Assembly (NCBI GenBank): GCA_964513645.1
Contig: CAZENF010000001.1
Span: 135,303 to 199,302 of the forward strand
Direction of reading: 5' to 3'
Origin: an uncultured Candidatus Saccharibacteria bacterium
Lineage (GTDB): Bacteria; Patescibacteriota; Minisyncoccia; 2-02-FULL-40-12; GWA2-44-9
DNA length: 64,000 nucleotides
In this document: positions 1-64,000 of the stretch, piece after piece
Layout of the letters: each line of letters opens with the position of its first letter
Numbering within the stretch: the first letter of the stretch is position 1
Notes under the pieces: generated by a model
Told to the model about the DNA's origin: nothing
The model's database searches: none
The model's input: only the letters and a program-made list of their open reading frames with translations
Position numbers and translations under genes: made by a program

Positions 1-1
1 G

Positions 2-1045
2 CCTTATACCCTTATTGATTTCTTCATTTCCAAAGGTGAGTTTTTGACAATTATTGACGAATCCCACATCTCTCTCCCACAGGTCAGAGGCATGTTCCAC
101 GGCGACCATTCACGCAAAAGCACTTTGGTTAATTACGGTTTCCGCCTGCCTTCGGCTCTCGACAACCGTCCGCTCAAATTCCCTGAATTCAACAAACGCA
201 TTCAGAAAATAATTTATGTTTCCGCCACTCCAGGCAAATACGAACTTGAAAAAGCCGGCAAGACCAACATCGCTGAACAGCTGATACGCCCGACCGGCCT
301 TCTCGACCCGACCATTGAGATTCAGCCGACCAAGAACCAGATTGAACATCTAAAAGAAGAGATTCAAAAACGCATCACCAAAAAAGAAAGAATAATCGTA
401 ACGACTTTGACCAAAAGAATGGCCGAAGATCTTTCCGAATTCTTAGCGGATGCAGGGATTAAGGTTAATTATCTTCACTCCGAGATTAAAACCCTCGAGC
501 GCCTTAAAATACTAAAAGATTTCCGTCTCGGTCATTATGACGTTATCGTCGGCGTTAATTTGCTACGAGAAGGACTCGACTTGCCGGAGGTCTCGTTGAT
601 TGCAATTCTTGATGCCGATAAAGAAGGCTTCCTAAGAAACACTACGACCCTTATCCAGACGATGGGCCGGGCCGCCAGGCACATTAACGGCCATGTAATT
701 TTATATGCCGATAAGATGACAAATTCTATTAAATCTGCGGTTCATGAAACGAACCGCCGCAGGGAAAAGCAGGAAAAACACAATCAGGAGAACAATATTA
801 CGCCGAAAAGCATCAAAAAAGACATCGGCAATTTCGACCTGCCGATATCCAACAACGGTCTTAACAAAACTAAGCGCTGGGGCCAGGACGAAGAAGACAT
901 GGTCTATGTTTTCGGTAACGGTTCAAAAGGTAAAATAATCGGCCAGTTGACCAAAATGATGGAACGAGCAGCCAGAAAAATGGAATATGCCAGAGCTTTA
1001 GCTTTGCGTGAACAAATAAGAAAAATTAAGAGCGATACCGTATAA
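2..1045 (+). CDS. uvrB: Excinuclease ABC subunit B, C-terminal part (5' end lies outside the window)
   Basis: The translation carries helicase C-terminal motifs (QTMGRAARH) and a terminal UVR domain (MERAARKMEYARALALREQIRKIK). The reading frame is open to the window edge. Confidence 0.9.
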   Translation, partial: PYTLIDFFISKGEFLTIIDESHISLPQVRGMFHGDHSRKSTLVNYGFRLPSALDNRPLKFPEFNKRIQKIIYVSATPGKYELEKAGKTNIAEQLIRPTGLLDPTIEIQPTKNQIEHLKEEIQKRITKKERIIVTTLTKRMAEDLSEFLADAGIKVNYLHSEIKTLERLKILKDFRLGHYDVIVGVNLLREGLDLPEVSLIAILDADKEGFLRNTTTLIQTMGRAARHINGHVILYADKMTNSIKSAVHETNRRREKQEKHNQENNITPKSIKKDIGNFDLPISNNGLNKTKRWGQDEEDMVYVFGNGSKGKIIGQLTKMMERAARKMEYARALALREQIRKIKSDTV

Positions 1046-1048
1046 TTA

Positions 1049-1075
1049 AAAACGGGAGTTTATTCCCGTTATTTG
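1049..1075 (+). terminator. Rho-independent terminator after uvrB
   Basis: Hairpin AACGGGAG-tttat-TCCCGTT followed by ATTT. Confidence 0.5.
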
Positions 1076-1229
1076 AACAAAAAACCCATAATTGCTAAGG
1101 ATGCTCCGATAAATCTCAAAATAAATCCGGCTTTAGACTTGTTATCAAAATTAAATACAAACAAAGCCACGCCGATTCCTATCAAAGCATTCAGAAAGAG
1201 ACCCATTGTAACCTCGCGTGTTTAAGAAT

Positions 1230-1724
1230 CTACTTTTTTATTTCTAAATGATATCTGGATTTCAGAAAATCAATCAAAACGCCCTGTTGCATTTCGGCAA
1301 GATTGAATATCCTTACGAAAACCCAGTCTTGTCCGTTGCGCTGAAACAAATAAGCTTGCATATCGGAAGTTAAAATATCGCCATTATCTTGCCATTGCCC
1401 GCCTTCCACAAAAAAAGTCCCAAGCCATAAATTTCCGTTATCTCTACGAAATATATTTACGGTATATCTTTTCAAATTTTCAATATCAGTCCGCTGATAG
1501 GTATTGCCGGCTACTTCAAAAGTTTTGCCGTCATTGTCGCCGGTCATTGTCCATGAATTTGTTAAAGGCCAGTTGCTATAATCCGGAAATGACGGAAAAG
1601 GCTGAGCCGGTTGAGAACTGGCCTGAACAGAAAATGTCAGCAACAATAAAAGTACTGAAAAGCAAATAAACGCCAGGTTTTTTGACTTCACAATTTTCCT
1701 CAAACTTTTTAAGGCACCTTGCAT
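1230..1724 (-). CDS. Hypothetical secreted protein with an N-terminal signal peptide
   Basis: 164-aa ORF with a hydrophobic N-terminus (AFICFSVLLLLLTFSVQASS). No recognisable motif. Confidence 0.5.
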   Translation of the reverse strand: MQGALKSLRKIVKSKNLAFICFSVLLLLLTFSVQASSQPAQPFPSFPDYSNWPLTNSWTMTGDNDGKTFEVAGNTYQRTDIENLKRYTVNIFRRDNGNLWLGTFFVEGGQWQDNGDILTSDMQAYLFQRNGQDWVFVRIFNLAEMQQGVLIDFLKSRYHLEIKK

Positions 1725-1756
1725 AATATAATAAAATATATTAATATATACAAGTT

Positions 1757-2017
1757 ATGCCTATAACTAAATCAGCCCAAAAAGCGTTAAGACAATCCAA
1801 GAAAAGAAGGATAGCCAACCTTCAAAGAGCCAATACTTATAAAGCTGAATTTAAGAAGCTCAAAAAAATGTCCTCTGAAGGGCAGTTGAAGGACGCTCAG
1901 AAACAGCTGGCCGAAGTTTATAAATCGATAGACAAAGCAGCTAAAACAGGAGTAATTAAGAAAAACAAGGCCTCTCGTCTCAAATCAGCCGCCTCGAAAC
2001 TCTTAGCCAAACAATAA
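1757..2017 (+). CDS. rpsT: 30S ribosomal protein S20
   Basis: 86 aa beginning MPITKSAQKALRQSKKRR with a basic helical S20 signature. An AT-rich promoter lies upstream. Confidence 0.9.
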   Translation: MPITKSAQKALRQSKKRRIANLQRANTYKAEFKKLKKMSSEGQLKDAQKQLAEVYKSIDKAAKTGVIKKNKASRLKSAASKLLAKQ

Positions 2018-2027
2018 CAAAACAAAA

Positions 2028-2050
2028 AAGCCCGGCCGGGGCTGTTTTGT
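2028..2050. terminator. Bidirectional GC hairpin terminator between rpsT and the FtsW-like gene
   Basis: AGCCCGGCCGGGGCT hairpin flanked by A- and T-tracts. Confidence 0.55.
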
Positions 2051-2052
2051 TA

Positions 2053-3129
2053 TCAGGCCTTCCTGGCAACGTTGAATACTATGCCCATCCCGGCGAGAAG
2101 CACCATCATCGCAGTTCCACCATAACTGACGAAAGGCAGTGGAACTCCGGTCAAAGGGGCAAGACCGGAAACCGCCGCAATATTTAGAAAGGCTTGGCCC
2201 AGTATCCAGGTCGCCATACCCATCACCAAAAGTTTGCCGAACTTGTCCTTGAGACTGTTGGCGGTATAACCCATCATCAGTCCGAACAGAACAAATAACC
2301 CTATCAATCCAGCCGCTCCGATGAAACCAAGTTCTTCCACTACCACCGCAAAAATAGAATCGTGGATAACCTCGGGCAAAAAGCCGAATTTTTGAGTGCT
2401 CTTTCCGTAACCGACCCCAAACATCCCGCCCGAACCTATCGCGATCATCGACTGGTTGAGCTGATAAGAAATCCCTTTCGGATCCAAGGACGGATCAAGA
2501 TATGTTTTAATCCGGTTCAGCCGATAAGGTTCGACGGTTATTATCAGAACAAAAATTCCCAATATCACCGCACCGATAAGAAAAAGGTGTTTCAAATTAG
2601 AACCAGCAAAAAAATAAATAGAGATTGAGATCAGGGTTACAACGATCAGAGTGCCAATGTCCGGTTGAAGAGCCAGAACACCGGCAACAAAGATAAGCAG
2701 AACAAAGAACGGCGCCATACCGAAAGCCCAGTTTTTTGTTCTTTCATCGCGGTTACTGAACCAGGCGGCCAGATATACTATCAAAGCCAATTTGAGAGCT
2801 TCCGAGGGTTGAAAAGAAAAACCGGCGATGCTAAGCCAGCGAGTTGCACCTTTAAGACCCTGGCCCAAATGAGGAGCAAAAACAGCCAGAAGCATAAAAA
2901 GCGCACCTAAGAGTATCAAAAAAGATATTTTTTTCAAAAATTTGTAATCTATCTTCCGGAAAATGAACATTAAAATAAGCCCCGGCAAAACACCTAAGAG
3001 AAGCTGCCGGTTTAAATAATAGTATGGGGAACCAAAATTTTTCTGGCCCTCAACAAGTCCGGCAGACGACAAAACAACCAACCCAAAGATCAGCAGTATC
3101 ATCGTCATTCCAAAAAGCACTTTGGACAT
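2053..3129 (-). CDS. SEDS-family cell-division / peptidoglycan polymerase (FtsW/RodA)
   Basis: Polytopic membrane protein with the C-terminal motif GGTAMMVLLAGMGIVFNV typical of FtsW/RodA. It sits in a region with mraY and ddl. Confidence 0.85.
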   Translation of the reverse strand: MSKVLFGMTMILLIFGLVVLSSAGLVEGQKNFGSPYYYLNRQLLLGVLPGLILMFIFRKIDYKFLKKISFLILLGALFMLLAVFAPHLGQGLKGATRWLSIAGFSFQPSEALKLALIVYLAAWFSNRDERTKNWAFGMAPFFVLLIFVAGVLALQPDIGTLIVVTLISISIYFFAGSNLKHLFLIGAVILGIFVLIITVEPYRLNRIKTYLDPSLDPKGISYQLNQSMIAIGSGGMFGVGYGKSTQKFGFLPEVIHDSIFAVVVEELGFIGAAGLIGLFVLFGLMMGYTANSLKDKFGKLLVMGMATWILGQAFLNIAAVSGLAPLTGVPLPFVSYGGTAMMVLLAGMGIVFNVARKA

Positions 3130-3171
3130 TACTTAATTTTATTACATTCTGCTTGTATTTCCAAACAAAAC

Positions 3172-3201
3172 TTGACATATCTGGATAAAATTATGTATAA
3201 T
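3172..3201 (+). promoter_or_regulatory. Sigma70-type promoter for the ABC transporter gene
   Basis: TTGACA at 3172-3177, an 18-nt spacer, and TGtTATAAT at 3194-3201. Confidence 0.5.
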
Positions 3202-3217
3202 CTATAATCTTTGTTCG

Positions 3218-5083
3218 TTGACAATGGGGGCTAAGTTAGTGGAAAACAGCCAAGAATCTGCTAAAAAGAACATCTCGACCAATATGAAGCGGGTAGTCCC
3301 CTATCTGTCCGAATATAAATTCAAGATAACCATAATCATTCTCGGCTCACTGTTGTTTGCCCTTATTCGTCTGATAGACCCATACATTTACCGGATAGTA
3401 ATGGATGATGTCCTGGTTAAGGCCTATACGGGCAACCTGTCATTAGGTCCCGCCATCCGAACCGTAGCCATCGCCTGTTCCGTGATATTTTTTCTGCGCA
3501 TAGTCACCAGTTCTGTTTTTGGATTTTACTCCTATCTAAGTCTCGAGGTCGGCAATCGCATCGAAATGAAGATGTTCAGAGATGCCTTGGCCCATCTTCA
3601 ATCGCTTGATATGAGTTTTCACCATAACCAGAATTCGGGCGAGGTTCTGGCTAAAGTTGAGCGAGGTATCGGCGGACTTCAAAGGGTCATGCACGATAAC
3701 CTGTCCAAATTTTTTCTACCAGGTACGATAAACGTAACCTGTCTGTTGGTCTGGATATTTTACCAGAACTGGAAAATGGCCGTTGCGGCGACATTCTTCA
3801 TTCCCTTCCATATCTATTTCTCTTTGGGAAAAGCGAAGCCGATATACGAAGAGCAGTCAAAGATAAACAAGGCCGAAGAAAAAATATATCACCGGGCCTA
3901 TGAAGGAATTTATAACGTCGAAGCGGTAGTTTCTTTCAACGCTTCGCGGCACGAATTAAGTCTTTTTGATAAAGAGAGGATACCGGCCTTTTATTCTCAG
4001 CTCCGGATCGCCAAGTGGTGGCGGCTTTTGGGTTTTTCGGCTTCTTTTTTTGAAGTTCTCGGACGAACGGCGATAATAATCGTCGGAACCTACTTGACCA
4101 TTCAAAAGAAGGCCACGCCAGGCGAAATTCTGATGTTCCTCGCCTATATCACAATGCTTTATCAGCCGCTTCTCGACATGATCACCACTTACTTGAGCAT
4201 GCAGCAGGACCTTTCGAAAGTGCACCGGTTTTTCGATCTCTTGGACACAAAACCAAAAGTCACCGAGATATCTAATCCGATAGATATGTCTCCACTTAGG
4301 CATTCGATCGAATTGAAAAATGTTTCTTTCGGTTACGAGGATTCAACTGGCGTGATCAAAGACATGAATTTAGTCATCCCGGCGGGTAAAAAAATTGCCG
4401 TTGTAGGCAAGACCGGTGCGGGCAAATCGACTTTAGCAAGTTTGATCCAGAGGTTTTACGATCCCGAGGCCGGAATCATAACCGCTGACGGGAATGATCT
4501 CAGGAACATCGGACTTGAATCCTTAAGAAGACAGATAACAACCGTTCCCCAGCATGCCTTATTGTTCTCAAGGACGATAAAAGAAAATATCGCATATGGC
4601 TGTGATGAGCCGGACGATAATAAAATAATCGAAGCGGCACGGATTGCGAACGCACATGAATTCATCGACTCTAAGCCCGAAAAATACGACACGGTTATCG
4701 GCGAAAAAGGTGTGAAATTGTCCGGCGGTGAACAGCAGAGAATATCCATCGCCCGGGCGGTTTTTTCCAACGCCTCGCTTATCATTATGGACGAAGCGAC
4801 TTCGCATCTCGATACTGATTCAGAAGCAGTGGTCCAGGAAGCTCTTTGGAAATTAATGGAAGGCAAGACTGCGATAATCATCGCCCACCGCCTTTCTACA
4901 ATTCTAAGAGCAGATTCGATAGTGGTAATGGATAAAGGACGTATAATCGACCGTGGCACTAGCCAGGAACTTCTTGAAAGATGTCTGTTGTACAGAAGAC
5001 TTTATAACCGGCAATTCGAACTGGAAGATGATGATCTTGGTAATGAAAACAAGGTTGTAAATATTAAACGGCCGTCGAACTGA
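3218..5083 (+). CDS. ABC transporter permease/ATPase fusion (MsbA-like exporter)
   Basis: N-terminal 6-TM domain. Walker A GKTGAGKST, ABC signature LSGGEQQRISIARA, Walker B IIMDEATS. Start may be TTG at 3218 or ATG at 3224. Confidence 0.85.
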   Translation: MTMGAKLVENSQESAKKNISTNMKRVVPYLSEYKFKITIIILGSLLFALIRLIDPYIYRIVMDDVLVKAYTGNLSLGPAIRTVAIACSVIFFLRIVTSSVFGFYSYLSLEVGNRIEMKMFRDALAHLQSLDMSFHHNQNSGEVLAKVERGIGGLQRVMHDNLSKFFLPGTINVTCLLVWIFYQNWKMAVAATFFIPFHIYFSLGKAKPIYEEQSKINKAEEKIYHRAYEGIYNVEAVVSFNASRHELSLFDKERIPAFYSQLRIAKWWRLLGFSASFFEVLGRTAIIIVGTYLTIQKKATPGEILMFLAYITMLYQPLLDMITTYLSMQQDLSKVHRFFDLLDTKPKVTEISNPIDMSPLRHSIELKNVSFGYEDSTGVIKDMNLVIPAGKKIAVVGKTGAGKSTLASLIQRFYDPEAGIITADGNDLRNIGLESLRRQITTVPQHALLFSRTIKENIAYGCDEPDDNKIIEAARIANAHEFIDSKPEKYDTVIGEKGVKLSGGEQQRISIARAVFSNASLIIMDEATSHLDTDSEAVVQEALWKLMEGKTAIIIAHRLSTILRADSIVVMDKGRIIDRGTSQELLERCLLYRRLYNRQFELEDDDLGNENKVVNIKRPSN

Positions 5084-5090
5084 TCGGCCT

Positions 5091-5116
5091 AAAGAGCTCA
5101 GACGAGCTCTTTTTTG
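5091..5116. terminator. Bidirectional terminator
   Basis: AAGAGCTC-agac-GAGCTCTT followed by TTTTTG. It lies between convergent genes. Confidence 0.6.
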
Positions 5117-6175
5117 TTACAAAAGGGGCGGTATTTTTGAGTCCACCAGAAATATTATCAGGCCGATTATCGCTCCAATGGCGCTTATCATCCAAAAACG
5201 CATTGTAACCTGGGTCTCCGGCCAACCTAACGCTTCGAAATGATGGTGGATCGGGGTCGATAAAAATATTTTTTTGCCGCGGAACTTCTTAGATATAAGC
5301 TGAATGATCACGGAGAGGGATTCGATCATCGGAATTATCGCTATTACCGGTAGCAAAAGACCGGTATCCGTCAGGAGAGAAACGACCCCGACGGTAAAAC
5401 CAAGAGCCATTACGCCCGTATCCCCCATGAAAAATCTGGCCGGATAAATATTGAACCACAGAAAACCTACCAGAGCTCCGATTATCGCCGTCAGAAAAAC
5501 CGCCAGATCCATTCTGCCTTGGTCAAAAGCTATTGCCGTCAGAGCTCCGAAAATAACGAGAAAAACACCGCCGGAAAGACCATCCAGACCGTCGGTCTCG
5601 TTCATTGAGAATGCCGTCGCCACCGAAATAAAAATAAAATAAATAATATAGAACCAGCCAACGGTAACATCTCCCAGGAACGGGATATTTATCGCGTTAC
5701 GGCCAAGCTTGAAATAGAACCACCAGGCGCCGATGGCCGCAACCGCAATATAAAGCATGAGCCGGCGACTTATTCTCAATCCGCCCCGTTTAAAGATCCC
5801 GAGAACATCATCAAGCATTCCGACCAGACCGGCAAAGATCAGAATACCCAAGGGCAGAAAGGTCTGGCTTCTTGATAAAAAATTGACCCGTGACCAGAAA
5901 CCATCAATAGTGTTTGAGAGTATAAAAAAGAAAATTGTCAGACAGCTGACAGTGACCCATATTGGCAGACCGCCCATGGTCGGCGTGCCTTCTTTTTTCT
6001 TGTGAAGCTGATTGAAAACCGGGGCATTAGATTTTTCTATCTCTTTTCCGGGTTTAAAATGTTTATCAAGTATTTTTGTCCAGAAAGAAGTAATTATCAA
6101 GTTAATAAAAAAAGCCAGCGTCCCGACTATGAATACTCTGACAATATTAAATATCGTAAAGATTTGATTCTGCAT
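5117..6175 (-). CDS. mraY: Phospho-N-acetylmuramoyl-pentapeptide transferase
   Basis: Motifs MLDDV, FMGDTGVMALG and PIHHHFEALGW are diagnostic of MraY (glycosyltransferase family 4). Confidence 0.85.
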   Translation of the reverse strand: MQNQIFTIFNIVRVFIVGTLAFFINLIITSFWTKILDKHFKPGKEIEKSNAPVFNQLHKKKEGTPTMGGLPIWVTVSCLTIFFFILSNTIDGFWSRVNFLSRSQTFLPLGILIFAGLVGMLDDVLGIFKRGGLRISRRLMLYIAVAAIGAWWFYFKLGRNAINIPFLGDVTVGWFYIIYFIFISVATAFSMNETDGLDGLSGGVFLVIFGALTAIAFDQGRMDLAVFLTAIIGALVGFLWFNIYPARFFMGDTGVMALGFTVGVVSLLTDTGLLLPVIAIIPMIESLSVIIQLISKKFRGKKIFLSTPIHHHFEALGWPETQVTMRFWMISAIGAIIGLIIFLVDSKIPPLL

Positions 6176-6181
6176 TTTATA

Positions 6182-7111
6182 TTATTTCCAACTGTAAGCG
6201 GTCCTGACCCAATCCACCAGTTTCTGGCTGTCACTGAAACGGTCCTGCGAACCCAAGACAATACTTACTATTTTACCATCATAACCCGGTACGCGCGTCA
6301 CCAATATCAAACACTGGCCAGCACCATCAGTGTAGCCGGTCTTGCCGCCGATTATATCTTGAAGCATGCCCAAGAGACGATTAGTGCTGCTAATCGAATG
6401 CTTAATGCTTTCATCTGAAGATTCAATGATGGCCGTTTTTTCAGAAGATATGTCCCAGATCTCAGGATAATTTAAAGAATATGTCACTAATTTTACCAGA
6501 TCCTGAGCGGTTGAATAGGCCTCATCGTTCAGGCCGGCTGGGTCGAGAAAATTAGAATTTTTCATTTCTAAAGCTGCCGCTTTATTGTTCATCATCTCGA
6601 TAAAGTTCAAATCCTTTGTTTTGCCATAAGCTGATATGGCATAGGCCGCATCATTAGACGATTCAATGAGCATCATCTTAAGCAAATTACTGATAGCCAT
6701 TTTTTCACCCAGATAAAGGTCCTGTTTCTGGCCATCGACCCTTATCGAACTTGAACCGATGGTGATAATGTCGTTCTGATCAAGATTCTCAAGCGTTACG
6801 ACCGCGCTTAAAACCTTGGTCAGAGAGGCTATCGGAACTTTGACCGAAGTATTTTTTTCATATAAAAAACGGCTGGAACGAGTATCGTATACCACTGCTG
6901 ATTTAGCACTAATGACCGGACGGCTAATATTTGAATCAAGAACCGGGATATAATTTGGTCCGCCAGAAATAGGAAGAAGATATGCCTGGGTTCGGTCTTT
7001 TTGAGTAACTATCGGGACTGGCAGGTCAGATGAGTTTTTGAAAGCCAAAAAAAAGTTAATTCCAAAGAGAGCAATAATTGTTATTGTTGCGGCGTAAACT
7101 CTTTTTAGCAT
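6182..7111 (-). CDS. D-alanyl-D-alanine carboxypeptidase (peptidase S11, PBP5-like)
   Basis: SxxK active site ASLTK, SxN motif ESSNDA, and KTG motif GGKTGYT. Confidence 0.8.
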   Translation of the reverse strand: MLKRVYAATITIIALFGINFFLAFKNSSDLPVPIVTQKDRTQAYLLPISGGPNYIPVLDSNISRPVISAKSAVVYDTRSSRFLYEKNTSVKVPIASLTKVLSAVVTLENLDQNDIITIGSSSIRVDGQKQDLYLGEKMAISNLLKMMLIESSNDAAYAISAYGKTKDLNFIEMMNNKAAALEMKNSNFLDPAGLNDEAYSTAQDLVKLVTYSLNYPEIWDISSEKTAIIESSDESIKHSISSTNRLLGMLQDIIGGKTGYTDGAGQCLILVTRVPGYDGKIVSIVLGSQDRFSDSQKLVDWVRTAYSWK

Positions 7112-7113
7112 GA

Positions 7114-8505
7114 CTATTTTTCAGATTTAAGATGTAATTCCTTGAGCTGTTTCTTCTCAAGCTCCGACGGACTGCCCATCATTAGGTCGCGCGCGTCGCC
7201 AGTTTTTGGAAAAGCAATGACTTCTCTGATGTTCGGCTCGTCATTCAGGATTGAAACGAATCTATCGAGACCCCAGGCAATTCCACCGTGTGGCGGCGCA
7301 CCCGAACCAAGGGCCCGGATCATATGTCCGAAATTATCATCTATCCTCTGTTTTTCAAAACCCATTATCTCAAATACTTTTTCTAAGGCTTCCGACTGAT
7401 GATTCCTGATGCTACCGCCTCCTATTTCCAGACCGTTCAAAACAACATCATATTGAGTAGTGAGTATCTCCCCTACTTTTTCTTTTTTCAAAAGCAAGTC
7501 CATATGGTCCGGAACGGGCCGGGAAAAAGGGTTATGGGTAAAGGTCCAGCCGCCATCATCGGTTTTTTCAAAAAACGGAAAATCAACGATCCAGCAAAAA
7601 GCCAGAAGGTCAGGGTCATTTTTGTCTTTCCTGATATCCGGCCGATCGGTGTCATATTTTTTCATCGCTTCATGATAATTGAGGCGCGGGAAAGGGATTT
7701 CCTGGATTCTTTTTTTGGGATAAAGTTTCTGGACTATCTCGATAAGCAGTTTCTCGTTCAAAGCCATTACGTCTTCGCGGTCGACGAAACTCATTTCCAA
7801 GTCGAGCTGGGTAAATTCCGGTTGTCTGTCACCGCGAGTATCCTCGTCTCTGAAACATCGGGCTATCTGAAAATATTTTTCAAGACCTGCCACCATCAAA
7901 AGCTGTTTATACTGCTGGGGTGACTGCGGTAGAGCATAAAATTTGCCCGAATATAAACGTGAAGGCACAACATAATCCCGGGCGCCTTCGGGAGTTGATT
8001 TGGTCAGTATCGGCGTCTCTATCTCAAAAAAACCCTCATGGTCGAGATAATCTCGTATTAGCTTAATTATCCGGTGACGGGCGGCCATATTGTTTTTCAT
8101 TCTCTCACGCCGTAAATCGACATAGCGGTATTCCATGCGGTGGTCTTCGCCAATTTCACGACCGTCGGTATCAACCGGGAACGGAGGAGTTACAGCTTTG
8201 TTCAAAACCTCGAGTTCCGTTGGCTCTATCTCTACCTTGCCCGTCTCGATATCAAGATTGACCATCTTTTCAGGACGTTCTTTGACCTTGCCTCTTACCC
8301 GAATGACCCATTCCGACCTCAACTGACTCGCGGTTTCATAGAGGTCTTTGGTCCATGGACCGAAAACTATCTGGACCGAACCTGAACGGTCGCGCAAATC
8401 TATGAAAACTATCTTGCCGTGATCACGCCGAACATTGACCCAACCAAAAAGATCGACTTCCTTGCCGATAAGGTCTTTGGTTTCAGAGATATGATTGCGA
8501 TGCAT
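7114..8505 (-). CDS. aspS: Aspartate--tRNA ligase, short archaeal/eukaryal-type form lacking the GAD insertion
   Basis: Class II aaRS motifs (FRDEDTRGDRQPEFTQLD; GSGAPPHGGIAWGLDRFV) with an N-terminal OB fold. The first in-frame Met at 8550 overlaps a hairpin. Start proposed at MHRNHISE (8505). Confidence 0.8.
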   Translation of the reverse strand: MHRNHISETKDLIGKEVDLFGWVNVRRDHGKIVFIDLRDRSGSVQIVFGPWTKDLYETASQLRSEWVIRVRGKVKERPEKMVNLDIETGKVEIEPTELEVLNKAVTPPFPVDTDGREIGEDHRMEYRYVDLRRERMKNNMAARHRIIKLIRDYLDHEGFFEIETPILTKSTPEGARDYVVPSRLYSGKFYALPQSPQQYKQLLMVAGLEKYFQIARCFRDEDTRGDRQPEFTQLDLEMSFVDREDVMALNEKLLIEIVQKLYPKKRIQEIPFPRLNYHEAMKKYDTDRPDIRKDKNDPDLLAFCWIVDFPFFEKTDDGGWTFTHNPFSRPVPDHMDLLLKKEKVGEILTTQYDVVLNGLEIGGGSIRNHQSEALEKVFEIMGFEKQRIDDNFGHMIRALGSGAPPHGGIAWGLDRFVSILNDEPNIREVIAFPKTGDARDLMMGSPSELEKKQLKELHLKSEK

Positions 8506-8637
8506 AAAATTATCGTAGCATAAAAAAAGACAAAAATAAAAGACCCGCATTACGCAGGTCCGAGTTCAGTTGCTTCTAATTAGATCGAAAAAAATATCTT
8601 TTTGTCAAATAAAAATCGGATACACATCCGATTTAGT

Positions 8638-8847
8638 TCACCAATTGGTCACCCAGAGATATTCTCTTACAACTTTCCTGTTTATCTTGCCATATAAACC
8701 ATAGATATGGGTAAGCAATTCGATCATTTTAATCCCTCTTTTTTTCGCCAACTTCTTAAGTTTTTCGCCAAATTCGGTGAAAGTTTTTAAGAACTCGTCT
8801 ACCTCTTCTATCGACATCGCGTAACATTCAAAACTTTCTGATGCCAT
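8638..8847 (-). CDS. Hypothetical small helical protein
   Basis: 69-aa ORF between aspS and ddl with no recognisable motif. Confidence 0.35.
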   Translation of the reverse strand: MASESFECYAMSIEEVDEFLKTFTEFGEKLKKLAKKRGIKMIELLTHIYGLYGKINRKVVREYLWVTNW

Positions 8848-8854
8848 TATACTC

Positions 8855-9838
8855 CTAAGCCAATGAACTGGAGATTATAATATCCAACAATTGTGGGAAG
8901 GTCAAACCGGCAGTTAATGCCGCTTTGGGCAGAAGTGAGTTAGTGGTCAGGCCGGGCAGAGTGTTAGTTTCGAGAACATAAATATGCTGACCTTTGGCTC
9001 CTTTTTTAATTATCATATCCGTTCTCGAATAGGTTCGACAGCCAAGTATTCTGTGGGCTTTTAATGCCGCATCCTGAACGTTTTTTGTTGTCTCTTCGTC
9101 GAGACGGGCAGGAGTTATTTCATCCGAGTGCCCAAATTTGTATTTAGCATTGTAGTCGAAGAATTTATGGCCGTGTTTGGGAACTATTTCGCTTACCGGC
9201 AGAGCAGTCTCGGTCTGGCCATTAAAATTTTCAAGCACTCCGCAGGTTACTTCCGTTCCGGCGATGAATTCCTCAACCAGAACCTTCTTGTCAAAACGGA
9301 AAGCTTCTTTGACCGCTTCCTCGAGTTGTTTTTTATTTGCGGCTATTCTGACCCCGACCGAGGAACCGTTGGAACAGGGTTTGACTACAACCGGAAAATT
9401 AACGACTTTATTAACAAAAACATTCAAGGTCGCCTGATAGTTGTCCCCTTTTCTTATCTTGAGGGTTTTGGGGGTCTCGAGGCCGGACAGTTTGAAAAGT
9501 TCCCGGCTTTTAAGTTTATCCATCGCCAGAGCCGAAGCGGCAATGCCTGAACCGGTATATTTGGCGCCATAATACTCGAGAAGGGCTTGGGCCTGGCCGT
9601 CTTCGCCGAACTTGCCGTGGAGAGCATTAAACACAAGATTGCATTCTCTGACCGCCTCGGCCTCGGTTCTTTTCCGGCCGTTTACGAACCATTCGTTCTC
9701 TTTGGATATTCTTATCGCCACCGGCTCGTACTTAATCTTATCCAAATTATCCAGAACATTCTGGCCGGTTGCCATTGAAACCTCGTATTCACTGGACGGA
9801 CCGCCCATTAGAACCCCGATTTTGAGAATTTTATTCAC
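8855..9838 (-). CDS. ddl: D-alanine--D-alanine ligase
   Basis: N-terminus MNKILKIGVLMGGPSSEYEVS, an ATP-grasp fold, and C-terminal LETNTLPGLT. Confidence 0.9.
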   Translation of the reverse strand: MNKILKIGVLMGGPSSEYEVSMATGQNVLDNLDKIKYEPVAIRISKENEWFVNGRKRTEAEAVRECNLVFNALHGKFGEDGQAQALLEYYGAKYTGSGIAASALAMDKLKSRELFKLSGLETPKTLKIRKGDNYQATLNVFVNKVVNFPVVVKPCSNGSSVGVRIAANKKQLEEAVKEAFRFDKKVLVEEFIAGTEVTCGVLENFNGQTETALPVSEIVPKHGHKFFDYNAKYKFGHSDEITPARLDEETTKNVQDAALKAHRILGCRTYSRTDMIIKKGAKGQHIYVLETNTLPGLTTNSLLPKAALTAGLTFPQLLDIIISSSLA

Positions 9839-9903
9839 GCCGATACTCTAACACAAAAACTTATAAATTTCAAAATAAAAACGGCTCATTGTAAAGCCGT
9901 TGT

Positions 9904-10578
9904 TCAAAGAATTAGCGTAACTATCGTGAATTCAAATCCGTGGATAAAAACACTGTAAGGACGGTTCTCTATGATAAATCCTGCGGCTCCCAAAACATCT
10001 CCCCGCTTGAGATTGTTCAGCACGGCGGGCAGGCCGGTTCTGGCTTTAAGTTCCATAAAAGCGACTTGTTCTTCGCCTCTCCTCAATTCGACCGCGAGAC
10101 GGCCTCTCTCATATTCACCGTTGCCGGGACCGTGAGCGATCCAGACGTTATCGAAATGGCCGTACCACTTCCAGTAATTTAACTTTGCCATCCTGCGGTA
10201 TAAACCGCCGCCGACATTGAATTGATAAGGCGAAGACATGTCGCATTCGCCGTTACGTCCCCGGACACAGTAAAAAGAAACCGGGACCAGACTCCCCGGC
10301 CTGAAATTAAAGGCCACTCCTTCGATATCGAAAACAAAAGCAACCTTACTTCCGACCGTTTCCACCTGAACCAAATCCGGCTCAACATATTCGACCCAGG
10401 CATTTTTGAACTTGGTATCAAGAAGAGGGATATCCTTCCCTTCTCTTACGGCCGGCCTCAAAACACAACCGCATTCGATGGCAAAGATCAGGAAGCCCAG
10501 GAATGCAACATTCAAAAGAATGATAAAAGCCAGAATCTTCCTAAGGATCGTTCGTGTCATTTCAGCCCCCTTTGTCAA
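9904..10578 (-). CDS. Hypothetical membrane-anchored protein
   Basis: 224 aa with a single N-terminal TM helix and no recognisable catalytic motif. Confidence 0.45.
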   Translation of the reverse strand: MTKGAEMTRTILRKILAFIILLNVAFLGFLIFAIECGCVLRPAVREGKDIPLLDTKFKNAWVEYVEPDLVQVETVGSKVAFVFDIEGVAFNFRPGSLVPVSFYCVRGRNGECDMSSPYQFNVGGGLYRRMAKLNYWKWYGHFDNVWIAHGPGNGEYERGRLAVELRRGEEQVAFMELKARTGLPAVLNNLKRGDVLGAAGFIIENRPYSVFIHGFEFTIVTLIL

Positions 10579-10635
10579 AGATAATGGTTAGTATATTAAA
10601 GATACCGGATAGGTCAATCGGTCTGTTTTGAAATT

Positions 10636-10658
10636 AAAAAAACTGCCTTTCGGCAGTT
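10636..10658 (-). terminator. Rho-independent terminator for the 99-aa gene
   Basis: ACTGCC-tttc-GGCAGT preceded on the plus strand by A7, which is a U-tract on the minus strand. Confidence 0.6.
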
Positions 10659-10663
10659 CATTG

Positions 10664-10963
10664 TCAGTTAAGGCGCCTATTTTTGAAATTCCGGTGAGCA
10701 ATTACCATTTGCTGATGGACCTCCCGATAAGACAATTTGCAGAGGGGAATTTCTGTGAAAAAAGGTGAGCCATCAAGCCAAGTATTGATCTGGTTAATCC
10801 ACCAGCTTGTCCATTTATTCGTTATCTTACGGGGAGAATCGACTGAACGGATATCAATAAGATGCGTCGGCTTGTTGCCGTTAAAAATTATCCCCCGGCC
10901 CAAAGCCGGCGAATAGTGTATTACCTCTTCCACTGGCACCTCCCTTAAGAAATGGGTCTGCAT
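10664..10963 (-). CDS. Hypothetical protein
   Basis: 99-aa ORF followed by a terminator. Confidence 0.35.
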   Translation of the reverse strand: MQTHFLREVPVEEVIHYSPALGRGIIFNGNKPTHLIDIRSVDSPRKITNKWTSWWINQINTWLDGSPFFTEIPLCKLSYREVHQQMVIAHRNFKNRRLN

Positions 10964-11005
10964 AAAATAGCATTTAAATCTAATTTTGTCAAATAAAGGC
11001 CGGCG

Positions 11006-11296
11006 TTAGCCGGCTTTGGATTTTTTTAATCTCTTTCGAACCATATAATCTGTCAGCACCTCTTCAAATTGAAGTCTTTCCCAAAGCATTAATTTTATCT
11101 CCCGGCTCTGCTCTAAAAACGGCCAATGAGCGAGCAGATGATCTAATGTCTCTACCGCTCTCTCCATCAAACAAACCTCGCTGTCAGTGTAGTCAATCTC
11201 ATCCAGCGGAATGGCTTTGATCAGTTCTATATCCTCAAAATTATACTTACTAAGCTTAGGGTATGGCAATGTCCGGATAGCAAGGGTCATTAGCAT
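11006..11296 (-). CDS. Hypothetical protein
   Basis: 96-aa ORF, acidic and helical. Confidence 0.35.
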   Translation of the reverse strand: MLMTLAIRTLPYPKLSKYNFEDIELIKAIPLDEIDYTDSEVCLMERAVETLDHLLAHWPFLEQSREIKLMLWERLQFEEVLTDYMVRKRLKKSKAG

Positions 11297-11461
11297 ATGC
11301 CCGACTCCGGTCGGAAAGTTGCACGCCTCAAACTTAGCAGATTATAAAATTAATTGTATGTTTAGTCAAGAAGAAAGGAAATGACATCTAACACGTATAT
11401 ACTGAGAAAATTGTAAAATTCTCTTTTTTATGTTATTATTTGTTGGTTATAATTGTATTAT

Positions 11462-11559
11462 ATCCGCCCATAGTCCGCCCGAATGAACATCCGTTCGGAC
11501 AGGCTCAGTTGGTACCCGCCCGAACGTACCGTTCGGTACGGGCGGGGAGCAGCTCCCTT
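11462..11559 (+). other. Degenerate duplicate of the tRNA-Lys 5' half, interrupted by two related hairpin insertions
   Basis: atccgcccatag / gctcagttggta / ggagcagctccctt match positions 1-31 of the downstream tRNA-Lys. Two related inserts (TCCGCCCGAATGAACATCCGTTCGGACAG and CCCGCCCGAACGTACCGTTCGGTACGGGCGG) form hairpins. The segment lies between a -10 box (TATAAT 11446-11451) and the GIY-YIG ATG. Confidence 0.6.
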
Positions 11560-11565
11560 AACGCT

Positions 11566-11799
11566 ATGTACACTGTTTATATATTAAAAGACGGCTTTGG
11601 TAAGCTATATAAAGGAATGACAAACAATTTGAGCCGGCGATTAAGTGAACACCAGTCAGGGCATACAATTACCACTTCAAAAATGATAAATTTTAGAGTT
11701 GTATATAAAGAAGAGTATGCAAATTTTGAAGAAGCAAGAAAGCGAGAATTATATTTTAAAACAGCCGCAGGACGAAGATTCTTAAAAAAGGTCATATAA
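11566..11799 (+). CDS. GIY-YIG nuclease superfamily protein (small, YhbQ/UPF0213-like)
   Basis: MYTVYILKDGFGKLYKGMTNNLSRRLSEHQ matches the GIY-YIG N-terminal motif. Start moved to the internal Met. Confidence 0.8.
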   Translation: MYTVYILKDGFGKLYKGMTNNLSRRLSEHQSGHTITTSKMINFRVVYKEEYANFEEARKRELYFKTAAGRRFLKKVI

Positions 11800-11814
11800 A
11801 TTGAATAATTATAT

Positions 11815-11887
11815 CCGCCCATAGCTCAGTTGGTAGAGCAGCTCCCTTTTAAGGAGATGGTCGTAGGTTCGACTCCTACTGGGCGGA
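11815..11887 (+). tRNA. tRNA-Lys (anticodon UUU), no encoded CCA
   Basis: 73-nt cloverleaf: acceptor CCGCCCA/TGGGCGG, D-arm GCTC-AGTTGGTA-GAGC, anticodon loop CTTTTAA, T-arm GTAGG-TTCGACT-CCTAC. Confidence 0.9.
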
Positions 11888-13342
11888 CAAGATTGAAAAG
11901 TCAGCATTTTTAGGAGTGTTGGCTATTCTAAAAAATGGTTTTTTATATTGTATTTCCTGAATTTCTTTATTTTCGAACTGGATGTTCCAAAGTACGGAAT
12001 TTAGTATTTGATACCTTTCTGAATCTTCTCCAAATAAAAAGTCATTTTTAGCATTTTTGGCTTGTAAAAATACTTCTTTTGTTTGTTCCAAAGTAGTTAG
12101 GGCAGAATTAATATTACCCTTCTTGATATGGCCTAGTTGGGCTTCTAATTCAACTCTTTGATTATTTAGTTCGAGCATTTTCTCATCATAGAGGTCTTTT
12201 CTAATTGTTCCGGAAGCAAAACCATCAGTCAGTCGTGATTCTTTCTCCTTGATCGAATTTAGCTCATTCTGAACGTTTTTAGATAGTACCTCGACTCGGT
12301 TATTACTCAAACCAATCTTCTGTTTAGCGGCCTCATACATAATTTCGATTGCCTCATCATCAAAAGCCAAATCACCAAGCTTGTCAGCAATCAATCTGGC
12401 TATATATTCTTCTCGCATATATGATTTTCCCTGTTCGCAATTGCCTTTGCCATTAGTACAGTAATAATATCTGTGTCCTCGTTTTAGGGAAGCTGTAAGC
12501 ATACAACCACACTCTTTACATCTCATCGAACCTCTCAACGGAAAGAACAATGTTTTTTGTTTTGGCCTGGAAGCCTGATTAATAACCTCTTGGCACCGAT
12601 CGAATAATTCTTTTGAAACAATAGGTTCAAATTTACCTAAATATTCCTCTCCATTCTTGGCCATAATTCCATAATAAATTTTATTATTTATATGCCGATG
12701 AATACTTCCTAAGAACATCTTGCCTCCAGATTTAGTTCTTAAACCTTCCTCGTAGAGCATATCTGAAATATCCTCAAAACTTTTAGTTCCAGAGGCATAT
12801 AACTCAAATATTCTTTTCACCCAATGGGATTTATCATTCGGGAATAATTGTTTAGTAGACGAATCACGAGAATATCCAAAAGGAACTTGAAACGGCCACC
12901 TGCCCTGTCGCAAACTTTCACGATTACCCCTTTTTACATTTTCAGCCAAATCACGGCTATACTGATTAGCCATACCGAAATGAACTAAAATCATTAACAC
13001 GTTGTCTTTTGGAAGATGAATTCCCTGATAGGTTCTAATTTCTTTAATAATATTTTTCTGAAGAAGATCTATTATTTGGCCGCCGTCAATTAAGTTTCTT
13101 GCCAACCTGTCCTCTTTCCAGCAAAGAATAGCATCTGCTTTTCCGCTAGTAATCATTTTTATCATTTGGGCAAATATTGGCCGCCCGAGAGATTTAGCTG
13201 ACTGGCTTTCTTCAAATATTTTAATAACTTTTAAATTATCCCTTATTGCGATTTCAAGAAGCTCTGTTTTTTGAGCATCCAAAGACATGACTTGTCTGTC
13301 TTCCGATTCAGTAGATTTTCGGCAATAAATTATATATCTCAT
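11876..13342 (-). CDS. Large serine recombinase (integrase)
   Basis: N-terminal resolvase catalytic domain (YCRKSTESEDRQVMSLDAQ), recombinase domain, a zinc ribbon (CKECGC…YYYCTNGKGNC) and a coiled coil. The 3' end overlaps the tRNA-Lys 3' end. Confidence 0.9.
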   Translation of the reverse strand: MRYIIYCRKSTESEDRQVMSLDAQKTELLEIAIRDNLKVIKIFEESQSAKSLGRPIFAQMIKMITSGKADAILCWKEDRLARNLIDGGQIIDLLQKNIIKEIRTYQGIHLPKDNVLMILVHFGMANQYSRDLAENVKRGNRESLRQGRWPFQVPFGYSRDSSTKQLFPNDKSHWVKRIFELYASGTKSFEDISDMLYEEGLRTKSGGKMFLGSIHRHINNKIYYGIMAKNGEEYLGKFEPIVSKELFDRCQEVINQASRPKQKTLFFPLRGSMRCKECGCMLTASLKRGHRYYYCTNGKGNCEQGKSYMREEYIARLIADKLGDLAFDDEAIEIMYEAAKQKIGLSNNRVEVLSKNVQNELNSIKEKESRLTDGFASGTIRKDLYDEKMLELNNQRVELEAQLGHIKKGNINSALTTLEQTKEVFLQAKNAKNDFLFGEDSERYQILNSVLWNIQFENKEIQEIQYKKPFFRIANTPKNADFSILSAQ

Positions 13343-14070
13343 TTTTCTTCGTAAGTTTTTCTGTTTATAATCCCCACAAATTCATTCATACCATGCCATT
13401 CATAGATAGGCTTTCTTTTAGCATACTTTTCAGCAATTCTTTTTGCAACCTTTTTTCTCATAACTATTTCTTTTGGAAAGCCATGGGATATCCTAAGAAG
13501 CCTCATAGCATTAAACATTACTTGTTCTCCACCCTTGGTGATATATCCGGTGATATAAGTTGCCAGCTTTCCAGAACCGTCAGTTTTTCTCGCATCCACA
13601 TATCCTTCTCCCCAGAGATTCGCAAGAACTCGGGTACTTCGCTCCTCTCCATAGGAAATAATCCGTCTACCAACGCACGTATCTCCGAGAGACAATGGCA
13701 CGTTAAAAATAAGGCCATGGAAGTGTATACGTCCCCTTGGCGATAATTCCGGGACGAAAAGTGAATATGGTTTGCCATATTTAGTTCGCAACCGCATTTG
13801 GAAAATGCGTAAGGAATCATTTGCAAAAGAGGCATCTGATGCATCTCCAGCAAAGGTGAGCGTGACCAAAATCGGACATCCAAATTCTTTAAGAGCAGCA
13901 TGCACGCGCCGCATACATATTTTTCTTGTCCTCCAAATATTATCGGGTCGCCTAACGCCGTATATGGTACGCTTCTTTCTGCGACGACGTACGCATATTT
14001 TGGGCGGGGCTTTTTCGAACGTTGTGACTTCAATAATTTTTCCATATTTTTTAACAATATTAATCATCAT
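13339..14070 (-). CDS. Rolling-circle replication initiator (HUH endonuclease, two-Tyr type)
   Basis: Motif I ILVTLTF, motif II HFHGLIF (HUH), motif III YITGYITK. Its stop overlaps the recombinase start. Confidence 0.75.
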   Translation of the reverse strand: MMINIVKKYGKIIEVTTFEKAPPKICVRRRRKKRTIYGVRRPDNIWRTRKICMRRVHAALKEFGCPILVTLTFAGDASDASFANDSLRIFQMRLRTKYGKPYSLFVPELSPRGRIHFHGLIFNVPLSLGDTCVGRRIISYGEERSTRVLANLWGEGYVDARKTDGSGKLATYITGYITKGGEQVMFNAMRLLRISHGFPKEIVMRKKVAKRIAEKYAKRKPIYEWHGMNEFVGIINRKTYEEK

Positions 14071-14293
14071 TTTTGCAATTGTGAGGGTATATCAAGTCTT
14101 GGGGATTGGACGTCTCGTCGGGCGCTTCGCGCACCCCGCCGAGACTATCCGAACCTACCCCAGCAATTGCCAAATAAAAATCAGCAAACGAATCCAAATA
14201 TTCCTCGGCCTCTGCAGGAGTTAAAATATCGCCGTATCTATCGGCAAAATACTTTTGAATCCGTTGAATTAAATTAAGACTAAATTTGCTCAT
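14060..14293 (-). CDS. Hypothetical small acidic protein
   Basis: 77-aa ORF upstream of Rep with no recognisable motif. Confidence 0.3.
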   Translation of the reverse strand: MSKFSLNLIQRIQKYFADRYGDILTPAEAEEYLDSFADFYLAIAGVGSDSLGGVREAPDETSNPQDLIYPHNCKNDD

Positions 14294-14410
14294 ATACTCA
14301 GTTTCGCAATTGCCAAAAACAACTTTTAGATAACTTCAGAACGAATAAAAAATAAAAAAGACCCAGTAAAAAGGGCCTTTCGAGAAGCGGCTATAAACAA
14401 TAGCTAAAAG

Positions 14411-15289
14411 TTATTCCATATTGTCCAAGGAATATTCATAGATTTTATTCAGAGAGTATCCGCTGGTATCATGCCGGATAATTAAATCCTCCGTAAGCTT
14501 TAACTTCTGACGGAACGCCTTGTTGGTTCGGCTTATTTCCTGCATGATTATTCCCGGTCTTTGCTTGGTTAATTCTTCAAGCTTAGAAAGCTTTGCTAAT
14601 TCCCGAGATAAATTCTTTATGATGACAAACCTCTTTGAGCCACGACGAATTGGGTAATTAAGTTTCTTGTTTTTTACTACTCTATAAATACCCAGCGAAT
14701 CATCTATAAAAATTTTAATCTTTTCTTGAGATTCTGCTTTTTCTGGTTCATCCGTTATTTTCTCGACTTCCGGTATAAATTGAATATGGAACTTTCTTAG
14801 CTCATTTTTGTAATAACTTCTTTCTCCTTCGTAAGCCTTGGCATAGGATTTTAATCCCTCCTTAGACCATTTGAAATAATTTTTAGGATTCTTATGATAA
14901 CCGCGCCTAAGAACATTCTTTAATCCTTTAAGCATAATTAAAGCAACCGGATCTTGGTCTTCATCAAATTCATCAGTAGTCATATAATCCTCAAGGGGGA
15001 AATATATTTTAATGTAGAGAGTTAAATAATGGGCGGTATATAAATTATATCGCTCGAGCTTAGATATCTGCTCTGATCTTAATCTTGCGTTTGCATCCTC
15101 GGTTTTAGAATCCAAAATTTTAATATTAGTTTTACGATATTGTTTTTCTGTGTCATTAATAATCTTGGCTAGGGCAGGAGTTTTAACTATAAAATCAATG
15201 TATTTATGTACATTTTCATAAAATTCGGAATCAGAATTGCTCTGAAGCGCAGCATCATATCTGATTTTAAGCCCACCCATTAAATCCAT
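14411..15289 (-). CDS. Hypothetical protein (island cargo)
   Basis: 292 aa, charged and helical, with no recognisable motif. Confidence 0.45.
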   Translation of the reverse strand: MDLMGGLKIRYDAALQSNSDSEFYENVHKYIDFIVKTPALAKIINDTEKQYRKTNIKILDSKTEDANARLRSEQISKLERYNLYTAHYLTLYIKIYFPLEDYMTTDEFDEDQDPVALIMLKGLKNVLRRGYHKNPKNYFKWSKEGLKSYAKAYEGERSYYKNELRKFHIQFIPEVEKITDEPEKAESQEKIKIFIDDSLGIYRVVKNKKLNYPIRRGSKRFVIIKNLSRELAKLSKLEELTKQRPGIIMQEISRTNKAFRQKLKLTEDLIIRHDTSGYSLNKIYEYSLDNME

Positions 15290-15349
15290 GCACAGGATAC
15301 TAACATATAAATTAGATTTTTTTAATACTGGTGCTATACTAATTTTGCA

Positions 15350-16156
15350 ATGAAACCATACTATGATAAAAATAATTTCAAACTATATCAGGCAAACTGC
15401 CTAGATCTACTATCCGAGCTCCCAGAAAATTCCGTTGATATGATCTTTGCCGATCCACCCTACAATCTCTCTAATGGCGGTTTTTCCGTTCATGCCGGCC
15501 GAATGGTCAGTGTTAACAAGGGCGATTGGGATAAAAGCAAAGGATTTAAAGATGATTATAATTTTCACTATAGCTGGATGGAGGCTTGTAGAAGGGTTTT
15601 AAAGCCACATGGTACACTCTGGGTTAGCGGAACATATCATTCAATATATCAGTGTGGACATGCTCTCCAAGCCCTTAATTATCACATCCTAAACGATATT
15701 GCCTGGTTTAAGCCAAACGCTTCACCCAATTTAAGCTGCCGATTCTTTACCGCAAGCCACGAAACATTAATCTGGGCTAGAAAAGAAAAGAAGGCAAAGC
15801 ATATCTTTAATTATGATTTAATGAAAAACGGCGAATGGCCGGAAGATAAATTAAAAAAGCCAGGCCTACAAATGAGATCTGTATGGTCAATGGGAACTCC
15901 AAAACCGATTGAAAAAAGATTCGGAAAACACCCTACACAAAAACCGGAAGATCTGTTAAAAAGAATAGTATTAGCCAGTACAAAGAGGGGGGATCTTGTA
16001 GTTGATCCTTTCACTGGAAGCTCAACAACGGGGCTTGCATCATATCTACTCGGCAGGAAATTTATAGGCGTTGATACCGAAAAAAAATATCTGGACTTGT
16101 CTATAAAAAGATTCGAAGAGTTAGATAAAAATTTAAAAAATAAGTCTAACAAATAA
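15350..16156 (+). CDS. DNA methyltransferase (N6-adenine/N4-cytosine, beta-class)
   Basis: Motif IV IFADPPYNL precedes motif I VDPFTGSSTTG, which is the beta-class order. Confidence 0.85.
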   Translation: MKPYYDKNNFKLYQANCLDLLSELPENSVDMIFADPPYNLSNGGFSVHAGRMVSVNKGDWDKSKGFKDDYNFHYSWMEACRRVLKPHGTLWVSGTYHSIYQCGHALQALNYHILNDIAWFKPNASPNLSCRFFTASHETLIWARKEKKAKHIFNYDLMKNGEWPEDKLKKPGLQMRSVWSMGTPKPIEKRFGKHPTQKPEDLLKRIVLASTKRGDLVVDPFTGSSTTGLASYLLGRKFIGVDTEKKYLDLSIKRFEELDKNLKNKSNK

Positions 16157-16157
16157 T

Positions 16158-16682
16158 ATGAAAAAATTTGGAATTGGAGGAGCAAATACAAAAACAGGGC
16201 TAGTCTTTGAGGGCAAAGTTGATTTTTTAACCTTTATCGCTAAGCAAAAAAATTACTCTGTTAAAGGTGCGAATATTTTTTATAACAGTGATGAAGTTGC
16301 CATGTCGTTTAAAAAATATGGCCTTTATAAGTACTTAGAAAGCAAAGGGATTGATTATAAAAAATTCATATCAAAAAGACTTCTTCCGGATGATGCTATC
16401 TATGTAATAGCCAACAATCATTTTTATATACTTGAGATTAAATTTCAGGAAGTCGGCGGATCCGTTGATGAAAAACTCCAAACCTGTGATTTCAAAATTA
16501 AACAATATAAAAAACTACTCTATAGTTTAAATGTTGAAGTTGAATTTATTTATATTTTAAGCGAATGGTTTCAGAAGCCGGAATATAAAGACGTTCTTGA
16601 TTATATAATTTCTATTCCGGGCTGTTCTTTCTACTTTAATTACTTGCCTCTCCAAAAAATAGGCCTTCCCATACCAGAATAA
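16158..16682 (+). CDS. Putative type II restriction endonuclease partner of the methyltransferase
   Basis: Starts 1 nt after the MTase stop. Possible PD-(D/E)xK core (PDDAIYVIANNHFYILEIKFQ). The assignment is by context. Confidence 0.45.
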   Translation: MKKFGIGGANTKTGLVFEGKVDFLTFIAKQKNYSVKGANIFYNSDEVAMSFKKYGLYKYLESKGIDYKKFISKRLLPDDAIYVIANNHFYILEIKFQEVGGSVDEKLQTCDFKIKQYKKLLYSLNVEVEFIYILSEWFQKPEYKDVLDYIISIPGCSFYFNYLPLQKIGLPIPE

Positions 16683-16826
16683 ACGCGTTTTTGGCTCGCC
16701 AAAAATTATACCACGCGGGGACCCCTACTTCGTCACCCCGCGTGGTGGCGAGCCTTGCGAGCCAAGGGAAAACGCTTCACAAATCGACTAAATTCTGATA
16801 TATTCGCCGTGTTTAATAAATAAGTC

Positions 16827-17258
16827 ATGATCTCATACGAAGAACTTAAGAAGATATCCAGAACTCGTATTGCCGAAGCGCAAATTCTTTTTGATAACGA
16901 AAAATTTGATGGGTCAATCTATTTATGTGGCCATGCGATCGAGATAGCTTTAAAGGCCATAATATGTAAAAATTTAAGAGGGTCTACTCAAAGTTTTGGT
17001 CATATACCAAGCACCATATCTGAATTCAAAACTGTAGCCGAAATGAAAACTCATAAATTAGATGAGCTTCTAGCCGCAACAGGACTACAAGTTGAAATCA
17101 CATCAAAACCAGCAAGATGGACTGCTTGGAGCACGCTATTAAAATGGAATCCTGAAATCAGATACTCGCCGATTAAGGGGAGGCTCATGAAAACTAGCGC
17201 TGAAGAAGTTATTAATTCTGCTAATAAATTGTTACATTTTTTCTGGCGTCAAGTCTAA
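16827..17258 (+). CDS. HEPN domain protein
   Basis: Helical protein with a HEPN-like pattern (GSIYLCGHAIEIALKAI … THKLDELL … EIRYS). Confidence 0.55.
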   Translation: MISYEELKKISRTRIAEAQILFDNEKFDGSIYLCGHAIEIALKAIICKNLRGSTQSFGHIPSTISEFKTVAEMKTHKLDELLAATGLQVEITSKPARWTAWSTLLKWNPEIRYSPIKGRLMKTSAEEVINSANKLLHFFWRQV

Positions 17259-17269
17259 ATAGAATAACA

Positions 17270-17635
17270 ATGGAAGATATTATAAAAAAATTAAATAAGG
17301 TCCTAGAATCAATTCTTAAAGAAAGAGATGTTGTTTTGTTTGCTGTTATTAAAAGAGAAGATGCCGAATTGTGGGATATAGTCATTTCAGGTAATCAACT
17401 TGATAATCAAGAAAACTTGAGGTGGATAATAGGCCTGATAAATAACGTCTTAGAAAAGAATGAGATGACAGCATTCTCTCGCTTGTTATTATTAAATACT
17501 GACGAGGATTTTGTAAAAAATCTAACAAAAACTTTTGGATTTACAACTAAAGACGGTCGTATGGAACTGAAAAACGTAAGAATTAATAATATATTTATTA
17601 AGCACGCATATTTACTCAGGAGTAGGACAAAATAA
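17270..17635 (+). CDS. Hypothetical protein, possibly a degenerate minimal-nucleotidyltransferase-like partner of the HEPN protein
   Basis: VVLFAVIKREDAELWDIVI resembles the MNT core (FGSxARG…DiD) but with the catalytic residues replaced. Confidence 0.3.
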   Translation: MEDIIKKLNKVLESILKERDVVLFAVIKREDAELWDIVISGNQLDNQENLRWIIGLINNVLEKNEMTAFSRLLLLNTDEDFVKNLTKTFGFTTKDGRMELKNVRINNIFIKHAYLLRSRTK

Positions 17636-17639
17636 ATTT

Positions 17640-18413
17640 ATGTTCAATGATAACATACAGTATAAAAAGAAGGTGATAAGAAGAGTCTTGGCTTATTTTA
17701 GCGGTGGTAACACTGGGGTTGGTTCAGGATTTTTTGTAAATAAGAATGGAATATTTTTAACGTGTTTTCATGTTGCATTTGGGGGAGAACTTAAAAATCT
17801 AAGAAATGATCCAGATTTTATTGCCATTAAAGAATCCGATGAACATAAAAAATTAGAGACTTGGTATTCTAATAAAATTAATAAAATAGAAGTTGAACTG
17901 CCCGATTCATCCAAAGAAGAATTAAAATTAGTTAGCTTTGATGAAAAATATGATATTGCAGTCTTAAAACTGGAAAATAAAGAAAAAATTAGAGATATAG
18001 ACAACATAAAATTTGATTTTAAAAAACAGCTTAAACAGGGTGACCATGTTTTCTTTGGAGGATTCCCGATAAGCTATCCATATAAAGCAGAAGAGTCGCC
18101 TTTTGCAATAAACACAGGGATGGTTTCTAGTTTCCCTAACACTATTATCGGAGGAGACTTCTATGAACATGCCCAGATAAATTCAGTAAATTTAGGAGGA
18201 AATAGTGGTGCTCCATTATTTATAAAAAATAAAAATAAAGTCATAGGAATTATTAATGGGAATATGAATTGGGGTAGTGATTTTGTGGTATTTAAAAATA
18301 AATCTGGCAAAGAAGAGGTGGGGCCTCTGAGAGTTCCCTTAAGTATAGCCTACGCAACACCCGTAAGCTTACTTAAAAAAGAAAGTAAGGTTTTTAAATC
18401 AGCTATAAGCTAA
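17640..18413 (+). CDS. Trypsin-like serine protease (S1 family)
   Basis: His motif LTCFHVA. Ser motif GGNSGAPLF. Confidence 0.75.
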   Translation: MFNDNIQYKKKVIRRVLAYFSGGNTGVGSGFFVNKNGIFLTCFHVAFGGELKNLRNDPDFIAIKESDEHKKLETWYSNKINKIEVELPDSSKEELKLVSFDEKYDIAVLKLENKEKIRDIDNIKFDFKKQLKQGDHVFFGGFPISYPYKAEESPFAINTGMVSSFPNTIIGGDFYEHAQINSVNLGGNSGAPLFIKNKNKVIGIINGNMNWGSDFVVFKNKSGKEEVGPLRVPLSIAYATPVSLLKKESKVFKSAIS

Positions 18414-18724
18414 ATAGCACTGTTCCAACATCCTCCCACAGGGCGGACCACATCGGATTGAAGGCGCTGAAACGCGCCTTCCGTCCTTATGAAATCAGCA
18501 TTACTTGCGGTTCGAACTCTGAGCAAATGGGCGAGCTCGTGAGGCAGTTCGGAATATCTATGCGGCCTTCTTTTCGTGTTCTTTTGCCAGATGCAAAAGG
18601 GCCAAAAGCTTACGAATCTCAGTCATTATCGTGTTCGAATTTTCTCTGACGTGGCGGACCTAGGCTTAAGTTTCCAGATGATGGGCGTCGCAAAATGCCC
18701 ACTCAAGTATCCTTATAAATAGGC

Positions 18725-18994
18725 CTATTTTATTTTCCTTTGAAACCCCCTAGAAGCCAGCCATACTCCAAATAAGACAACGAAGGCCCAGAATCCCATA
18801 AATACTAGTCTGAAAAAGGCGCTAACTCCGTCCGGTAAATTGTCATAACTTAGAAGGTAGTATCTAAGGCCCTTTACGCCTAGGGCAATCAAACTAACTA
18901 GCAACAACCAGAAGAAATCTTTATCGTGATATTTTTTCCAGAAAACATAACCGATTACTGCCGTTAATGTACACAAATATATATTTACATCCAT
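18725..18994 (-). CDS. Small membrane protein, candidate immunity protein for the adjacent RHS toxin
   Basis: 89 aa with 3 predicted TM helices, directly downstream of the RHS gene on the same strand. Confidence 0.4.
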   Translation of the reverse strand: MDVNIYLCTLTAVIGYVFWKKYHDKDFFWLLLVSLIALGVKGLRYYLLSYDNLPDGVSAFFRLVFMGFWAFVVLFGVWLASRGFQRKIK

Positions 18995-19023
18995 TGCGTT
19001 ATTATATTATTTTTTTACTAAAT

Positions 19024-20619
19024 TTAAAATCTAGACCATGAACTACCCTGGGGCCTTCCCTGTCCCTGGCTAGTTGGCGGTGGAGCTGGCCTTGACGGCG
19101 GCGGTTGATTATTCTTATTTCCATTATTAGCGGATCCTCCTTGGGAAGAATTAGGAAGATTCTGTTTGTTCGCAGGCCCTATATATTGTCTATTATCATT
19201 TGTTGGACCAATACGTTCATTCTTATTACTTTGTGTAGTATTAGATCCATTTGTTATATCTTTAGCAGAATTATCTTGATTTTTATAGCCATCATAATAC
19301 TCAGTCACACCGACTACACCTAATATGCCAGCAGCAACTACTTTAGCCCAATTTGGAATATTTGGCTTCATGTTTTTTATCATATCCCCTGGATCTTGAG
19401 CCTGTGGCTGCCCTTGAGCACTGGTAGGTATCTGCGGCTGAACCCACCTCATCTCAGAAATATTCTGAACTATGGCATTTGCAGCATAGTAAAGTGCGGC
19501 AGCTCCTGCTATTGCATACGGAGCCCACATTGGTAGTGTCGCCGCTTCAAGAACAACTTGATTTCCCGTAGGATCTGTATTTTTGACCGGGTTATTCCTG
19601 GCATACGCATATGAATTTAGTTGCTGTGGATCGGCTAGTTGCTCTCTTTGATTCTGTCCTGTAAGCGCTCTGAATCTATTGTTGTCCCCAATCGCCAAGA
19701 AGCTTGGATCCTGACTCATAAACCTTCCCCATTTGCCACTTTGATAGCGTGCATTCGCATAGTTCAGTGATGTCGTCTGGTCAAATTCATATCCGGTGAA
19801 TTTTCGTTGTTCGTTAATGTGTGAGCCGTTACTGTTTTGGTCGAGTCTTACCTCTCCATACGGATAGTAATCAGTCAGTTCAATCTGCTTGTCTGAGGAG
19901 TTGGTAATTATTGAGCTTCCGGTCAAATTATCTGTATGAACATAGCTAACACTTGCTGTGCTCCCCGTCCCGATAACATCAGCAACCAATGTCCCACCTG
20001 GAGTAAATATATGCTTGTATCTTGTAGTGCCGTCGTAGTTGTAGAACTTAGTGGGATAGTAAGTAGTATTAGTAGCCGTCTTGACCTTAACTCTTTGACC
20101 GGTATAGTCATAAGCATAAGATGAAGAAGCTCCATTGCCGGTTACCTTACTTACTCGATTGTTATAATCCCAGGTATAGGAGGTGGAAGGTACGGATGAG
20201 AACTTATAGAAGGTGCTGGGAGAGGATTGGTTGTTGTATTCGGTTTTGACCCAGGCAGAAGAGGCGGTAACATTCTCAATTCTTGTCTCGTCCAATATAC
20301 CATTGGTATAGCCTATATTATCTCCTCTTTGACCGATGTAAACACCAGTAGAATTTCCGGTGAATAGACCTATGCCAGGAGTGCGGTCAGCGGCGCTTAG
20401 GTCAGTACCATCAACATACATCTTATAGGTAGTGCCGTCGAAGGTAGCAGTGACTAGATGCCATCCAAAAGCTATATCTCCGCTTGAATTAACATTAACA
20501 GCTGTGCCAGCAGCAGCAGCATTGGCCAGATAATAAAGTCTTTGGGTAAAGGCGGTATTGGCACCTAGAATCAACATCACTTGCGGTTCGAACTTTTTTG
20601 TATTTATTGACGACCCCAA
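19024..20619 (-). CDS. RHS repeat-associated core domain protein (short/orphan form) with a C-terminal polymorphic domain and a Q/N/P-rich tail
   Basis: LamG-like N-terminus and YD repeats (YDYTGQRVKV, YYPYGEVR). RHS core end RYQSGKWGRFMSQDP … NPVKNTDPTGNQ. Two hydrophobic segments and a low-complexity tail follow. Confidence 0.8.
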   Translation of the reverse strand: MGSSINTKKFEPQVMLILGANTAFTQRLYYLANAAAAGTAVNVNSSGDIAFGWHLVTATFDGTTYKMYVDGTDLSAADRTPGIGLFTGNSTGVYIGQRGDNIGYTNGILDETRIENVTASSAWVKTEYNNQSSPSTFYKFSSVPSTSYTWDYNNRVSKVTGNGASSSYAYDYTGQRVKVKTATNTTYYPTKFYNYDGTTRYKHIFTPGGTLVADVIGTGSTASVSYVHTDNLTGSSIITNSSDKQIELTDYYPYGEVRLDQNSNGSHINEQRKFTGYEFDQTTSLNYANARYQSGKWGRFMSQDPSFLAIGDNNRFRALTGQNQREQLADPQQLNSYAYARNNPVKNTDPTGNQVVLEAATLPMWAPYAIAGAAALYYAANAIVQNISEMRWVQPQIPTSAQGQPQAQDPGDMIKNMKPNIPNWAKVVAAGILGVVGVTEYYDGYKNQDNSAKDITNGSNTTQSNKNERIGPTNDNRQYIGPANKQNLPNSSQGGSANNGNKNNQPPPSRPAPPPTSQGQGRPQGSSWSRF

Positions 20620-20737
20620 TGTGTGAATGTTTGAACCTGTTCAAAGTTTTTTGAGTTTGGCGGACAAGCATTGATAAATTGCTATATAAGTGTTATTTTT
20701 TTCTGAGTTTTTTGAAAGAGATATTGTGAGGATTATC

Positions 20738-21118
20738 ATGTATAGGCTTTCATTAGCTGTTGAAGGCAGAGTCTCTGAGTGGTCGACGATATGTTTTTTC
20801 TGGAAAATTCCGAATGATGCTGCCAGAATTTTCTATGATCCAGACGGCAAGAGGCAGCTCCTGCCCTCAAAAGGTCTGCCGAAGGATTTAAGTTTATTGG
20901 TAGGAAGGTTAAGAAATGCCGAAGATTATCCGTATTCAGTTCAGGGCGAATCCTGGATAACCCCCAAAGAACTTGGGAATATTAATAATGAATTTACAAG
21001 ACTTTACAATACTGAAAGTAAATTCTTGCAAGCATTACTGCTAATCAATTCTCAATCTAATTTTTATGATGAAACCAGATTAGTTTTTTGGTGGTGCTTG
21101 GTAGAACCACCCAAATAA
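20738..21118 (+). CDS. Hypothetical protein
   Basis: GAGGA RBS 7 nt upstream of ATG. 126 aa with no recognisable motif. Confidence 0.4.
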   Translation: MYRLSLAVEGRVSEWSTICFFWKIPNDAARIFYDPDGKRQLLPSKGLPKDLSLLVGRLRNAEDYPYSVQGESWITPKELGNINNEFTRLYNTESKFLQALLLINSQSNFYDETRLVFWWCLVEPPK

Positions 21119-21212
21119 CCGCCGGCTAGTGCCGGCTTTTATATTTCATACTCTTTACAAACTTACTCCGCCTGTGTTATTTTTACTCTCCAGTTCTTTA
21201 AAAGGAGGTCTG

Positions 21213-21407
21213 ATGGAAGGAAAATTAGTTCTTCATCATGACGACCCGCCGTGTACTGCACGTCTCGAAAATGGCTACTGCCCCGAATGTAAATTTGTAC
21301 CGGATATGCAAAGTACATGTTTTTATTATTACTGTCCGAATTGCATAGTTCAGCTTCACCATATGATTTGTCCTAATTGTCTTATTAAATTTGAAACACG
21401 AAAATAG
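21213..21407 (+). CDS. Small zinc-ribbon protein
   Basis: AAGGAGG RBS upstream. Cysteine pairs CPEC / CPNC / CPNC. Confidence 0.45.
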   Translation: MEGKLVLHHDDPPCTARLENGYCPECKFVPDMQSTCFYYYCPNCIVQLHHMICPNCLIKFETRK

Positions 21408-21485
21408 CCGGCTAACTCCGGCTTTTATATTGACAAAGTGTTGTTTAAGTGGTATTTTAAGAAAGCTTTCCAAGGAGGCGCCAGG

Positions 21486-21842
21486 TTGGAAAAGTTCTTT
21501 GTTATCTGCCATTTCGGATGTAAATCTTACGCTGACGGCGGCATCGCGCTTGTCCGTGATTCAAGCGAGAATCCTGGAGAAAAAGAGATAATCGTAGTCG
21601 GGCCTTGGGCTGGCCCTGGACCATGTTATATTGTTGAAGATTGGCAAAGCGAAGACTATGCCAGTATCGTGAAGAACGGCAGACTGTTAGACCTTCCTGA
21701 CTCCCTGTGGAACGCCGTGATGCGTCTGCGGGACATAGAAAAAACCGATTCTGTTTCAGAGAGAAAAAAAATCGTTGAAGATTTCGAAGATATAATCGGG
21801 ACAGGCCTTAAAGTCAAAATGCTTCTGGCAGGAGCGCTCTGA
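21486..21842 (+). CDS. Hypothetical protein (TTG start proposed)
   Basis: Promoter TTGACA-17-TATTTT and AAGGAGG RBS precede TTG. A hairpin terminator follows. Confidence 0.35.
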   Translation: MEKFFVICHFGCKSYADGGIALVRDSSENPGEKEIIVVGPWAGPGPCYIVEDWQSEDYASIVKNGRLLDLPDSLWNAVMRLRDIEKTDSVSERKKIVEDFEDIIGTGLKVKMLLAGAL

Positions 21843-21849
21843 CAGAAAA

Positions 21850-21876
21850 AGCTGACAAATAGTCAGCTTTTATATT
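21850..21876 (+). terminator. Rho-independent terminator
   Basis: AGCTGAC-aaata-GTCAGCT followed by TTTTAT. Confidence 0.6.
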
Positions 21877-21903
21877 GACTTGGGGTGTGAAATATGATAT
21901 AAT
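21875..21903 (+). promoter_or_regulatory. Consensus sigma70 promoter
   Basis: TTGACT, a 17-nt spacer, then TATAAT. It directly follows the terminator T-tract. Confidence 0.65.
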
Positions 21904-21992
21904 CATACCACGATAAACTTAAGCACATAGAAGGTGTAAGTTTCGTTCCTTTATTACCTTCTCTGGCTTAACAAGCGCGGAGGAGGTAGAAG

Positions 21993-22310
21993 ATGGAGGC
22001 GATAGTTGGCAAGATAGTCGCGTTCGTCGTTGCCGACGACGAGTTGGCACCAGAGGAAGGCGTCGAGTTCTTCGATGCCAAAGAAGCACACGCATTCGCG
22101 CGGTGCAACGAAGGCTGCTACGGCGGCTGGTACTTCATAAAGCTCGAACTGCCCACAGGGCGAATCGAGTACGACGCCGGGTTCAATGAGGACGCCCTCA
22201 TTGGTGAGAAGCGCTACGGTCTTCTTTGCTCAAAGTGCCATCGACGCACCTGGTGGCACAAACGCTACGATTATGGCATCGAGAATTACTGTTACGAGTG
22301 TTCAAACTGA
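21993..22310 (+). CDS. High-GC small Cys-rich protein (foreign-looking)
   Basis: GGAGGAGG RBS upstream. Codon usage is much GC-richer than the neighbours. Cysteine pairs CSKCH … CYEC. Confidence 0.5.
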   Translation: MEAIVGKIVAFVVADDELAPEEGVEFFDAKEAHAFARCNEGCYGGWYFIKLELPTGRIEYDAGFNEDALIGEKRYGLLCSKCHRRTWWHKRYDYGIENYCYECSN

Positions 22311-22314
22311 AAAA

Positions 22315-22369
22315 GCCCGGCCTTGCCGGCAGGCCCGCTCAAAAGCGGGCCTTTTGTTTTAAAACAAAA
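22315..22369 (+). terminator. Strong GC hairpin terminator
   Basis: GGCCCGC-tcaaaa-GCGGGCC followed by TTTTGTTTT. Confidence 0.6.
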
Positions 22370-22387
22370 TTCCGGCCTAAGCCGGAA

Positions 22388-22762
22388 TTAATTTTTAATA
22401 ACACTCAACAGATACTGTTGCTTGGATTTTTCGAGCATGACAGAAACCTTTTCCTTATGAAGTTCGTCTATCTGCCGGGTTATCTCTTTTTCTCTTTCAT
22501 CGAGTTTAAGCATATCATCCGTATCTACATCCCCGCTCTTAACCAGTTCAAGATAAGCAAGCTTTCTTCGAAGTTCTTTTGCTGTGTTCCATTTTATATG
22601 AATGGAGTTCGGCGGACCGGCCAGTTCGCTGCCATATATTCTCCAAACCGCAGCAAAATTATCTTCTTCGCTTTTAGCTTCTGATTCGAGACGCACTATT
22701 TCATCATTCAGTCTGATCATTTCGTGCTTTATTTTAAGTATCTGACCTTGCGTTAGAGGCAT
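22388..22762 (-). CDS. Hypothetical coiled-coil protein
   Basis: 124-aa charged helical ORF. A small hairpin lies downstream of its stop. Confidence 0.4.
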   Translation of the reverse strand: MPLTQGQILKIKHEMIRLNDEIVRLESEAKSEEDNFAAVWRIYGSELAGPPNSIHIKWNTAKELRRKLAYLELVKSGDVDTDDMLKLDEREKEITRQIDELHKEKVSVMLEKSKQQYLLSVIKN

Positions 22763-22823
22763 TTGCTGTCACCACAAAAGGGACTTGTAAAAGCTTACCA
22801 TTATAAAAATTAGAGTCAAAAAA

Positions 22824-23240
22824 TCAAAGTGAGTTAGAAATGAGATTGTAGATGGAGGTTGCCTTCTTGAATACGATCTCTCGATCGCCGATTATACAAA
22901 CCCGGACCGCCATATAGTCGTTCATTTCGTAGCGGAGAGCGTCAAAGTATTCTTTCTGGGTATCTTTGAGGGAAAGTATCTTGCCGTTGTCGTGATAAAG
23001 TATATCTTCGGGTACAAAGCGCCAGGGTGTAAGAGTCGGAACAATGACAACCTGGTGGGCGGGAATTTTTAAAAGCGCGGCAACTTTTGATTCGAGTGCT
23101 TCAAGATCGTGGGGCGAAGCATGCTTCATGAATTTCTGGAAAAACTCCTGGTCCTCGCCGATGACTTTAATATCTTTGCCGATAATCATAGCCTTGAGTT
23201 GCGTGTTTTTTGACCGTTTGGTGAGGCCCGTTCGTGGCAA
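22824..23240 (-). CDS. Hypothetical protein
   Basis: 138-aa ORF with no recognisable motif. Confidence 0.4.
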   Translation of the reverse strand: MPRTGLTKRSKNTQLKAMIIGKDIKVIGEDQEFFQKFMKHASPHDLEALESKVAALLKIPAHQVVIVPTLTPWRFVPEDILYHDNGKILSLKDTQKEYFDALRYEMNDYMAVRVCIIGDREIVFKKATSIYNLISNSL

Positions 23241-23354
23241 TTCACGTATATACTAGGCTTTGTATTGGAACTGGATGTCTCTGTTTTTATGCTTTTAGAT
23301 CCTGGCCATCAGTTATTTGTCATGCTTCCGCAACAGCTTTTTGGGTGCTACCGT

Positions 23355-24089
23355 TTAAAGGTGGATAAGACGAGCGGCCATTTTCTGGAGAAATCTCTGG
23401 CTGATAAGAGCAGATTTATGAAGGTAAACCTCCTTATACATATAGATATAAAGGCGCTGCATCTGCTTAGCGGCTTCGAGAGATTTTTTATCGATGACGA
23501 GTTTGCTTTCGAGATAGACCAAATAATTGAACAAACTCTCGATGTCCGGCCGCTGGCCGAAACCGGTATGATAAGTATCGCGTTCGAGATAATCGAGTTT
23601 ATCCATCCCGACGTTCTTATCCATTACGATGCGGTAAAGCGGAACCTTGTGCGAAGCGATCTTTTTTATGAATTCGTAATCACCGCCGGCTTTTTTGACG
23701 CTGTCTTTCATCAGTTCCAAAACCACCAGACCGTTCTCGTCCTCATCACCGCTTAACGGGGTAAGTTCCTCGATAACATGAGAAAACGGGCCATGGCCGA
23801 TATCATGGAGCAAGCCGAACAAAGAAATATTCTTGGCTTCGTCCGCAGTCAAAAAACCATCCTCTACCATTCTCTTGGTAAATCTTTTGGTCTTGGCATA
23901 AACTCCAAGAGCATGTTCGAAGCGGTTGTGATTCGCGCCAGGAAAAACGTTTATCGTCGTGCCAAGCTGAGAAATATAAAGCAGGCGGTGGAAAAGAGGA
24001 TGCTGGATTATCGGCATAATATCCCGGATGTCTATGGATTCGTTGGGAGGTATACGGATATATTTTCTGTAAAATTTTGAGGGCGGCAT
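23355..24089 (-). CDS. HD-domain phosphohydrolase (dNTP triphosphohydrolase-like, short)
   Basis: NRFEHALGV … LLHDIGHGPFSH metal-binding motifs. Confidence 0.8.
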   Translation of the reverse strand: MPPSKFYRKYIRIPPNESIDIRDIMPIIQHPLFHRLLYISQLGTTINVFPGANHNRFEHALGVYAKTKRFTKRMVEDGFLTADEAKNISLFGLLHDIGHGPFSHVIEELTPLSGDEDENGLVVLELMKDSVKKAGGDYEFIKKIASHKVPLYRIVMDKNVGMDKLDYLERDTYHTGFGQRPDIESLFNYLVYLESKLVIDKKSLEAAKQMQRLYIYMYKEVYLHKSALISQRFLQKMAARLIHL

Positions 24090-24194
24090 GTACCTTAAGT
24101 ATTAAGAATAAGTATTAAAAAATCAAGTCAAAATAAAAAACCGCCAGAGGTTCTGTTTATCACAGAACATGGCGGCTTGAGCTGGTCCTTCGAA

Positions 24195-24446
24195 TTACCT
24201 TGCGACCATCTTGTAGAGCGTGAACGGCATCAGCCGAAGCAGGATGTCTCTTCGATACCATCCGAACTTTGAAGCGCACCGGACTTGAGTGCTTTCCGGA
24301 AAAAACCAGGTCTCCTCCGGATAGACCCCGATGGCGTCGGACGAAAGAACGGTGATATCCGCTCCAGCTTCACAAACCGCAGCTTTGGTGTCCCGTATGG
24401 CACGCCACATATGCGGCCGGGCGGCGACAACCAGAGTTTTTGCCAC
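24195..24446 (-). CDS. High-GC small hypothetical protein
   Basis: GAAGGAGAT RBS upstream. GC-rich codon usage. 83 aa. Confidence 0.4.
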   Translation of the reverse strand: MAKTLVVAARPHMWRAIRDTKAAVCEAGADITVLSSDAIGVYPEETWFFPESTQVRCASKFGWYRRDILLRLMPFTLYKMVAR

Positions 24447-24657
24447 TGATATCTCCTTCTGACCTGGTAGGGTTGAAGCTGAACGAGCGTCGTCAGCAAC
24501 AGGATAGTAAAAGTGACACCAGCGAGAATCAGAACCGGAAGTGACAAGAACAACTGAAACTCAGGAGTCAGCAAACTGTCAATTTAGGCCTCCCTGAATT
24601 GTTAATCTTACTACTTGATATTATACCACATTTAATATTTAAAATCAAGAGAAAATA

Positions 24658-24681
24658 AAGGCCCTTTTTCAGGGCTTTTAT
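24658..24681 (-). terminator. Terminator for the MazG-like gene
   Basis: GGCCCT-ttttc-AGGGCT with a U-tract on the minus strand. Confidence 0.6.
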
Positions 24682-24983
24682 GCTTCTTCGAGGATAATGC
24701 GTTTTTCGAATTTACCACGTTCTCTGGCTTTTTTAGCCTTATGCATTCTGACATTTTCATCAAAAAGAGGGCCGAGATGGTTAAGGATAGCGTCGATGAC
24801 TTCGAGAACATCGGCTAATTCTTCTCCGCTCTCTTTTTCCAGAAATTCGTTAACTTCTTCCAGTAATTTTTCTTTTAAATAGGGTCTGTATTCCTTTATA
24901 TCAGCAACCCTGATCCTGGGCTCAATCCCATTGCCTCTCAAGATATCAGGTATCTTATCGCGAACAAGTTTATTGTATTTCAT
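24678..24983 (-). CDS. MazG-like nucleotide pyrophosphohydrolase (small all-alpha NTP-PPase)
   Basis: N-terminus KLVRDKIPDI and EEVNEFLE … LADVLEVIDAI, typical of house-cleaning MazG-family proteins. Confidence 0.65.
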   Translation of the reverse strand: MKYNKLVRDKIPDILRGNGIEPRIRVADIKEYRPYLKEKLLEEVNEFLEKESGEELADVLEVIDAILNHLGPLFDENVRMHKAKKARERGKFEKRIILEEA

Positions 24984-25048
24984 TAGAACATTTCCTGAAA
25001 ATAACTGGAGAATAAAATAGCACTTAAAGTACTATTTGTCAATGAAGA

Positions 25049-26827
25049 TTATCCATTATTTTTCATTGCTTCTTCGAGTACTCTTTTGAGACCGTCGGTA
25101 TCAACTTCAATTTTCGCTCTTTCACGTTTTTCTTCTATCTTTTTGCCATGAAAATTAACAGGACTGTTCCTGAAAGCATCATTGAGGGATAATCCCGAAC
25201 CAGGTCTAGAAGGATTTGGCCGCGATGCTTGGGGTTGAACAATTTTCTTCGGTTCAAGACCGATTGTCCTGGCTTGTCCTGATGGAGGATAGGCCGGCCT
25301 TTCTTCAGTCACTTTAGGCATGGGTGCGGGTTTAGGCATTTCGGCCGGTTTGGGTGCAGTAGCCGGAACCTGGTTCACCGGTTCAACTGTCTGATAACTC
25401 GGTCTTGGACGAGGCGCTTCCGGTCGCGGCATCGGCGGTCTCATCTGTTCTCTCGATTCATAAGGCGCTTGGCGGTAAGGCCGCCTTTCAAAAGACTGGC
25501 CTTGGCTCTTCTGTTCGGCATTCTTTGCAGCCTGTTCCATTCCCAAAGCCCACTCGCTGATGCTTTTCTCTACATTCTCACGTGGCGTAGCATAGTTCTG
25601 TCTCGAATACTGAACTATCTCTTCGCGGTTTGATTTTTTGATCTTGGCCAAAGGAGTAATGGTGGTGGCTGAAAATCCTTTTGACGACACGCCGTCAATC
25701 ATTAGTTTCAAATAAATATTGTATTTCCCAAGATTAACAATATCCGACATCATAAAATCAGGCGCGAACCATTTTTCTAAGAATTCGGCATCTTCAGCGC
25801 CGACACGGAAAGAGATTATAGTTCCGACATTTCCGAAAACCGCATCTCTGACTGGTTCTTCCATTTGTTTGATATACTGATGGGCCATTATCAGGCTTAG
25901 ATGGAATTTCCTGGCCTCGGACAAGATGTTAGCGAAGGATTCGGTCGCAAAATGTTGGAACTCGTCAACATAAAGATAAAAATCATTTCTCTGTTCCTCC
26001 GGAATATCCACTCTGGACATGGCCGCAAGTTGGATCTTGGTAACCAAAAGCGCGCCAAGCAAACGCGAAGCGTCCTCCCCTATTTTGCCGCGGGAAAGGT
26101 TTACGATAAGGATCTTTTTCTCATCCATTATCTTGCGGATATCGATGGTCGAATGGACCTGGCCGATGATGTTACGGATAAGATTGTTCGAGATGAACTG
26201 ACCGATCTTGTTTTGAATGGCCGGAGTTGCTTCCTGCATATAACGATCGGTGTATTTGGCAAACTCGTTGACCCAGAAAGATTTAACGATGGGGTCCTTT
26301 AAATTATCCACGACCTTTTTGCGGTATTCCTTTTCGGATAACATCCGGTTTATGCCGAGCAAGGTAGCGTCTGGATATTCAAGAAGGGCTAAGATAGTGT
26401 TGTTCAAAATATATTCCATTCTGCCCGACCAGACCTCAACCCCGAATATTTTCTTGAACACACCCAAGAGGCCAGAGGCAACAAGGTGCCGGTACTCAAA
26501 ACCAACTTTCTCCATCACGTTAAAGGCGATTGGAAAAGCGAGATCGCCCGGGTCAAAATAAATGACGTCTTTTATCCTTTCTTCGGGTATGTAATCGAGA
26601 AGCCCATCAGATGGATCACCGTGAGGATCTATGAAGGCCAACCCATGCCCGGCTTCAATATCCTGGATAGCCATATTCTTAAGGAATTCGGTTTTACCCA
26701 TGCCGGTAGAACCAACCACATACATATGGCGGCGACGATCATCCGGTTTAATTCCAAATCGCCAGCGCTGGCTTCGGAAATTAGTTTCACCGATGACAAC
26801 TATTTCGTTGTTCTTTTTTGACGGCAT
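25049..26827 (-). CDS. VirD4/TraG/TraD-like coupling-protein-type ATPase (FtsK–HerA superfamily) with a disordered Pro-rich C-terminus
   Basis: Walker A GSTGMGKT, Walker B LYVDEFQ and an IMAHQ motif. The last ~170 aa are P/Q/A-rich low complexity. Confidence 0.65.
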   Translation of the reverse strand: MPSKKNNEIVVIGETNFRSQRWRFGIKPDDRRRHMYVVGSTGMGKTEFLKNMAIQDIEAGHGLAFIDPHGDPSDGLLDYIPEERIKDVIYFDPGDLAFPIAFNVMEKVGFEYRHLVASGLLGVFKKIFGVEVWSGRMEYILNNTILALLEYPDATLLGINRMLSEKEYRKKVVDNLKDPIVKSFWVNEFAKYTDRYMQEATPAIQNKIGQFISNNLIRNIIGQVHSTIDIRKIMDEKKILIVNLSRGKIGEDASRLLGALLVTKIQLAAMSRVDIPEEQRNDFYLYVDEFQHFATESFANILSEARKFHLSLIMAHQYIKQMEEPVRDAVFGNVGTIISFRVGAEDAEFLEKWFAPDFMMSDIVNLGKYNIYLKLMIDGVSSKGFSATTITPLAKIKKSNREEIVQYSRQNYATPRENVEKSISEWALGMEQAAKNAEQKSQGQSFERRPYRQAPYESREQMRPPMPRPEAPRPRPSYQTVEPVNQVPATAPKPAEMPKPAPMPKVTEERPAYPPSGQARTIGLEPKKIVQPQASRPNPSRPGSGLSLNDAFRNSPVNFHGKKIEEKRERAKIEVDTDGLKRVLEEAMKNNG

Positions 26828-26833
26828 ATTAAA

Positions 26834-28120
26834 TTACATTACTGGCAACCCTGACGGCGGCTCACCTTTCTTGGCTTCAACCCTCGGCAATAACGGCGAA
26901 CGGACACCGACATCCGGGAAGTGAAAGATAGTCGCCATTTCTTCGGTATTCAGAGTAAACCTTAGTACCATCGGATTAAAAAGTTTTCTTTCTTTATAGG
27001 CCGAGTAAATCGCTCTTTTCCTGGTTAAAAGTTTGCTTTTCTTGAACAATCCTTTTGCATAAGTAAGGGTATATTTATTCCCTTTGAAGCCGTTCAGATT
27101 TTGAGAAGCGAATTGCCTGAACGACCCGGAGATTCCGGCGGCGTGGGTTGGGTTAAAAGCGTTCTTTGGGCCTAAATATAAAGTCCGAATAACAGTTTCG
27201 TAGCCCAGTTTATCCCAGCTTTTTTCCATTGCCTTTATTATTTCCTGTTTGCCGGGAGTCATCTCAACTCTTTCTTTTTTTTCTTCTTTTCTTTCTACTT
27301 TTGCCCCTTCAACAACTGTCGGAGACGGACCGATGTTTGATATCGCTTTATCTATCGAGAAAACCATGTCACTCAAAAAATCGCCTTTAGGGGTTGGCGT
27401 TTTACCCATGATTTTATCGATCTCGGCCTGGCCACGTTTTATCCAACCGTCACCGACCGGAGCAGCGGTTATCTGGATCCAAATTTTTTCTCCGTTCCTT
27501 AAGGTGCTGAAAAGTTCGGACAAGGAAGCCAGAGGGTCTATTCTTTTTACATCATCCGGTCCAGTCCCCTTTTCTTCAAAATCAGGATAAGTTCTGATAG
27601 GAAAAGCGTCGGGTTTGGAAAGCATCATGTCAGTACCCCAGACATCATAATTGTCATCCGGCAATGAAAGAGGCATTTCGTTAACGTAATCGGGAACAGG
27701 GAAAATTTCGGCCTCAGGGTATTGCGCATAAACCTGGGCTTCAACGATGTTTTTAAATTTTTCGAGGGTCCGAATATAAAAATGAGTCTCTCCGCTGTTG
27801 CCGACCATCTCAAAAGAATAATAATCGAGGTCTTTACCGTAGAAAAACTTATCTTTAAAATCGAGGGGTTTAGAATAAATTCCGTGAAGACCGGCAAACA
27901 CCTGTTCCATCGCCTTCGGACTTTTACGGACTTCCTTAGGGATCTTTATTTCGAGAAGGAGCCATTTTAAACCGACCCGGTACCTAAGATTAGTATAGTT
28001 CCGTATCGCCGCATCGGCCAATAAAAATAAAAAGATGGGCAAATAAACCCACCATAATGAGAGGAGTAGCGATAAGACCGTCTTAAAAGTATTAAATATT
28101 AAAAGAAGCGTATCCAACAA
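26834..28120 (-). CDS. Hypothetical membrane-anchored protein, upstream partner of the VirD4-like ATPase
   Basis: N-terminal TM segment. The 428-aa gene stops 7 nt before the ATPase start. Confidence 0.45.
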   Translation of the reverse strand: MLDTLLLIFNTFKTVLSLLLSLWWVYLPIFLFLLADAAIRNYTNLRYRVGLKWLLLEIKIPKEVRKSPKAMEQVFAGLHGIYSKPLDFKDKFFYGKDLDYYSFEMVGNSGETHFYIRTLEKFKNIVEAQVYAQYPEAEIFPVPDYVNEMPLSLPDDNYDVWGTDMMLSKPDAFPIRTYPDFEEKGTGPDDVKRIDPLASLSELFSTLRNGEKIWIQITAAPVGDGWIKRGQAEIDKIMGKTPTPKGDFLSDMVFSIDKAISNIGPSPTVVEGAKVERKEEKKERVEMTPGKQEIIKAMEKSWDKLGYETVIRTLYLGPKNAFNPTHAAGISGSFRQFASQNLNGFKGNKYTLTYAKGLFKKSKLLTRKRAIYSAYKERKLFNPMVLRFTLNTEEMATIFHFPDVGVRSPLLPRVEAKKGEPPSGLPVM

Positions 28121-28138
28121 TGTAAATCCTAAGCGCTA

Positions 28139-28208
28139 AATACCAAATCCTAAACATTCGGATTTTGAAACTGTTTAGTATTTCGGATTTCGGATTTAGG
28201 ATTTTCTG
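28139..28208. repeat. Short tandem repeats (TTCGGATTT / GGATTT units)
   Basis: …cggattttgaaactgtttagtatttcggatttcggatttaggatttt… in an intergenic region. Confidence 0.6.
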
Positions 28209-28209
28209 A

Positions 28210-29247
28210 CTATGCCTTTCTTAAGGCATATGTTCCGTCTTCACGTTTTGAAAAAACTTTCGAATCCTGAAGATTAAGCAAAATAGTGTTCTCTTTGACC
28301 ATGCGGGTATCCAGAACTTTCGCAATCAAGTCGGCTTTGGCCAATGGCTTTGAAGATTTTTTAATTATACCGACGAGGACTTCCTTGACCGTACCCGGCT
28401 GATAGCCCCATTCGGACAATCCGTACATACCGCGCCCAACAAGGACAAAACGATTATCTTTGATAAGTTCGTTGTGAACTGTCTGAATATTGGCTTTCTT
28501 GGCTGAAAATCCTGTCACATTTATAAGTTTAGCAATCTCCGTAAAATGTTTCGGCTGTTTTTCTTTCTTAAGGACCAGATAAGCTTTGTCTCGAACACCT
28601 TTAGGTTTGACTTCGGCCCATTTCAAAAGACCGACTTCTCCGAAAACATTCTTACCAAGCTCTTTGCTGATACCCATCAAAGACATGGTGTCTTTGGAAC
28701 CGTCGGAATTATTTGCTTGGATAAACGAAGCAAGTTCAGCTTCGGAAACAGATCTTGAGTTCTTTTCAAAAGCACGAACCAAGGAGACCATACCGTTCTT
28801 GAAAGATTCGGCAGAATTTTTGTCCGTTGCCCAGAAAGAATGATGAAGTTCGTTATCACCCAATCTGACCGGTTCACCACTTAGAGTGAGGACAAAAACG
28901 AGAGAAGCGTTAACAACATTGTCTTTTTCGTTGCCGCTGAAAGCTTTGAAGAGTTCGCTTTCTTTCATGACACCACCATGGTCAGTAAGTATCTCTTTGG
29001 CCAATGAGACATATTTGGTCATTTCAGGCAAAGAGTTCGCCACTTTGGATAGTTGGGCAACCGAGAATTCTTCTATTTGTCTGACTCTTTCTCGGGTAAT
29101 CCCATAACTCTGGCCGATTGATTCGAGAGTTTCTTTTTTGCCTGTTTTCAAGCCAAAACGCCTGGAAATTATGTCCTTGTTACGGGTAGATACGTTCTTC
29201 AGTAACGAAGCTACTGTCTTAGTTATTGCTGATGTTTGGCTTGCCAT
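28210..29247 (-). CDS. Protein with an N-terminal sigma-70 region-4-like HTH
   Basis: ISRRFGLKTGKKETLESIGQSYGITRERVRQIEEFSVAQL is a region-4 signature. The remaining ~270 aa are unassigned. Confidence 0.55.
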   Translation of the reverse strand: MASQTSAITKTVASLLKNVSTRNKDIISRRFGLKTGKKETLESIGQSYGITRERVRQIEEFSVAQLSKVANSLPEMTKYVSLAKEILTDHGGVMKESELFKAFSGNEKDNVVNASLVFVLTLSGEPVRLGDNELHHSFWATDKNSAESFKNGMVSLVRAFEKNSRSVSEAELASFIQANNSDGSKDTMSLMGISKELGKNVFGEVGLLKWAEVKPKGVRDKAYLVLKKEKQPKHFTEIAKLINVTGFSAKKANIQTVHNELIKDNRFVLVGRGMYGLSEWGYQPGTVKEVLVGIIKKSSKPLAKADLIAKVLDTRMVKENTILLNLQDSKVFSKREDGTYALRKA

Positions 29248-29327
29248 TATTTATAGCTATTATATCCTCCTATACAATAGCATTAATGTTAATTGGGGTC
29301 AAGTGTTGATAATTTATAAGGGTTACT

Positions 29328-30245
29328 TTAGCGCTTACTTCTGTCACTATGGCCTTTTGAGAACATCTGAGACCACCAGACCAGTATCGGGGAGGCCACG
29401 AATATGGATGAATAAGCTCCTAAGAAAATACCGATTATAAGGGCCAAAGTGAAATATTTTAAGCTGTCGCCGCCAAATAAGTATATTGCTATCAATGACA
29501 ACAGGACGGTGAAGGTCGTATTTAATGACCGGGTCAGGGTTTGCAGAATACTCTGGTGGACTATCGTTCCGAAACCGTCTCTCGCTCTTGTTCTTATAAC
29601 ATTTTCCCTTACCCTGTCAAATATGACTACTGTATCTGAAACAGAATATCCAAGGATTGTCAACAGAGCGGCAACAAAAACCGCTCCGATCTCAACATGG
29701 TAGTAGCGGCCGAGGAGAGAAAATACGCCAACCGGAATTACGATATCGTGGAACAAAGCCGCGATCGCCGCCATACCCATCGCCCACGGTGAAAGGACCA
29801 GGGCCATTTTCCTGAAGACAAAAGCAATGTAAACCATTACCAAAAGAAGGACTAAAATTATCGCAGTGATGCTGTTTGACTTAAGTTCCTGGCCGATTAC
29901 CGGCCCGATCGAATTAAACTGTTTCTCGGTAATATTGGCCGAAACAAAATCGGATTTAAGGGTTGCTAAAACTTTCTGATGGATATCTTCTTGAAGTTCT
30001 CCTGATTTAATGATCAGTCCGTTGTCGCCGACAAGGGTGAATTCGAATTCGGTCGTTCCGAATTTACCGTCAAGAGATTTGTGAAGCTGGTCAACAGACG
30101 GACGACCGCCGGGAAAATCAAGTTCGAGACTTGAACCGCCTTTAAAATCAACGCCCAAATTAAGACCCCAGGTCAAAAAAGCGATTAGAGCCGCGATGGT
30201 CAGCGTTGCCGAGAAAAAAAACATAAATATGTAAGTCTTCCTCAT
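29328..30245 (-). CDS. secF: Protein-export membrane protein SecF
   Basis: SecD/SecF family TM architecture. It is adjacent to secD. Confidence 0.9.
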   Translation of the reverse strand: MRKTYIFMFFFSATLTIAALIAFLTWGLNLGVDFKGGSSLELDFPGGRPSVDQLHKSLDGKFGTTEFEFTLVGDNGLIIKSGELQEDIHQKVLATLKSDFVSANITEKQFNSIGPVIGQELKSNSITAIILVLLLVMVYIAFVFRKMALVLSPWAMGMAAIAALFHDIVIPVGVFSLLGRYYHVEIGAVFVAALLTILGYSVSDTVVIFDRVRENVIRTRARDGFGTIVHQSILQTLTRSLNTTFTVLLSLIAIYLFGGDSLKYFTLALIIGIFLGAYSSIFVASPILVWWSQMFSKGHSDRSKR

Positions 30246-30254
30246 AATGTAAAT

Positions 30255-31628
30255 TTATCTAAATAGCCACTTTTTACTTTCAAACCATTGTCCTGTGAAA
30301 AGGACAAGAAAAGCCCGGGTCACGGAAATAGCGGTGAACAAACTGGTCAGAACTCCAATACCAAGCGTTAAAGCAAAACCTTTCACGATCGAGGTCGTGA
30401 AAGCATAAAGCACTATCGCGCCGATAAGAGTTGTAACGTGGCTGTCGCGGATGGATAACCAGGCCCGCGAAAAACCTTCTTTAGTCGAACCAGTCAAACC
30501 CTTACCTGCGGCAAGCTCTTCTTTCATTCTGGCAAAAATAAGAATGTTGGCATCCACGGCCATACCCAAAGACAGTATGAAACCTGCGATACCGGCCAAA
30601 GATAATGTCACAGGAATAACTTTATAGACCGACAAAACAATCAGGACGTAGATTATCAAAGCAACCACCGAAATAATTCCAGGCAGCCGGTAAAAAACTA
30701 TCATGAAAAGTCCGACGAGGATCAGGCCGTAAATTCCGGCTTTCAAACTTTTAGCAAGTGATTCCTGCCCGAGAGAAGCACCTATCGTCTGCTGTGAAAT
30801 GAGTTTTATCGGCACGGGTAAGGCGCCGGAATTCAAACGGGTTGAAAGAAGTTTGGCCTCATCCGGGGTAAATTTTCCTGAAATAACGGCATTGCCGGAA
30901 GTGATGACGCTTTGGACGGTCGGGACACTTATCGGCACCCCGTCCAAATATATCGCAACCGGTTTGCCAAGGTTTCTCTTGGTAATATCGGCGAAAAGTT
31001 TTGCTCCTTCATCGTTAAGCTGCAAACTGACCTGCGGCTCACCCGTCTTAGGGTCAAAAATAAGTTCGGCTTTTTTAAGATGTTTCCCATTCAGACCTGT
31101 TGAAACAAAAACCTGGTCGTTAAGCTGAAGCTGGTCAAGTTGGGTCGCCTTCCCGGCGGCCTGTTTTTTATTGAAATCGTCTATCAACTGCTGGGCATTC
31201 GGAGCCTGCTCTTTGAACTCGAGAAAGGGCGTCTCACCTATTAATTTTATTGCCTGATTAACATCACTCACTCCGGCTAATTCAACTATCAGACGATCTT
31301 TGCCGGAAACCTGAACCAAAGGTTCAGAAACTCCGAAGTAATTTACCCTCCGCTCAATGACATCCCTAATACCTTGCATCGCATCGGCCTGGTTGGCTGA
31401 ATCAACCTTTGAAAGATCGGCTTGGTATAAAAGATGTGTCCCGCCTAAGAGGTCGAGGCCCAAAACGAAAGGTTTGTTATAAAAATGAGGTAATTTAAAA
31501 TGAGCCAATTTTGATAGCCGGTTATTGAATACATCCGCGCCCTTATTGACCGCCTGCGGCCAAACAAAAGCGAACAAAAAAACAGAAACGAGAAGAATGG
31601 CAATTAAGAAATAGGTATTTTTATTCAT
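30255..31628 (-). CDS. secD: Protein-export membrane protein SecD
   Basis: Periplasmic domain plus a C-terminal 6-TM RND-like domain. It sits immediately upstream of secF. Confidence 0.9.
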   Translation of the reverse strand: MNKNTYFLIAILLVSVFLFAFVWPQAVNKGADVFNNRLSKLAHFKLPHFYNKPFVLGLDLLGGTHLLYQADLSKVDSANQADAMQGIRDVIERRVNYFGVSEPLVQVSGKDRLIVELAGVSDVNQAIKLIGETPFLEFKEQAPNAQQLIDDFNKKQAAGKATQLDQLQLNDQVFVSTGLNGKHLKKAELIFDPKTGEPQVSLQLNDEGAKLFADITKRNLGKPVAIYLDGVPISVPTVQSVITSGNAVISGKFTPDEAKLLSTRLNSGALPVPIKLISQQTIGASLGQESLAKSLKAGIYGLILVGLFMIVFYRLPGIISVVALIIYVLIVLSVYKVIPVTLSLAGIAGFILSLGMAVDANILIFARMKEELAAGKGLTGSTKEGFSRAWLSIRDSHVTTLIGAIVLYAFTTSIVKGFALTLGIGVLTSLFTAISVTRAFLVLFTGQWFESKKWLFR

Positions 31629-31707
31629 TCGAGGATTGCTCTCAAAAATACTTTGAGAATTAAAACATAATCAAAAATAAAAAGCAAGAACATAATAAAA
31701 ATAAAAA

Positions 31708-31755
31708 GCTCCGGCAGGGATCAGTGTGGAATTTCCACACGGATCCAACCGGAGC
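31708..31755 (-). terminator. Compound hairpin terminator containing the perfect palindrome GTGTGGAATTTCCACAC
   Basis: Outer stem GCTCCGG/CCGGAGC around a 17-bp palindrome. The minus strand is followed by a T-rich tract. Confidence 0.45.
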
Positions 31756-31763
31756 GGACTGAA

Positions 31764-32470
31764 CTACTTCCGAGGCCTGACCGCCGGTGCCGGAAGTTCG
31801 AGCCAATTTAACAGAACTCCTGGATCACCTTTCTTGACGTCCTGCCAGACACGAGATTTCGTGTCCTGGAGTTCGTCGAGCTTGTCCTCGAAACAGTTGC
31901 GAAGAGCTCGCTGTGCGGCGACCTTCTTCTCTGTCGAAAATCTCCGCGTCATCAGAGTCGCAACCGGTGCCAAGGTGTCGATCGGCGCGCTCGTGATACC
32001 CGGATAATTGACCTTGGATTTTCGGTAGACATTCCCGACCTTGGTCGCCACCGGATCGTATATCGGCAGAAGCTTGTAATTGCCCTTGTTCGGCAAACCA
32101 GCGATATTCGGCAATGGCTGCGCGCCGACGAATACTGCCGCGGCAACATCACCATTGTCCAAAGCAGGAATGACTTCTTTGCCACTATTGTAAGAAGTGA
32201 CAATCACCCCCGCATCGCCTGTACCGTTCAGAACTTGAAGCGTCAGAACTCCGCCGCCGGCTGCGCCGACCACCGGTCGTCCTGCCACACCTCCCTGTTC
32301 AAGGAAAATGTAATAGAACGCTCAATACCCTCCGCTACAGTAACCGCATAGCGGCGTCGGCCAGAGGTGATGTTTGTCACCTTTGCCACGATAAACGTGG
32401 CGGGCGGGACGTATCCGTTCTTCACGGACTCCCCTCCTTTCTGGTCTGGCCTGTTCCAAACACAACTCAC
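31764..32470 (-). pseudogene. High-GC, frameshifted remnant of a periplasmic solute-binding protein
   Basis: Two overlapping frames (32243-32470 and 31764-32288) together read like one solute-binding-type protein. The GC content is far above that of the flanks. Confidence 0.4.
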
Positions 32471-32740
32471 CTTTCAGCAACCTCCTTTCATGACAGTTGT
32501 TAACGAGCTTTGACTAAACGGCAATATATTAACACTAAAAATTAATTGAGTCAAATGAAATTTAAAACTCCGCCTTAGCGGAGTTTTGGAATAGAATATC
32601 ATTTTTTAGAGTTGTCAGAGAACGGCCAACAGTTAAGCTATGGCAAGATAATAATACATTAAATGACAATTGTCAATAACCCGGACCCAATTAAAAAGAC
32701 CGTGTTGTCCGGTCTTTTTAATTTAAAATTTTCGCAATAT

Positions 32741-34369
32741 TTATCTTGCAACAACCATCGGATGACTGCCGATAATAAAGTTAACGATAGCCGCCCCGAG
32801 ACGAAGGAAAGGGTTGGATGAGGTCGGTGATGGAGGTGGAGGCAATGGAGGCTTAGGCGGCGGAGTTCCAGTAAAAGTACCGGGGCCTTCCTGGTGAGGC
32901 ATATTTGTTCCCGGACTGACCGAAGGTCTGACACAGGTGTGATTATCCGAATTCCACTGGCCGCCTAACTGGACGCATTTATCCGCATAACTTGAACACT
33001 GGCTGCCGTCCCAATAGTAGTACGGCTGACAGGCAGGCCTTGTCGGCATAGCTTCTCCGGGACTGGTTCCAGGCATTCCATGTTCCGACATCCCCTGCCC
33101 GGGCATCGGTGAACCGTTCAGACCTTGAGATTGTTCAAAACATTTTTTAACAACGGCTATCACATCGGGACTCAAATCCTTTGTATTCGGCGGAGTGTCT
33201 CCCGAGAAAAAGCTATAATTAGTCTCGCTCAAGTTTTCTTTAAGACATGAGAGTATCTGGGGCGGGAGTTTCATCGGATGAGGCGAACCCTGCGGATTAC
33301 CCTGGCCATTGGTCTGACCACCGCTCTGGCCTTGGAAACATTCTTTGGCTTTAGAGGTTGTCGTGCCGCTGGGCAGCAATTGACCGTTCTCAAGTTTGGT
33401 GATCGTGTCATCGCCAAGTTTCTGTTTTAAGCAGTTGAGAGTTTGGGGTGGCAAGTTTTGAAGTTTTTGTTTGACCTGGTCTGAATTTGATTTTATATCT
33501 TCGATAGTTTTCTTCGGAATAAGATTGTGTTCCTGGGCGAACTTGAGACAGGTATCGTGATTGGCGGCATCGTTGCAAAAAGCCGAGCACTCTTCTCTGC
33601 TCTTACACCCGCCCGGACCTTCACCTTTTGTTTCCTTAAAATCTCCGGCCTGATCTTTGGTCACAACTCCGAGCTTAAGTAAGAAATCAGCGCACTCCGT
33701 CGAATGAGAAGAATCGGAACAATATTGATGGCAATCTTGAGTTGTTTTGCACCCTCCGGGTGTCTGGCCGGACTGAACCAGTGAAAGAAATTTGGCTACC
33801 TTATCCGACTGGTCTTTGGGAATTAAATTATGTTCCTTTGCAAAAGAAAGGCATTCGTCCTGATGAGACGGGTCAGAACAGTATTGCCGACAAGTATCTT
33901 TACTTGAACAGCCGCCAGGACCGGTAGTCTCTTGTAAGGTGGAGTTAATTTTTGAATCAGCACTCGGAGTCTGTGGGGGTTTGGTCAGACCGTGAGCTTG
34001 GGCAAAGGTCTTACATTCTGATTGATTGTCAGGATTCTGGCAGTAAGTCCGACAGGAATCAAAACTGTCACAGCCGCCGGGACCGCCGCCGTTTTTTATG
34101 GCTTGAGCAAGATTACTAGCAGTTCCGCTATCACCGTTATTCGTTTTGGGAGTTAAATTGTGAGCCTGGGCAAAGGCCTGACAGGCAGGAATATTGTTAG
34201 GATCGTTGCAATACTGCCGGCAGGAATCCTTATCCTGACAATTTCCAAGCTCGGCTATCGGAAAAGTAATATTGGCGGTGGTCGCGGCAAAGACCACAAC
34301 CGCGAACAAGCCGCTTATGACCGAGGTAGCGATGATGAGTTTCTTATTCAAATGGGTTTTGATAAGCAT
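32741..34369 (-). CDS. Secreted/anchored protein with five ~52-aa Cys repeats (C-x5-C-x3-C-x8-C) and a Pro-rich C-terminus
   Basis: N-terminal TM/signal. Repeated PGGC(x)5C(x)3C(x)8C…FAQ(A/E)HNL units. A PPLPPPPSP tail. Confidence 0.6.
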   Translation of the reverse strand: MLIKTHLNKKLIIATSVISGLFAVVVFAATTANITFPIAELGNCQDKDSCRQYCNDPNNIPACQAFAQAHNLTPKTNNGDSGTASNLAQAIKNGGGPGGCDSFDSCRTYCQNPDNQSECKTFAQAHGLTKPPQTPSADSKINSTLQETTGPGGCSSKDTCRQYCSDPSHQDECLSFAKEHNLIPKDQSDKVAKFLSLVQSGQTPGGCKTTQDCHQYCSDSSHSTECADFLLKLGVVTKDQAGDFKETKGEGPGGCKSREECSAFCNDAANHDTCLKFAQEHNLIPKKTIEDIKSNSDQVKQKLQNLPPQTLNCLKQKLGDDTITKLENGQLLPSGTTTSKAKECFQGQSGGQTNGQGNPQGSPHPMKLPPQILSCLKENLSETNYSFFSGDTPPNTKDLSPDVIAVVKKCFEQSQGLNGSPMPGQGMSEHGMPGTSPGEAMPTRPACQPYYYWDGSQCSSYADKCVQLGGQWNSDNHTCVRPSVSPGTNMPHQEGPGTFTGTPPPKPPLPPPPSPTSSNPFLRLGAAIVNFIIGSHPMVVAR

Positions 34370-34631
34370 CTGAAATAGGGTTCGTTGACGTATTGAAAGG
34401 ATTGGTCTGGGGAATACTATTGGTCGGGGAAGAGGCCTTGTCGTAAATATCGGCCCCTACGCCTGAATTCACGGATTGGGGCAAAGGGGTCGCCTGGGAC
34501 ACGGTAGAAACAACAGGTTGTGCGGTTTTTAAAACGCCGGCTTCAAAACGGATATAAACAACTATTACAAGCAGCACGGCAAAAACGCTTAGGGCAATAA
34601 TGAATTGATTTTTCTCCGAGATCGGGGGCAT
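34344..34631 (-). CDS. Small membrane-anchored protein
   Basis: 95 aa with an N-terminal TM helix and an S/T/N/P-rich C-terminus. Confidence 0.35.
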   Translation of the reverse strand: MPPISEKNQFIIALSVFAVLLVIVVYIRFEAGVLKTAQPVVSTVSQATPLPQSVNSGVGADIYDKASSPTNSIPQTNPFNTSTNPISDAYQNPFE

Positions 34632-34683
34632 CAGTTACTATTATAACTCCCCGATGAACAACAGAAAAGAATATCTGTTGATA

Positions 34684-36186
34684 TTATCCGTCTAAACTTT
34701 CTTTTTCCCTGCCTTTAGCGGGCTTTTGATGTTCGAGCCATTCCTTTATAAGCATTGTTGCCCTGACATCATCTTCATTATACTTAAGTATTTTTTTCAT
34801 TATCGAGTCATCTTTTTTCTCAAGCCATTCATTATACCAGACGACCGATTCTGCTCCACCGGCTTCAGGGTCATTCCATTTGTAGCCGAGATACCCGGCT
34901 ACATCTTTTAAGCTGTAAAAATATAAAGGCAAGACGGCAGAATCAACTACTTGAGCATGAAGATCGATGGTATTGTCATGAAATTTATCCATTAAGGATG
35001 CCGGCGCACCATAACGGAGCGACAAGCGGTCAAAAACCTGCCTTTCATAATAGGCATAGTGGTAGATGACAAAATCATCAAGTCCGGCCAGGAAATCAAG
35101 AAATTTTTGCCATATTTTTTCCTCGTCTTTTTTTTCATTCGCTAGCAAATATTCATACTTTGCCTGACCACCGGTTTTAACAAGATAGCCCAACAGATAA
35201 TCAATATCGCGGGTTGGATCTGACTCGATATCGAAATATATCTCATGTTTAACCGTTGGCAAAACGCTTTTTCTCAATATCAACGGCTGCTGGGAAAGCA
35301 GGACCCTCGCCTGATTCGACATTCTGATGATTTTATCAAAAGGCCAGTCTTCGAGTTTTGACTGAAGCTCATTCACATCCGAGTTTGCAAGGTCAGAAAC
35401 GGTTTTAATTCCGATGCCATAGAATCTTCTTTGGTCGGCCTGACTTAAACGGTAAATGAGCGAGACATCGTCGCAATCTTTGGCGTCAGAGAAACACAGG
35501 GAATACCATGGGGTTTTTTTACAGGTTGATTTAATGAAAGGCGCCGGTTTTTCCCCGTCGAGGATCTTTTCTATTTGAAGACGGGTCAAATGGAATTGAT
35601 CGATAAAATCATCAACCTTGAACGAACGTTCGTTGCCTTGAGCGTCCATAACATATGCCTCCTTGGGCCTGACCCCCTGAAGACGCTCGAGCATCAAACT
35701 ATAAAAAATAAGTTGGAATTTATATTCGTCCCGCAGATCAAGAGTTGATTGAACATCATAGACAACATAATGCCAGTCACCTAAATTGGACTTACCCGGC
35801 CGGGCTTCCAATAAGTCAGGAATCCCCGCCCAGTCTTCCGACATCAGAACGCCGTGATAAATATTCTTGCCTTGTTTCATCAATTCAAGAGTGGCCAAAA
35901 AACCTTCTTCGAGGTCCTTTAAAAGTTCGGGTTTTATTTCTTCGAATCTTTTATGTTCTCTCAACGAACCGGCCGAATCGGAGGATTTGCCTTTATAGAT
36001 AAGCTCCATTATCGCCGGAGTTTTTTTCCTTTTGGTGGCATCAGCGTAAATGTCGTACCAAATCCAATGCGGGCATTGGAAAAATTTATAAAAATGTTCG
36101 GCGTAGAGTTTGGGCGCAGTTGGCATAATTATATATTGAGGTCTTGTATAACCTGAAAACGCGAAGCCATATCCACGTAGTGACAA
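34684..36186 (-). CDS. RecB-family PD-(D/E)xK nuclease with a C-terminal RNase-H-like domain (COG2251/TM0106-like)
   Basis: N-terminal FQCPHWIWYDIY, a GIPDLLE … YVVYDVQ core, a Cys cluster CKKTPWYSLCFSDAKDC, and a C-terminal YFDIESDP motif. Confidence 0.6.
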   Translation of the reverse strand: MSLRGYGFAFSGYTRPQYIIMPTAPKLYAEHFYKFFQCPHWIWYDIYADATKRKKTPAIMELIYKGKSSDSAGSLREHKRFEEIKPELLKDLEEGFLATLELMKQGKNIYHGVLMSEDWAGIPDLLEARPGKSNLGDWHYVVYDVQSTLDLRDEYKFQLIFYSLMLERLQGVRPKEAYVMDAQGNERSFKVDDFIDQFHLTRLQIEKILDGEKPAPFIKSTCKKTPWYSLCFSDAKDCDDVSLIYRLSQADQRRFYGIGIKTVSDLANSDVNELQSKLEDWPFDKIIRMSNQARVLLSQQPLILRKSVLPTVKHEIYFDIESDPTRDIDYLLGYLVKTGGQAKYEYLLANEKKDEEKIWQKFLDFLAGLDDFVIYHYAYYERQVFDRLSLRYGAPASLMDKFHDNTIDLHAQVVDSAVLPLYFYSLKDVAGYLGYKWNDPEAGGAESVVWYNEWLEKKDDSIMKKILKYNEDDVRATMLIKEWLEHQKPAKGREKESLDG

Positions 36187-36854
36187 TGGTCGCAGTGGCC
36201 CTTTTTTGGTTTGTCGATAGGCGCTTTTTCAGAGCGGGCTATTTCAACCGCTCTGGTAAAAGCTTCGCCGACCCAGTCTGTGTTGACCACGACCGGCCGG
36301 ACATCTTCCTTAAACTTAAGAGCATTGGCAAAACCATCCTCGCCTTCTTTGATGACCTGATAAAAAACAAAGAACGCTTCAGGATAAGTCTGATGCCCTT
36401 TCTGTTTCAGAATATAATTGTAAACTTCCATCTGCCGGCGATAGTCTTCGTAAATGGTAATTTCTTTTGAACCGGAGGATTTGTAATCGATGACCGCCAA
36501 AGAACCGTCATCAAATTCGAGAATATCGTCCACCGCACCGTAAAGTGTTGCGTTCAAATGCTCGTCATAATAAGCTACGCCTTTGAAATTATTCCTCCAT
36601 TCGGATAATTCCGGTCCGGTAAACAACTTAGCGTCCTTGATGCCGAATTTTTTCAAAACCGGCGGCAAAGTGCCTTCATTGCGGTATTTGTCGAATTCTT
36701 TTTTAACCAGGAAATCCACCGCGGCAGATAAAGTATAGGGATAGCCGGGCGGACGTTTTATCTTATGATGGAGGTCAAGCCAAAAACATCTCGGGCATTC
36801 GAGAAAAAGATTAAGCCCGCTCCGTGAAATTTTTATTGTACCTAAATTACTCAC
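36129..36854 (-). CDS. Cas4-like PD-(D/E)xK exonuclease (DUF83 family)
   Basis: LECPRCFWL, AVIDYKSS (DYK) and C-terminal HCDHC. Four Cys suggest an Fe-S cluster. Confidence 0.7.
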   Translation of the reverse strand: MSNLGTIKISRSGLNLFLECPRCFWLDLHHKIKRPPGYPYTLSAAVDFLVKKEFDKYRNEGTLPPVLKKFGIKDAKLFTGPELSEWRNNFKGVAYYDEHLNATLYGAVDDILEFDDGSLAVIDYKSSGSKEITIYEDYRRQMEVYNYILKQKGHQTYPEAFFVFYQVIKEGEDGFANALKFKEDVRPVVVNTDWVGEAFTRAVEIARSEKAPIDKPKKGHCDHCHYVDMASRFQVIQDLNI

Positions 36855-36915
36855 TAAGTTATTCTACACCATTAACATTAAAAAACAAAAACCCGCATTT
36901 AAGCGGGTCTATTAA

Positions 36916-37641
36916 TTACTTCTTCAATCTCTGTCTTAATTTCTGCCAATTACCGTCAAATATTTCATCAGCTAATCCCCAACTGACCGTATCCCGTGGG
37001 CTCAAATAGACGTCTTCTTTTTTATCCATCTGGCTTTGGAGAATTTCTTTTATATATCTCTTGGGCTTTTTTGAATAAATACCCTTTTCCTTCATTCGGC
37101 TTGCATATATCTCGAGCATGTTTGGATTATCCCTTTCCGCCCATTTCATAGTTGAATGGGAAGTTTTCCACGTTCCAGAAACAGCGATCGTACCTTCGTG
37201 AAACATAAAACTGCTGTTGGGCATCATCACACGCTTGTTGGCGGCCTGAAAAATTATTGAGCTCATTGAACGGGCATGAGTATAGTTAAGAATAACGATC
37301 GGATTTTGGGCAAAACGTATCGTATCATATATCGCCATGCCCTCACTCCAATCTCCACCATCCGTTTTCATATGAATAAGGATAGGGCGCTTAGAGTCAA
37401 TATCCGCAAGTATATGCAGATTCTTTATCAAGCGCGCACTCATCTGATATTCGACACCTGGCTCTTCACGATTATCCCATTCGTCATCAGCATCGTATTC
37501 CATTTTTTCCCCGGTCAAATATATCGCAAACTGTCGGACATCAAGATTCCACTCCTGGACTGCGTAGATAGATTCGTGCATTTCTGTGCCGAACATTCGG
37601 GACTTAAACGATTTTCGGCTTTGAGACATTCGGTAACTCAA
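36916..37641 (-). CDS. ClpP-family serine protease with an N-terminal extension
   Basis: ILIHMKTDGGDWSEGMAIYDT … ARSMSS … MFHEG … LSPRDTVSWGLADEI aligns to the ClpP Ser/His/Asp regions. Confidence 0.7.
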   Translation of the reverse strand: MSYRMSQSRKSFKSRMFGTEMHESIYAVQEWNLDVRQFAIYLTGEKMEYDADDEWDNREEPGVEYQMSARLIKNLHILADIDSKRPILIHMKTDGGDWSEGMAIYDTIRFAQNPIVILNYTHARSMSSIIFQAANKRVMMPNSSFMFHEGTIAVSGTWKTSHSTMKWAERDNPNMLEIYASRMKEKGIYSKKPKRYIKEILQSQMDKKEDVYLSPRDTVSWGLADEIFDGNWQKLRQRLKK

Positions 37642-37788
37642 ATTTTAAACGTTCAATTGAGAGATAGGATAACCATATTTCTTACGTATGTCAATGTTAA
37701 ATAGCAAATATAAAATATTTGACTTTTTTACAAAATATTATTAAATTATTAAATCCTCGGGTATCACGCTCTTTTAAAAGGACTTCAG

Positions 37789-38808
37789 ATGAGAAGACCG
37801 ACCAAGCTTTTTCCTGAAATAAAAGAAATAAGATATGAATTTTTACAGCCCAAGACGGTTCCCGCACCCGAATCTGAAAAAAAACCTGCCGCTTCTCAAG
37901 CAAATGAAATACACCGGGTTTATTATGAAGTTTGCGGAAATCCAAAAGGCAAGCCGATAGTTTTTTTGCCGGGCGGACCGGGCGGCGGACTTGAACCGAA
38001 AGACAGACGTTTCTTTGACCCTAAAAAATGGCGCATCTTCCTAATAGAATTACGTGGTTCTGGCAAATCAAAACCTTCCCGTGAACTCGAAAACAACACT
38101 ACTCAACACGCTGTTTCAGATATATTTCAGATCTTAGAAAGAAACAAGATTAAAAGGGCCGCTTTTTTTGGAGGCTCCTGGGCTTCTTGCTTAGCTTCAG
38201 TTTATACCATAACCCATCCTGAAACTGTGTCCGGTCTTGTTTTGAGAGGAATATTTTTAGGAGAAGAAGAAGAGACCGAAGATTACTTTTCCGGCAAATT
38301 GGCAAAAACCGAATACGCAAAGAAGGCATGGCAAAGATTTTTCAATCACGCCAATCCTGAATTAGGCTGGACTACCCAGATGTATTACTACCATCAGATG
38401 AATTCCAAAAAAGAAGCCGACTTCAGGCGGGAATACTTTGCCTATGAGTGGTGCCGATATGAAACCTGCCTTCTTTATCAGAAGCCGAAACCGGAAGCTG
38501 AGATAGAGAAAGAGATCCGAAGCTGCAACTTTGAGGCCTGGGCCCTGATGGAAGCCCATTATTTTGTCCATAATTGTTTCATTGAAGACAGATTCATCAT
38601 TAACAACGCTTCAAAATTCCCCGATGTGCCCGTCAGCATCATCCAAGGCCGCGATGATATGGTCTGTCCGCCAAAGAGCGCCCACCGTCTTCACAAAGCA
38701 TTACCTGGTTCGTCGCTCTATATGGTCAATGCCGGCCATTCTTCAAGCGAACCGGAAATTTTAAAAAAATTAGTCTCCGAGATTGATATCCTTTACGATA
38801 AAATCTGA
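37789..38808 (+). CDS. pip: Proline iminopeptidase (alpha/beta hydrolase, S33)
   Basis: VYYEVCGNPKGKPIVFLPGGPGGG N-terminal signature, a GGSWAS nucleophile elbow, and C-terminal NAGHS. Confidence 0.85.
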   Translation: MRRPTKLFPEIKEIRYEFLQPKTVPAPESEKKPAASQANEIHRVYYEVCGNPKGKPIVFLPGGPGGGLEPKDRRFFDPKKWRIFLIELRGSGKSKPSRELENNTTQHAVSDIFQILERNKIKRAAFFGGSWASCLASVYTITHPETVSGLVLRGIFLGEEEETEDYFSGKLAKTEYAKKAWQRFFNHANPELGWTTQMYYYHQMNSKKEADFRREYFAYEWCRYETCLLYQKPKPEAEIEKEIRSCNFEAWALMEAHYFVHNCFIEDRFIINNASKFPDVPVSIIQGRDDMVCPPKSAHRLHKALPGSSLYMVNAGHSSSEPEILKKLVSEIDILYDKI

Positions 38809-38826
38809 TCCCCTGCGGGGGATCAT

Positions 38827-39849
38827 TTAATTTTTAGTGCTGTAGATTATTTTGCCGTTCTCAAAAACATGGAAAGAATCGTTCTCTTCAGAAACTGTAA
38901 AAATAGTTGTGCCCTTGAAAACATATGAAGCGGTGATCGCGGATAAATGTCGTGAATGGACCTTTCCCCTGAACCCGAACTGTTCAGACAGGTCTTTGAA
39001 TTTTCCAGGATTAAGCTTATCGGCGATAACCCGCGGGCGCAAACCCTCGATAATTATTCCTGAATGGATAATATTGCCGTGACGATCTATCAGGATCGCA
39101 CCGTCAAAATTAACCGTCGTTTCAAAGTCATATTTGTGGGTCTTATAATGCTCGAGGATGTTCTGACGATGCTTTACATATATATCCTGTCCGGAATCGG
39201 GCAGATCGGTAAATTTTCTCCACTTATCCTGCCAACCTAAAATGACAAAAAGACCAAAACCTCTTTTCTGGTTCATCAGTTTAAGGATGAGTTTTGAGGT
39301 TTTTAATCTTAATTTTTCAGGAAATTTTATTTTTGACCGCTGAAAAACGTTTTTTAACTCATAGAGCATCTTTTCGATATCAAGCACCCGGACCGGTTTT
39401 AACCTGTCGACATATTTGGCTAGAAGCCAGGAACTCGACTGAACTTTACCACCTTTACCAATATTAAATATCATTTTTGCGCCGACCTTGCGGCAGGCTT
39501 CGACTTCAGGAATATCATTCTCATTCTTCCTGTCTCCGCCGTTGGCAAAAATATCTGGTTTTATTTTGAGTATCTCTTTAGAAACGCTCATATCCTTCGG
39601 ATTTTTGGGGTGACCGGTTATAACAACCGCATCCACACCGAAGATGGATTCGATTACCTCTTTGCGCTCTTTTTGATGCATAAAAACATGGTTCTTCTTT
39701 TTTTTGAGCCAGTTATCGTTGTTTAATATTACAATCAGCCGGTCACCTAGTTTTTTGGCCTCTTGGAACATCCGAATATGGCCGATGTGAACCGGGTCAA
39801 ATCCACCTGAGACAACGACGGTAGTTAATTTTTTTTCACCTATATTCAT
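38827..39849 (-). CDS. Fusion of a HIGH-motif nucleotidyltransferase (cytidylyltransferase-like) with a DAC-like (diadenylate-cyclase/DisA_N-like) domain
   Basis: N-terminus GGFDPVHIGHIRMF. The C-terminal region (~38827-39280) carries GFGLFVI, DGAILIDRHGNII, HSRHLSAI (RHL in place of RHR) and TVSEE. Confidence 0.6.
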   Translation of the reverse strand: MNIGEKKLTTVVVSGGFDPVHIGHIRMFQEAKKLGDRLIVILNNDNWLKKKKNHVFMHQKERKEVIESIFGVDAVVITGHPKNPKDMSVSKEILKIKPDIFANGGDRKNENDIPEVEACRKVGAKMIFNIGKGGKVQSSSWLLAKYVDRLKPVRVLDIEKMLYELKNVFQRSKIKFPEKLRLKTSKLILKLMNQKRGFGLFVILGWQDKWRKFTDLPDSGQDIYVKHRQNILEHYKTHKYDFETTVNFDGAILIDRHGNIIHSGIIIEGLRPRVIADKLNPGKFKDLSEQFGFRGKVHSRHLSAITASYVFKGTTIFTVSEENDSFHVFENGKIIYSTKN

Positions 39850-39850
39850 A

Positions 39851-40324
39851 TTAAATACTTGTTACCTCCTTAAGGTCGCTTGAAATTATTTCGTCATGGC
39901 CTCTGAACAAAAAATGGCCCTTAAACTTCTTGCCTTCAAGACACAATGGCAGCCAATATTTATCGTCCGGCCACATTTGATCAAAAGGGATCTCTTTGAT
40001 GTCGAACCATTGCGGTTTCATCTCTTCGCTTTCAACAAATTCGCCTGTAAAGTCCGGGGTTTTAAACACGTTAACCTCAAGGATTACCGGATCATTAAAA
40101 AACTCAAAATTTATCACGCCAACCCTTTCAATCGAACCAGTTTTTATGCCCGCTTCTTCATAAAGTTCTCTCCGGGCGGCGTCTTCGAGCAATTCCCCAG
40201 GTTCAACCTTTCCACCGAAGCCGTTCCACCTGCCGGCTCCGAATCCCCTTTTTTTCATACCTAAAAGAACCTGCGTATGCTTATGAACTATACATAGAGT
40301 TAAGATTGTTTTGCTTTTTTCCAA
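39851..40324 (-). CDS. NUDIX hydrolase
   Basis: Nudix box GGKVEPGELLEDAARRELYEEAGI. Confidence 0.85.
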   Translation of the reverse strand: MEKSKTILTLCIVHKHTQVLLGMKKRGFGAGRWNGFGGKVEPGELLEDAARRELYEEAGIKTGSIERVGVINFEFFNDPVILEVNVFKTPDFTGEFVESEEMKPQWFDIKEIPFDQMWPDDKYWLPLCLEGKKFKGHFLFRGHDEIISSDLKEVTSI

Positions 40325-40325
40325 A

Positions 40326-40814
40326 TTATTCGCGAGGAATATTTAACTTTTTACGCATTATCATAACCAGGACAAAAAGAGTTGTCGACGAAGCGGCAGA
40401 AGTTAAACAATAGATACAGAGTGCTTTTAGGATAAATATCTGAATGCCTAACAAACTCAATGACACCAAAAACGCCGCTGTGGTCATGAGACTTAAAAGT
40501 TTAAGCCAAATATTCCCGCCGTAAAGGTCGTATATATTTACAGCCAAGAAGACCGAGGCATAGAAACCTAAACCCCACCAACTTAAATGAATGCCGGCAA
40601 AAACAGAATATTTACTGGTCAGAACTTTTTCGCAACCGTTAACAATAATACACTTGATAGTACCTCCATAGATCTCATTGAGTATCAGATAGAGAGTGTC
40701 GCCGATGCCGACAAGAGAAACGGCCATGACGGACCATGGCCAAAGCTTAGACGGTTTAACCTGGGTATTATTTTCCGGCGAGGGCTTGATCGATGAGAGA
40801 TTTGAATCCATCAT
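40326..40814 (-). CDS. Vitamin K epoxide reductase (VKOR)-family membrane protein
   Basis: TM protein with the Cys motif KCIIVNGCEKVLTSKYSVFAGIHLSWWG. It is adjacent to a DsbA-like gene. Confidence 0.65.
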   Translation of the reverse strand: MMDSNLSSIKPSPENNTQVKPSKLWPWSVMAVSLVGIGDTLYLILNEIYGGTIKCIIVNGCEKVLTSKYSVFAGIHLSWWGLGFYASVFLAVNIYDLYGGNIWLKLLSLMTTAAFLVSLSLLGIQIFILKALCIYCLTSAASSTTLFVLVMIMRKKLNIPRE

Positions 40815-41409
40815 AACTGGCAGGATTATTTAGTTTAATACCGTTCAAATAGAAGGTCGGGGTCGAATTTACCCCCAGTCCCGCACCTTGCTGATAATCC
40901 TTCTCAACTGCATCGCTGGCCACAGTTGAATCCATGTCTTTAAGGAATTGGTCCTTATTCATGCCAAGAGACTGAGCATAGGAAACAAATTTTTGTTTAG
41001 CTGCGTCGTTAGACAAACTCGCCCATTGATCCTGGTTGGTAAACAACTGGTCTTCCATTTCGTTGAATTTATTTTGCAAGCGGGCCGCCTCGCCTGCTTG
41101 AGCAGCTATTTGGGCGTTCGGATGTATCTGCCTCAATGGAAAATATTTATAAACTATCGTGAGTTTATCGCCATAATCGGAGCGGAGCTGTTTCACGAAC
41201 GGATAATAGTAACCGCAAGCGGGACATTCAAAATCGGCAAACTCAACAAGGACAGCTTTGCCGGGTCCGGACGGCTGGAAACCTTCATCCGTAATTGCAG
41301 GGCCGGGATTATTGGCTTGGTTCTGGCCGTTCTTTATCAGCCAGAAGATACCGAAAAATGTCAGACCAAACACTGCAAGAAGTATTAAACGTGATGTTAA
41401 ATTTTTCAT
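40768..41409 (-). CDS. DsbA-like thioredoxin-fold oxidoreductase
   Basis: Signal peptide plus the active-site motif FADFECPACGYYYP. Confidence 0.8.
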   Translation of the reverse strand: MKNLTSRLILLAVFGLTFFGIFWLIKNGQNQANNPGPAITDEGFQPSGPGKAVLVEFADFECPACGYYYPFVKQLRSDYGDKLTIVYKYFPLRQIHPNAQIAAQAGEAARLQNKFNEMEDQLFTNQDQWASLSNDAAKQKFVSYAQSLGMNKDQFLKDMDSTVASDAVEKDYQQGAGLGVNSTPTFYLNGIKLNNPASYDGFKSLIDQALAGK

Positions 41410-41471
41410 AATGGAGCCATTATAAAATAAAATTACGGTAAATACAAATTAGGTTAAATAAAAACCGAGCT

Positions 41472-42074
41472 TCATTGCTCGGTAAACACTTTGTTTACGT
41501 CTCCAAGAAAGACATCCAGAAATCTTCGGGTCATATTCACAGTAAGTCCATAAACATTTCCAATATCACAGTAAAAATTTTCATAATACTTTTTCAGCAA
41601 ATGATTATATTGATCAAATCCGCCAGAATGCTCATAGCCATATCCCATATCAATATAAAGTTCGGCTACTTCGACGGGTATCTGCGTGAACCTTATTTCG
41701 GCCTGGTCAACACCCCAAAGTCTCTGGCCTCCGAACAAATTTGTCACCACAACCGACGTAACCGTCCTCAAGGGGTATTTATGGGCAGTCAGAAGAAAAA
41801 CAAACGCCTCCGATTCGTCGACAGGTTTTTCACGTATAACGTTGTTATAGAGAACTACCTGGTCCGAAGTTATCAGAATAGCTCTATGCACCGGGAGCCT
41901 GCTTCTAATGGCATTTGCCTTGGCATGAGCCAATTTTGTGACCAATTTGACAGGGTCCTTATGGCGGATAGCCCTTTCATTTATTTCTGCAGGGACAACA
42001 CCGAATAATTTGTGACCCATTTTTTGAAGAACTCTTTTCCTGCCTTCAGAACGTGAACCGAGAATCAGCCTCAT
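41472..42074 (-). CDS. maf: Maf-like nucleotide pyrophosphatase
   Basis: MRLILGSRSEGRKRVL and VVLYNNVIREKP are Maf-family features. Confidence 0.75.
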   Translation of the reverse strand: MRLILGSRSEGRKRVLQKMGHKLFGVVPAEINERAIRHKDPVKLVTKLAHAKANAIRSRLPVHRAILITSDQVVLYNNVIREKPVDESEAFVFLLTAHKYPLRTVTSVVVTNLFGGQRLWGVDQAEIRFTQIPVEVAELYIDMGYGYEHSGGFDQYNHLLKKYYENFYCDIGNVYGLTVNMTRRFLDVFLGDVNKVFTEQ

Positions 42075-42164
42075 GAACCTCCTCTGGGTTAAAATCTACG
42101 AACGATATATTTTAACACTTTTTAAGACAAAAACAACCCCGCGGGTTTCGCGGGTATAGTCTGT

Positions 42165-42437
42165 TCAGAAAACAGCGAATTTGGACCAGTTTTTTGGGTC
42201 TAATATTCTGCCCACTCGAAGATCAAACCTGTCAGACAAAAGAAGGCAATTAGAATCTGAAACGATAGGCATTATTTTCCAGATTAATTTTTTAGAATTG
42301 AGATCATGCCGACCCTGGACAATAAGAAAGGTATCGTGTTTTTTCTGCCAAGCCACAACGGTCCAAACATCTTCAGGTTTATTTGCAGAACAGATAACGT
42401 CTCCGGGTTTTAATTCCCGGAACTCCATGTCTCTCAT
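42165..42437 (-). CDS. Hypothetical small protein (internal start chosen)
   Basis: The ORF's N-terminal 66 aa are Arg-rich and of low plausibility. Start proposed at MRDMEF. Confidence 0.3.
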   Translation of the reverse strand: MRDMEFRELKPGDVICSANKPEDVWTVVAWQKKHDTFLIVQGRHDLNSKKLIWKIMPIVSDSNCLLLSDRFDLRVGRILDPKNWSKFAVF

Positions 42438-42535
42438 CGGCAGACCGATAAACAAGGACTGGCCAGATATTATCATATTTGAAATGATTTTACAAAAATA
42501 CATTTGTATTGTATAAATATGGCTGGAGGTGAGAA

Positions 42536-42712
42536 ATGGTAGGAACGAGAGACGACTACGAAAGAACCGCCACCGCGGTTGCCTGGAGAGTCGCCGCCCT
42601 CGTCGCATTTGTTGCCTGGATAGCAACCGGCTCATTCATGATAGGTCTGGCCTGGGGAGTTCTGTGCATCCCTCTTCCGTGGATGCTAACCTATTTCACA
42701 CGCCATCCCTGA
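42536..42712 (+). CDS. High-GC small membrane protein (58 aa)
   Basis: AGGAGGTGA RBS upstream. One TM helix. GC-rich. Followed by a T-tract hairpin. Confidence 0.35.
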   Translation: MVGTRDDYERTATAVAWRVAALVAFVAWIATGSFMIGLAWGVLCIPLPWMLTYFTRHP

Positions 42713-43227
42713 CCGCCCGCCCGCCCGCCGCTAATCCGGCAGGCTTTTTTATTTAATATTTGAAACTATTGACAGATTGAGGTGAAATGTGTTATACTTG
42801 GATGGTGCAGAGGCGGTTAGACTCCGTCCTCATGGCTCCCTCGGAGATGCGACCATTTCAGAGTCGCTATCACTCCGAGGGATTTTCTATTTTCCATGAC
42901 ATTTCACATTCGCGCTACTACGCTCAGTATTTCGCGACCTTCGTCACTTAACTTATATTTGTTTACATGCCCACAAGAGTGTGCTATGGTGTGGTTGGTA
43001 CTTTTTAGGAAAAATATATGGAAAATAAGACTACGGAACAGATCGTTCAAGAAATTCAGGCTCAAGCTGATGCTTGTGCAAATGCAAGGCCCTCATTTCC
43101 ATTCTGGTTGCTTTGCAAGCTGATCTATCTTGACATTCGTGGCCGAAAGGTCAAACGTGTTGATCTTTTTCCTCCATATAATATAGAATTTGCCGATTCC
43201 ATCTCATAACCCCATTTTGGGGTTTTA

Positions 43228-46014
43228 TTATTTTCCATGGCATTTCTTGTATTTTTTCCCTGAACCACACCAACAAGGGTCGTTGCGGCCCGCCTTAACT
43301 TCGCCCTGGCGAGGCGAGCCAGGTTCGGGATGGTCATTTTGAAGCGGCCGATGAGATGGTTCGTTTATTTGAGTTTGATGTGTATGCTGGTCAACGGTAA
43401 CATCCGGCCTGCCCGCCAAAGTTTCAACGACGGCGGGACGACGTTCTTCCATTTTAACTTCGCGTGGTTGCTGCATCATCTGGACCTTGAAGATCGTGTT
43501 GGCAAACTGGCCTTTGACCGAATACTGAAGATTTTCAAACATTTTCTGGCCTTCTATCTTATACTCGATGAGAGGGTCACGTTGGCCGTAAGCCCTCAAC
43601 CGTACCGAATCACGCAAAGATTCCATCGCTTCAATATGATCCATCCAAAGTTCGTCGATCGTCCGGAGAAGGACAAACCTTTCGAGCTGGCGCATCATTT
43701 CCGGACCAAGACTTTTTTCTCTGTTTTCATAGGCCTTAACAACGTAATCAATGACGAAATGCGCGAAGTTATGATGATCGTGGTCACCGGCCGCCTCGAG
43801 AAGTTTAGAATGAAGAGCGTCGTCCTGTCCGATAATAGATTTGAGAGCTTCGGCAATCTCTTCAATATTCCACTCTCCCCCGTCTTCGGGCGCATGAACC
43901 GCAACCATATTATTCACTACATCTAAAATATAGCCCATAACCGTTTCCCGGATATTTTCAGACAACAAAACCTCATGCCGCAAACGATAAACCGCTTCAC
44001 GATGTTTGTTCATCACATCATCATATTCGAGAACATATTTTCTAATATCAAAATTATGCCCCTCGATCCGTGTCTGGGCCTGTTCTATTGCGCCAGATAT
44101 GAATCGATTCTCGATAACATCGTCTTCGCCTATTCCAAGAGTTTCCATCATATTCTTTAAACGGTCGCCGCCGAAAATGCGGATAACATCATCTTCGGTT
44201 GAAACAAAGAATTGCGATGAACCGGGATCACCCTGACGGCCGGAACGGCCACGAAGCTGGTCATCTATCCGGCGGGCTTCGTGTCGTTCGGTACCGATGA
44301 CATGCAGACCGCCAGCCTGTCTGACTTTTTCAGATTCTTCTTTGTCGGGCGGATTGCCGCCCAAAATTATATCGACGCCACGGCCGGCCATATTCGTGGC
44401 CACCGTTACCGCACCCAAGCGTCCGGCCTGGGCATGAAGTTCAGCTTCTTTTTCATGCTGTTTGGCGTTTAAAACATTATGTCTGACGCCTTCCCGGTCG
44501 AGAAGTTTAGACATCAGCTCATTTTTTTCTATTGAAACCGTTCCAATAAGAACCGGCTGGCCTTTTTCATGTCGTTCCTTTGCTTCTCTCGCCACTGCCC
44601 GGAACTTGCCCATTTCGGTTTTGTATATTCGGTCAGCTAAATCATCACGAATTGCAGTTTTGTTGGTCGGAACAGAAACAACGTCAAGACTATAAACTTT
44701 GTGGAACTCTTCAGCGGATGTCCTGGCCGTTCCTGTCATTCCGCCCAATTTTTTATATAAACGGAAATAATTCTGAAAAGTTATCGTGGCCAGAGTTCTG
44801 GATTCTTTCTGAACGCTTACACCTTCCTTGGCCTCAACGGCCTGATGAAGACCTTCAGACCAGCGTCGGCCCGGCATTAAACGTCCGGTAAATTCATCGA
44901 CAATGATAACCTCGCCGTCTTTAACAACATAATCTCTATCGCGCTTGAAAAGTATCTGGGCTTTTAATGCCTGCTCCAGATGATGAACATAACGAATTCC
45001 GCCTTGGTCATAGATATTCGAAAGACCAAGAATTTTCTCAACTTTTTCGATGCCGGCCTCGGTTATGGACACAGCTTTTAATTTTTCATCGACATTATAG
45101 TCGTCATTTTCAACAAGCCGCGGAGTAACCTTGGAGAATGTCCGGTAAAGTTCGGTAGAATCTGTATCGGGAGCAGAGATTATAAGAGGGGTCCTGGCTT
45201 CGTCAATCAAAATTGAGTCAACTTCATCCACTATCGCAAAATTAAATTCACCAGTTCTTTGAGACATTTGCTTAACGTCATAGGCCATATTATCCCTAAG
45301 ATAATCAAATCCATATTCGTTGTTGGTCCCATAAGTAATATCTGCGCCGTAGGATTCTTTTTTATCGACTGGACGTAGAAATTCATGAACAACATGAAAA
45401 CTTCCAATAGTATCCCTTTCTTTATCCAATTCTTTTTCTGATTTTGAATTTTGATTATTAGGATTTTGGATTTGTTTGGAATTTGGCGCTTGGAATTTGG
45501 AATTTGTACTTATATGACTTTCGTCATATAAGTAGCTGGCATCATGATTGATACAACCGACTGTCAGACCCAGAGCATTGTATATCTGGCCCATCCAGGC
45601 CGCATCGCGTCTGGCCAGATAATCGTTGACCGTCACCACGTGCACACCTTTGCCCGATAAAGCGTTCAGATAAGCGGGTAAGGTGGCAACCAAGGTTTTA
45701 CCTTCACCGGTCCGCATTTCGGATATCTTTCCCTGATGAAGTACTATGCCGCCAATCAGCTGGACGTCAAAATGTCTCTGGCCGAGAGTTCTTTTTGAGG
45801 CTTCGCGAACCGCTGCAAACGCTTCCGGCAGAATATCATCCAGAGTTTCTTCTTTATTGATCCGTTTTTTGAATTCTGATGTTCTGGCCTTTAATTCAGC
45901 ATCTGAAAGCTTCTCGTAATTTTTTTCGAGTTCGTTTATTTTTTCTATTACTGGCTCAAGCGATTTAACGTAGCGTTCGTTCGCGTCGCCGAAAATTTTG
46001 CCTAAAAATGACAT
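43228..46014 (-). CDS. secA: Preprotein translocase ATPase SecA
   Basis: Full-length SecA with a C-terminal zinc finger CWCGSGKKYKKCHGK. It contains an in-frame low-complexity insertion at 45440-45532. Confidence 0.95.
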   Translation of the reverse strand: MSFLGKIFGDANERYVKSLEPVIEKINELEKNYEKLSDAELKARTSEFKKRINKEETLDDILPEAFAAVREASKRTLGQRHFDVQLIGGIVLHQGKISEMRTGEGKTLVATLPAYLNALSGKGVHVVTVNDYLARRDAAWMGQIYNALGLTVGCINHDASYLYDESHISTNSKFQAPNSKQIQNPNNQNSKSEKELDKERDTIGSFHVVHEFLRPVDKKESYGADITYGTNNEYGFDYLRDNMAYDVKQMSQRTGEFNFAIVDEVDSILIDEARTPLIISAPDTDSTELYRTFSKVTPRLVENDDYNVDEKLKAVSITEAGIEKVEKILGLSNIYDQGGIRYVHHLEQALKAQILFKRDRDYVVKDGEVIIVDEFTGRLMPGRRWSEGLHQAVEAKEGVSVQKESRTLATITFQNYFRLYKKLGGMTGTARTSAEEFHKVYSLDVVSVPTNKTAIRDDLADRIYKTEMGKFRAVAREAKERHEKGQPVLIGTVSIEKNELMSKLLDREGVRHNVLNAKQHEKEAELHAQAGRLGAVTVATNMAGRGVDIILGGNPPDKEESEKVRQAGGLHVIGTERHEARRIDDQLRGRSGRQGDPGSSQFFVSTEDDVIRIFGGDRLKNMMETLGIGEDDVIENRFISGAIEQAQTRIEGHNFDIRKYVLEYDDVMNKHREAVYRLRHEVLLSENIRETVMGYILDVVNNMVAVHAPEDGGEWNIEEIAEALKSIIGQDDALHSKLLEAAGDHDHHNFAHFVIDYVVKAYENREKSLGPEMMRQLERFVLLRTIDELWMDHIEAMESLRDSVRLRAYGQRDPLIEYKIEGQKMFENLQYSVKGQFANTIFKVQMMQQPREVKMEERRPAVVETLAGRPDVTVDQHTHQTQINEPSHRPLQNDHPEPGSPRQGEVKAGRNDPCWCGSGKKYKKCHGK

Positions 46015-46037
46015 GGATTAGTTATTTTAGCACGTTT

Positions 46038-46083
46038 TTACCCAAGATAAAAGCGGTTTCAAACCGCTTTTATCTTGGGTAAA
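46038..46083. other. Long perfect inverted repeat (21-bp arms) between secA and the hibernation-factor gene, possibly a terminator or regulatory hairpin
   Basis: TACCCAAGATAAAAGCGGTTT-c-AAACCGCTTTTATCTTGGGTA. Confidence 0.5.
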
Positions 46084-46086
46084 ATT

Positions 46087-46416
46087 CTATTTTTTAACCC
46101 GCCGGGAGAGGTCTTTGGCCTTGTTTTTTAATTTTTTTATCTGGACCTGAAGCTCATGTTCGACTTTTGTTATCGCCGAACGCAAGTCAACGTGTTCCGA
46201 TTCCCCTCTCAATAAAACTCCGCCTGTTTTTAAGTTTACCTCGGCGTAGAAAACCGGCCCTTTGCGATGCTGTTCCGAAGGTTTGCCGATCTCGACCCTG
46301 GCTTCCGAATCGTCCTTGCCTTTAAAGAATTTAGCGAGATTGCCGATCTTCGCCTCGACAAAAACCCTTAACGGTTCGTCGAGAGTTATGTTTTTTGTGG
46401 TTATGGATATTTTCAT
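46087..46416 (-). CDS. hpf: Ribosome hibernation promoting factor (HPF/RaiA family)
   Basis: MKISITTKNITLDEPLRVFVE … VNLKTGGVLLRGESEHVDLRSAI. The start codon lies in the terminal repeat of IR element copy 1. Confidence 0.85.
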   Translation of the reverse strand: MKISITTKNITLDEPLRVFVEAKIGNLAKFFKGKDDSEARVEIGKPSEQHRKGPVFYAEVNLKTGGVLLRGESEHVDLRSAITKVEHELQVQIKKLKNKAKDLSRRVKK

Positions 46417-46529
46417 CCCGTACGAAGTAGCCTTTACAGGGTCTGAAGGTCAAACGTTTGCCATTCAAATCCATGCAAAGACTTCACCTATTGTCCCGCT
46501 AAAGTTTTTACTACTTCGTACGGGATTCA
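46412..46529 (-). repeat. IR element copy 1 (118 bp, inverted orientation)
   Basis: TTCAT|CCCGTACGAAGT … ACTTCGTACGGGA|TTCAT. The reverse complement of the left end gives GGGATGAAA, which is the hpf start codon. Confidence 0.7.
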
Positions 46530-46549
46530 TGCAAATCATTATATTATCT

Positions 46550-48319
46550 TTATCTTGTGATTTCAACTCCGTTCTTATAGTAGTTCAGTTCCAGGTCACT
46601 TATGGTAAATATTGCATTCCAGTCCCGACCAGAAGCATCCCATTGAGCTGGAGTAAGGTGAAGCCAGTGCTTGGTTCCGGAGGCGATTCCCGTAGAAGTT
46701 CCTCCACGGGAACCTTCGCCTTGCTCCGGCCAAACGGCATACACCTTCTGGTCATTGGCATATTTAACGTAATTTGAAGTTTGGTATGAATCAAAAACTT
46801 CCGGCTCCGGAGAAACCGCCTTCGAAGGGTCAAGTTGTCCGTAAAGTTTAACCACATCCGAGTTAAGATAGCGTTTGTATTTGCCCGAGATAACATATAA
46901 TTCTTTTTCGGTGGGTCTTTTGATCAGCATTCCATCTTGAAGAAGAGGAATATTTTTAACATCCGAACTTTTTACCGAAGAAATCTTTATATTTATCCCG
47001 AAAAGCATCTCATCAGTTCCAAAGTCAGAAATTTTGGTATCTTTGGTCGCAACAACGATCACCTTATCCAAATGTTTGTCCGAAGAATTTACGACAAAAC
47101 CAGTCCCGGAAGCGTTATTTACATTTATCTTATCCAGTCTAACCTGCCCATTACTGTAATAGCTTACTGTTCCAGCAAGGTAACTCTGCCCATTCTGTCC
47201 AGTAACATCTACCCTGAAACTTTGGTTCGGGTCGTTCGATAATTGGCTGACATTGAATTCAAGCCATAAGGGCTGCCAATCTTTGATAGTTTTATAAAAA
47301 TTGTATTCCTGAAGTCCGGGTGAAAGATATATCGTCTGCTCCGGAACAACATGGACAGAGTTAAGACCGGCACGAGTATAACCCAAAACCGGGTCAGCGC
47401 CGATGTTATTCGTATAAACAGCCCCCATCCAATCGACAAAAACATCGCCGAAATTTTCGTAACTGCCATGACTGGCAAGATATTTGTTTATCGAATCAAT
47501 GCCATATGAAGAACCTTTTAAAGTATCGGATAAAATAGAATTTCCGAACCTTTCTGTCAGGTACTCTCCTACCATATTCGCGGCCGCGTAATCAGTTACT
47601 GAATTGGGCCACTCGGTCAGACTATCAGAAGGTTTTTCCAAAAAATCTTGGACCCTATTATCGAGATTTGAACCAAGATAAACATCATTATAACCAAGCA
47701 AGGTTATTGAATATTCAGAGCGGAGTTCGTTTAACCAAGTGGATTCTTGGGAATGACGAAGTAATTCTTTCTGATTAAATGAGATCAGATGCTGGAACTC
47801 GTGCGCCATAAATTCTTTGGCCAGATCGCCTCCGGTTCGAGACAACACATCGCTATTCATGAACATCATTTCTCTTTGATTCGAAGTGGAAACAAGTGAA
47901 CGTGAATATTCATTGGCACTGTTAAAATCCCCGCCGTTGTTTTTTATAAGCTGAGTTACCAGAAGAGTTATCTTTGGGTCATTGTCTATCCCTGGATTTG
48001 GTTCTGAGCCCCAGAATTGGATTTCTTTCGGGTAAATATTGGAATCGAATTCGCTAGTCAATGAGGTTATGTTGGCCACAAGAGAACTTTGTTGTGCCAT
48101 ACTAAGAGAGTTCCAGTAATCATCTTCGACATAGACATATAACTTGTCGCTTGTTTGGCGAAGAGTTGCCGAAACACTTGAGCGACTAAATTTATCGAAC
48201 ACTCGATTAACATAAAAATTTTGACGCTGGCCGACAGTATCAGCAAAAGTTGTGCCGACAAAAAAAAGAAAAAGTAAATAAATTAAAAAAGGATATAAAA
48301 ATTTAGGCCATCTTAGCAT
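46550..48319 (-). CDS. Large secreted protein with an HExxH motif (possible metallopeptidase)
   Basis: Signal peptide and the motif FMAHEFQHLISF. No other recognisable domains. Confidence 0.45.
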   Translation of the reverse strand: MLRWPKFLYPFLIYLLFLFFVGTTFADTVGQRQNFYVNRVFDKFSRSSVSATLRQTSDKLYVYVEDDYWNSLSMAQQSSLVANITSLTSEFDSNIYPKEIQFWGSEPNPGIDNDPKITLLVTQLIKNNGGDFNSANEYSRSLVSTSNQREMMFMNSDVLSRTGGDLAKEFMAHEFQHLISFNQKELLRHSQESTWLNELRSEYSITLLGYNDVYLGSNLDNRVQDFLEKPSDSLTEWPNSVTDYAAANMVGEYLTERFGNSILSDTLKGSSYGIDSINKYLASHGSYENFGDVFVDWMGAVYTNNIGADPVLGYTRAGLNSVHVVPEQTIYLSPGLQEYNFYKTIKDWQPLWLEFNVSQLSNDPNQSFRVDVTGQNGQSYLAGTVSYYSNGQVRLDKINVNNASGTGFVVNSSDKHLDKVIVVATKDTKISDFGTDEMLFGINIKISSVKSSDVKNIPLLQDGMLIKRPTEKELYVISGKYKRYLNSDVVKLYGQLDPSKAVSPEPEVFDSYQTSNYVKYANDQKVYAVWPEQGEGSRGGTSTGIASGTKHWLHLTPAQWDASGRDWNAIFTISDLELNYYKNGVEITR

Positions 48320-48346
48320 AATTTAATTATATCTTTTTTAAGAGTT

Positions 48347-49252
48347 TTACTTAAGACCCGACAAGGATTTGAGTTCTGCAAGACCTTCCTCGATCTTTAC
48401 CCTTGGCTTCCATCCGAGTAGTTTAAGGGCGAGGGAATTGTCGGCTAAAGTGTGTTTAGGTTCAAGCCGGGCCGGGATATATTTGACCGGTCCGCCGATA
48501 AGTTTGGTAATGAGGTTTATAGACTGGTTCTTACCGGCTCCGATATTAATGACCTCGCCGTGGCCCACTTTTTTTGAGCTCATCGCCAGAATATTCGCCC
48601 GGACAACATCCCTGACATGAGTAAAATCTCTGGTCTGTTCGCCGTCGCCGGTAATAGTCATCGGCTCGCCAAATGAACGCTGTTTTAGAAATCTGCCGAC
48701 GACAAGAGCATAAGCACCCTCGGGATCGAGCCTTGGTCCGTAGACATTAAAGTAACGAAGTGAAACGGTGGACAGTCCGTATATTTCACTCCAGAGACGG
48801 CAATAAAGTTCACCGATATATTTTTGGAGACCGTAAGGACTTTTTGGCATTGCCGGAAAATTTTCTTTTAAAGGCATTTTTTTCTGGTCGCCATAAACGG
48901 AACTTGAGGCTGAATATATCAGACGTTTAACTCCGGCCTTCTGGCTAGCCATCAGAACATTCAATGTTCCCGAAACGTTAGTCTTGTTGGCAGTATCGGG
49001 TTCTTCGATCGAGAACTGTACACGCGGTAAAGCGGCAAGATGAAAAACATAATCCACCCCTTTAAAAAGCGGTTCAATCGCTCCGAGGTCGTTTATATCT
49101 CTAACATAAAGCTTCGCTTTTTTATTTACGTTTTCCTTTTTGCCGTTGGACAGATTGTCTATGACCAAAACCTCAAAACCTTGTTCGATAAGAGCATCCG
49201 TTAAATTTGAACCGATAAATCCGGCTCCACCGGTAACAAGTGCTTTTTTCAT
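48347..49252 (-). CDS. NAD-dependent sugar epimerase/dehydratase (UDP-glucose 4-epimerase-like SDR)
   Basis: Rossmann motif VTGGAGFIGSNL and a YxxxK catalytic motif. Confidence 0.85.
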   Translation of the reverse strand: MKKALVTGGAGFIGSNLTDALIEQGFEVLVIDNLSNGKKENVNKKAKLYVRDINDLGAIEPLFKGVDYVFHLAALPRVQFSIEEPDTANKTNVSGTLNVLMASQKAGVKRLIYSASSSVYGDQKKMPLKENFPAMPKSPYGLQKYIGELYCRLWSEIYGLSTVSLRYFNVYGPRLDPEGAYALVVGRFLKQRSFGEPMTITGDGEQTRDFTHVRDVVRANILAMSSKKVGHGEVINIGAGKNQSINLITKLIGGPVKYIPARLEPKHTLADNSLALKLLGWKPRVKIEEGLAELKSLSGLK

Positions 49253-50223
49253 TGTCTTATTTTTTTCCGCTTTTGAAGAATTATCTCCTTGTCATGCCTG
49301 GAAACTTCGGCCATGGCCAGACCTTGAGACTTAATAAGCGTTTCGTTATAGTTTCTGACTGATTTTAAAACCGCCAGACCCGCCTTCATTACGTTTAAAT
49401 GTTCTTTGTCGAGAATTTTTTTATCCGTTGCACTTTTTTCGAGTTCTTGACCAAAAGCAATGAAAGCATTCATATCCTTCGGAAAACAATAGCCCCCGGC
49501 ACCGGAATAATCTCCGTGGTTAACGTTGAGCCAGGCCGGACCGATCCGTAGATCGGCTCCGATAATTTCCCGGATATTATCATAATCAACTTTAATACCT
49601 CGAACCTTTATCATTGCATAACAAAGATCGGCCAGAATATTGCCGTAGATAACTTTTACATAACCAAAAACATTTGAAGCATATTTGCCAAATTCAGCTT
49701 CTGTAGCATTGACCGATTTTTTTGAGTAATCCGAAGTCCAGGGACGTATGAAATTTTTCTTAGGCAAGAGATTAAGAACTTCCACAGTGTCCGAAACGCT
49801 TTTAGCAGTGTGGCCGATTATCTGGCGATCGGGTGACAAAAAATCCTCCCAGGCCTGTGATTCGGTCAAAAATTCAGGATTAAATATGAGGCGTTTTTTA
49901 GGATATTTTTTTTGAAGACTTTCAATAGTCCCCGGAACAATCGTTGATTTAACAACCACCACTTTTCCCTCCTTTATTGACGCAACCGCCGCTTCAACGA
50001 GAGAAGTATTACAGCTACCGTCCGGGTTTGGAGGAGTCGGAACAGAAACAAATATTATATCCGCCAGATTCACATCATCAGTATAACCTTTCTTCGGATC
50101 AACATCGTAGCAAAACAGGTCACGCCCACGTTTATAACCGTTTATTTCTTCGAACCATTTTCTTATCGGTCCGCCGACCATGCCGATACCGATAATGCCT
50201 ATTTTTAGTTTGGTTCGTGACAT
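49249..50223 (-). CDS. UDP-glucose/GDP-mannose 6-dehydrogenase family protein (short)
   Basis: IGIIGIGMVGGPI N-terminal Rossmann motif. NPEFLTESQAWEDFLSPDRQIIG family signature. Confidence 0.7.
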   Translation of the reverse strand: MSRTKLKIGIIGIGMVGGPIRKWFEEINGYKRGRDLFCYDVDPKKGYTDDVNLADIIFVSVPTPPNPDGSCNTSLVEAAVASIKEGKVVVVKSTIVPGTIESLQKKYPKKRLIFNPEFLTESQAWEDFLSPDRQIIGHTAKSVSDTVEVLNLLPKKNFIRPWTSDYSKKSVNATEAEFGKYASNVFGYVKVIYGNILADLCYAMIKVRGIKVDYDNIREIIGADLRIGPAWLNVNHGDYSGAGGYCFPKDMNAFIAFGQELEKSATDKKILDKEHLNVMKAGLAVLKSVRNYNETLIKSQGLAMAEVSRHDKEIILQKRKKIRQ

Positions 50224-50305
50224 TGATTAAGAATATACCATTAAAATAGTTATGAGTCAATTGGTTGACTAAACAATGGTTTTGCTTTATTATATTTAAT
50301 AATTA

Positions 50306-50410
50306 TGAATCCCGTACGAAGTCAGATTCGCTTTAAAAGTGCGAATTAGGCAGATATTCTTAAGACTTCTTCGTAACATGATTTCAACGGGATACTTCGT
50401 ACGGGATGAA
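50306..50410 (+). repeat. IR element copy 2 (105 bp)
   Basis: ATGAA|TCCCGTACGAAGT … ACTTCGTACGGG|ATGAA. The downstream ATG (50406) is the sugar-transferase start. Confidence 0.7.
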
Positions 50411-51722
50411 GAGATTTGGCCTTCTTTTTCTTGATATAGCCGCATTATATGCTGCTTTAACTTTAACGGTCCTTGTAAGATATCCGGATAATTTTGCTTA
50501 CCAATTCGGCCTCCATTCCGGGCCTTTTTTGTTCCTTTTTATTTTATGGCTCATGGTTTTTTATATTACCAATCTTTATGAGCTAAGTTTTCTTAAGAAT
50601 AATATAAATTTTTATACCAGTATTTTCCGAGCAATAGCTTTTGCTTCGTCAATCTCTATCGGTGTGTTTTATCTGCTGCCGATATTTAGCATCACTCCAA
50701 AAACCAACCTGGCTATTTTTATAGTCATATTTGCGGGAATAGTCATGGGCAGCCGGACCCTATTCAATAGGGCCAGCACCAAAGGCGCCAAGAGACCCCT
50801 TCTCATTGTCGGAGTTAACCAACAAACTCTTGATCTTGCAAAATTCATCGAACAAAATCCTCAACTCGGCTACGAACTTAAATACATAATGGATATCGGT
50901 AAAGAAGGCATCCGCGACGTCGACAAATTAATAAGACGGGAGAGAATAAACACGGTTGTCATTGCGCCCGAGGCCTATCAGGTCCCGACAATAGTTGATG
51001 TTTTCTACCGCTCACTCGACAATCAGGTTACTTTTAAGAACCTGTCGAATTTTTACGAAGAACTTACCAATCGTGTTCCTTTGGGTGCAATAAATCAGAT
51101 CTGGTTCCTGGAAAATTTAAGTGAAGGCAACAAAAGAACATACGAGGTCTTGAAAAGATTCTTTGATATTATTTTTTCGGTTCTCTTAAGCATAGTTGTC
51201 CTGCCATTTATACCTCTATTCTCTCTGGCCGTTAAACTCGAATCGTCCGGGCCGGTGTTTTATCGTCAAAGAAGACTGGGACAGAACGGAAAAATATTCG
51301 AGATAATAAAATTCCGGACCATGTCCAAAGATGCCGAGGCAAAAAGCGGCGCGGTTTGGGCCAAAGAGAACGATTCCCGCATTACCCGGCTCGGAAAAAT
51401 ATTCAGAAAGGCGAGAATAGATGAGTTGCCACAGCTTTGGAATATTTTAAGAGGTGAAATGTCGTTTGTCGGTCCAAGAGCCGAAAGGCCCGAGTTCCAT
51501 GACAAATTAAAGAACAACATCCCTTTTTATGAAGGGCGTTACATAATTAAGCCAGGTCTCTCGGGCTGGGCCCAGATAAATTACCGCTACGGTTCGTCCG
51601 TAGAGGATGCGGCAGAAAAACTTCAATATGATCTCTACTACATCAAGAACCGTTCGCTTATTCTTGATCTGGGTATCATTCTAAAAACAATAGATATTTC
51701 TCTTAAGCAGGAGGGTCGGTAA
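50406..51722 (+). CDS. Polyprenyl-phosphate sugar-phosphate transferase (bacterial sugar transferase / WbaP-like)
   Basis: C-terminal catalytic domain KFRTM … DELPQLWNILRGEMSFVGPR plus N-terminal TM helices. Confidence 0.85.
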   Translation: MKRFGLLFLDIAALYAALTLTVLVRYPDNFAYQFGLHSGPFLFLFILWLMVFYITNLYELSFLKNNINFYTSIFRAIAFASSISIGVFYLLPIFSITPKTNLAIFIVIFAGIVMGSRTLFNRASTKGAKRPLLIVGVNQQTLDLAKFIEQNPQLGYELKYIMDIGKEGIRDVDKLIRRERINTVVIAPEAYQVPTIVDVFYRSLDNQVTFKNLSNFYEELTNRVPLGAINQIWFLENLSEGNKRTYEVLKRFFDIIFSVLLSIVVLPFIPLFSLAVKLESSGPVFYRQRRLGQNGKIFEIIKFRTMSKDAEAKSGAVWAKENDSRITRLGKIFRKARIDELPQLWNILRGEMSFVGPRAERPEFHDKLKNNIPFYEGRYIIKPGLSGWAQINYRYGSSVEDAAEKLQYDLYYIKNRSLILDLGIILKTIDISLKQEGR

Positions 51723-51744
51723 TAAAAATAAATTCAAAAAATAA

Positions 51745-51774
51745 AAATCCCCTGCCGACGGCGGGGGATTTTTA
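51745..51774 (+). terminator. Rho-independent terminator
   Basis: CCCCTGCCG-acg-GCGGGGG followed by ATTTTTATT. Confidence 0.6.
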
Positions 51775-51846
51775 TTAACTTATCAACAAAAATTCTTTTT
51801 AATTTTTTTTTTAACTCTATAATTAAAGTATAAATTAAATCCGTCT

Positions 51847-52389
51847 ATGCTGCCTACCAAAATATTTTTCACCAAAGGAGCCGGGACACACAAGGAATAT
51901 TTATCTTCTTTTGAGTTGGCCTTGCGTTCGGCCGGTATCGCTCAATATAACCTGGTTTCCGTTTCCAGCATCTATCCACCGAATGTTAAAAAAGTCTCGC
52001 GCGATGAAGGAGTGACCTTACTTCCCGCGGGTTCAGTAATCCCGGCCGTCATCGCCCGCAATTCTACCAATGAACCAAACCGGCTTATTTCGGCTTCAAT
52101 CGGTGTAGCCATCCCGAATGACCCGAGCCAATACGGATATCTTTCCGAACATCATCCCTTCGGCGAGACCGACGAAAAAGCCGGTGAATATGCCGAAGAT
52201 CTTGCCGCAACAATGTTGGCAACGACCTTAGGTGTAGAATTTGATCCCGAAATTTCCTGGGATGAAAAAGAGCAATTGTTCAAAGCTTCCGGCCAGATAA
52301 TCAGAACCACGAACTTTACTCAATCAGCCATCGGTAACAAAGACGGCCTCTGGACTACTGTCGTCGCGGTTGCGGTATTAATAGAATAA
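51847..52389 (+). CDS. Pyruvoyl-dependent arginine decarboxylase
   Basis: [42 protein letters not shown] matches the PvlArgDC family N-terminus, including the SS processing site. Confidence 0.75.
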
Positions 52390-52437
52390 TCTATTGGTAT
52401 CAAAAACCCACCGTCAGGCGGATTTTTTATTTCCTAT

Positions 52438-54687
52438 CTACCACTGTCTGCCGATTGATTTAACAAAGGCCTGGGCTTCGGCGGTATATTTATCGTCCAC
52501 CGTCGCAGCGGCATGAGCCTGTTCAACAGCTTTATCAAGCATTCCGGCTTTGGCATAAGCTACGGCAAGCGTCGCGTGATATTGTCCGTTATCCGGATAA
52601 TTGGCTACAAGCATCTCGGAAACCCAGACTATTCTAGCCAAATCCCCTTTCTTTTCATAAAGACTAAGAAGTTTCTGAAGGTCCGGTTCGGCCGGTCCGT
52701 ATTTATGGGTTTCGATTATATTTTCAAGAATGCTTAAACCGAGGTCGACATTGCCTCTCTGAATTTCTACCACACCCCAATACCAGGAAGATATTCCGGC
52801 GTCCGGATTTAATTGGGCCGCTTCTTTAAAATATTTTGCAGCGTTATCATAATCTTTTTTATTCAGATATGCTTGACCTATTTCATAATATGTCCTGATG
52901 AAGGTTGGAGAAATTTTAAGTGCGGCCATCGAATACTCGAGAGACTTATCGTTATAAGGAGATTTATCGTCGTCTTTGCCCAGAGTTACATATAATCTTG
53001 CTTCGTAAAGATAAGGCAGATAGTCCGGCTTATTCTCGTCGATATTTTTCTGAACTTGAGCGGCAGCGTCAAGAGTCGCATCGATATATGTCTGATTGAT
53101 CTGGGAAGGAACATTTTCAATTATAAACTGGGCGTATCTGTTCCGGTACTCGTACTTGCCAGGAGCATCGTATGATGTCGCTTCCTGGAATTTAGCGACG
53201 GCGGCCGGAAAATCTTTAGCCCAGCCGGCGATTATGCCCCGGGTCGAGGCATAATTGGCCAGTGAAGTCTGGATATTTACCATATAGATACAGATGAACG
53301 ACGTCACGAAAAGAGCCGCCCCGGTCATGACCCAAAGACCCTGATTTACTCTCCGCTGAATCGGTTTTTTATTCTCAACAGTTTTTGGAACAGAAAGATA
53401 TGATATGAACCCGAGGATAGTAAAGAAAACCAGAAAATTTGCAGAAGTATCAAAGATAAAAGAATTGTGAATAACATAGGCGATGAGTAATGATATAAAA
53501 CCGACACCGTACAGAGTGGTATCTTTGTTGTGGATGTTCTTCCATAAAGACTGGAAACTTGAAATAAATATCCAAATGTATGTTCCGAGTCCAAGAAGCC
53601 CCATTGTTACAAGTATCTCGACGAACATATTGTGAGCCCGGTCGAATAAGGTTTCCGCACCCGGTCCACTGAAGAATTTAGGATTAAAATATTTCGAGAA
53701 CGGCACATCAAAATTTTCAGGACCCCAGCCGAGCAAAATTGTTTTTGGTCCTTCCTTCCAGCCTTTTAAGCCGGCCTGCCAAGCCCAAAAACGCGTCTTA
53801 ACTGTCTGGTCGGTCAAAGAAAAATTAGTGATCCTTTTCAAATAACCTGAATTCTGGACAAGCGGTGTATTTTTCAATAAAAGAGCGGCCACCACAAACA
53901 CTGCCGCAAGCGCTATCAAAGTTAAAAGTATTTTCTTCGCCTTTTGAGAACGATAAGCCGAGGAATAGAGCAAAGCAAATGTCAAAAAGCCGACACAAAT
54001 ACCAAGTATCGAGCCTCTGACCACGGTCATAAAGGCAGCAATGAACATTATCAAAGCGGAGCTACCGTAAAATATCCTGAAATTCTTTGAGATCCCCGAC
54101 TTGAATATGAACATTCCGGACAGAAAAGCCAATAATATCTGATACCCGGCAAACAAGGCCGGGTTGCCGATCGTACCGAATATTCTTTCGCGGCCACCAG
54201 AACCGATAAAGAAGTCGATGTTTGTCCTTTGGCCGAAACCATAAAAAGCCGAGAGGACCCCAGCAAATATCATTACATCGAAGAGTCTTATCCAGTCCTT
54301 TTCGTTCTTAAATACTGAAATCAAGATTATAAAGTAAACAAAATAATGCCAGAATGTTACCGCTCCGCCCATCCTTTCAAGAGAACCCCAGGCGCTAATA
54401 TAAGGTATAACGCTGGTGATAGCAGTCAGGGTAAAGGCACAGGCAAAAAAGAAAAAAGCCCAGCTGACCCGCGTCATCTTCGGTAAATAGCTCCCGTCCT
54501 TCCAAATCAGAAGAATGTAAAAAACAACCATCAATTCGACAATACTTCTGAACACAACCACCTTTCCGAAATGGAAAGGTGAAATAAAATCATTAAAAAT
54601 TATCAGCGGCATAAAAGCCGCACCATAGATGAACCAACGCAATATCTTAGCAAAAACGTGTTCTTTCATACCGTAAAAGATTACCAC
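52438..54687 (-). CDS. O-antigen ligase-like polytopic membrane protein with C-terminal TPR repeats
   Basis: About 12 TM helices. The C-terminal ~250 aa carry TPR-like repeats. Confidence 0.65.
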   Translation of the reverse strand: MVIFYGMKEHVFAKILRWFIYGAAFMPLIIFNDFISPFHFGKVVVFRSIVELMVVFYILLIWKDGSYLPKMTRVSWAFFFFACAFTLTAITSVIPYISAWGSLERMGGAVTFWHYFVYFIILISVFKNEKDWIRLFDVMIFAGVLSAFYGFGQRTNIDFFIGSGGRERIFGTIGNPALFAGYQILLAFLSGMFIFKSGISKNFRIFYGSSALIMFIAAFMTVVRGSILGICVGFLTFALLYSSAYRSQKAKKILLTLIALAAVFVVAALLLKNTPLVQNSGYLKRITNFSLTDQTVKTRFWAWQAGLKGWKEGPKTILLGWGPENFDVPFSKYFNPKFFSGPGAETLFDRAHNMFVEILVTMGLLGLGTYIWIFISSFQSLWKNIHNKDTTLYGVGFISLLIAYVIHNSFIFDTSANFLVFFTILGFISYLSVPKTVENKKPIQRRVNQGLWVMTGAALFVTSFICIYMVNIQTSLANYASTRGIIAGWAKDFPAAVAKFQEATSYDAPGKYEYRNRYAQFIIENVPSQINQTYIDATLDAAAQVQKNIDENKPDYLPYLYEARLYVTLGKDDDKSPYNDKSLEYSMAALKISPTFIRTYYEIGQAYLNKKDYDNAAKYFKEAAQLNPDAGISSWYWGVVEIQRGNVDLGLSILENIIETHKYGPAEPDLQKLLSLYEKKGDLARIVWVSEMLVANYPDNGQYHATLAVAYAKAGMLDKAVEQAHAAATVDDKYTAEAQAFVKSIGRQW

Positions 54688-54715
54688 AAAAAAGTTTTAA
54701 TTCAAAATTTAATTC

Positions 54716-56029
54716 TTACGTTTCAAGCTTTCTTGAAAGATATATAAATGAGATGAGATGGCTGATCGTGAACCAGAGCGTAACCATTATCACTGCGCCC
54801 CAGATAGCAAAATTTGCGACCAGCCATAAACCTAAAGGAATACCCGCGGCAAGTGTCACAATATTTATAAGGATAGAAACTTTGACCCGGTTGACCGCCC
54901 GCCACATAGGACCGAGACCGATGCCGATGCCGTAAAATGCACCGTAAACGAAAAATCCAAAAATATACTTAATGCTCGGCAGAAATCTTGAACCGTAAAT
55001 TATCTTGAACAAGATCGGAGCCGCAATTACTCCGCCCGCGGTAAGAAGCGCCGACAATGCCATCGCGTACAACGATACTCTGACAAAATTCTGGCGGAGA
55101 CGATGGGTTTCTCCGGCCTGCATTTTAGGAAACTCGACGTTCAAAAGTATCGATATCGGACCAAGAAGGCTCATTATCAAATTTATATATCCGAAAGCGA
55201 GTTTAAAAAAAGAGACCTCGGAAACCGTTACATATGCCCCGACGATCAGAACCGGCAGTATCATATATAGCATCGAGATGTTGCGGTCCAAGGCAACCCA
55301 GAAACTGAAACCGAAATATTTTTTATAATCTATTTTCGACCCGTGAATCAGATTTCTTATCGAGGGCAGGATGGGGTTGGATCTTTTTATCTTTTCCCAG
55401 ACAACCACTGAAATTATAAAAACTATCATGGCACCGATGAGATGCGCGCTGACTGCACCGGCAATACCAAATCCCAGAAGGACCAGAATCAATGAGAGCG
55501 ACCAACGGGTGACCTGATCAACAACACCCAACGACATCATATCCTGTATCCTGCCGGTTATCTGAAGGGCAATGGTCGAGAAAGAAAAAAAAGAATTGGA
55601 AATTATCCCCGCCAGAACAACAATCATTGCATAGAACCCTATCATTGAGTTATGGTAGTATTTTGCCGATATTAAAGGCGCAAAAAATATCAGAGTCAAG
55701 GAGATCAAAGAAGTAATGATCGTGATGCCGAAAAGAAATCTAAAAATATTAAAAATCTCTTTTTCGTCTTTTTTGGTATAGCTTGCGCCGAGCAGAGATG
55801 AAGCGGCATCCTGAACGCCGGTGGCGAGAAGAATGCTTAAGAGCGAGGCCAAACTCATCGACAAACTATAAACACCAAAACGCTCTGGCTGCAAAAGCCG
55901 AGCCAAAAAAATACCGACCACCGCCTGGGTCATCGTTTCTATCAAATTACCTGCCTGGAGGGTAAAGGCCTGGCGGACGAACCAATGCTGTCGGTAGTAT
56001 TCGATTTTTCCCCTGATATTACTAAGCAT
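54716..56029 (-). CDS. Polysaccharide flippase (Wzx / MOP superfamily)
   Basis: 437 aa with about 12 TM helices and polysaccharide-biosynthesis-protein architecture, within a glycan cluster. Confidence 0.7.
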   Translation of the reverse strand: MLSNIRGKIEYYRQHWFVRQAFTLQAGNLIETMTQAVVGIFLARLLQPERFGVYSLSMSLASLLSILLATGVQDAASSLLGASYTKKDEKEIFNIFRFLFGITIITSLISLTLIFFAPLISAKYYHNSMIGFYAMIVVLAGIISNSFFSFSTIALQITGRIQDMMSLGVVDQVTRWSLSLILVLLGFGIAGAVSAHLIGAMIVFIISVVVWEKIKRSNPILPSIRNLIHGSKIDYKKYFGFSFWVALDRNISMLYMILPVLIVGAYVTVSEVSFFKLAFGYINLIMSLLGPISILLNVEFPKMQAGETHRLRQNFVRVSLYAMALSALLTAGGVIAAPILFKIIYGSRFLPSIKYIFGFFVYGAFYGIGIGLGPMWRAVNRVKVSILINIVTLAAGIPLGLWLVANFAIWGAVIMVTLWFTISHLISFIYLSRKLET

Positions 56030-56105
56030 TTGATGAAAATCCTTATAACTATACCCTAAAAATCAGGGATTGTAAAAAAATTTTTTTTATAATAATCTTC
56101 TAACA

Positions 56106-57191
56106 ATGGCTCGAAACAAGAAAATCAAAACCGCTCTCATAACCGGCATTACCGGCCAAGATGGCTCGTACCTCGCCGAATTCCTACTGCACAAACACTA
56201 CGACGTTCACGGCATCATCCGCCGCGCTTCGACTTTCAATACCGTCAGACTGAATAACATTTATCAGGACCCTCATGTCGTTGACAGAAAATTAACCCTT
56301 CATTACGGGGATCTTGCCGATGCCGGAACGATAAGAAAGATAATTTACAAAATTAAACCGGATGAAATATACAATCTTGGCGCCCAGTCCCATGTCAAAG
56401 TTTCTTTTGAGATTCCTGAATATACGATGGACATCACCGGCAATGGTGCCCTCCGGGTTCTTGATGCAATAAGGGACTTTGAACAGGATACCGGCAAAAA
56501 AGTTAAATTTTACCAGGCCTCAAGTTCCGAAATGTTCGGTGCCTCTCCCCCGCGCCAGAATGAGAAAACTCCCTTCAAACCTCAGAGTCCGTACGGTGCC
56601 GCGAAGGTTTTTGCCTATAACATGACCAACCTTTACCGCGAAGCTTACGGAATATTCACGGTCAACGGAATTTTATTCAACCACGAGTCCCCGCGCCGGG
56701 GCGAGACTTTCGTCACCCGTAAAATAACCCGGGGCATTGCCCGCATCAAAGCCGGCCTTGATAAAAAAATATATCTCGGCAATCTCGACGCCAAACGCGA
56801 CTGGGGTTATGCGCCCGAATATATGAAAGCAGCCTGGCTGATGATGCAACGCGAAAAACCGGACAATTATGTCATTGGCACCGGCGAAACCCATACTGTC
56901 AGAGAATTCGTGGAGCTGGCTTTTCAAATTGCCGGCCTGGGTGACTGGAAAAAATACGTTGAAGTAGACCCGCGATACTATCGTCCAGCCGAGGTCCACC
57001 ATCTCGTAGCCGATTATGCCAAGGCCAGACGGAACCTTAACTGGCGGCCAAAAACAAAATTCAAAGACTTGGTAAAAATAATGGTCAGAGCAGACTTGAA
57101 TGAATCCCGTACGAAGTCACGCTCGCCACAAGGTGGCGAGTCCGTAGGACCTCGGCGGGGCTACTTCGTACGGGATGAATTTAAAAAATAA
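56106..57191 (+). CDS. gmd: GDP-mannose 4,6-dehydratase, with the last ~25 codons supplied by IR element copy 3
   Basis: [19 protein letters not shown] with YxxxK and other SDR motifs. The C-terminal tail [29 protein letters not shown] is encoded by the repeat element. Confidence 0.9.
57101..57179 (+). repeat. IR element copy 3 (79 bp)
   Basis: ATGAA|TCCCGTACGAAGT … ACTTCGTACGGG|ATGAA. The downstream ATG (57175) is the fcl start. The interior has a GCTCGCC/GGCGAG hairpin. Confidence 0.7.
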
Positions 57192-58125
57192 AAAAATTCT
57201 CGTCACGGGCGGAGCCGGATTTCTCGGCTCTTTTGTCGTGAAAAAACTTCTCGAACGCGGCGTCCCCAAGAAAAATATATTTGTTCCACGTTCAAAAGAC
57301 CTCGACCTCCGTAAAATTGAGAACTGTGTCAAAGCCGTGAAAGGACGAGACGTCGTCATCCATCTCGCCGCCATCGTCGGCGGTATCGGTTATAACCAAA
57401 AAGTTCCCGGTCAAATGTTCTATGACAACCTGACGATGGGCGCCCAACTCTTAGAAGCGGCCCGGCAGAATAGAATTGAAAAGTTCATAGCCATCGGAAC
57501 AGTTTGCGCTTATCCCAAACACACACCGGTTCCTTTCAAAGAATCCGACCTCTGGAACGGCTATCCTGAAGAGACCAACGCCCCTTACGGTCTGGCCAAA
57601 AAAATGCTTCTCGTCCAGTCCCAGGCCTACCGCCAGGAATACGGGCTTAATTCTATTTACCTCCTACCGGTAAATCTCTACGGGCCCGGAGATAATTTTA
57701 ACGACAAAACTTCGCATGTCATTCCGGCTTTGATAAAAAAAGTAGCCGAAGCCAAGAGATCAGAACAAAAACACATCGAGGTCTGGGGTTCAGGCAAAGC
57801 CTCACGTGAATTTTTATACGTGGAAGATTGCGCCGAAGGAATTGTTTTGGCCGCAGAAAAATACGATAAACCTGAACCGGTAAACATCGGCGCCGGAAGA
57901 GAAATAAAAATTAAAGATCTGGTTACAACTATTTGCCGGTTAATGGATTTCAAGGGCGAGATAAGATGGGATAAAACCAAGCCAGACGGTCAACCCAGAA
58001 GAATGCTCGATACAACTCTCGCCAAAAAAGAATTCGGGTTCAAGGCAAAGATGGATTTTGAAGATGGCCTTACCAGAACTATCTCCTGGTACAAAAATCA
58101 AGAATTAAAAAGGCAGCCTTCATAG
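57175..58125 (+). CDS. fcl: GDP-L-fucose synthase (GDP-4-keto-6-deoxymannose 3,5-epimerase/4-reductase)
   Basis: [15 protein letters not shown] Rossmann motif, SDR fold, and position immediately downstream of gmd. Confidence 0.85.
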
Positions 58126-58782
58126 GCTGCCTCGCGGTATTACCAGTTCAGTGTAAAGTTCTTTCTGGTTATCAACCGTTTCCATTATCTTGGCCGCAAC
58201 TTTCTCCGGCTCGAGAAATGAATCAAAGTTCGGATGGTTATATTTCTTCCACATATCCGTCTTCATACTTGAAGGCAGGAAAAGAGAAACGTGAATGTTC
58301 GGGTCCTTGTTCTCAACACCCAAAGACCGGGTAAACCCGACCTGGGCATGTTTGGTCGCATCGTACAACGCTTCACCAGAACTCGCTTTTATCCCCGAGA
58401 CCGAAGCAATCGTCACAAAGTTCTTGGGAGACCCGGCATACTGGAACTGTTGCCAAACCTCATGGGCAATAAAAAGCGCGTTTCTGAAATTAACATCTAC
58501 CATCCGGATGATGTCTTTTTTGTCCTGGGACCGGAACTCTCCTCTTAGGAATTCCCCAGCAACCCAAAAAAAATTATCTACCGGACCGTCATTTTTCAAG
58601 CGTTCAATACAATTCATCACCATCATCAGGTTCGACAAATTGCACTTGTGAACCTGCCGGTTCTCTGTTTTGCTGTCCATAACCGAACGACTTATTTCAA
58701 TAGTATAATCACCTCTTTGTCGGCAAAGTTCGGTAATTTTAGCTCCCAACCCGCGTGATGCTCCTAAGATAATGGTTTTCAT
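58120..58782 (-). CDS. Short-chain dehydrogenase/reductase
   Basis: ILGASRGLG cofactor motif and a YxxxK catalytic motif. Confidence 0.75.
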
Positions 58783-58873
58783 ATTTCTTTTTCAAAAAAA
58801 CATTCGACGCTATTGTACCACAAAAAGCTATCCATTGCCAAAAATAATAAAAAGATATATCATTTCACTACTT

Positions 58874-59953
58874 ATGCCGAAAATAAAGAGAATTCTCGTG
58901 ACGAATGCAGGCGGTTCACCTTCTCTGAATTTTATAAATTCTCTCCATCTTTCTGGTGAGAAGTTCTATATTATTGGTATTGATGCAAATAAATATTCTC
59001 TTGAAAGAGGGGTAAATATTGATAGGAAATTCTTGGTTCCGTATTATAACGACCCCAACTACCTTCCTATCCTAAAGAGCATAATAAAAGAAACAAAACC
59101 TGATATGATCCACGTCCAAAACGACTATGAACTTGGCGTCGTATCAATCAATCGGGACAACATTAATGTTAAGAACTTTTTCCCCAGTAAAAAAACAATA
59201 AGGATCTGTCAGGATAAATTTCAGACATATGAAGCTTGGTCAAAAGCCGGACTGCCTCAGCCAAAAACTATTATAATAGCCAACAAGGAAGACCTTAAAA
59301 AAGCTTTCGATAAATTCGGCAGCCCTTTGTGGCTTCGCGAAATACATGGCGGAGCTGGTAAGGGTTCAATCATGGCCAAAGATATTGATATGGCGATTTC
59401 TTGGATAAATTTTTCTAAAGGCTGGGGTATTTTCACCGCAGCAGAATATCTTTCTCCGCAATCAATAACCTGGCAATCTATATGGAGAGACGGCGAACTC
59501 ATCATAGCCCAGAACCGCAAACGTTTGTATTGGGAATTCGCCAATCGCGCGCCTTCCGGCATAACTGGTTTAACTGGCACAGGGGTAACAGTTAAAGATA
59601 GGTCATTAGATAAGATGGCGATTCGGGCGATAAAAGCAGTTGACAATAAACCACATGGAATTTTCAGTGTTGATATGACTTATGATAAAAAGGGTGTCTT
59701 GAATCCGACAGAGATAAATATAGGACGTTTTTTTACCACTCATGAATTTTTCAGCCAAGCAGGTCTTAATATGCCATATATTTATGTAAAACTTGCGTTC
59801 AATGAACCGGTCAAAATAAATAAAAAACTTAATCCCCTGAAACCAGGTTTGGCCTGGGTCAGAGGTCTCGATTTTTTGCCCAAACTGACAACAATTTCAG
59901 CTATTAACTCTCATGAAGATAAATTAAAAAAAAGATTAAGTCGGATAAAATAA
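58874..59953 (+). CDS. ATP-grasp domain enzyme (within the glycan cluster)
   Basis: ATP-grasp pattern: KDIDMAISW, a central Gly-rich loop, and WLREIHGGAGKGS. Start moved to the internal Met (MPKIKRILV). Confidence 0.65.
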   Translation: MPKIKRILVTNAGGSPSLNFINSLHLSGEKFYIIGIDANKYSLERGVNIDRKFLVPYYNDPNYLPILKSIIKETKPDMIHVQNDYELGVVSINRDNINVKNFFPSKKTIRICQDKFQTYEAWSKAGLPQPKTIIIANKEDLKKAFDKFGSPLWLREIHGGAGKGSIMAKDIDMAISWINFSKGWGIFTAAEYLSPQSITWQSIWRDGELIIAQNRKRLYWEFANRAPSGITGLTGTGVTVKDRSLDKMAIRAIKAVDNKPHGIFSVDMTYDKKGVLNPTEINIGRFFTTHEFFSQAGLNMPYIYVKLAFNEPVKINKKLNPLKPGLAWVRGLDFLPKLTTISAINSHEDKLKKRLSRIK

Positions 59954-59975
59954 AAACCCCATTAAGGGGTTTTGT
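59951..59975. terminator. Bidirectional terminator
   Basis: AAACCCC-atta-AGGGGTTT flanked by A- and T-tracts between convergent genes. Confidence 0.6.
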
Positions 59976-59976
59976 T

Positions 59977-60966
59977 CTATTTTCTTATTGTAGCTAAAAA
60001 TTCATCATAATTTCTTATATAATCCTCCGATTCATAAGGATGTGAAGCAAACACGAGAAGTGTTGCATTCTCGGAATGCCGGTATTGGGTTGCCCAGACC
60101 ATCGGTGGTATATAGAGACCAAGCGAAGGTTTGTTCAAATTTACTTCTGACCTGTTTTGTCCGTCATCGAGAACAACCGAAACACTGCCATGGGTGCATA
60201 TAAGGAATTGGATGCATTTTTTATGAGCATGCTCGCCCCTAGCTTGTCTGCCCGGAACATCGTAAGTGATAAAGAAACGTGAAGGGATAAACGGTATTTC
60301 TTTATCAAAAGATCCGACAGTTAAACTTCCCCGCAAATCAACATGTACTGACATGTGAAATAATCGGGCATTCCCTACTCCTATCTTTTCTAATCCAACA
60401 TTTGTATCCGAGAGGGTGAATTCTTTTTTTTGGTCAAAATGAGGAGTATCTATGTACCCAGTAATTACCGCCGGATTACCCATAACTATCGCCCGGGCAG
60501 GTACATTGTGAGTAACAACGGCTCCAGCTCCAACCATGGCTTCGGAACCAATAGTTAATCCTGGAAAAATAACAGACGCCGCTCCGATAGAGGCAGCTCT
60601 TCCTATATGAGTTTGGACTGGATCAACATGAAACTTGCTTCGTGGAAAAGGGTCGTTGGTAAAAGTTGCATTCGGACCGATAAAAACATCGTCACTTATC
60701 CGCAAACCGTTCCAGAGCTGAACTCCGTTTTTGACCGTAACTCGGTCACCGAGAACAACATCGTTCTCAATAAAAACATTGTTACAAATGTTACAATCTT
60801 TACCAATTACAGCGCCAGACAAAACATGAGCAAAGGCCCAGATCTTGGTTCCGTCCCCTACCTTATCCGTCTCACAAATTCCATGAGGATGAATAAAAAA
60901 ACTCACTAAGCCCACCTTTTTTAAAAAACTTGATACTATACTAAATTTAAGTTCAGTATCTGTCAA
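59977..60966 (-). CDS. Bidomain sugar-modifying enzyme: N-terminal hexapeptide-repeat acetyltransferase plus C-terminal WxcM/FdtA-like cupin domain
   Basis: Left-handed beta-helix repeats (VIGKDCNICNNVFIENDVVLGDRVTV…), then a cupin-like tail. Confidence 0.7.
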   Translation of the reverse strand: MTDTELKFSIVSSFLKKVGLVSFFIHPHGICETDKVGDGTKIWAFAHVLSGAVIGKDCNICNNVFIENDVVLGDRVTVKNGVQLWNGLRISDDVFIGPNATFTNDPFPRSKFHVDPVQTHIGRAASIGAASVIFPGLTIGSEAMVGAGAVVTHNVPARAIVMGNPAVITGYIDTPHFDQKKEFTLSDTNVGLEKIGVGNARLFHMSVHVDLRGSLTVGSFDKEIPFIPSRFFITYDVPGRQARGEHAHKKCIQFLICTHGSVSVVLDDGQNRSEVNLNKPSLGLYIPPMVWATQYRHSENATLLVFASHPYESEDYIRNYDEFLATIRK

Positions 60967-61011
60967 AACATAAGACCTTAAATTTTATGGAGGAGTAGAG
61001 AGGAGTTTGCG

Positions 61012-62166
61012 TTAATGAAGTATTGGGATACCTATTAATTTCTGCTGAGCAACATTAACATAGTGAAAAGCAATTGAAACATTGCCATTACCCGAATTAA
61101 CAGCTTCTAAATCCCCAATAAAGTTAGAATCGTGCCTGGAATCCGCCAAAGTACCATTGAGAACAGATACATTCGTATTGGTATCAGAAAAACTGGTAAA
61201 GGCGAATAATGCATCATTTACAGACAAGTTGGCAGATGTTGAATAATCGCCTGCAGCATTAATAAACTGTTTACTTATTGTACCTATGCCACCATTTGCC
61301 CCGAGAAAAGATGCCGAACTCCCTGTCATTCTTGAACTTGTATTCCAATTTGCTGAAACTAAATTAGTTCCGGGCATAGGGTTTGATAGTGTGAATATCC
61401 AAGTAAAGGCAAAAGCTCCGCCGCTACCAAAATCAGAAACAACCGGTGTCATTGGAGAACCACCGTACGTAATGGAAACACTACTAACCTCGTCTCTAAA
61501 TGCTAAACCCACAATTAAAAGATTGGCCCCGTTAGATACATGTGTCCAAGATATACTATTAACACCGCTTCCCGAAGTTTCTACTCCTGATGCAGAATCT
61601 AATGAAACCGCGGAACCTACAGAAGTAGTTATATCTACCCACGAGTTACCATTAAAACCCTTAAAATTCTTGGTCATTGTATTAAAGTATATTTGTCCGG
61701 CAACTGGGTTATCCGTCGGATCGGCAGATTTTTGGGCAACAGCAAGAGAGCCACCACCAACCAATACTTTGCCAGTTCCTGTAGGATTTAAGGATATGGA
61801 TTGGTTTGTGCCGTTAGCAGATACAGTATTAGTTGTAACCTGAGATACTTTAAGATTTTTATTTACATTATCCCAGAATAAATTTGAATTATCTCCTACT
61901 AACGCTGTCCCGGATGAAAATATCACTGAGCCAATAGGAAAAGAACTATTACCGGTTCCACCGTTGGATAATCCTAAAGTGCCGGAAAAATTTATAGTGT
62001 GAGTTCCGGTTCCGTTATTGCTTATGCTTATATTTGTACCTCCAGACAGTACTTGATCAACTGTTGCATCAAGATTAATTGTCTTGATAGCTCCCGCCGC
62101 CCAGACAACCCCGGCAGAAACTAATATTGTTACCGAAACCGATACAAAAACTTTTATTTTTTTCAT
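61012..62166 (-). CDS. Secreted S/T/G/N-rich surface protein
   Basis: Signal peptide and low-complexity beta-rich repeats (SGGTNISISNNGTGTHTINFSGTLGLSNGGTGN). Confidence 0.45.
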   Translation of the reverse strand: MKKIKVFVSVSVTILVSAGVVWAAGAIKTINLDATVDQVLSGGTNISISNNGTGTHTINFSGTLGLSNGGTGNSSFPIGSVIFSSGTALVGDNSNLFWDNVNKNLKVSQVTTNTVSANGTNQSISLNPTGTGKVLVGGGSLAVAQKSADPTDNPVAGQIYFNTMTKNFKGFNGNSWVDITTSVGSAVSLDSASGVETSGSGVNSISWTHVSNGANLLIVGLAFRDEVSSVSITYGGSPMTPVVSDFGSGGAFAFTWIFTLSNPMPGTNLVSANWNTSSRMTGSSASFLGANGGIGTISKQFINAAGDYSTSANLSVNDALFAFTSFSDTNTNVSVLNGTLADSRHDSNFIGDLEAVNSGNGNVSIAFHYVNVAQQKLIGIPILH

Positions 62167-62270
62167 ATTTTTTTAATTATTTAATTGGTTGTAAGATAGC
62201 ACACACAAATTCAATGTCAAAAGACTAAGGTATATTTTGCAGTTTATAAGATTTAATATATTATTTTCAT

Positions 62271-62966
62271 ATGAACCGAGCCGCACAACATAGCATTACA
62301 GTTATTATCCCTATTCACAGAAATCCTGAGTTTATAATAAGTTCCGTAGAAAAGATACAAAGTTTTCTTTCTAAAAACTTTGTATCTTTTGAAATAATTC
62401 TCCTCGATAGCGGATTAGGTGATTGCCCAGGTTTGTGCGATTTAATGGTTAAAAAATATAATACAGTCAGGGCAATCCACGACCCGATAAATACCGGTTT
62501 AGGACAGAAGATCAGAAGAGGTTATCACGAAGCTAAGAAAGATTTTATTTGGATGATACCTGTCGATATGCCTTTTTCTCTGGACCATATTTTTGAAGCA
62601 CTTCCTCTTTTGGAAGAATATGACTGCGTTTTCAGTTATCGTATCAACGATAAAAGGAATGCATGGCGCAGAATCCAAACCTCTGTCTACGGCCTAACAA
62701 CTAGAATATTTTTAGGAATAAAAGTCCGTAACGTCAATTCACAGTTTCATGTATTAAAAAGAGATGTAGTTCAGCCGTTAAAACTAATATCCAAAGAGTG
62801 GTTCATTGATGCGGAAGTATTATATTATATTACAAGACTTAACATTTCCTACACCGAAATACCTGTTGAAATGACTGAAGATGATAAAACAAAATCGAGT
62901 GTAAATAAGTTTGCCTTTTTGGGAGTATTAAAAGAGATGTTTTATTTTATAGCCGCAAATCTTTAG
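62271..62966 (+). CDS. Family 2 glycosyltransferase (DPM1-like)
   Basis: ITVIIPIHRN N-terminus, DxD-type motif LDSGLGD, and a GT-A fold. Confidence 0.8.
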   Translation: MNRAAQHSITVIIPIHRNPEFIISSVEKIQSFLSKNFVSFEIILLDSGLGDCPGLCDLMVKKYNTVRAIHDPINTGLGQKIRRGYHEAKKDFIWMIPVDMPFSLDHIFEALPLLEEYDCVFSYRINDKRNAWRRIQTSVYGLTTRIFLGIKVRNVNSQFHVLKRDVVQPLKLISKEWFIDAEVLYYITRLNISYTEIPVEMTEDDKTKSSVNKFAFLGVLKEMFYFIAANL

Positions 62967-64000
62967 ATCCCAGATATCCTTTAACCTTCTTATAACATAG
63001 TCCTAAACCAAGAACTCCGAGAAGAATATATAGCGGTTCTATCTGAAAACGATAAAGCGCCGAGGCCATGATTCCTGTCAGACTGGCGACATAAATTACC
63101 AGACCTGAAAACAGATGGACCATAAAACGCTTCTCACGCTCCATATAAAAAGCAAAGACCGACATGGCAACAGTTCCCAAAAATAACAGGAACAGAAATG
63201 CCCTCTCGAGGACAACGCTGTAAGCAAATAAACTGGTGTCTTTAAATTTGAGAACCTCTTTGATGCTTATGTCCTCTTTTTGTTCCGGTGAAAATATCCT
63301 GAACCAGGCCCTCGCCCCGTCGCGGACAAAGAATTTAAAGAACAATTCGCTACGCGATTCGAACAAAGCTTTTGGTGATGAGAACATAATCTCAAGCGAA
63401 CGTTGTTTTAAATATGGCCACGCATCAAATTCCGAAGGAATTTCAGCCGGACCGACAGCATTTGGCAGACCGAGTTTATCCAACGCTTCTCTGGTTAGAA
63501 TTTTAGACGCCTGATCATAAGTAATGTGGTGAGTATAACTATAAACCGACGGTGCATCATAAAAATACATCTGTATCCAAAGAATGGAAGAAATATCGTA
63601 ATGACCGAAGACGAGATAATTTCTGAACTGCCACGGAAAAAGAACGGCAAAAAATATCAATACTAATGTAAGCGGCACAAGACAAAGCATTTTTTTATCA
63701 AAACTACTTTTGTTTAGATAACAATAATAGAAGAAAGAAAGAATGAACAAGACAACCAAATACTGGCCTATAGGTCTGATAAGAGCGGTCAGCGGTATTA
63801 GTATGGCCGTAAGCATGAGGTAAAGATTTCTTTTGCTTTCCAAGAATTTAAGCCAAAAATAGGCACTTAAGATAACCGCTGAAACAAATAATGTTTCCGT
63901 CAAAAACTCGAGCGGAGCTATCATTGATATCGGGGTGAATGAGAATACCGCGGCCGCAATATAGCCTAATTTTTGATAGTCAAGTTTAGAAGCAAAAAGG
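62947..64000 (-). CDS. Polytopic membrane protein, probably a GT-C-type glycosyltransferase (N-terminus outside the window)
   Basis: Multiple TM helices. The frame stays open on the minus strand to the window edge with no in-frame stop. Confidence 0.45.
   Translation of the reverse strand, partial: LFASKLDYQKLGYIAAAVFSFTPISMIAPLEFLTETLFVSAVILSAYFWLKFLESKRNLYLMLTAILIPLTALIRPIGQYLVVLFILSFFYYCYLNKSSFDKKMLCLVPLTLVLIFFAVLFPWQFRNYLVFGHYDISSILWIQMYFYDAPSVYSYTHHITYDQASKILTREALDKLGLPNAVGPAEIPSEFDAWPYLKQRSLEIMFSSPKALFESRSELFFKFFVRDGARAWFRIFSPEQKEDISIKEVLKFKDTSLFAYSVVLERAFLFLLFLGTVAMSVFAFYMEREKRFMVHLFSGLVIYVASLTGIMASALYRFQIEPLYILLGVLGLGLCYKKVKGYLGSKDLRL

Follow-up and report, generated by a model that had tools for sequence, protein, structure and literature searches.

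A candidate selfish GIY-YIG cassette living on tRNA genes in Patescibacteria

Our analysis suggests that positions 11445-11888 of the window (the whole 64-kb stretch of DNA that was analysed) probably represent a tRNA-Lys gene in which a selfish GIY-YIG cassette of the free-standing kind has settled. Positions 11445-11559 contain a second copy of the leader and of tRNA-Lys positions 1-34, collinear and in three exact blocks that two GC-rich palindromes separate (Table 1), and the duplicated segment, running from leader position -22 to tRNA position +34, flanks the ORF core on both sides. These blocks confirm the original prediction that the 5' part of tRNA-Lys is duplicated upstream of the gene, with the length amended from 31 to 34 nt, plus leader bases. 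The tRNA part is identical between the copies (34/34), while the leader copies differ by indels and share 7 identical bases (ATTATAT) plus a looser similarity over about 22 nt. Block C ends in the anticodon loop of the tRNA and is followed, as had been proposed, by six nucleotides (AACGCT) before the ATG at 11566, a gap that measures 0-30 nt in relatives and shows no conservation. Removal of the inserts gives back the exact tRNA sequence. A gapped collinear alignment of tRNA-Lys with the upstream copy scores 52.8, against a maximum of 25.8 (mean 14.7, sd 2.3) for 1260 other 200-nt segments of the same 64 kb. This score, together with the presence of the same architecture in independent assemblies from many studies, refutes chance similarity or an assembly artefact, which has in its favour just the a priori possibility attached to a metagenome-assembled genome and to which we give next to no credence.

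Table 1. Features of the tRNA-Lys locus and its neighbour, in window coordinates.
Feature	Position	Strand	Basis or remark
Native tRNA-Lys promoter, TTGTAA-17-TATTAT, TG before -10	11411..11439	+	promoter scan
Left tRNA leader copy GGTTATAATTGTATTATAT	11445..11463	+	resembles 11790-11814 and the L203 leader GGTTATT..TAATC
TATAAT box	11448-11453	+	inside left leader copy
Displaced tRNA-Lys block A CCGCCCATA, positions 1-9	11464..11472	+	exact match to 11815-11823
Palindrome ins1 GTCCGCCCGAATGAACATCCGTTCGGACAG, 30 nt, at tRNA position 9|10	11473..11502	+	hairpin fold
Displaced tRNA-Lys block B GCTCAGTTGGTA, positions 10-21	11503..11514	+	exact match to 11824-11835
Palindrome ins2 CCCGCCCGAACGTACCGTTCGGTACGGGCGGG, 32 nt, at tRNA position 21|22	11515..11546	+	hairpin fold
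Displaced tRNA-Lys block C GAGCAGCTCCCTT, positions 22-34	11547..11559	+	exact match to 11836-11848
Junction AACGCT, 6 nt, fragment to ATG	11560..11565	+	sequence
GIY-YIG ORF, 77 aa, UPF0213/Slx1-like	11566..11799	+	PF01541, E = 5.5e-11
Right tRNA leader copy GGTCATATAAATTGAATAATTATAT	11790..11814	+	overlaps last ORF codons and stop
Intact tRNA-Lys(UUU), functional ORF-linked copy	11815..11888	+	ARAGORN; Rfam tRNA 70.5 bits
Large serine recombinase	11876-13342	minus	overlaps tRNA 3' end by 13 nt

The ORF lacks a promoter of its own; the duplicated leader encodes its tail (KVI and the TAA stop). A TATAAT box does lie ahead of the tRNA copy, as originally described, but the TTGTAA-17-TATTAT promoter just upstream is the better match and is conserved in relatives. 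This native tRNA-Lys promoter, which now sits before the displaced fragment, presumably drives the fragment, the ORF and the intact tRNA, a likely co-transcript that the original prediction had rightly seen. A scan of the locus against Rfam (E <= 1) returned the tRNA only, with no leader family and no intron. Several other readings were dropped: a split or permuted tRNA or an archaeal-type intron, because an intact contiguous tRNA is always present; a group I intron in the tRNA gene, there being no ribozyme or Rfam intron match and the tRNA at 11815-11888 being contiguous; and the hairpin as a source of a Shine-Dalgarno sequence, the spacing being too variable. A minus-strand Plastid-ycf2 match (32 bits, threshold 65.7) is an artefact of the tRNA antisense strand and was discarded.

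The assignment of the ORF to the GIY-YIG family, predicted from the outset, is borne out by a PF01541 match spanning residues 1-68 of the 77-aa protein. In fold and sequence this single-domain protein is akin to the stand-alone GIY-YIG proteins of UPF0213/Slx1 type: sequence profiles match EF2693 (3.1e-08) and BH0048 (5.1e-06), and its AlphaFold model (pLDDT 92) has BH0048, EF2693 and Slx1 (TM 0.67, rmsd 2.3 Å) as nearest Foldseek structures, with UvrC-N also among the nearest. It has no separate DNA-binding domain, and its relatives are 77-88 aa long. We found 397 homologs, the best of them 60-79% identical; Y5, Y15, K16, G17, R24, R25, H29 and E61 are invariant among 26 sequences, so that the catalytic residues are conserved, and the ORF is evidently under constraint. 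No family model in NCBIfam, PHROGs or PADLOC matches the protein, no relatives were found on viral contigs, and an exact-protein database look-up returned no record for the ORF or for the Ddl protein of the window.

We compared the locus with 80 related Patescibacteria loci that were fetched solely by their homologous GIY-YIG ORF. A same-strand tRNA starts at most 45 nt from ORF codon 74 in 74 of the 80, most often at 8 nt, and the ORF stop codon lies within the tRNA at 50 loci at least, usually with U8-A9-G10 serving as TAG. The adjoining tRNAs represent ten amino-acid identities and 16 anticodons. A 5' fragment of the locus's own tRNA is found upstream in 56/80 loci (33 perfect; pooled identity 1697/1735, or 97.8%), and the fragment's acceptor 7-mer is that of its own tRNA in 49/52 loci, compared with 1.7% for random pairings; in relatives, too, the upstream segment does relate to the tRNA, as the original prediction required. 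Palindromes of the form CCCGCCCG…CGGGCGGG interrupt the fragments precisely, at position 9|10, 13|14 or 21|22 of the D arm. A remnant of the ORF 3' end upstream of the fragment is clear in about 6 of 55 loci and, besides these, in the window and L028, and with so few occurrences it is not a defining feature of the cassette. The context tRNA-Met, tRNA-Met, cassette, tRNA-Asp recurs at seven loci, three genomes carry multiple cassettes (L012/L066, L015/L023, L027/L076), and three ORF copies have premature stops (L049, L060, L066). An NJ tree of a 75-aa protein, poorly resolved and used qualitatively only, shows just partial clustering by tRNA type and has long branches. The recurrence of this layout at many tRNA genes of the ultrasmall Patescibacteria suggests a family of selfish DNA.

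In two syntenic relatives, L201 and L203, tRNA-Lys is intact and uninterrupted behind the same native promoter; neither has the ORF or the cassette, and both therefore represent empty sites. They share with the window the order GT4, S11 peptidase, aaRS, ddl, a 217/224-aa gene and tRNA-Lys; the intact tRNA-Lys of the window is the ortholog of their uninterrupted gene, and the promoter region 5' of the left fragment can be aligned to the promoter of their tRNA (TTGTAA…TGnTAnnnT). This presence/absence polymorphism, with an intact target in the ORF-less relatives, is seen at some distance, the Ddl of these relatives being only ~72% identical to that of the window. The suggestion that the locus is the scar of an integration or duplication at the tRNA was right in spirit, with the GIY-YIG gene itself as the agent rather than an integrase-type event. 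We consider it very improbable that the duplication is the attachment-site scar of an integrase-mediated element, whether the neighbouring serine-recombinase island or an older, lost one. It is true that tRNA genes are classic integration sites and that the serine recombinase, which reaches into the tRNA 3' end, heads a ~10.9 kb insertion missing from L201. However, it is the 5' half that is duplicated, on the side away from the recombinase, the repeats enclose the 234-nt ORF alone, without an integrase gene, and no repeat of the tRNA 3' end that could be the att site of the island exists elsewhere in the 64-kb window, which together effectively refute this origin. Moreover, the fragment-ORF-tRNA layout recurs in dozens of loci fetched solely by the GIY-YIG ORF, a recurrence that suggests the ORF as the shared factor. 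In a mirror class (L009, L023, L028, L030, L053, L059, L074) the order is ORF, intact tRNA and then a 5'-truncated, palindrome-bearing tRNA copy; the disrupted copy is just 76-89% identical to the intact tRNA, a divergence that indicates replacement of the tRNA and implies that the ORF came with a foreign one.

The two inserts of the window are related and fold into hairpins, as had been seen from the outset, ins1 at -9.8 kcal/mol (z = -2.8) and ins2 at -20.3 kcal/mol (z = -3.1), the latter with 8-bp inverted ends and an asymmetric bulge of 4-5 nt. The ins1 subfamily is found at the same or nearby sites in six loci (L019, L024, L040, L045, L046, L065), and the 32-mer of ins2 is identical in seven (L003, L012, L017, L022, L031, L049, L061). 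The palindromes are 28-48 nt long, GC-rich and imperfect, with inverted ends. They also occur as the exact reverse complement, at three or more positions and sometimes after the ORF, and they are nested within other palindromes at loop/bulge junctions. Metagenome contigs with the exact ins2 32-mer number at least 120, and its flanks form 108 distinct contexts; it spans two phyla, from Patescibacteria to Flavobacteriaceae, and stands alone in at least 100 contigs, a Flavobacteriaceae chromosome among them. No target-site duplication accompanies it: 68 of the 108 contexts are without any repeat and the remainder are at chance level. The flank preference is symmetric, T-N|N-A (66/108 and 64/108). 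The hairpins behave like DNA-level insertions, since either orientation is seen, their positions vary, one may lie inside another, and unrelated genomes carry them on their own. Dispersed copies with inverted ends, a trait of MITE and REP elements, are seen in metagenomes, but the 32-mer is not multi-copy within the window, where we found no solo palindromes and no copies of ins1 or ins2 beyond the leader; the proposal of a small repeat family in this genome gained no support there. Rfam searches of 20 solo-palindrome loci returned nothing that accounts for the palindrome, and group II introns near some solo palindromes look incidental. The 1.59-Mb Flavobacteriaceae contig from which L121 comes is rich in solo copies; where an empty site for a solo palindrome was sought in Flavobacteriaceae, the intergenic regions are too diverged for alignment.

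These properties bear on a different reading, a transposon centred on the palindromes, in which the GIY-YIG enzyme would primarily be a structure-specific nuclease that mobilises the 28-48 nt palindromes, ORF plus palindrome would be the autonomous element and solo palindromes the non-autonomous ones, and the tRNA association and duplications would be by-products of insertion and repair at a highly transcribed, tolerated site. A palindrome lies within 130 nt upstream or 300 nt downstream of the ORF in 70/80 loci and nowhere else in the ±1.5 kb flanks of the 80 loci, and GIY-YIG is the sole protein family that recurs beside the palindrome on independent metagenome contigs. The precise insertions without target duplication, in both orientations and with T-N|N-A flanks, and the nesting at loop/bulge junctions would fit as well, the nearest structural relative of known activity being the structure-specific nuclease Slx1. 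We nevertheless judge this transposon unlikely: it leaves unexplained both the fusion of the ORF to the tRNA 5' end in 74/80 loci and the match of the fragment to the local tRNA, about 100 of the 120 contigs with the 32-mer are without any GIY-YIG gene, the window is without solo palindromes, and we know of no GIY-YIG transposase. A broader version, which we put forward tentatively and hold to be doubtful, joins the ~80-aa nuclease and the 28-48 nt bulged palindromes into one previously unrecognised mobile system whose structure-specific nuclease would cut stem-loop junctions. Cuts would then fall at extruded hairpin or cloverleaf DNA, namely the D arm of the tRNA, its anticodon loop and the loops of other palindromes. 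The nuclease would insert the gene that encodes it in tRNA genes and substitute part or all of the tRNA, which would keep the host from losing it, and would paste palindromes precisely, in either orientation and without target duplication; the identical 32-mer could thereby have spread from Patescibacteria to Flavobacteriaceae.

A structured leader made of the tRNA half was also among the original proposals, and judged from the sequence it is plausible; it fits the native tRNA promoter now sitting before the fragment. Taken further, tRNA half and hairpins could be a domesticated 5' UTR that couples a host-beneficial nuclease to tRNA transcription and acts as a processing signal, a stabiliser or a translational control. 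The layout is deeply conserved and the ORF constrained, the hairpins are stable (z < -2 in 54/61; median MFE -21.3 kcal/mol), differing stem variants retain pairing, the native promoter lies upstream, and a stop codon inside the tRNA would tie translation to RNase P processing. We regard such domestication as improbable, however. The palindrome is also found reverse-complemented, at three or more positions and sometimes after the ORF; several copies per genome sit at different tRNAs, some of them pseudogenised; Rfam gives no family for the leader; and the empty sites in syntenic relatives show the arrangement to be dispensable.

The model that we favour, and think probable, is a selfish cassette that resembles a free-standing homing endonuclease gene, resides on tRNA genes and brings along a replacement tRNA segment; its nuclease activity and mechanism of transfer we infer. 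Transcription of the promoterless ORF would start at the tRNA promoter and run on into the tRNA, and the protein would break cassette-free copies of the cognate tRNA gene within the conserved D arm or close to it. Repair from the cassette-bearing allele could use the tRNA fragment upstream and the complete tRNA downstream as homology arms; since both arms are tRNA, only tRNA sequence is needed and the flanking genes are irrelevant. Everything between the arms would be copied in, namely palindrome, ORF and replacement 5' tRNA segment, which would rebuild the duplicated layout and always leave one intact, ORF-fused tRNA. The palindromes would be small insertion elements that interrupt the displaced tRNA copy. 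Direct-repeat recombination deleting the cassette would likely leave a dead, palindrome-disrupted tRNA, and the palindromes would therefore stabilise the cassette; their role in it is nonetheless uncertain, since ~80% of the exact 32-mer copies in metagenomes have no GIY-YIG gene nearby. Multiple copies per genome, premature stops and partial clustering in the tree are signs of a mobile-element life cycle. Counting against the cassette, the intact ORF-adjacent tRNA keeps the presumed target with no visible immunity, the protein is a catalytic domain only, with no DNA-binding module, no relatives were found on viral contigs, simple homing does not account for switches between tRNA species, and the long branches and recurrent contexts suggest prolonged vertical inheritance and not frequent homing.

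The closest parallels are phage T4 SegB, along with other free-standing GIY-YIG homing endonucleases (intronless homing), and the mobile ORFs (mORFs) of mitochondria. SegB is a GIY-YIG homing enzyme whose recognition site holds a conserved tRNA motif and which drives preferential inheritance of itself and of flanking tRNA genes (PMC2330249). As at our loci, its GIY-YIG gene lies among or beside tRNA genes, and the presence/absence polymorphism at the target locus is shared as well. SegB is larger, however, and has a DNA-binding region, compared with the 77-aa catalytic domain here. Its motif is the TψC arm, whereas the hot spots of the cassette are in the D arm; target-fragment duplication, ORF-tRNA overlap and palindromes are absent from Seg-like systems and all present in the cassette; and SegB is carried by a phage, the cassette by bacterial chromosomes with no viral relatives found. 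Mitochondrial mORFs sit inside a host gene and supply a substitute for the gene end that they displace, the native end persisting as a duplicated remnant; their endonuclease ORFs (LAGLIDADG or GIY-YIG) are often in phase and without a stop of their own, and the inserted segment can be foreign (PMC3630166). Among the examples are Allomyces atp6 and Glomus atp6/atp9/cox2/nad3; the same order (displaced fragment, ORF, replacement joined to the remainder of the gene) is found in the window and in 56/80 loci, and the mirror-class loci, whose intact tRNA is unlike the disrupted copy, extend the likeness. In fungal mitochondria, ORFs of this kind also come with small GC-rich or double-hairpin elements. 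The cassette differs in being bacterial, in having a tRNA rather than a protein gene as host, in a duplicated end that is usually 5', and in a minimal enzyme of UPF0213-type domain.

With UPF0213/YhbQ and Slx1 the protein shares its architecture of a single ~80-100 aa domain; to our knowledge, neither tRNA linkage nor mobility has been described for UPF0213 proteins, and Slx1 needs its partner Slx4. Integrative elements that target tRNA genes likewise insert at a tRNA, leave a partial tRNA direct repeat and keep tRNA function, but the cassette has no integrase, and its repeat is the 5' part plus leader, brackets ~240 nt and is interrupted by palindromes. The inserts resemble MITEs, REP/RAYT elements, IS200/IS605 hairpins and the GC clusters of yeast mitochondria in being short GC-rich imperfect palindromes with inverted ends that are multi-copy (here in metagenomes), run in either orientation and are tied to one enzyme family. 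They are distinguished by their length of 28-48 nt, the lack of target-site duplication, the association with GIY-YIG rather than an HUH or DDE transposase, and the presence of the identical 32-mer in two phyla. Group I introns (with homing-endonuclease genes), too, sit in bacterial tRNA genes as selfish insertions that leave tRNA function intact (PMC3984707). In the cassette, by contrast, the downstream tRNA is contiguous, and function is therefore kept by duplication, not splicing.

We found no published description of the cassette in the literature searched, in which most subscription journals fell outside coverage. If our reading is true, it is a counterpart on bacterial chromosomes of the homing ORFs of phages and mitochondria and a new niche for homing-type selfish genes, in which tRNA genes would serve as landing pad and promoter and an essential gene would be kept by duplication or replacement. 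The cassette would also be a route for horizontal exchange of tRNA alleles. About 1,300 50%-identity clusters match at E <= 1e-10, so the cassette could be a major shaper of tRNA loci in the otherwise streamlined genomes of Patescibacteria. A predicted nuclease of 77 aa with apparent locus specificity would be an unusually small test case for specificity, and the identity of a 32-nt palindrome between phyla may hint at a way of insertion that is new. Genome annotation is affected as well: gene callers run these GIY-YIG ORFs on through the leader, and tRNA finders give odd duplicate or 'stop' tRNAs at these loci.

The only tRNA placed in the window by ARAGORN and Rfam, a tRNA-Lys(UUU), is preceded by a displaced copy of its own 5' part, and a short GIY-YIG gene lies between the two. 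The displaced fragment is cut into three blocks by two inserts that both fold into stable hairpins. A gap-tolerant collinear alignment of fragment and tRNA scores 52.8, against 25.8 for the best control window (n=1260), which excludes chance similarity. Sequence, alignment, folding and domain match thus bear out the original prediction of a tRNA half-copy with two hairpin inserts ahead of a GIY-YIG ORF, although the duplicated part of the tRNA is 34 nt long and not 31 nt. The leader is duplicated too: seven bases (ATTATAT) are identical, and a looser similarity of ~22 nt extends into the final codons of the ORF. The ORF core (ATG…RRFLKK) is bracketed by two copies of the segment from leader -22 to tRNA +34, the duplicated leader encoding the last residues of the ORF and its stop codon. 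A match to Rfam 'Plastid-ycf2 5'UTR' on the minus strand of the tRNA (11815-11888) was rejected as the antisense of the tRNA, its 32 bits lying below the gathering score of 65.7.

Features of the tRNA-Lys locus and its surroundings, with solo palindrome copies on metagenome contigs
Feature	Position	Strand	Remark
Ddl	8858-9838	minus	71-72% identity to homologs in L201 and L203
Fragment block 1			CCGCCCATA; tRNA positions 1-9; upstream of GIY-YIG ORF
Insert 1 (30 nt)	11473-11502		between blocks 1 and 2
Fragment block 2			GCTCAGTTGGTA; tRNA positions 10-21
Insert 2 (32 nt, "the 32-mer")	11515-11546		between blocks 2 and 3
Fragment block 3			GAGCAGCTCCCTT; tRNA positions 22-34
Junction			AACGCT, between block 3 and ATG
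GIY-YIG ORF	11566-11799		77 aa, GIY-YIG domain
tRNA-Lys(UUU)	11815-11888		intact
Large serine recombinase	11876-13342	minus	Resolvase + Recombinase + Zn_ribbon_recom
Rolling-circle-type Rep	13339-14070		PF23343
N6/N4 DNA methylase	15350-16156
Trypsin-like peptidase; Laminin_G_3 protein			within the ~10.9 kb insertion
HD-domain protein	22827-24080		next syntenic gene; 72% identical to that of L201
Solo 32-mers, L121	284-315; 1932-1963
Solo 32-mers, L110			5 copies
Solo 32-mers, L157 and L167			3 copies each

The window protein has no domain beyond GIY-YIG; its catalytic Tyr, Arg, His and Glu are strictly conserved, and AlphaFold returns a confident α/β model (pLDDT 92) whose closest matches among solved structures are the UPF0213 proteins BH0048 and EF2693, the Slx1 nuclease domain (TM 0.67) and UvrC-N. 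It matched no family model of NCBIfam, PHROG or PADLOC, and no relatives were found in the viral contigs searched. There are 397 word-indexed homologs, the best 120 of which are 60-79% identical, with named sources in Paceibacterota, Parcubacteria or Patescibacteria; an exhaustive profile search (E <= 1e-10) gave 1,291 clusters at 50% identity. The N-terminal extensions 'PAR…VRAGSS' in some database gene calls are the translated 32-nt insert, which gave the earliest sign of a conserved leader.

Among 80 loci fetched of 191 genomic loci, a same-strand tRNA starts within 45 nt of ORF codon 74 in 74, most commonly 8 nt away, and the linked tRNAs are those for Ala, Thr, Asp, Phe, Ile, Val, His, Lys, Met and Arg. 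In at least 50 of the 80 the ORF lacks its own stop and ends inside the tRNA, usually at U8-A9-G10 (TAG), otherwise at a TAG in the D loop (junction at about locus position 1731-1746 in L001-L080). RNase P processing would strip the stop codon from such an mRNA, possibly a built-in limit on nuclease expression. Directly upstream of the ATG, 56 of the 80 loci carry a 5' fragment of their own tRNA (positions 1 to 15-44), perfect in 33 and with a pooled identity of 97.8%; the acceptor 7-mer is that of the locus's own tRNA in 49/52 loci, versus 1.7% of random pairings. The order of fragment, palindrome, ORF and tRNA is conserved. Several genomes hold more than one cassette copy, at different tRNAs, three copies have premature stops, and the protein tree clusters only partially by tRNA type.

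Two relatives, L201 and L203, share with the window the gene order GT4, S11 peptidase, class II aaRS and ddl, and L203 also encodes a homolog of the 224-aa protein of the window. In each of the two, an uninterrupted tRNA-Lys(UUU) occupies the matching position in the same orientation, with neither GIY-YIG ORF nor palindrome at that locus. These cassette-free sites show that tRNA genes are polymorphic for the insertion or duplication; a scar of an earlier integration or duplication at the tRNA was one of the two possibilities raised in the original prediction. Because the promoter region of the relatives' tRNA aligns with the window sequence 5' of the left fragment (…AAATTGTAAAATTCTCTTTTTTATGTTATTAT…), the fragment holds the ancestral tRNA position; the region's best promoter match coincides with that same stretch, and by position the cassette depends on the tRNA promoter. 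ARAGORN labels L201:2273-2346 and L057:1728-1801 'tRNA-Stop (tta)'. The L201 tRNA reads CTTTTAA in its anticodon loop and elsewhere closely resembles the window tRNA-Lys(UUU), so that this call is a one-base register error and a suppressor tRNA there is ruled out.

The fragment interruptions begin with CCCGCCCG and finish with CGGGCGGG in nearly every fragment, and their removal restores the exact tRNA sequence with no target duplication. Three sites dominate, A9|G10, C13|A14 and A21|G22, which are D stem boundaries, with occasional insertions in the anticodon loop. Other loci contain the exact reverse complement of the same element (forward to reverse 30:12 at site 21, 10:5 at site 9 and 0:4 at site 13), and in some loci one palindrome sits within the loop or bulge of another. 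Most unique inserts (54/61) fold better than shuffled sequences (z < -2). The commonest 32-mer is the window's insert 2; insert 1 belongs to a second subfamily also present in L019, L024, L040, L045, L046 and L065. In 70/80 loci strict-core palindromes are found no further than 130 nt upstream or 300 nt downstream from the ORF, and the remainder of the ±1.5 kb flanks of the 80 contains none. A leader that functions purely at the RNA level is hard to square with inserts in both orientations, at varying positions and in some loci downstream, and with its dispensability in relatives.

A mirror order, with ORF, intact tRNA and then a second tRNA copy, is found in L030, L053, L059, L074, L023, L028 and L009. 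The second copy carries a palindrome and is either complete or missing its first 7-10 nt; it shares only 76-89% identity with the intact one, with compensatory stem changes among the differences. This divergence indicates that the ORF-linked tRNA is an allele distinct from the disrupted resident tRNA, and hence that some loci hold foreign tRNA alleles. L008 has its intact copy upstream and its disrupted copy downstream. In all such cases exactly one intact tRNA is left, the redundant copy being truncated and palindrome-bearing. In the compound loci L023:1740-2100, L028:1440-1960 and L011:1440-1940, several tRNA pieces bear palindromes, which suggests that insertion at one tRNA happened repeatedly. 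One piece in L023 is a T-arm fragment with nested palindromes, and in L028 the disrupted copies are preceded by ~20-nt leftovers of the 3' end of the ORF.

We classify the cassette as probably a free-standing homing-type endonuclease gene with duplication of its target segment. The nuclease would cut cassette-free cognate tRNA genes, and break repair would copy the cassette in, with the displaced fragment and intact tRNA as homology arms. Such arms would account for tRNA sequence being all that is common to loci in unrelated genomic contexts, and repair copying would regenerate the duplicated structure while always leaving one tRNA copy intact. The proposed copying works on the same principle as intronless homing by T4 SegB, where a conserved tRNA motif is recognised (PMC2330249), and as mitochondrial mobile ORFs, which supply a replacement for the end of the host gene while the native end stays behind as a remnant (PMC3630166). 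The palindromes cut the direct repeat into blocks of 9-21 nt; since recombination 3' of a palindrome would yield a dead tRNA, they may, speculatively, stabilise the cassette. An integrase scar was rejected, as the serine recombinase island is across the tRNA from the duplication and no repeat of the tRNA 3' end was found in the window, and so was a group I intron or split tRNA, there being no ribozyme and the tRNA being contiguous. A full-text literature search, with most subscription journals outside its reach, returned no account of tRNA-fused GIY-YIG genes with partial tRNA duplication or of the 32-nt palindrome.

At least 120 metagenome contigs contain the exact 32-mer. Among the matches listed, a GIY-YIG homolog adjoins it in about 17-19 contigs, some only 36-47% identical to the window protein, and about 100 carry solo copies with neither GIY-YIG nor tRNA, in unrelated intergenic contexts and often in short tandem repeats or 5' UTRs. 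Sequence on either side of the 32-mer favours the symmetric pattern T-N|N-A, without duplication of the target. The Der GTPase of solo-bearing L121, part of a 1.59-Mb contig, is 87% identical to those of Pukyongia and Aureitalea and places that contig in Flavobacteriaceae; L110 looks like Bacteroidota by gene content. An identical element in two phyla motivates a rival reading, that the nuclease mobilises the palindromes, and GIY-YIG is the only protein family recurring beside the palindrome among the matches listed; a categorically new partnership of the two is the less likely reading. About 10 further contigs among those matches have no ORF (including L087:3005, L103:1968, L111:11497, L129:483, L130:14072 and L142:542): in these, an intact tRNA begins 45-100 nt after a tRNA 5' fragment that has the palindrome at 21|22. 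They may be cassette deletion derivatives, or reflect duplication that does not need the ORF. Bacteroidota-like contigs with multiple solo palindromes also contain group II intron domains (L157:2399-2517 and 689-766; L110:11805-11954), in L157 with one palindrome ~140 nt from the intron's 5' domains, a proximity that is probably coincidental.

The cassette is separated from the gene for the 224-aa membrane protein by ~880 nt (10579-11456), compared with 120 nt for the equivalent interval in L203; this interval, which may be further inserted or decayed material, contains a 96-aa ORF (11006-11296, minus strand) with no Pfam match and has no L203 counterpart. Relative to L201, a ~10.9 kb insertion (11876-~22800) adjoins the tRNA-Lys 3' end, which the stop of its serine recombinase overlaps by 13 nt. 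With the cassette on one side and this insertion on the other, the tRNA-Lys locus has been struck from both sides by different mobile elements.

Follow-up and report, generated by a model that had tools for sequence, protein, structure and literature searches.

In this work, we describe a segment of about 6.56 kb (approximately positions 11881-18448) in a 64,000-nt stretch of DNA, hereafter the window. The segment is probably a compact integrative replicon of the rolling-circle type, plasmid-like and present here in integrated form, whose family is widespread in Patescibacteria. The first-pass annotation had proposed an element integrated at a tRNA-Lys gene and equipped with a large serine integrase, an HUH initiator and defence-type cargo, and this was borne out by protein domains and positions (Table 1). 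The backbone consists, in order, of orf77, a double-strand origin, rep (overprinted by orfX), the large serine recombinase gene (LSR) and attP, while the remainder is interchangeable cargo. In a composition scan G+C content was 30-38% across 11.9-18.3 kb versus 40-49% outside; as this trough coincides with the proposed boundaries, it is counted in support of an integrated element.

Table 1. Features of the element and its flanks (window positions; a slash marks the predicted nick)
Feature	Position	Strand	Evidence or remark
tRNA-Lys(UUU), target gene, intact	11815..11888	+	ARAGORN (ttt); Rfam RF00005 70.5 bits, model 1-71/71
LSR, 488 aa in integrated form (ending SILSAQ, then stop)	11876..13342	-	PF00239, PF07508, PF13408
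Rep, HUH rolling-circle initiator, 242 aa from second ATG	13339..14067	-	PF23343, AF2, homologues
orfX, Cys-rich, 175 aa, inside rep in frame +1	13518..14045	-	conserved open frame
orf77, small backbone protein, N-terminal ~45 aa conserved	14060..14293	-	tblastn
Predicted double-strand-origin nick site GACTTG/ATATACCCTCA	14082..14098	-	unique in window
GC-rich hairpin directly 5' of nick motif	14112..14145	-	fold z-score -4.6
orf292, semi-conserved accessory gene	14411..15289	-	homologues beside backbone in L005/L008, L017, L035
Type II N6/N4 DNA methyltransferase	15350..16156	+	PF01555 6.5e-57; PADLOC MTase_II 2.3e-99
Candidate restriction endonuclease, 174 aa	16158..16682	+	position beside methyltransferase; PDDEXK_11 E 0.0085, sub-threshold
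HEPN-domain protein	16827..17258	+	PF05168 8e-09
121-aa partner of HEPN protein	17270..17635	+	three homologues; AF2 pLDDT 88
Trypsin-like serine protease	17640..18413	+	PF13365 (Trypsin_2) 2.7e-17
Far-end junction: core GTCCGCCC (18441-18448), then P arm TGT-GGGAGGATGTTGGAAC (18422-18437)	18422..18448	-	motif unique, 1 mismatch vs family motif
Host-flank perfect hairpin GAAGGCGC-TGAAAC-GCGCCTTC	18460..18481		12 nt past core; G+C back at host level

Relatives of the element

About 60 non-redundant relatives, all from Patescibacteria, have the common backbone orf77-origin-rep-LSR-attP together with variable, defence-rich cargo; we did not find the family described in the searchable literature. 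Homologues of Rep (n = 260) are 60-70% identical, and every match with a named organism belongs to Patescibacteria or CPR. Wherever a locus has enough sequence, the LSR comes 0-550 nt after rep; in approximately 35 non-redundant loci a convergent tRNA gene lies directly against the LSR 3' end or overlaps it, with 12 anticodon types targeted (Lys-ttt/ctt, Trp, Gln-ctg/ttg, Leu-taa/gag, Gly, Ser-cga/gga, Tyr and Asn). Loci L015 and L048, which support the far-end site, are 86% identical in the backbone and 97% in the 40-bp site but have unrelated cargo. Tandem islands bounded by repeated sites occur in relatives L017, L020, L025 and L033. In relative L026, a 55-bp terminal overlap closes the contig into a 5,696-bp circle, in which the LSR reading frame runs through an intact attP; this is the single circular contig found in the whole family, and its overlap could also come from a tandem repeat.

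Profile searches of the nine ORFs of the element revealed no capsid, morphogenesis (Zot-type) or transfer genes, and no relatives were found in IMG/VR. For these two reasons we call the element plasmid-like and not phage-like, retaining only the first half of the earlier designation "integrative ssDNA plasmid or phage-like".

Attachment sites and recombinase

The final 8 nt of tRNA-Lys (GGGCGGAC, 11881-11888) form the core common to both ends, and the junction on this side consists of the B arm, the core and the P' arm. Comparison of the tRNA with 18422-18450, suggested earlier as a way to delimit attL and attR, gave as the only repeat of the tRNA end the 8-bp GGGCGGAC at 18441-18448, which alone is too short for significance (for 10-mers, E is already ~0.7). 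Beside the far-end core lies GTTCCAACATCCTCCC, whose reverse complement is a 16-mer found throughout the family, GGGACGATGTTGGAAC; this 16-mer occurs once in the window. In 423 kb of related loci about 47 copies of this 16-mer were present, in one orientation only, compared with about 3 on both strands in shuffled sequences. The motif mimics the tRNA T-arm with an offset of +5 bp from the true T-loop. For LSRs, this geometry of attP and attB half-sites is familiar from structural work on the Listeria integrase bound to attP. Judged by sequence conservation, the far end is a conserved att half-site and not a decayed tRNA copy: the previously proposed right end at ~18450 holds, while the identical 8-bp core and the family-wide 16-bp motif contradict decay. 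The B' arm falls in non-conserved host DNA, and the exact crossover point is a predicted one. The hairpin in the host flank is probably the terminator of the ancestral empty site, which would read tRNA-Lys and then directly CACATCGGATTGAAGG; the excised circle would join 18448 to 11881.

Resolvase, Recombinase and Zn_ribbon_recom domains were detected in the LSR by profile search. It matches the phrog_95 integrase at 1.6e-83 and resembles CcrA, CcrB and XisF, but scores under the cut-offs of those profiles. Its overlap with the tRNA-Lys 3' end, already noted in the first-pass annotation, amounts to 13 nt: the last nucleotides of the gene, including the tRNA-supplied TAG stop codon, lie inside the acceptor 3' strand. 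The P' arm of attP sits in the final LSR codons (PKNADFSILSA), and in the excised circle the far-end sequence would extend the protein by ...LWEDVGTVLFSL and a stop. In at least 19 loci, episomal tails reconstructed in this way are in frame and have the sequence A(V/L)W(D/E)(D/E)VGT. Integration would thus swap a conserved LSR C-terminal tail (...AVWDDVGT...) for tRNA-antisense codons, and this swap may play a role in directionality; no xis gene or recombination directionality factor is recognisable in the element.

Rep protein and overlapping orfX

Rep, which would have 243 aa if started at the upstream ATG at 14070, matches PF23343 (REP_ORF2-G2P) with 40.6 bits, above the Pfam cut-off of 27.8, so that the HUH assignment made earlier from motifs withstood a profile search. 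It also matches phrog_3419, "rolling circle DNA replication initiation", and 15 of its 26 homologues match RepSA (PF20199). All three motifs (ILVTLTF as motif 1, HFH and YITGYITK) are present as originally reported, with H115, H117, Y171 and Y175 invariant in the 26 homologues, and the reported overlap of the rep stop with the LSR start is 4 nt (ATGA). The AF2 model has a pLDDT of 85.8. Identity to Reps of small rolling-circle plasmids of Firmicutes is 25-28%.

In 53/53 non-redundant rep genes, frame +1 contains an open stretch of 157-191 codons, whereas the median for frame +2 is 37. Synonymous-codon shuffles of rep introduce 2-9 stops in the orfX frame, and synonymous sites of rep are constrained across the orfX stretch only.

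Viral Reps gave 238 matches with E<=1e-3, and the neighbours in both fold and sequence are microvirus and inovirus initiators. This agrees with a different reading, in which filamentous (inovirus-like) phages are exploited by the element as their satellite: Rep and the origin would produce circular ssDNA, a helper inovirus infecting the same host would package it in the way CTXphi does for RS1 and TLC, and the LSR would provide lysogeny; "plasmid" would then understate the viral dependence. Directly beside the nearest outgroup Reps (42-44% identity) lies a morphogenesis ATPase of the Zot/pI type, in L077 (4.9e-12) and L079 (1.4e-3, sub-threshold); both loci share the GACTTGATA motif upstream of rep, and orfX overlaps rep in them as well. 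A further parallel is inovirus phiRSM1, whose serine recombinase acts at the 3' end of tRNA-Ser (PMC3218068). We nevertheless consider a satellite unlikely: the backbone of the ~60 LSR-linked relatives holds no coat, Zot or adsorption gene, IMG/VR is devoid of relatives, no packaging signal was identified, and there is no helper within the window.

Rep could also act as a relaxase, instead of or besides initiating replication. If it did so mainly, the element would be an integrative mobilizable element (IME), with the nick motif serving as oriT, a host chromosomal T4SS exporting the strand, and replication being only conjugative. Rolling-circle-type initiators, including phage-type PHA00330, are putative relaxases of most streptococcal IMEs, often together with serine integrases (PMC5704250); T4SSs of Patescibacteria are homologous to monoderm conjugation machinery (PMC12857230, citing PMC12102498), although DNA transfer by them is only putative; and the backbone is reduced to a minimum, lacking genes for partition or copy control. 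As neither the element nor the examined relatives encode a coupling protein (TcpA, VirD4, FtsK-like), and the closest characterised relatives of Rep initiate replication in small plasmids and ssDNA phages, we give this explanation a low probability and prefer a plasmid-like replicon.

Origin of replication and orf77

The family nick motif, GACTTG/ATAT, is phiX174/pC194-like and lies just upstream of rep, preceded by a GC-rich hairpin. Its part ACTTG/ATAT matches exactly the site cleaved by phiX174 gene A protein. In 45 of 57 loci the exact 10-mer CTGACTTGAT precedes rep by 28-53 nt, and across 76 loci there is one copy of the motif per locus, on the + strand. Here the predicted Rep cleavage site is carried by CCAAGACTTGATATACCC, with two substitutions versus the consensus, and judging from the motif the nick would fall between 14093 and 14092 on the - strand. 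Hairpins of non-conserved sequence occupy the same place in ~46/50 loci (median dG -31.6 kcal/mol); the one in the present copy is weaker than those of many relatives and may serve the origin in Rep binding or extrusion. No single-strand origin was identified. The 3' half of orf77 overlaps the origin; by tblastn, its matches sit immediately upstream of rep in ~20 loci, profile searches gave no match, and it is a candidate regulator or directionality factor.

The substitutions and the weaker hairpin would suit a fixed, immobile genomic island, that is, a defence island beside a tRNA whose integrase, rep and att sites are relics, as would the public contigs of this organism that the search covered, in which the tRNA-Lys site is occupied or the contig too short and neither a circle junction nor an empty site for this copy was found. 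Such decay is very improbable, given that every backbone ORF is intact and its catalytic residues are invariant, the far-end site differs from the family motif at 1 position of 16, orfX is still open, the reconstructed episomal LSR tail stays in frame, follows the family consensus and ends in a stop codon, and G+C content is still foreign.

Cargo

Profiles confirmed the methyltransferase, the HEPN protein and the protease named in the first-pass annotation; the candidate restriction endonuclease stayed sub-threshold, with no PADLOC match. The presumed nucleotidyltransferase-like protein of 121 aa had no profile match, its support being weak Foldseek matches (E>0.01) to AAD(9) nucleotidyltransferase and to MNT of HEPN-MNT complexes; judging from the model, this protein may be an MNT-like antitoxin in degenerate form. 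The protease resembles protease domains of defence proteins (RT-Protease_XI, 2.9e-14; LmuA). Six database homologues and no Pfam domain were found for orf292.

Comparison with known systems

The pairing of an LSR with a rolling-circle Rep had been regarded as uncommon; together with the tRNA target, it has precedents in AICEs, phiRSM1 and streptococcal IMEs. Mycobacterial AICEs combine a serine recombinase, the RepSA rolling-circle initiator and tRNA-Leu. Like the present element, AICEs are small, integrate at a tRNA 3' end, and combine a site-specific recombinase with an initiator of the phiX174/pC194-like class (RepSA); their excised circles replicate by rolling circle, as proposed here. Unlike in AICEs, no FtsK/SpoIIIE-type Tra protein, spread genes or xis are recognisable, the host belongs to the phylum Patescibacteria, three to four genes make up the backbone, and attP lies inside the integrase 3' end. 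The recombinase of phiRSM phages is probably of the small resolvase type. Phages phiRSM1 and phiRSM3 (cited in PMC3218068) are likewise rolling-circle ssDNA replicons with a serine recombinase and a tRNA 3' end, and the sister clade of our Rep is inovirus-like; they differ in being complete filamentous phages, their coat and Zot-type genes being absent here.

Many streptococcal IMEs pair serine integrases with rolling-circle-type relaxases (PMC5704250), and they share with our element a compact set of integrase, HUH protein and cargo, terminal direct repeats of very small size, and accretion with CIME-like remnants; however, those with serine integrases usually disrupt protein-coding genes, whereas here the tRNA stays intact, and many encode the TcpA coupling protein, absent here (PMC5704250, PMC5357655). 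In Dehalococcoides ssrA islands (DsiB, a CcrB-like LSR) the LSR 3' end also overlaps that of the target RNA gene, the LSR C-terminus and stop differ between circular and integrated forms, a conserved motif lies beside the direct repeat, and tandem islands are bounded by repeated sites; they differ in targeting tmRNA instead of tRNAs, in a six-gene module (DsiA, RecF-like, ParB-like, Mom-like and others) without a rolling-circle Rep, and in a core repeat of 20 bp versus 4-12 bp in our family (PMC3146451). The nick motif contains CTTGATA of the pC194/pUB110 origins (PMC5031790), the nick-region core shared also with phiX174 (PMC5031790, PMC7072734). Rep has two tyrosines (YxxxY), like phiX174 gpA. 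Unlike in all three systems, the origin here lies in the 3' end of a small upstream ORF, behind a GC hairpin.

Proposed cycle

The LSR would recombine the tRNA-Lys 3' end with attP, which would span the last LSR codons, the 8-bp core and, 5 bp further out, the P arm mimicking the tRNA T-arm. Since the core is the same as the acceptor 3' strand of the tRNA, integration leaves the tRNA whole. Integration would cut the LSR reading frame, exchanging the episomal end ...SILSALWEDVGTVLFSL for ...SILSAQ with a stop from the tRNA. We infer that the element is competent for replication: once it is excised, Rep would nick the origin and then copy the circle by rolling-circle replication.

Results

The element at tRNA-Lys and its recombinase

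The element belongs to a well-defined new family in which, beyond the original finding, we describe an attP that mimics a tRNA T-arm within the large serine recombinase (LSR) gene, a recombinase tail that depends on integration and a gene overprinted on rep. The only tRNA that ARAGORN places in the window is tRNA-Lys(UUU); it matches the complete tRNA model of Rfam at 70.5 bits, and its acceptor 3' strand encodes the final four codons and the TAG stop of the LSR. In the Pfam search the LSR matched PF00239 over positions 2-145 of 145 (1.9e-22), PF07508 (2.2e-15) and, exactly at its cut-off of 25.3 bits, the zinc ribbon PF13408, and it also matched the phage integrase family phrog_95 (1.6e-83, PHROG). 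This predicted order of N-terminal resolvase catalytic, recombinase and zinc-ribbon domains is the one expected of serine integrases. The G+C content is 30-38% across 11.9-18.3 kb, versus 40-49% outside. The observation of the first-pass annotation, an integrated element at this tRNA, is confirmed.

Two side observations concern the sequence around the element. An ORF with a GIY-YIG nuclease domain (PF01541, 1.6e-10) lies directly upstream of the target tRNA-Lys, and a 36% identical homologue is found just past the target tRNA-Gln of an unrelated locus, L022, which may be either coincidence or a tie to an integration hotspot. Past the far end of the element there are two copies of a 25-nt near-repeat, GTTCGAACCGCAAGTRATGYTGATT: one encodes the N-terminus (KFEPQVMLI) of a 531-aa Laminin_G_3/RHS-like protein, and the other is an orphan fragment between the far end and an 89-aa gene, which may be a displaced N-terminal piece of a polymorphic toxin locus.

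Positions of features in the window and in related loci (L numbers)
Sequence	Feature	Position	Strand	Remarks
Window	GIY-YIG ORF	11566-11799	+	upstream of tRNA-Lys
Window	tRNA-Lys(UUU)	11815-11888	+	target
Window	LSR	11876-13342	-	opposite strand to tRNA; 488 aa; Resolvase, Recombinase, Zn_ribbon_recom domains
Window	rep	13339-14067/14070	-	predicted rolling-circle initiator
Window	orfX	13518-14045	-	inside rep, frame +1; Cys-rich: YVCGxC, SKCGCE, LTCRC
Window	conserved word TTCCAAGTGCGGTTGCGA	about 13780-13800		rep nucleotides 268-285
Window	orf77	14060-14293	-
Window	origin motif copy GACTTGATATACCCTCA	14082-14098	-	unique in 64 kb
Window	orf292	14411-15289	-
Window	far-end motif GTTCCAACATCCTCCC	18422-18437		reverse complement of GGGACGATGTTGGAAC
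Window	far-end core GGGCGGAC	18441-18448		same as last 8 nt of tRNA-Lys
Window	near-repeat GTTCGAACCGCAAGTRATGYTGATT	18495-18526 and 20570-20600 (- strand)
Window	Laminin_G_3/RHS-like gene	19024-20619		531 aa
Window	CTTGTCCGCC	20659-20668		rejected right boundary
L005/L008	shared segment	1-12248		far-end site at 5456
L017/L086	multi-site locus	1055-7211
L020	multi-site locus	1133-16490
L020	attP-like junction	12276		P arm in cis after the LSR
L020	further sites	12990, 16490
L020	second orf77 copy	20027		locus edge (L020 10001-20149)
L022	GIY-YIG homologue	12353-12562		past tRNA-Gln
L025	multi-site locus	248-7280
L033	multi-site locus	316-2613
L018, L029, L032, L048, L062, L063, L068, L080, L092	multi-site loci
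L077	outgroup Rep locus	9012-10756		Zot 4.9e-12
L079	outgroup Rep locus	9241-10729		Zot 1.4e-3, sub-threshold
L078	outgroup Rep locus

Rep and its predicted origin

The rep ORF (242/243 aa) overlaps with its stop the start of the LSR gene through ATGA. Its product, described earlier as a 243-aa HUH Rep, scored 40.6 bits against PF23343 (REP_ORF2-G2P, cut-off 27.8) and also matched phrog_3419, "rolling circle DNA replication initiation". PF23343 was matched by all 26 Rep homologues and RepSA by 15 of the 26, and residues T71/F72 (motif 1), H115/H117 (HUH) and Y171/Y175/K178 (YxxxY motif 3) are invariant across the 26 sequences. The AF2 model (pLDDT 85.8) gave 238 matches in BFVD at E<=1e-3, named ORF2/G2P, gene A and microvirus Rep. 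Foldseek against the PDB returned weak matches (E>1e-3), many of the best-ranked being HUH proteins, and a PDB sequence search with the Rep profile gave no match. The protein is 25-36% identical to Reps of small Firmicute plasmids, microviruses and inovirus-like genomes. Profile, motifs and modelled fold, with viral Reps as its neighbours, thus bear out the earlier assignment and place Rep in HUH superfamily I, in the phiX174 gpA / RepSA / G2P group.

A k-mer survey revealed the exact 10-mer CTGACTTGAT 28-53 nt upstream of rep in 45 of 57 non-redundant loci. The aligned consensus, CCTGACTTGATATCCCCTCATAGTTGTAA, ends at the orf77 stop codon, and the whole conserved 29-nt motif, containing CTTGATA, lies 20-50 nt upstream of rep in single copy and single orientation; each of 76 loci has just one copy, on the strand of rep. 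Inside the motif is ACTTG↓ATAT, the cleavage site of phiX174 gene A. A GC-rich hairpin (fold z-score -4.6 in the window) directly precedes the nick motif on its 5' side, its position being kept in about 46 of 50 loci (median dG -31.6 kcal/mol) while its sequence varies. CTTGATA is also the conserved core of the pC194/pUB110 origins (PMC5031790; origin sequence PMC7072734). The region therefore has the features of a cognate double-strand origin in cis of rep, in which CCAAGACTTGATATACCC would be the substrate nicked by Rep. Together with the invariant HUH and YxxxY residues, the RepSA/gene-A profiles, the viral fold neighbours and the Rep identities, this putative origin supports a functional rolling-circle module, the nick position and replication competence being predicted.

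A gene overprinted on rep

All 53 non-redundant rep genes, those of an inovirus-like clade of 42-44% identity among them, have a frame +1 that stays open over 157-191 codons. The median open length of frame +2 in the same genes is 37 codons, and synonymous-codon shuffles of rep introduce 2-9 stops into frame +1. This ORF, orfX, is 155-191 aa long across related loci, and its start ATG is embedded in the Rep codons K-Y-G. Synonymous sites of rep are constrained solely over codons 9-179. The product had no match in Pfam and was matched by 18 representative clusters; the arrangement recalls genes B and K inside gene A of phiX174. Exact DNA words of 10 to 18 nt within rep, for instance TTCCAAGTGCGGTTGCGA, are common to 35-43 of the 57 loci, although the proteins of these loci are 60-70% identical. 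Probably orfX accounts for part of this conservation, and some of the words may mark a cis-acting element within rep, for instance a Rep-binding site or a single-strand origin.

Related loci, backbone and cargo

Rep homologues of 60-70% identity number 260, and all those with a named organism come from Patescibacteria/CPR assemblies. By exact-protein look-up and pattern scans of genome and metagenome collections ~90 loci were fetched. The LSR gene lies within 0-550 nt after rep in every locus with enough sequence, and in ~35 non-redundant loci it runs up to, or into, the 3' end of a tRNA gene that converges on it, these tRNAs being of 12 anticodon types (Lys-ttt, Lys-ctt, Trp, Gln-ctg, Gln-ttg, Leu-taa, Leu-gag, Gly-ccc, Ser-cga, Ser-gga, Tyr, Asn). 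A small ORF directly upstream of rep, orf77 in the window, is conserved in ~20 loci; orf292 is found in a subset and all other genes vary by locus. As the remaining genes differ among loci, we regard orf77-rep-LSR as the backbone and the rest as cargo.

Three cargo products are firmly assigned by profile match: the N6/N4 methyltransferase, the trypsin-like protease and the HEPN protein. The candidate REase beside the methyltransferase (174 aa) has a sub-threshold PD-(D/E)XK match and no PADLOC match. The candidate NTase-like partner of the HEPN protein (121 aa) matches no profile, of an NTase or otherwise, and its confident AF2 model resembles nucleotidyltransferases and MNT antitoxins weakly. 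Relatives carry Shedu (SduA, 1e-30), a Thoeris-like TIR protein, type II restriction-modification systems, a PDC-S02 nuclease, Fic and NUDIX proteins.

The far-end site

The far end had been described as a decayed tRNA repeat at 18422-18450. It consists instead of an 8-nt core, GGGCGGAC, and of GTTCCAACATCCTCCC, a copy of the oriented family-wide motif GGGACGATGTTGGAAC. Allowing <=3 mismatches, this motif occurs once in the window and about 47 times in related loci totalling 423 kb, always in the rep-LSR orientation, compared with ~3 matches on both strands of shuffled sequences, and the short core before each copy (4-12 bp across the family) matches the 3' end of the tRNA of its own locus. 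The motif resembles the tRNA T-arm (GGGAC...GATTCGAAC), and at the far end its T-loop-like hexamer lies at 21-22 nt from the core, versus 16-17 nt in the tRNA; an offset of +5 bp was obtained automatically in 10 of 14 loci and by hand in 3 more. In LSR sites the half-site motif of attP lies ~5 bp farther from the core than that of attB, as in the structure of a Listeria integrase bound to attP. Since the offset matches this geometry, we read 18422-18448 as the putative core and P arm, the tRNA T-arm and acceptor as the B arm and the last codons of the LSR as the P' arm. So read, the short core and the outward half-site fit the att rules of LSRs, and the far-end motif would be contacted by the zinc-ribbon domain; the crossover dinucleotide is likewise a matter of prediction. 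In two relatives, L015 and L048, the backbone is 86% and the 40-bp far-end site 97% identical, and the cargo is unrelated.

Two other readings were rejected. As a right boundary, CTTGTCCGCC, a 10-nt match to the tRNA end, is followed by no P-arm motif, is expected by chance ~0.7 times and lies where G+C is already at host level. The conserved 16-mer was also considered as the Rep origin; each of its copies is preceded by the tRNA core of its own locus, and a better origin candidate lies upstream of rep.

The excised form and the integrase tail

One relative, L026, is a contig of 5,751 bp whose 55-bp terminal overlap indicates a 5,696-bp circle; besides Shedu and rep it contains a homologue of orf77 and a 517-aa LSR, whose ORF passes uninterrupted through core and P arm and ends in ...AVWDDVGTGLTISL*. 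An excised form thus exists within the family. Among 48 metagenome loci and three 6.5-7.4-kb contigs no further terminal overlap was detected, which leaves L026 as the only circular relative found. The long LSR of another locus, L092, was rejected as an episomal form, being a read-through of tRNA-Tyr antisense.

Joining the 3' end of the LSR gene with the far-end site in integrated loci yields, in at least 19 of them, the in-frame tail A(V/L)W(D/E)(D/E)VGT followed by 5-12 residues and a stop; automatic attP reconstruction by longest common substring picked a wrong core in, for example, L017, L018 and L033. For the window the reconstructed tail is ...SILSALWEDVGTVLFSL in the episomal form (predicted 499 aa) versus ...SILSAQ in the integrated one (488 aa). 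The in-frame tail is lost at integration, and so the conserved LSR C-terminus is replaced by tRNA-antisense codons. Third-position variation is nearly absent from GTTGGAAC, which is therefore under constraint both as DNA and as coding sequence. An excision factor may be presumed.

For the window copy the predicted circle junction (attP) joins 18448 to 11889 (...GTTCCAACATCCTCCCACAGGGCGGAC to AAGATTGAAAAG...), and the predicted empty attB in tRNA-Lys reads ...CTACTGGGCGGAC joined to CACATCGGATTGAAGG. Exact-protein look-ups of flanking genes and Rep returned neither; some gave short Logan contigs (L009, L010, L037; SRR12313479/80), all matching the occupied arrangement, and the others gave no match. 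Recombination of attP with attB by the LSR is putative, and the pointers to it are indirect: a circular relative with contiguous attP, and a shared backbone and site with different cargo.

Site arrays

About one relative in four has 2-7 attP-like sites of 40 bp in a common orientation, each made of the tRNA core of the locus and a P arm. They sit in intergenic gaps and separate cassettes of 1-5 genes (for NUDIX, Fic or unknown proteins), all of them upstream of one backbone. By analogy with Dehalococcoides and streptococci, the arrays are consistent with accreted CIME-like remnants; canonical LSR rules (attP x attB only) would not obviously yield them. At L020 a P arm comes after the LSR in cis and makes an attP-like junction; further sites lie beyond it, and a second orf77 copy lies at the locus edge, which suggests two elements in tandem. 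Two other loci, L005 and L008, are 99.9% identical over 12,248 bp, from the far-end exterior through the far-end site and backbone to the 5' end of tRNA-Gln, and wholly unrelated beyond; the explanation is either a composite island of >12 kb present at tRNA-Gln in two genomic contexts or a chimeric join at the tRNA in one of the assemblies.

Discussion

Neither the nine ORFs nor the backbone-linked genes of relatives matched capsid, coat, Zot/pI, coupling-protein or FtsK-like Tra families, and a scan of IMG/VR found no Rep relatives; for these reasons we consider the element plasmid-like. The first-pass reading as an integrative ssDNA plasmid or phage-like element is largely right: its integrative, plasmid-like part stands, while phage-likeness (no Pfam/PHROG structural match, no IMG/VR relative), far-end decay and the rarity of the LSR-Rep pairing do not. 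Mycobacterial AICEs and the inovirus phiRSM1 also combine a serine recombinase, a rolling-circle initiator and a tRNA 3' end (PMC3218068), and streptococcal IMEs often pair serine integrases with rolling-circle-type relaxases (PMC5704250). With AICEs the element shares integrase, rolling-circle Rep and tRNA 3' end, but their FtsK/SpoIIIE-type Tra (dsDNA transfer) is absent from its nine ORFs and the gene tables of relatives, which sets it outside AICEs. It falls outside phages because it has no structural genes, neither the morphogenesis ATPase with coat of Inoviridae nor the major capsid protein of Microviridae. An IME would have its own integrase and att sites together with a relaxase and an oriT that exploit a helper transfer apparatus; the element has the first two and no coupling protein, and its Rep and predicted nick site might double as relaxase and oriT. 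Integrons use the tyrosine recombinase IntI with attI and attC cassettes, whereas the recombinase here is of the serine type and the site arrays of relatives are alike in layout only. In the Dehalococcoides ssrA islands the LSR overlaps its RNA-gene target, tandem islands are bounded by repeated sites, and the C-terminal tail of DsiB is likewise changed by integration, as in the window LSR (PMC3146451).

Two routes of transfer deserve weight. In the first, a filamentous helper phage would package the element. Among outgroups the closest Reps (L077, L079, L078; 42-44% identical) have no LSR, and their genes directly follow that of a Zot/pI-type ATPase and large ORFs of unknown function, an arrangement suggestive of inovirus-like prophages. 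These loci share with the family a nick motif, GACTTGATA, upstream of rep and an overlapping ORF. In the searched loci Zot occurred solely beside this distant Rep clade. [quoted passage not shown]

A literature search retrieved no description of this CPR family, a result that is not proof of absence, most subscription journals lying outside its coverage. A more encompassing reading, in which the family is an LSR-based platform that amasses cassettes at CPR tRNA genes, with arrays, a rewritten integrase tail that could be a built-in directionality or state switch, and the overprinted orfX shared with inovirus-like relatives, seems to us rather improbable.

The half-site rule for attP and attB has a natural example in the T-arm imitation shifted by 5 bp, and such a mimicking site may explain the retargeting of one recombinase lineage among at least 12 tRNA species. 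The change of the integrase C-terminus with integration and the gene overlapping rep pose two directly testable questions. Patescibacteria represent a large share of bacterial diversity, and to our knowledge very few mobile elements or genetic tools have been characterised for them. The family appears to move defence systems (Shedu, Thoeris-like TIR, restriction-modification, HEPN) among CPR genomes. It offers a compact, sequence-defined toolkit of origin, Rep, integrase and ~50-bp att sites aimed at conserved tRNA 3' ends, a candidate vector or integration system for Patescibacteria.

Follow-up and report, generated by a model that had tools for sequence, protein, structure and literature searches.

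Here we report that a HEPN gene and the small partner gene directly after it form a conserved two-gene unit, and that the serine protease gene which follows them is an unrelated neighbour and not part of the system, the co-location of all three being found only in the organism studied here. The pair is spread over bacteria, E. coli prophages among its carriers, and reaches some archaea, a distribution that the first-pass annotation of this DNA had missed, and judged from its sequences it is a widespread, uncharacterised toxin-antitoxin (TA)-like unit. The reading that we favour, with moderate confidence, is that the locus comprises a conserved HEPN-T/partner pair of TA or abortive-infection-like character plus an independent standalone protease, both of them cargo of an integrative island. 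The relevant features of the window, by which we mean the whole 64,000-nucleotide stretch of DNA that was analysed, are the following:

11815..11888, + strand: tRNA-Lys(UUU), the integration site and left island end (ARAGORN; Rfam tRNA 70.5 bits)
11876..13342, - strand: large serine recombinase (integrase) with Resolvase, Recombinase and Zn_ribbon_recom domains
13339..14070, - strand: rolling-circle replication initiator of the ORF2/G2P type (PF23343 E=3.2e-10; phrog_3419 E=2.3e-8)
15350..16156, + strand: N6/N4 (CcrM-like) type II DNA methyltransferase (PF01555 E=6.5e-57; PADLOC MTase_II E=2.3e-99)
16158..16682, + strand: putative cognate restriction endonuclease, 174 aa, assigned from its position
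16691..16765, no strand: nested inverted repeat, GC-rich, forming a hairpin that separates the R-M genes from the HEPN gene
16776..16804, + strand: promoter-like site TTCACA-17-TATATT with a TG extension (10/12 matches in a consensus scan; a consensus match only, of a kind common in AT-rich regions like this one)
16827..17258, + strand: HEPN gene, 143 aa, AF0298-like HEPN-T type, predicted RNase/toxin, first gene of the conserved pair
17270..17635, + strand: partner gene, 121 aa, second in the conserved pair, alpha/beta protein of an unannotated family, predicted antitoxin
17640..18413, + strand: protease gene, 257 aa, standalone cytoplasmic S1/Trypsin_2 serine protease, outside the conserved pair
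18432..18448, + strand: degenerate repeat of the 3' end of tRNA-Lys (CCTCCCACAGGGCGGAC), aligned with 11872-11888
18455..18486, no strand: inverted repeat with 13-nt arms, 85% complementary, 6-nt loop, just past the protease stop and the island end

All three genes ride on an integrative element of roughly 6.6 kb that occupies the tRNA-Lys locus of a CPR (Patescibacteria) bacterium. The element has an integrase adjoining the tRNA (the 3' end of the serine recombinase gene overlaps the 3' end of tRNA-Lys), a repeat of the tRNA end on its far side (the core GGGCGGAC is identical in 11872-11888 and 18432-18448), and an atypical composition, with a GC content of 0.31-0.40 inside versus about 0.40-0.46 outside, which together are the marks of a tRNA-integrated island. 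The tRNA-end copy at 18432-18448 is the probable right end of the island, where GC climbs from 0.31-0.36 to about 0.40-0.46; the boundary is approximate because the repeat is short and imperfect. Within the R-M pair, the putative endonuclease starts 1 nt past the methyltransferase stop and has a sub-threshold PD-(D/E)XK match as its only one (PF20472, E=0.0085). The earlier description of three tightly spaced, co-directional genes, carried as island cargo beside an R-M pair and divided from it by a strong GC hairpin, held up in each of these respects: the open reading frames are separated by 11 nt (HEPN gene to partner gene) and 4 nt (partner gene to protease gene), and the hairpin, with arms at 16710-16720/16736-16746 and 16693-16701/16746-16754, has a dG of -46.9 kcal/mol (z = -4.74) that none of 200 shuffles equalled. 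It occurs once within the window, found no match in an Rfam search, and is not called an intrinsic terminator because it has no T-run. The promoter-like site precedes the start of the HEPN gene by 23 nt.

Prokaryotic conflict systems, among them Cas13, Csm6, RnlA, HepT, AbiV, and ApeA, rely on HEPN RNases as central effectors. That the first gene encodes a HEPN-fold protein, as the first-pass annotation supposed, is borne out by a match to Pfam PF05168 that scores 36.1 bits where the gathering cutoff is 22 (E=8e-9) and spans profile positions 1-113 of 117, by an all-helical AF2 model (pLDDT 82.7), and by Foldseek, whose best six matches to this model are the HEPN structures 1wol, 1ufb, 4nqf, 2hsb, 1o3u, and 2q00 (prob 1.00, TM 0.54-0.70). 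The Rx4-6H motif is absent: positions +4 to +6 after R112 are I/K/G, and no aligned member has a His or Asp there. Five polar residues, E39, K43, H76, R112, and Y113, are kept in 97-100% of 80 homologues and are conserved in the prophage branch too, in which the active-site candidates among them (E39 in 100% of the 80, H76 in 99%, R112 in 97%) are invariant. The protein has the kept Arg, the missing motif His, the alternative N-terminal His, and the acidic residue in helix 2 that distinguish AF0298-like HEPN-T proteins, and we class it on these residues as a member of that type. An alternative active site of AF0298-like HEPN-T proteins is described in PMC3710099, and since the conservation observed here fits that site and 2hsb is among the top folds, E39/H76/R112 is the predicted active site.

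Of 80 genome loci, drawn from more than 10 phyla and from archaea as well, 79 have the partner gene immediately downstream of the HEPN gene, and the 80th is truncated by a contig end; in all 4 independent CPR contexts the arrangement is the same. The HEPN gene comes first in all 79 pairs, which confirms as a general property the reversal of the canonical MNT-HEPN order that had been noted for the locus in the window. At the junction the two genes overlap by 4 bp in 67 of the 79 (ATGA 58, GTGA 7, TTGA 2), which shows that translation of the pair is coupled, and the two proteins co-vary (r=0.68; Mantel, 0/999 permutations). The pair has the generic layout of a type II-like TA system: small, adjacent, co-oriented genes that are inherited together and have coupled expression. 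Median pI is basic in the HEPN family (9.6) and acidic in the partner family (5.9), although the window partner is itself basic (pI 8.9); mean identity is 53% for the HEPN protein versus 35% for the partner, whose pairwise identity falls to about 12%. Among 185,579 species genomes scanned, 255 confirmed pair loci were found, with a sparse, patchy, cross-phylum distribution. The pair is also present on viral contigs, and a distant branch occupies the nin regions of lambdoid prophages in 190 of 5,426 complete E. coli genomes (HEPN protein WP_001038620.1, partner WP_000520500.1).

We propose that the HEPN protein would act as a toxic RNase that needs no metal and uses the alternative site E39/H76/R112, that the partner, translationally coupled to it, would hold it inactive through direct binding, and that the pair most likely acts as a toxin-first TA or abortive-infection module. 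The TA-like reading is preferred because a basic HEPN protein is joined to an acidic partner, the HEPN protein is the better conserved of the two, the spread is patchy, and the pair is carried by viruses and prophages. Several observations weigh on the other side: the canonical motif is missing and, to our knowledge, AF0298-like HEPN-T proteins are RNases only by prediction, the alternative-site branch of PF05168/HEPN-T being without demonstrated biochemistry; the surroundings of the pair are not enriched in defence genes, as set out below; and the partner contains no recognisable DNA-binding domain, whereas most type II antitoxins do, and in the window it departs from the acidic character of its family.

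The partner family comprises 391 clusters (50% identity) at E<=1e-3, with members of about 120-135 aa, a consensus of LFAL..RED....WD.V in which W35 (100%) and D36 (99%) are nearly invariant, and a confidently modelled alpha/beta fold (AF2 pLDDT 88, pTM 0.83). Profile searches of Pfam, NCBIfam, and PADLOC and a sequence search of the PDB returned no match for the partner, and the nucleotidyltransferase profile PF01909, by which the first-pass annotation had proposed to check its idea of a degenerate MNT, matched neither the window partner nor 73 family members. The half of that idea concerning catalysis stands, as the G-S and DxD catalytic residues are absent, and therefore the partner cannot AMPylate the HEPN protein as MntA does. 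The half concerning ancestry fared less clearly. Foldseek gives weak, sub-threshold nucleotidyltransferase matches with a TM of up to 0.45, namely AAD(9) 6sxj (prob 0.98, TMq 0.45), the MNT antitoxins 7ae9_F and 7ae2_B, and 2rff. In the register that the first-pass annotation had supposed, hhalign against a genuine 9-member MNT profile (score 20.5, P=0.0068, probability 5.6%, 40 columns) pairs the partner's LFaL..Reds..WDlV with the MNT lFGSv.R.ea..SDvDlLV, so that D36 lines up with the second Asp of DxD. This weak signal exceeds the controls with unrelated profiles (scores 13.5-13.7, P=0.18 and 0.30) and is far short of a homology call. HEPN proteins canonically have an MNT as their genomic partner, and the partner here may perhaps be a catalytically dead MNT descendant; that it is a dead, highly diverged MNT, and the pair a degenerate type VII HEPN-MNT module whose antitoxin has gone back to neutralising by binding, is a tentative reading to which we give rather less than even credence. 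Such an origin would refine the explanation that we prefer and does not compete with it.

What lies beside the pair bears on a different alternative, in which the HEPN protein binds RNA or a nucleotide without catalysis and, as one subunit of a heteromer with the partner, serves a regulatory or housekeeping role. The 121 nearest neighbours matched 104 Pfam families, and most have housekeeping functions (holA, lptE, and larA, for instance), with no enrichment of defence genes among them; this, the missing Rx4-6H motif, and the remark in PMC3710099 that some HEPN domains may work non-catalytically would all suit such a role. It is nevertheless unlikely, since 255 loci in that many species genomes is the sparse occurrence of an accessory gene, viral contigs, an integrative island, and an accessory-gene region of prophages all carry the pair, and a strictly conserved polar constellation of E/K/H/R/Y would be needless for a purely structural function.

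The third gene does encode an S1 serine protease with intact His and Ser, as had been claimed: it matches PF13365 (Trypsin_2) at 64.3 bits (cutoff 27.6, E=2.7e-17), and the triad is kept in 106 homologues (H44 95%, D105 100%, S189 99%). The three-gene module built upon it by the first-pass annotation does not survive the neighbourhood survey, which found no co-occurrence elsewhere, an outcome that the annotation had itself named as grounds for rejection. The protease lies near the HEPN pair in none of the 80 genome loci (within 4 kb), the 9 CPR metagenome loci, or the 36 viral loci; the pair lies near the protease in 0 of about 40 protease loci; and the sole other copy of the triad comes from the same organism re-assembled. 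No third gene recurs beside the pair, the largest neighbour cluster being found in 4 loci, and the genes that follow it are mutually unrelated. The 107 protease homologues, mostly from CPR, sit in variable neighbourhoods that are often R-M- or phage-associated, and the protein has no signal peptide or TM segment, all of which is consistent with a standalone cytoplasmic enzyme of a CPR-wide family that, on the sequences compared, has no conserved link to the pair. Locally the picture is closer, as one promoter-like site precedes the three genes and no terminator was found between them, and the protease gene is probably co-transcribed with the pair in this island; given this and the 4-nt gap between the partner stop and the protease start, a local functional link may exist. 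The protease also resembles defence protease domains (PADLOC RT-Protease_XI, E=3e-14; PDC-M35A; LmuA), in another protease lineage (L115/L116, L131) the gene that follows encodes a different PF05168 HEPN protein, and a related HEPN protein opens the three-gene candidate cassette PDC-M28 of PADLOC, but neither the partner nor the protease matches any PDC-M28 model. With the survey against it, a single three-component defence or TA system, in which for example the protease degrades the partner and so frees the HEPN RNase, is very improbable. We give least credence of all, and very little, to an AbiV-like type III arrangement in which the downstream gene is antitoxic as RNA: the RNA transcribed from abiV2, a small downstream gene, neutralises the HEPN RNase of Lactococcus AbiV (bioRxiv 10.1101/2024.05.05.592566), and a common alternative His ties AbiV to HEPN-T in PMC3710099, but the partner is conserved as a well-modelled protein with invariant residues over all its clusters, and AbiV profiles score the HEPN protein below cutoff (PF18728 13.7 vs 27.1 bits; TIGR04498 15.9 vs 27).

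One HEPN-T clade always coupled with a dedicated, unannotated partner family is a concrete, testable two-gene system, and its E. coli prophage copies are experimentally tractable. The partner family could receive a name, and the pair could join TA and defence finders. We would go further only as speculation, which we think improbable as it stands: HEPN-T and its 'WD' partner would be an unrecognised, widespread TA or phage-exclusion family with a pseudo-nucleotidyltransferase antitoxin, an MNT without catalysis that neutralises by binding, covering at least 255 species of bacteria and archaea, CPR islands, and the lambdoid-prophage nin regions of STEC. If true, it would be an evolutionary bridge from the enzymatic neutralisation of type VII to the stoichiometric neutralisation of type II among HEPN toxins, and a dead MNT would show an enzymatic antitoxin turning into a binding one. 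The locus is also a caution that tight adjacency on an island is not proof of a multi-gene system.

HEPN-MNT pairs are toxin-antitoxin or abortive-infection modules, and HepT-MntA of type VII is like the present pair in that a small HEPN protein and a small alpha/beta partner, the latter here perhaps distantly MNT-derived, sit side by side, co-transcribed, mobile, and patchy. The gene order is opposite, MNT coming first in HepT-MntA, for which our comparison set was 6 plasmid pairs with an annotated DUF86/HepT gene downstream. HepT is a DUF86 protein with RX4HXY, whereas the HEPN protein here belongs to PF05168/HEPN-T and has no RX4HXY; MntA-type partners have hG[GS] and DxD (PF01909), whereas this partner has neither motif nor any NTP_transf_2 signal, so neutralisation by AMPylation is impossible.

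In abiV1/abiV2 of Lactococcus a HEPN RNase gene is likewise followed by a small restraining gene, the system acts in phage defence, and the profile similarity to our HEPN protein is weak; the AbiV antitoxin, however, is reportedly RNA, whereas the pair's downstream gene encodes a folded protein. RnlA-RnlB and LsoA-LsoB (PMC8266594) are toxin-first HEPN RNase systems with a downstream binding protein antitoxin and serve in phage defence, and in this order and kind of antitoxin they resemble the pair; RnlA is a large multidomain protein, unlike the HEPN protein here, and no sequence or profile similarity was detected between the pair and the components of either system. The protease, for its part, has the Trypsin_2 fold and the His-Asp-Ser triad in common with HtrA/DegP S1C proteases and with the protease domains of defence proteins (PDC-M35A, LmuA, RT-protease), but unlike them it has no PDZ domain, signal peptide, fused effector or sensor domain, or conserved partner gene.

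PDC-M28 is an untested candidate cassette embedded in R-M, BREX, or DISARM loci (Payne et al., bioRxiv 10.1101/2024.01.29.577857). It has three genes where the pair has two, and its first encodes a HEPN protein of ~138 aa that matches the pair's HEPN family nearly full-length (E about 1e-7; PDC-M28 A model against the window HEPN protein, E=3.4e-4); its B and C models found no match in the partner (77 members), the protease, or the neighbours. Since the HEPN scores are only about 30 bits, we regard it as a sister family and not as the same membership. In the available part of Anantharaman et al. 2013 (PMC3710099), HEPN-T proteins are listed as standalone or as MNT-fused or MNT-associated, and that part describes no dedicated, translationally coupled non-MNT partner family for them. 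The HEPN protein itself resembles the AF0298-like HEPN-T proteins treated there, with which it has in common the fold (TM 0.62-0.70 to PDB 2hsb), the residue pattern described above, and clustering with R-M operons.

Three genes lie close together in the same direction on the window: ORF1 encodes a HEPN protein, ORF2 its partner, and ORF3 a protease, with gaps of 11 nt (ORF1/ORF2) and 4 nt (ORF2/ORF3). ORF1 and ORF2 form a two-gene HEPN-T module that is widespread and uncharacterised, with the protease as an unrelated standalone neighbour and an R-M pair (a DNA methyltransferase and a putative restriction endonuclease gene) adjacent. The first-pass annotation was largely confirmed in what it observed, namely the exact positions, tight spacing and shared direction of the three genes, the strong GC hairpin separating them from the R-M pair, and their place as island cargo.

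Features of the island and its right flank
11815-18448: integrative element at tRNA-Lys, ~6.6 kb
11815-11888: tRNA-Lys(UUU) gene, left side of the island
11876-13342, minus strand: large serine recombinase gene, overlapping the tRNA-Lys 3' end
13339-14070: rolling-circle Rep gene (ORF2/G2P type), next after the recombinase
14411-15289, minus strand: 292-aa ORF, lysine- and glutamate-rich
15350-16156: CcrM-like N6/N4 DNA methyltransferase gene (PF01555, E=6.5e-57)
16158-16682: 174-aa ORF, second of the R-M pair, starting 1 nt past the methyltransferase gene
16691-16765: nested GC-rich inverted repeat between the R-M pair and ORF1
16776-16804: promoter-like site, 3' of the inverted repeat
16827-17258, plus strand: ORF1, 143 aa
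17270-17635, plus strand: ORF2, 121 aa
17640-18413, plus strand: ORF3, 257 aa
18432-18448: degenerate repeat of the 3' end of the tRNA gene, directly past the protease gene, GGGCGGAC core identical
19024-20619, minus strand: 531-aa LamG/RHS-repeat gene

Since a recombinase sits at tRNA-Lys, a degenerate repeat of the tRNA end follows the protease gene, and GC content shifts from roughly 0.40-0.46 in the flanks to 0.31-0.40 within, the three genes make up the distal part of an integrative element's cargo. In a bacterium that the names of its closest protein homologues place in the CPR (Patescibacteria), the element combines a serine integrase with a rolling-circle Rep, and so resembles a plasmid or ssDNA element that has integrated. 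Two unknown ORFs, of 77 aa and 292 aa, separate the Rep gene from the R-M pair, and neither has a match; the 292-aa ORF drew a blank in Pfam, NCBIfam and PADLOC, and its PHROG match is insignificant. The 174-aa ORF of the R-M pair matches PD-(D/E)XK below threshold only. The inverted repeat has a folding energy of -46.9 kcal/mol (z = -4.7), equalled by none of 200 shuffles, occurs once within the window and matches nothing in Rfam; no intrinsic terminator was called there and a T-run is absent. Just beyond the right end of the island, at 18493-18518, lies one copy of a 26-nt direct repeat whose second copy (92% identity) is at 20569-20594 in the 5' end of the 531-aa gene. This repeat may be what is left of a 5' gene fragment that was duplicated or displaced.

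ORF1 and ORF2 are inherited as a pair, with coupled translation, and the pair is mobile. When one genome per GTDB species was scanned, 255 confirmed HEPN-family loci emerged, and in 79 of the 80 retrieved for their neighbourhoods the partner gene is directly downstream of the HEPN gene, the exception running out at a contig edge; these loci span Patescibacteria, Acidobacteriota, Planctomycetota, Desulfobacterota, Armatimonadota, Proteobacteria, Nitrospirota, Chlorobi, other bacteria and two archaea. The partner start overlaps the HEPN stop by 4 bp in 67 of the 79 pairs (ATGA 58, GTGA 7, TTGA 2), a classic signature of translational coupling, and CPR pairs have a gap of 1-32 nt in its place. 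With a median pI of 9.6 the HEPN protein is basic, and it is better conserved (mean pairwise identity 0.53) than the partner (0.35), which is mildly acidic (5.9); their identity matrices are correlated (r=0.68, with 0 of 999 permutations as high), and therefore the two genes travel together. Beyond these two, no gene is recurrent: the largest neighbour cluster has four loci from related genomes (leuS and holA), and the 121 nearest neighbours are spread over 104 Pfam families, most of them housekeeping, without enrichment of proteases, MNTs (minimal nucleotidyltransferases) or R-M genes. Across its many contexts the pair thus has the character of a self-contained two-gene cassette, and the literature searched yielded no description of it. 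In several related Desulfobaccales/Desulfobacterales MAGs (loci L024, L026, L036, L050, L059) it lies between lptE and holA within a conserved leuS-lptE-holA housekeeping cluster, an odd setting for a putative toxin module.

That ORF1 has a HEPN fold, as had been predicted, is borne out by its score against Pfam HEPN (PF05168; 36.1 bits, curated cutoff 22) and by an all-helical AF2 model (pLDDT 82.7) whose best Foldseek matches are the classical HEPN structures 1wol, 1ufb, 4nqf, 2hsb, 1o3u and 2q00 (prob 1.00, TM 0.54-0.70). The canonical Rx4-6H motif is absent, R112 being followed by Y-S-P-I-K-G, and the near-invariant residues across 80 homologues are E39 (100%), K43 (100%), H76 (99%), R112 (97%) and Y113 (97%). 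Anantharaman et al. 2013 (PMC3710099) describe AF0298-like HEPN-T proteins as retaining the Arg while the motif His is gone, and propose that another conserved His, on the N-terminal side of the motif, forms an alternative RNase site with a helix 2 acidic residue; they also report frequent clustering of HEPN-T genes with R-M operons. The E39/H76/R112 pattern matches that description, and the conserved polar constellation of ORF1 thus corresponds, as judged from its sequence, to the published alternative active site; on the strength of this published prediction we infer that ORF1 may be an RNase.

As for the partner, it is a folded protein whose W-D is invariant. No model in Pfam, NCBIfam or PADLOC matches ORF2, and its PHROG match is insignificant (E=0.026). 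When 1.84 billion representative proteins were searched by profile, a sizeable family emerged: 391 clusters passed E<=1e-3 and 55 passed E<=1e-10, most of them 120-135 aa long, and public annotation, where there is any, reads 'hypothetical protein'; none of 73 sampled members matches a relevant Pfam or PADLOC family. Its conserved core is W35 (100%), D36 (99%), F24 (95%) and R29 (91%), and the AF2 model (pLDDT 88, pTM 0.83) has the topology a1-b1-b2-a2-b3-a3-b4-b5, with no DNA-binding domain evident. The sole recognisable domain fusion found in the family is a C-terminal DUF2188 (E=1.8e-23) in a homologue at L028:4390-4974; at L062 the partner is apparently fused to UDP-GlcNAc 2-epimerase, probably a read-through ORF call. 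ORF2 may, as the first-pass annotation proposed, be an MNT with its catalytic residues replaced: nucleotidyltransferases recur in its weak Foldseek list (AAD(9) 6sxj, prob 0.98, TMq 0.45; the MNT antitoxins 7ae9_F and 7ae2_B; 2rff). They are, however, interspersed with MafI2, MamM-CTD and BolA, with no match at E<=1e-3 and every TM score below 0.5; profile searches give no PF01909 signal in ORF2 or any sampled relative, the PDB holds no sequence match, hhalign against a single true MNT gives a probability of 0.2%, and the prophage-branch partner described below does not match MNT by hhalign.

A more distant branch of the family (HEPN identity 26-33%) was found on IMG/VR viral contigs, where an overlapping ~133-aa ORF follows 35 of 36 HEPN relatives and is a distant partner homologue (profile-profile hhalign: probability 94%, E=1.4e-7, 107 columns); the HEPN signature E39/K43/H76/W101/W107/R112/Y113 is invariant there. 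This prophage branch is present in 190 of 5,426 complete E. coli genomes, O26 and O103 strains among them, as WP_001038620.1 and WP_000520500.1, at least 99% identical throughout and annotated only as 'HEPN domain-containing protein' and 'hypothetical protein'. Within a lambdoid prophage, the pair (locus L173:7001-7797, NZ_AP018808.1 622372-623168) occupies the nin region, with replication genes on one side and ninE/rusA/Q on the other; accessory genes are common in this region. The E. coli prophage pair is a tractable model for the entire family.

ORF3 is an S1 serine protease with intact His and Ser, as annotated: it scores 64.3 bits against Trypsin_2 (cutoff 27.6), H44, D105 and S189 are kept in 95-100% of 106 homologues, and the lack of both a hydrophobic N-terminus and a PDZ domain makes it a small cytoplasmic enzyme. 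Its joining the pair in one module did not hold up. No protease-family member lies within 4 kb of the HEPN gene at any of the 80 retrieved loci, and the pair is beside the protease at none of 8 loci from exact look-up (5 distinct contexts) and none of 36 metagenome-scan loci, 25 of which had 1 kb or more of sequence upstream. Each of four independent metagenome contexts from CPR has a 122-aa ORF2 homologue (38-59% identity) directly behind the HEPN gene, and the third genes are mutually unrelated (a 220-aa second HEPN; a 72-aa ORF then a C39-like peptidase; a 123-aa ORF; a 105-aa ORF), with the protease in none. The sole further copy of all three genes is in a second assembly of the same organism. 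Therefore the triad does not recur elsewhere as a conserved unit, and the three-gene interpretation is not supported. Protease and pair probably share a transcript in this island, so a lineage-specific functional link between them keeps a slight probability.

The genes around protease homologues are diverse (GIY-YIG, DNA methyltransferases, GmrSD/HNH, terminase, CsgG, an Ea47-like protein, deaminases). One homologue adjoins an EcoRI-type methylase and GmrSD/HNH (L012), another a methyltransferase and terminase (L010), and a single CPR contig (L015/L099) carries two paralogous copies ~1.4 kb apart, at 2952-3719 and 5148-5933, with genes for an Ea47-like protein and a MafB19-like deaminase flanking them; this suggests that the family inhabits variable, defence- or phage-associated regions. 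The metagenomic pair most closely related to that of the window has the order HEPN-partner-HEPN, the last (L001:5816-6478) being a second, unrelated PF05168 protein of 220 aa (E=1.2e-6). One CPR lineage has a protease homologue followed directly by a different PF05168 HEPN protein of 188-190 aa (L115:4772-5338, L116:4772-5338, L131:4771-5343), weakly similar to that 220-aa protein. Independent protease/HEPN adjacencies thus number two, the window included, among ~30 contexts, and may be chance co-location in variable regions.

From sequence, we rate the pair as a putative HEPN toxin-antitoxin-like module with a non-canonical partner. In the most likely mechanism a HEPN dimer would act as a metal-independent RNase and toxin, which the partner, as antitoxin, would bind and block; loss or inactivation of the partner, by element loss or phage infection, would then release the RNase. 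The HEPN component of PDC-M28, an untested three-gene candidate in PADLOC, is a sister of the ORF1 family (E ~1e-7), but the partner and protease here match no PDC-M28 model. By analogy, the closest functional counterparts of the pair appear to be toxin-first HEPN systems: RnlA-RnlB, likened to it for pairing a leading toxin with a protein antitoxin, and AbiV, a HEPN RNase for which the transcript of a small downstream gene is the antitoxin (bioRxiv 10.1101/2024.05.05.592566), likened to it for the same toxin-first order with a small gene downstream.
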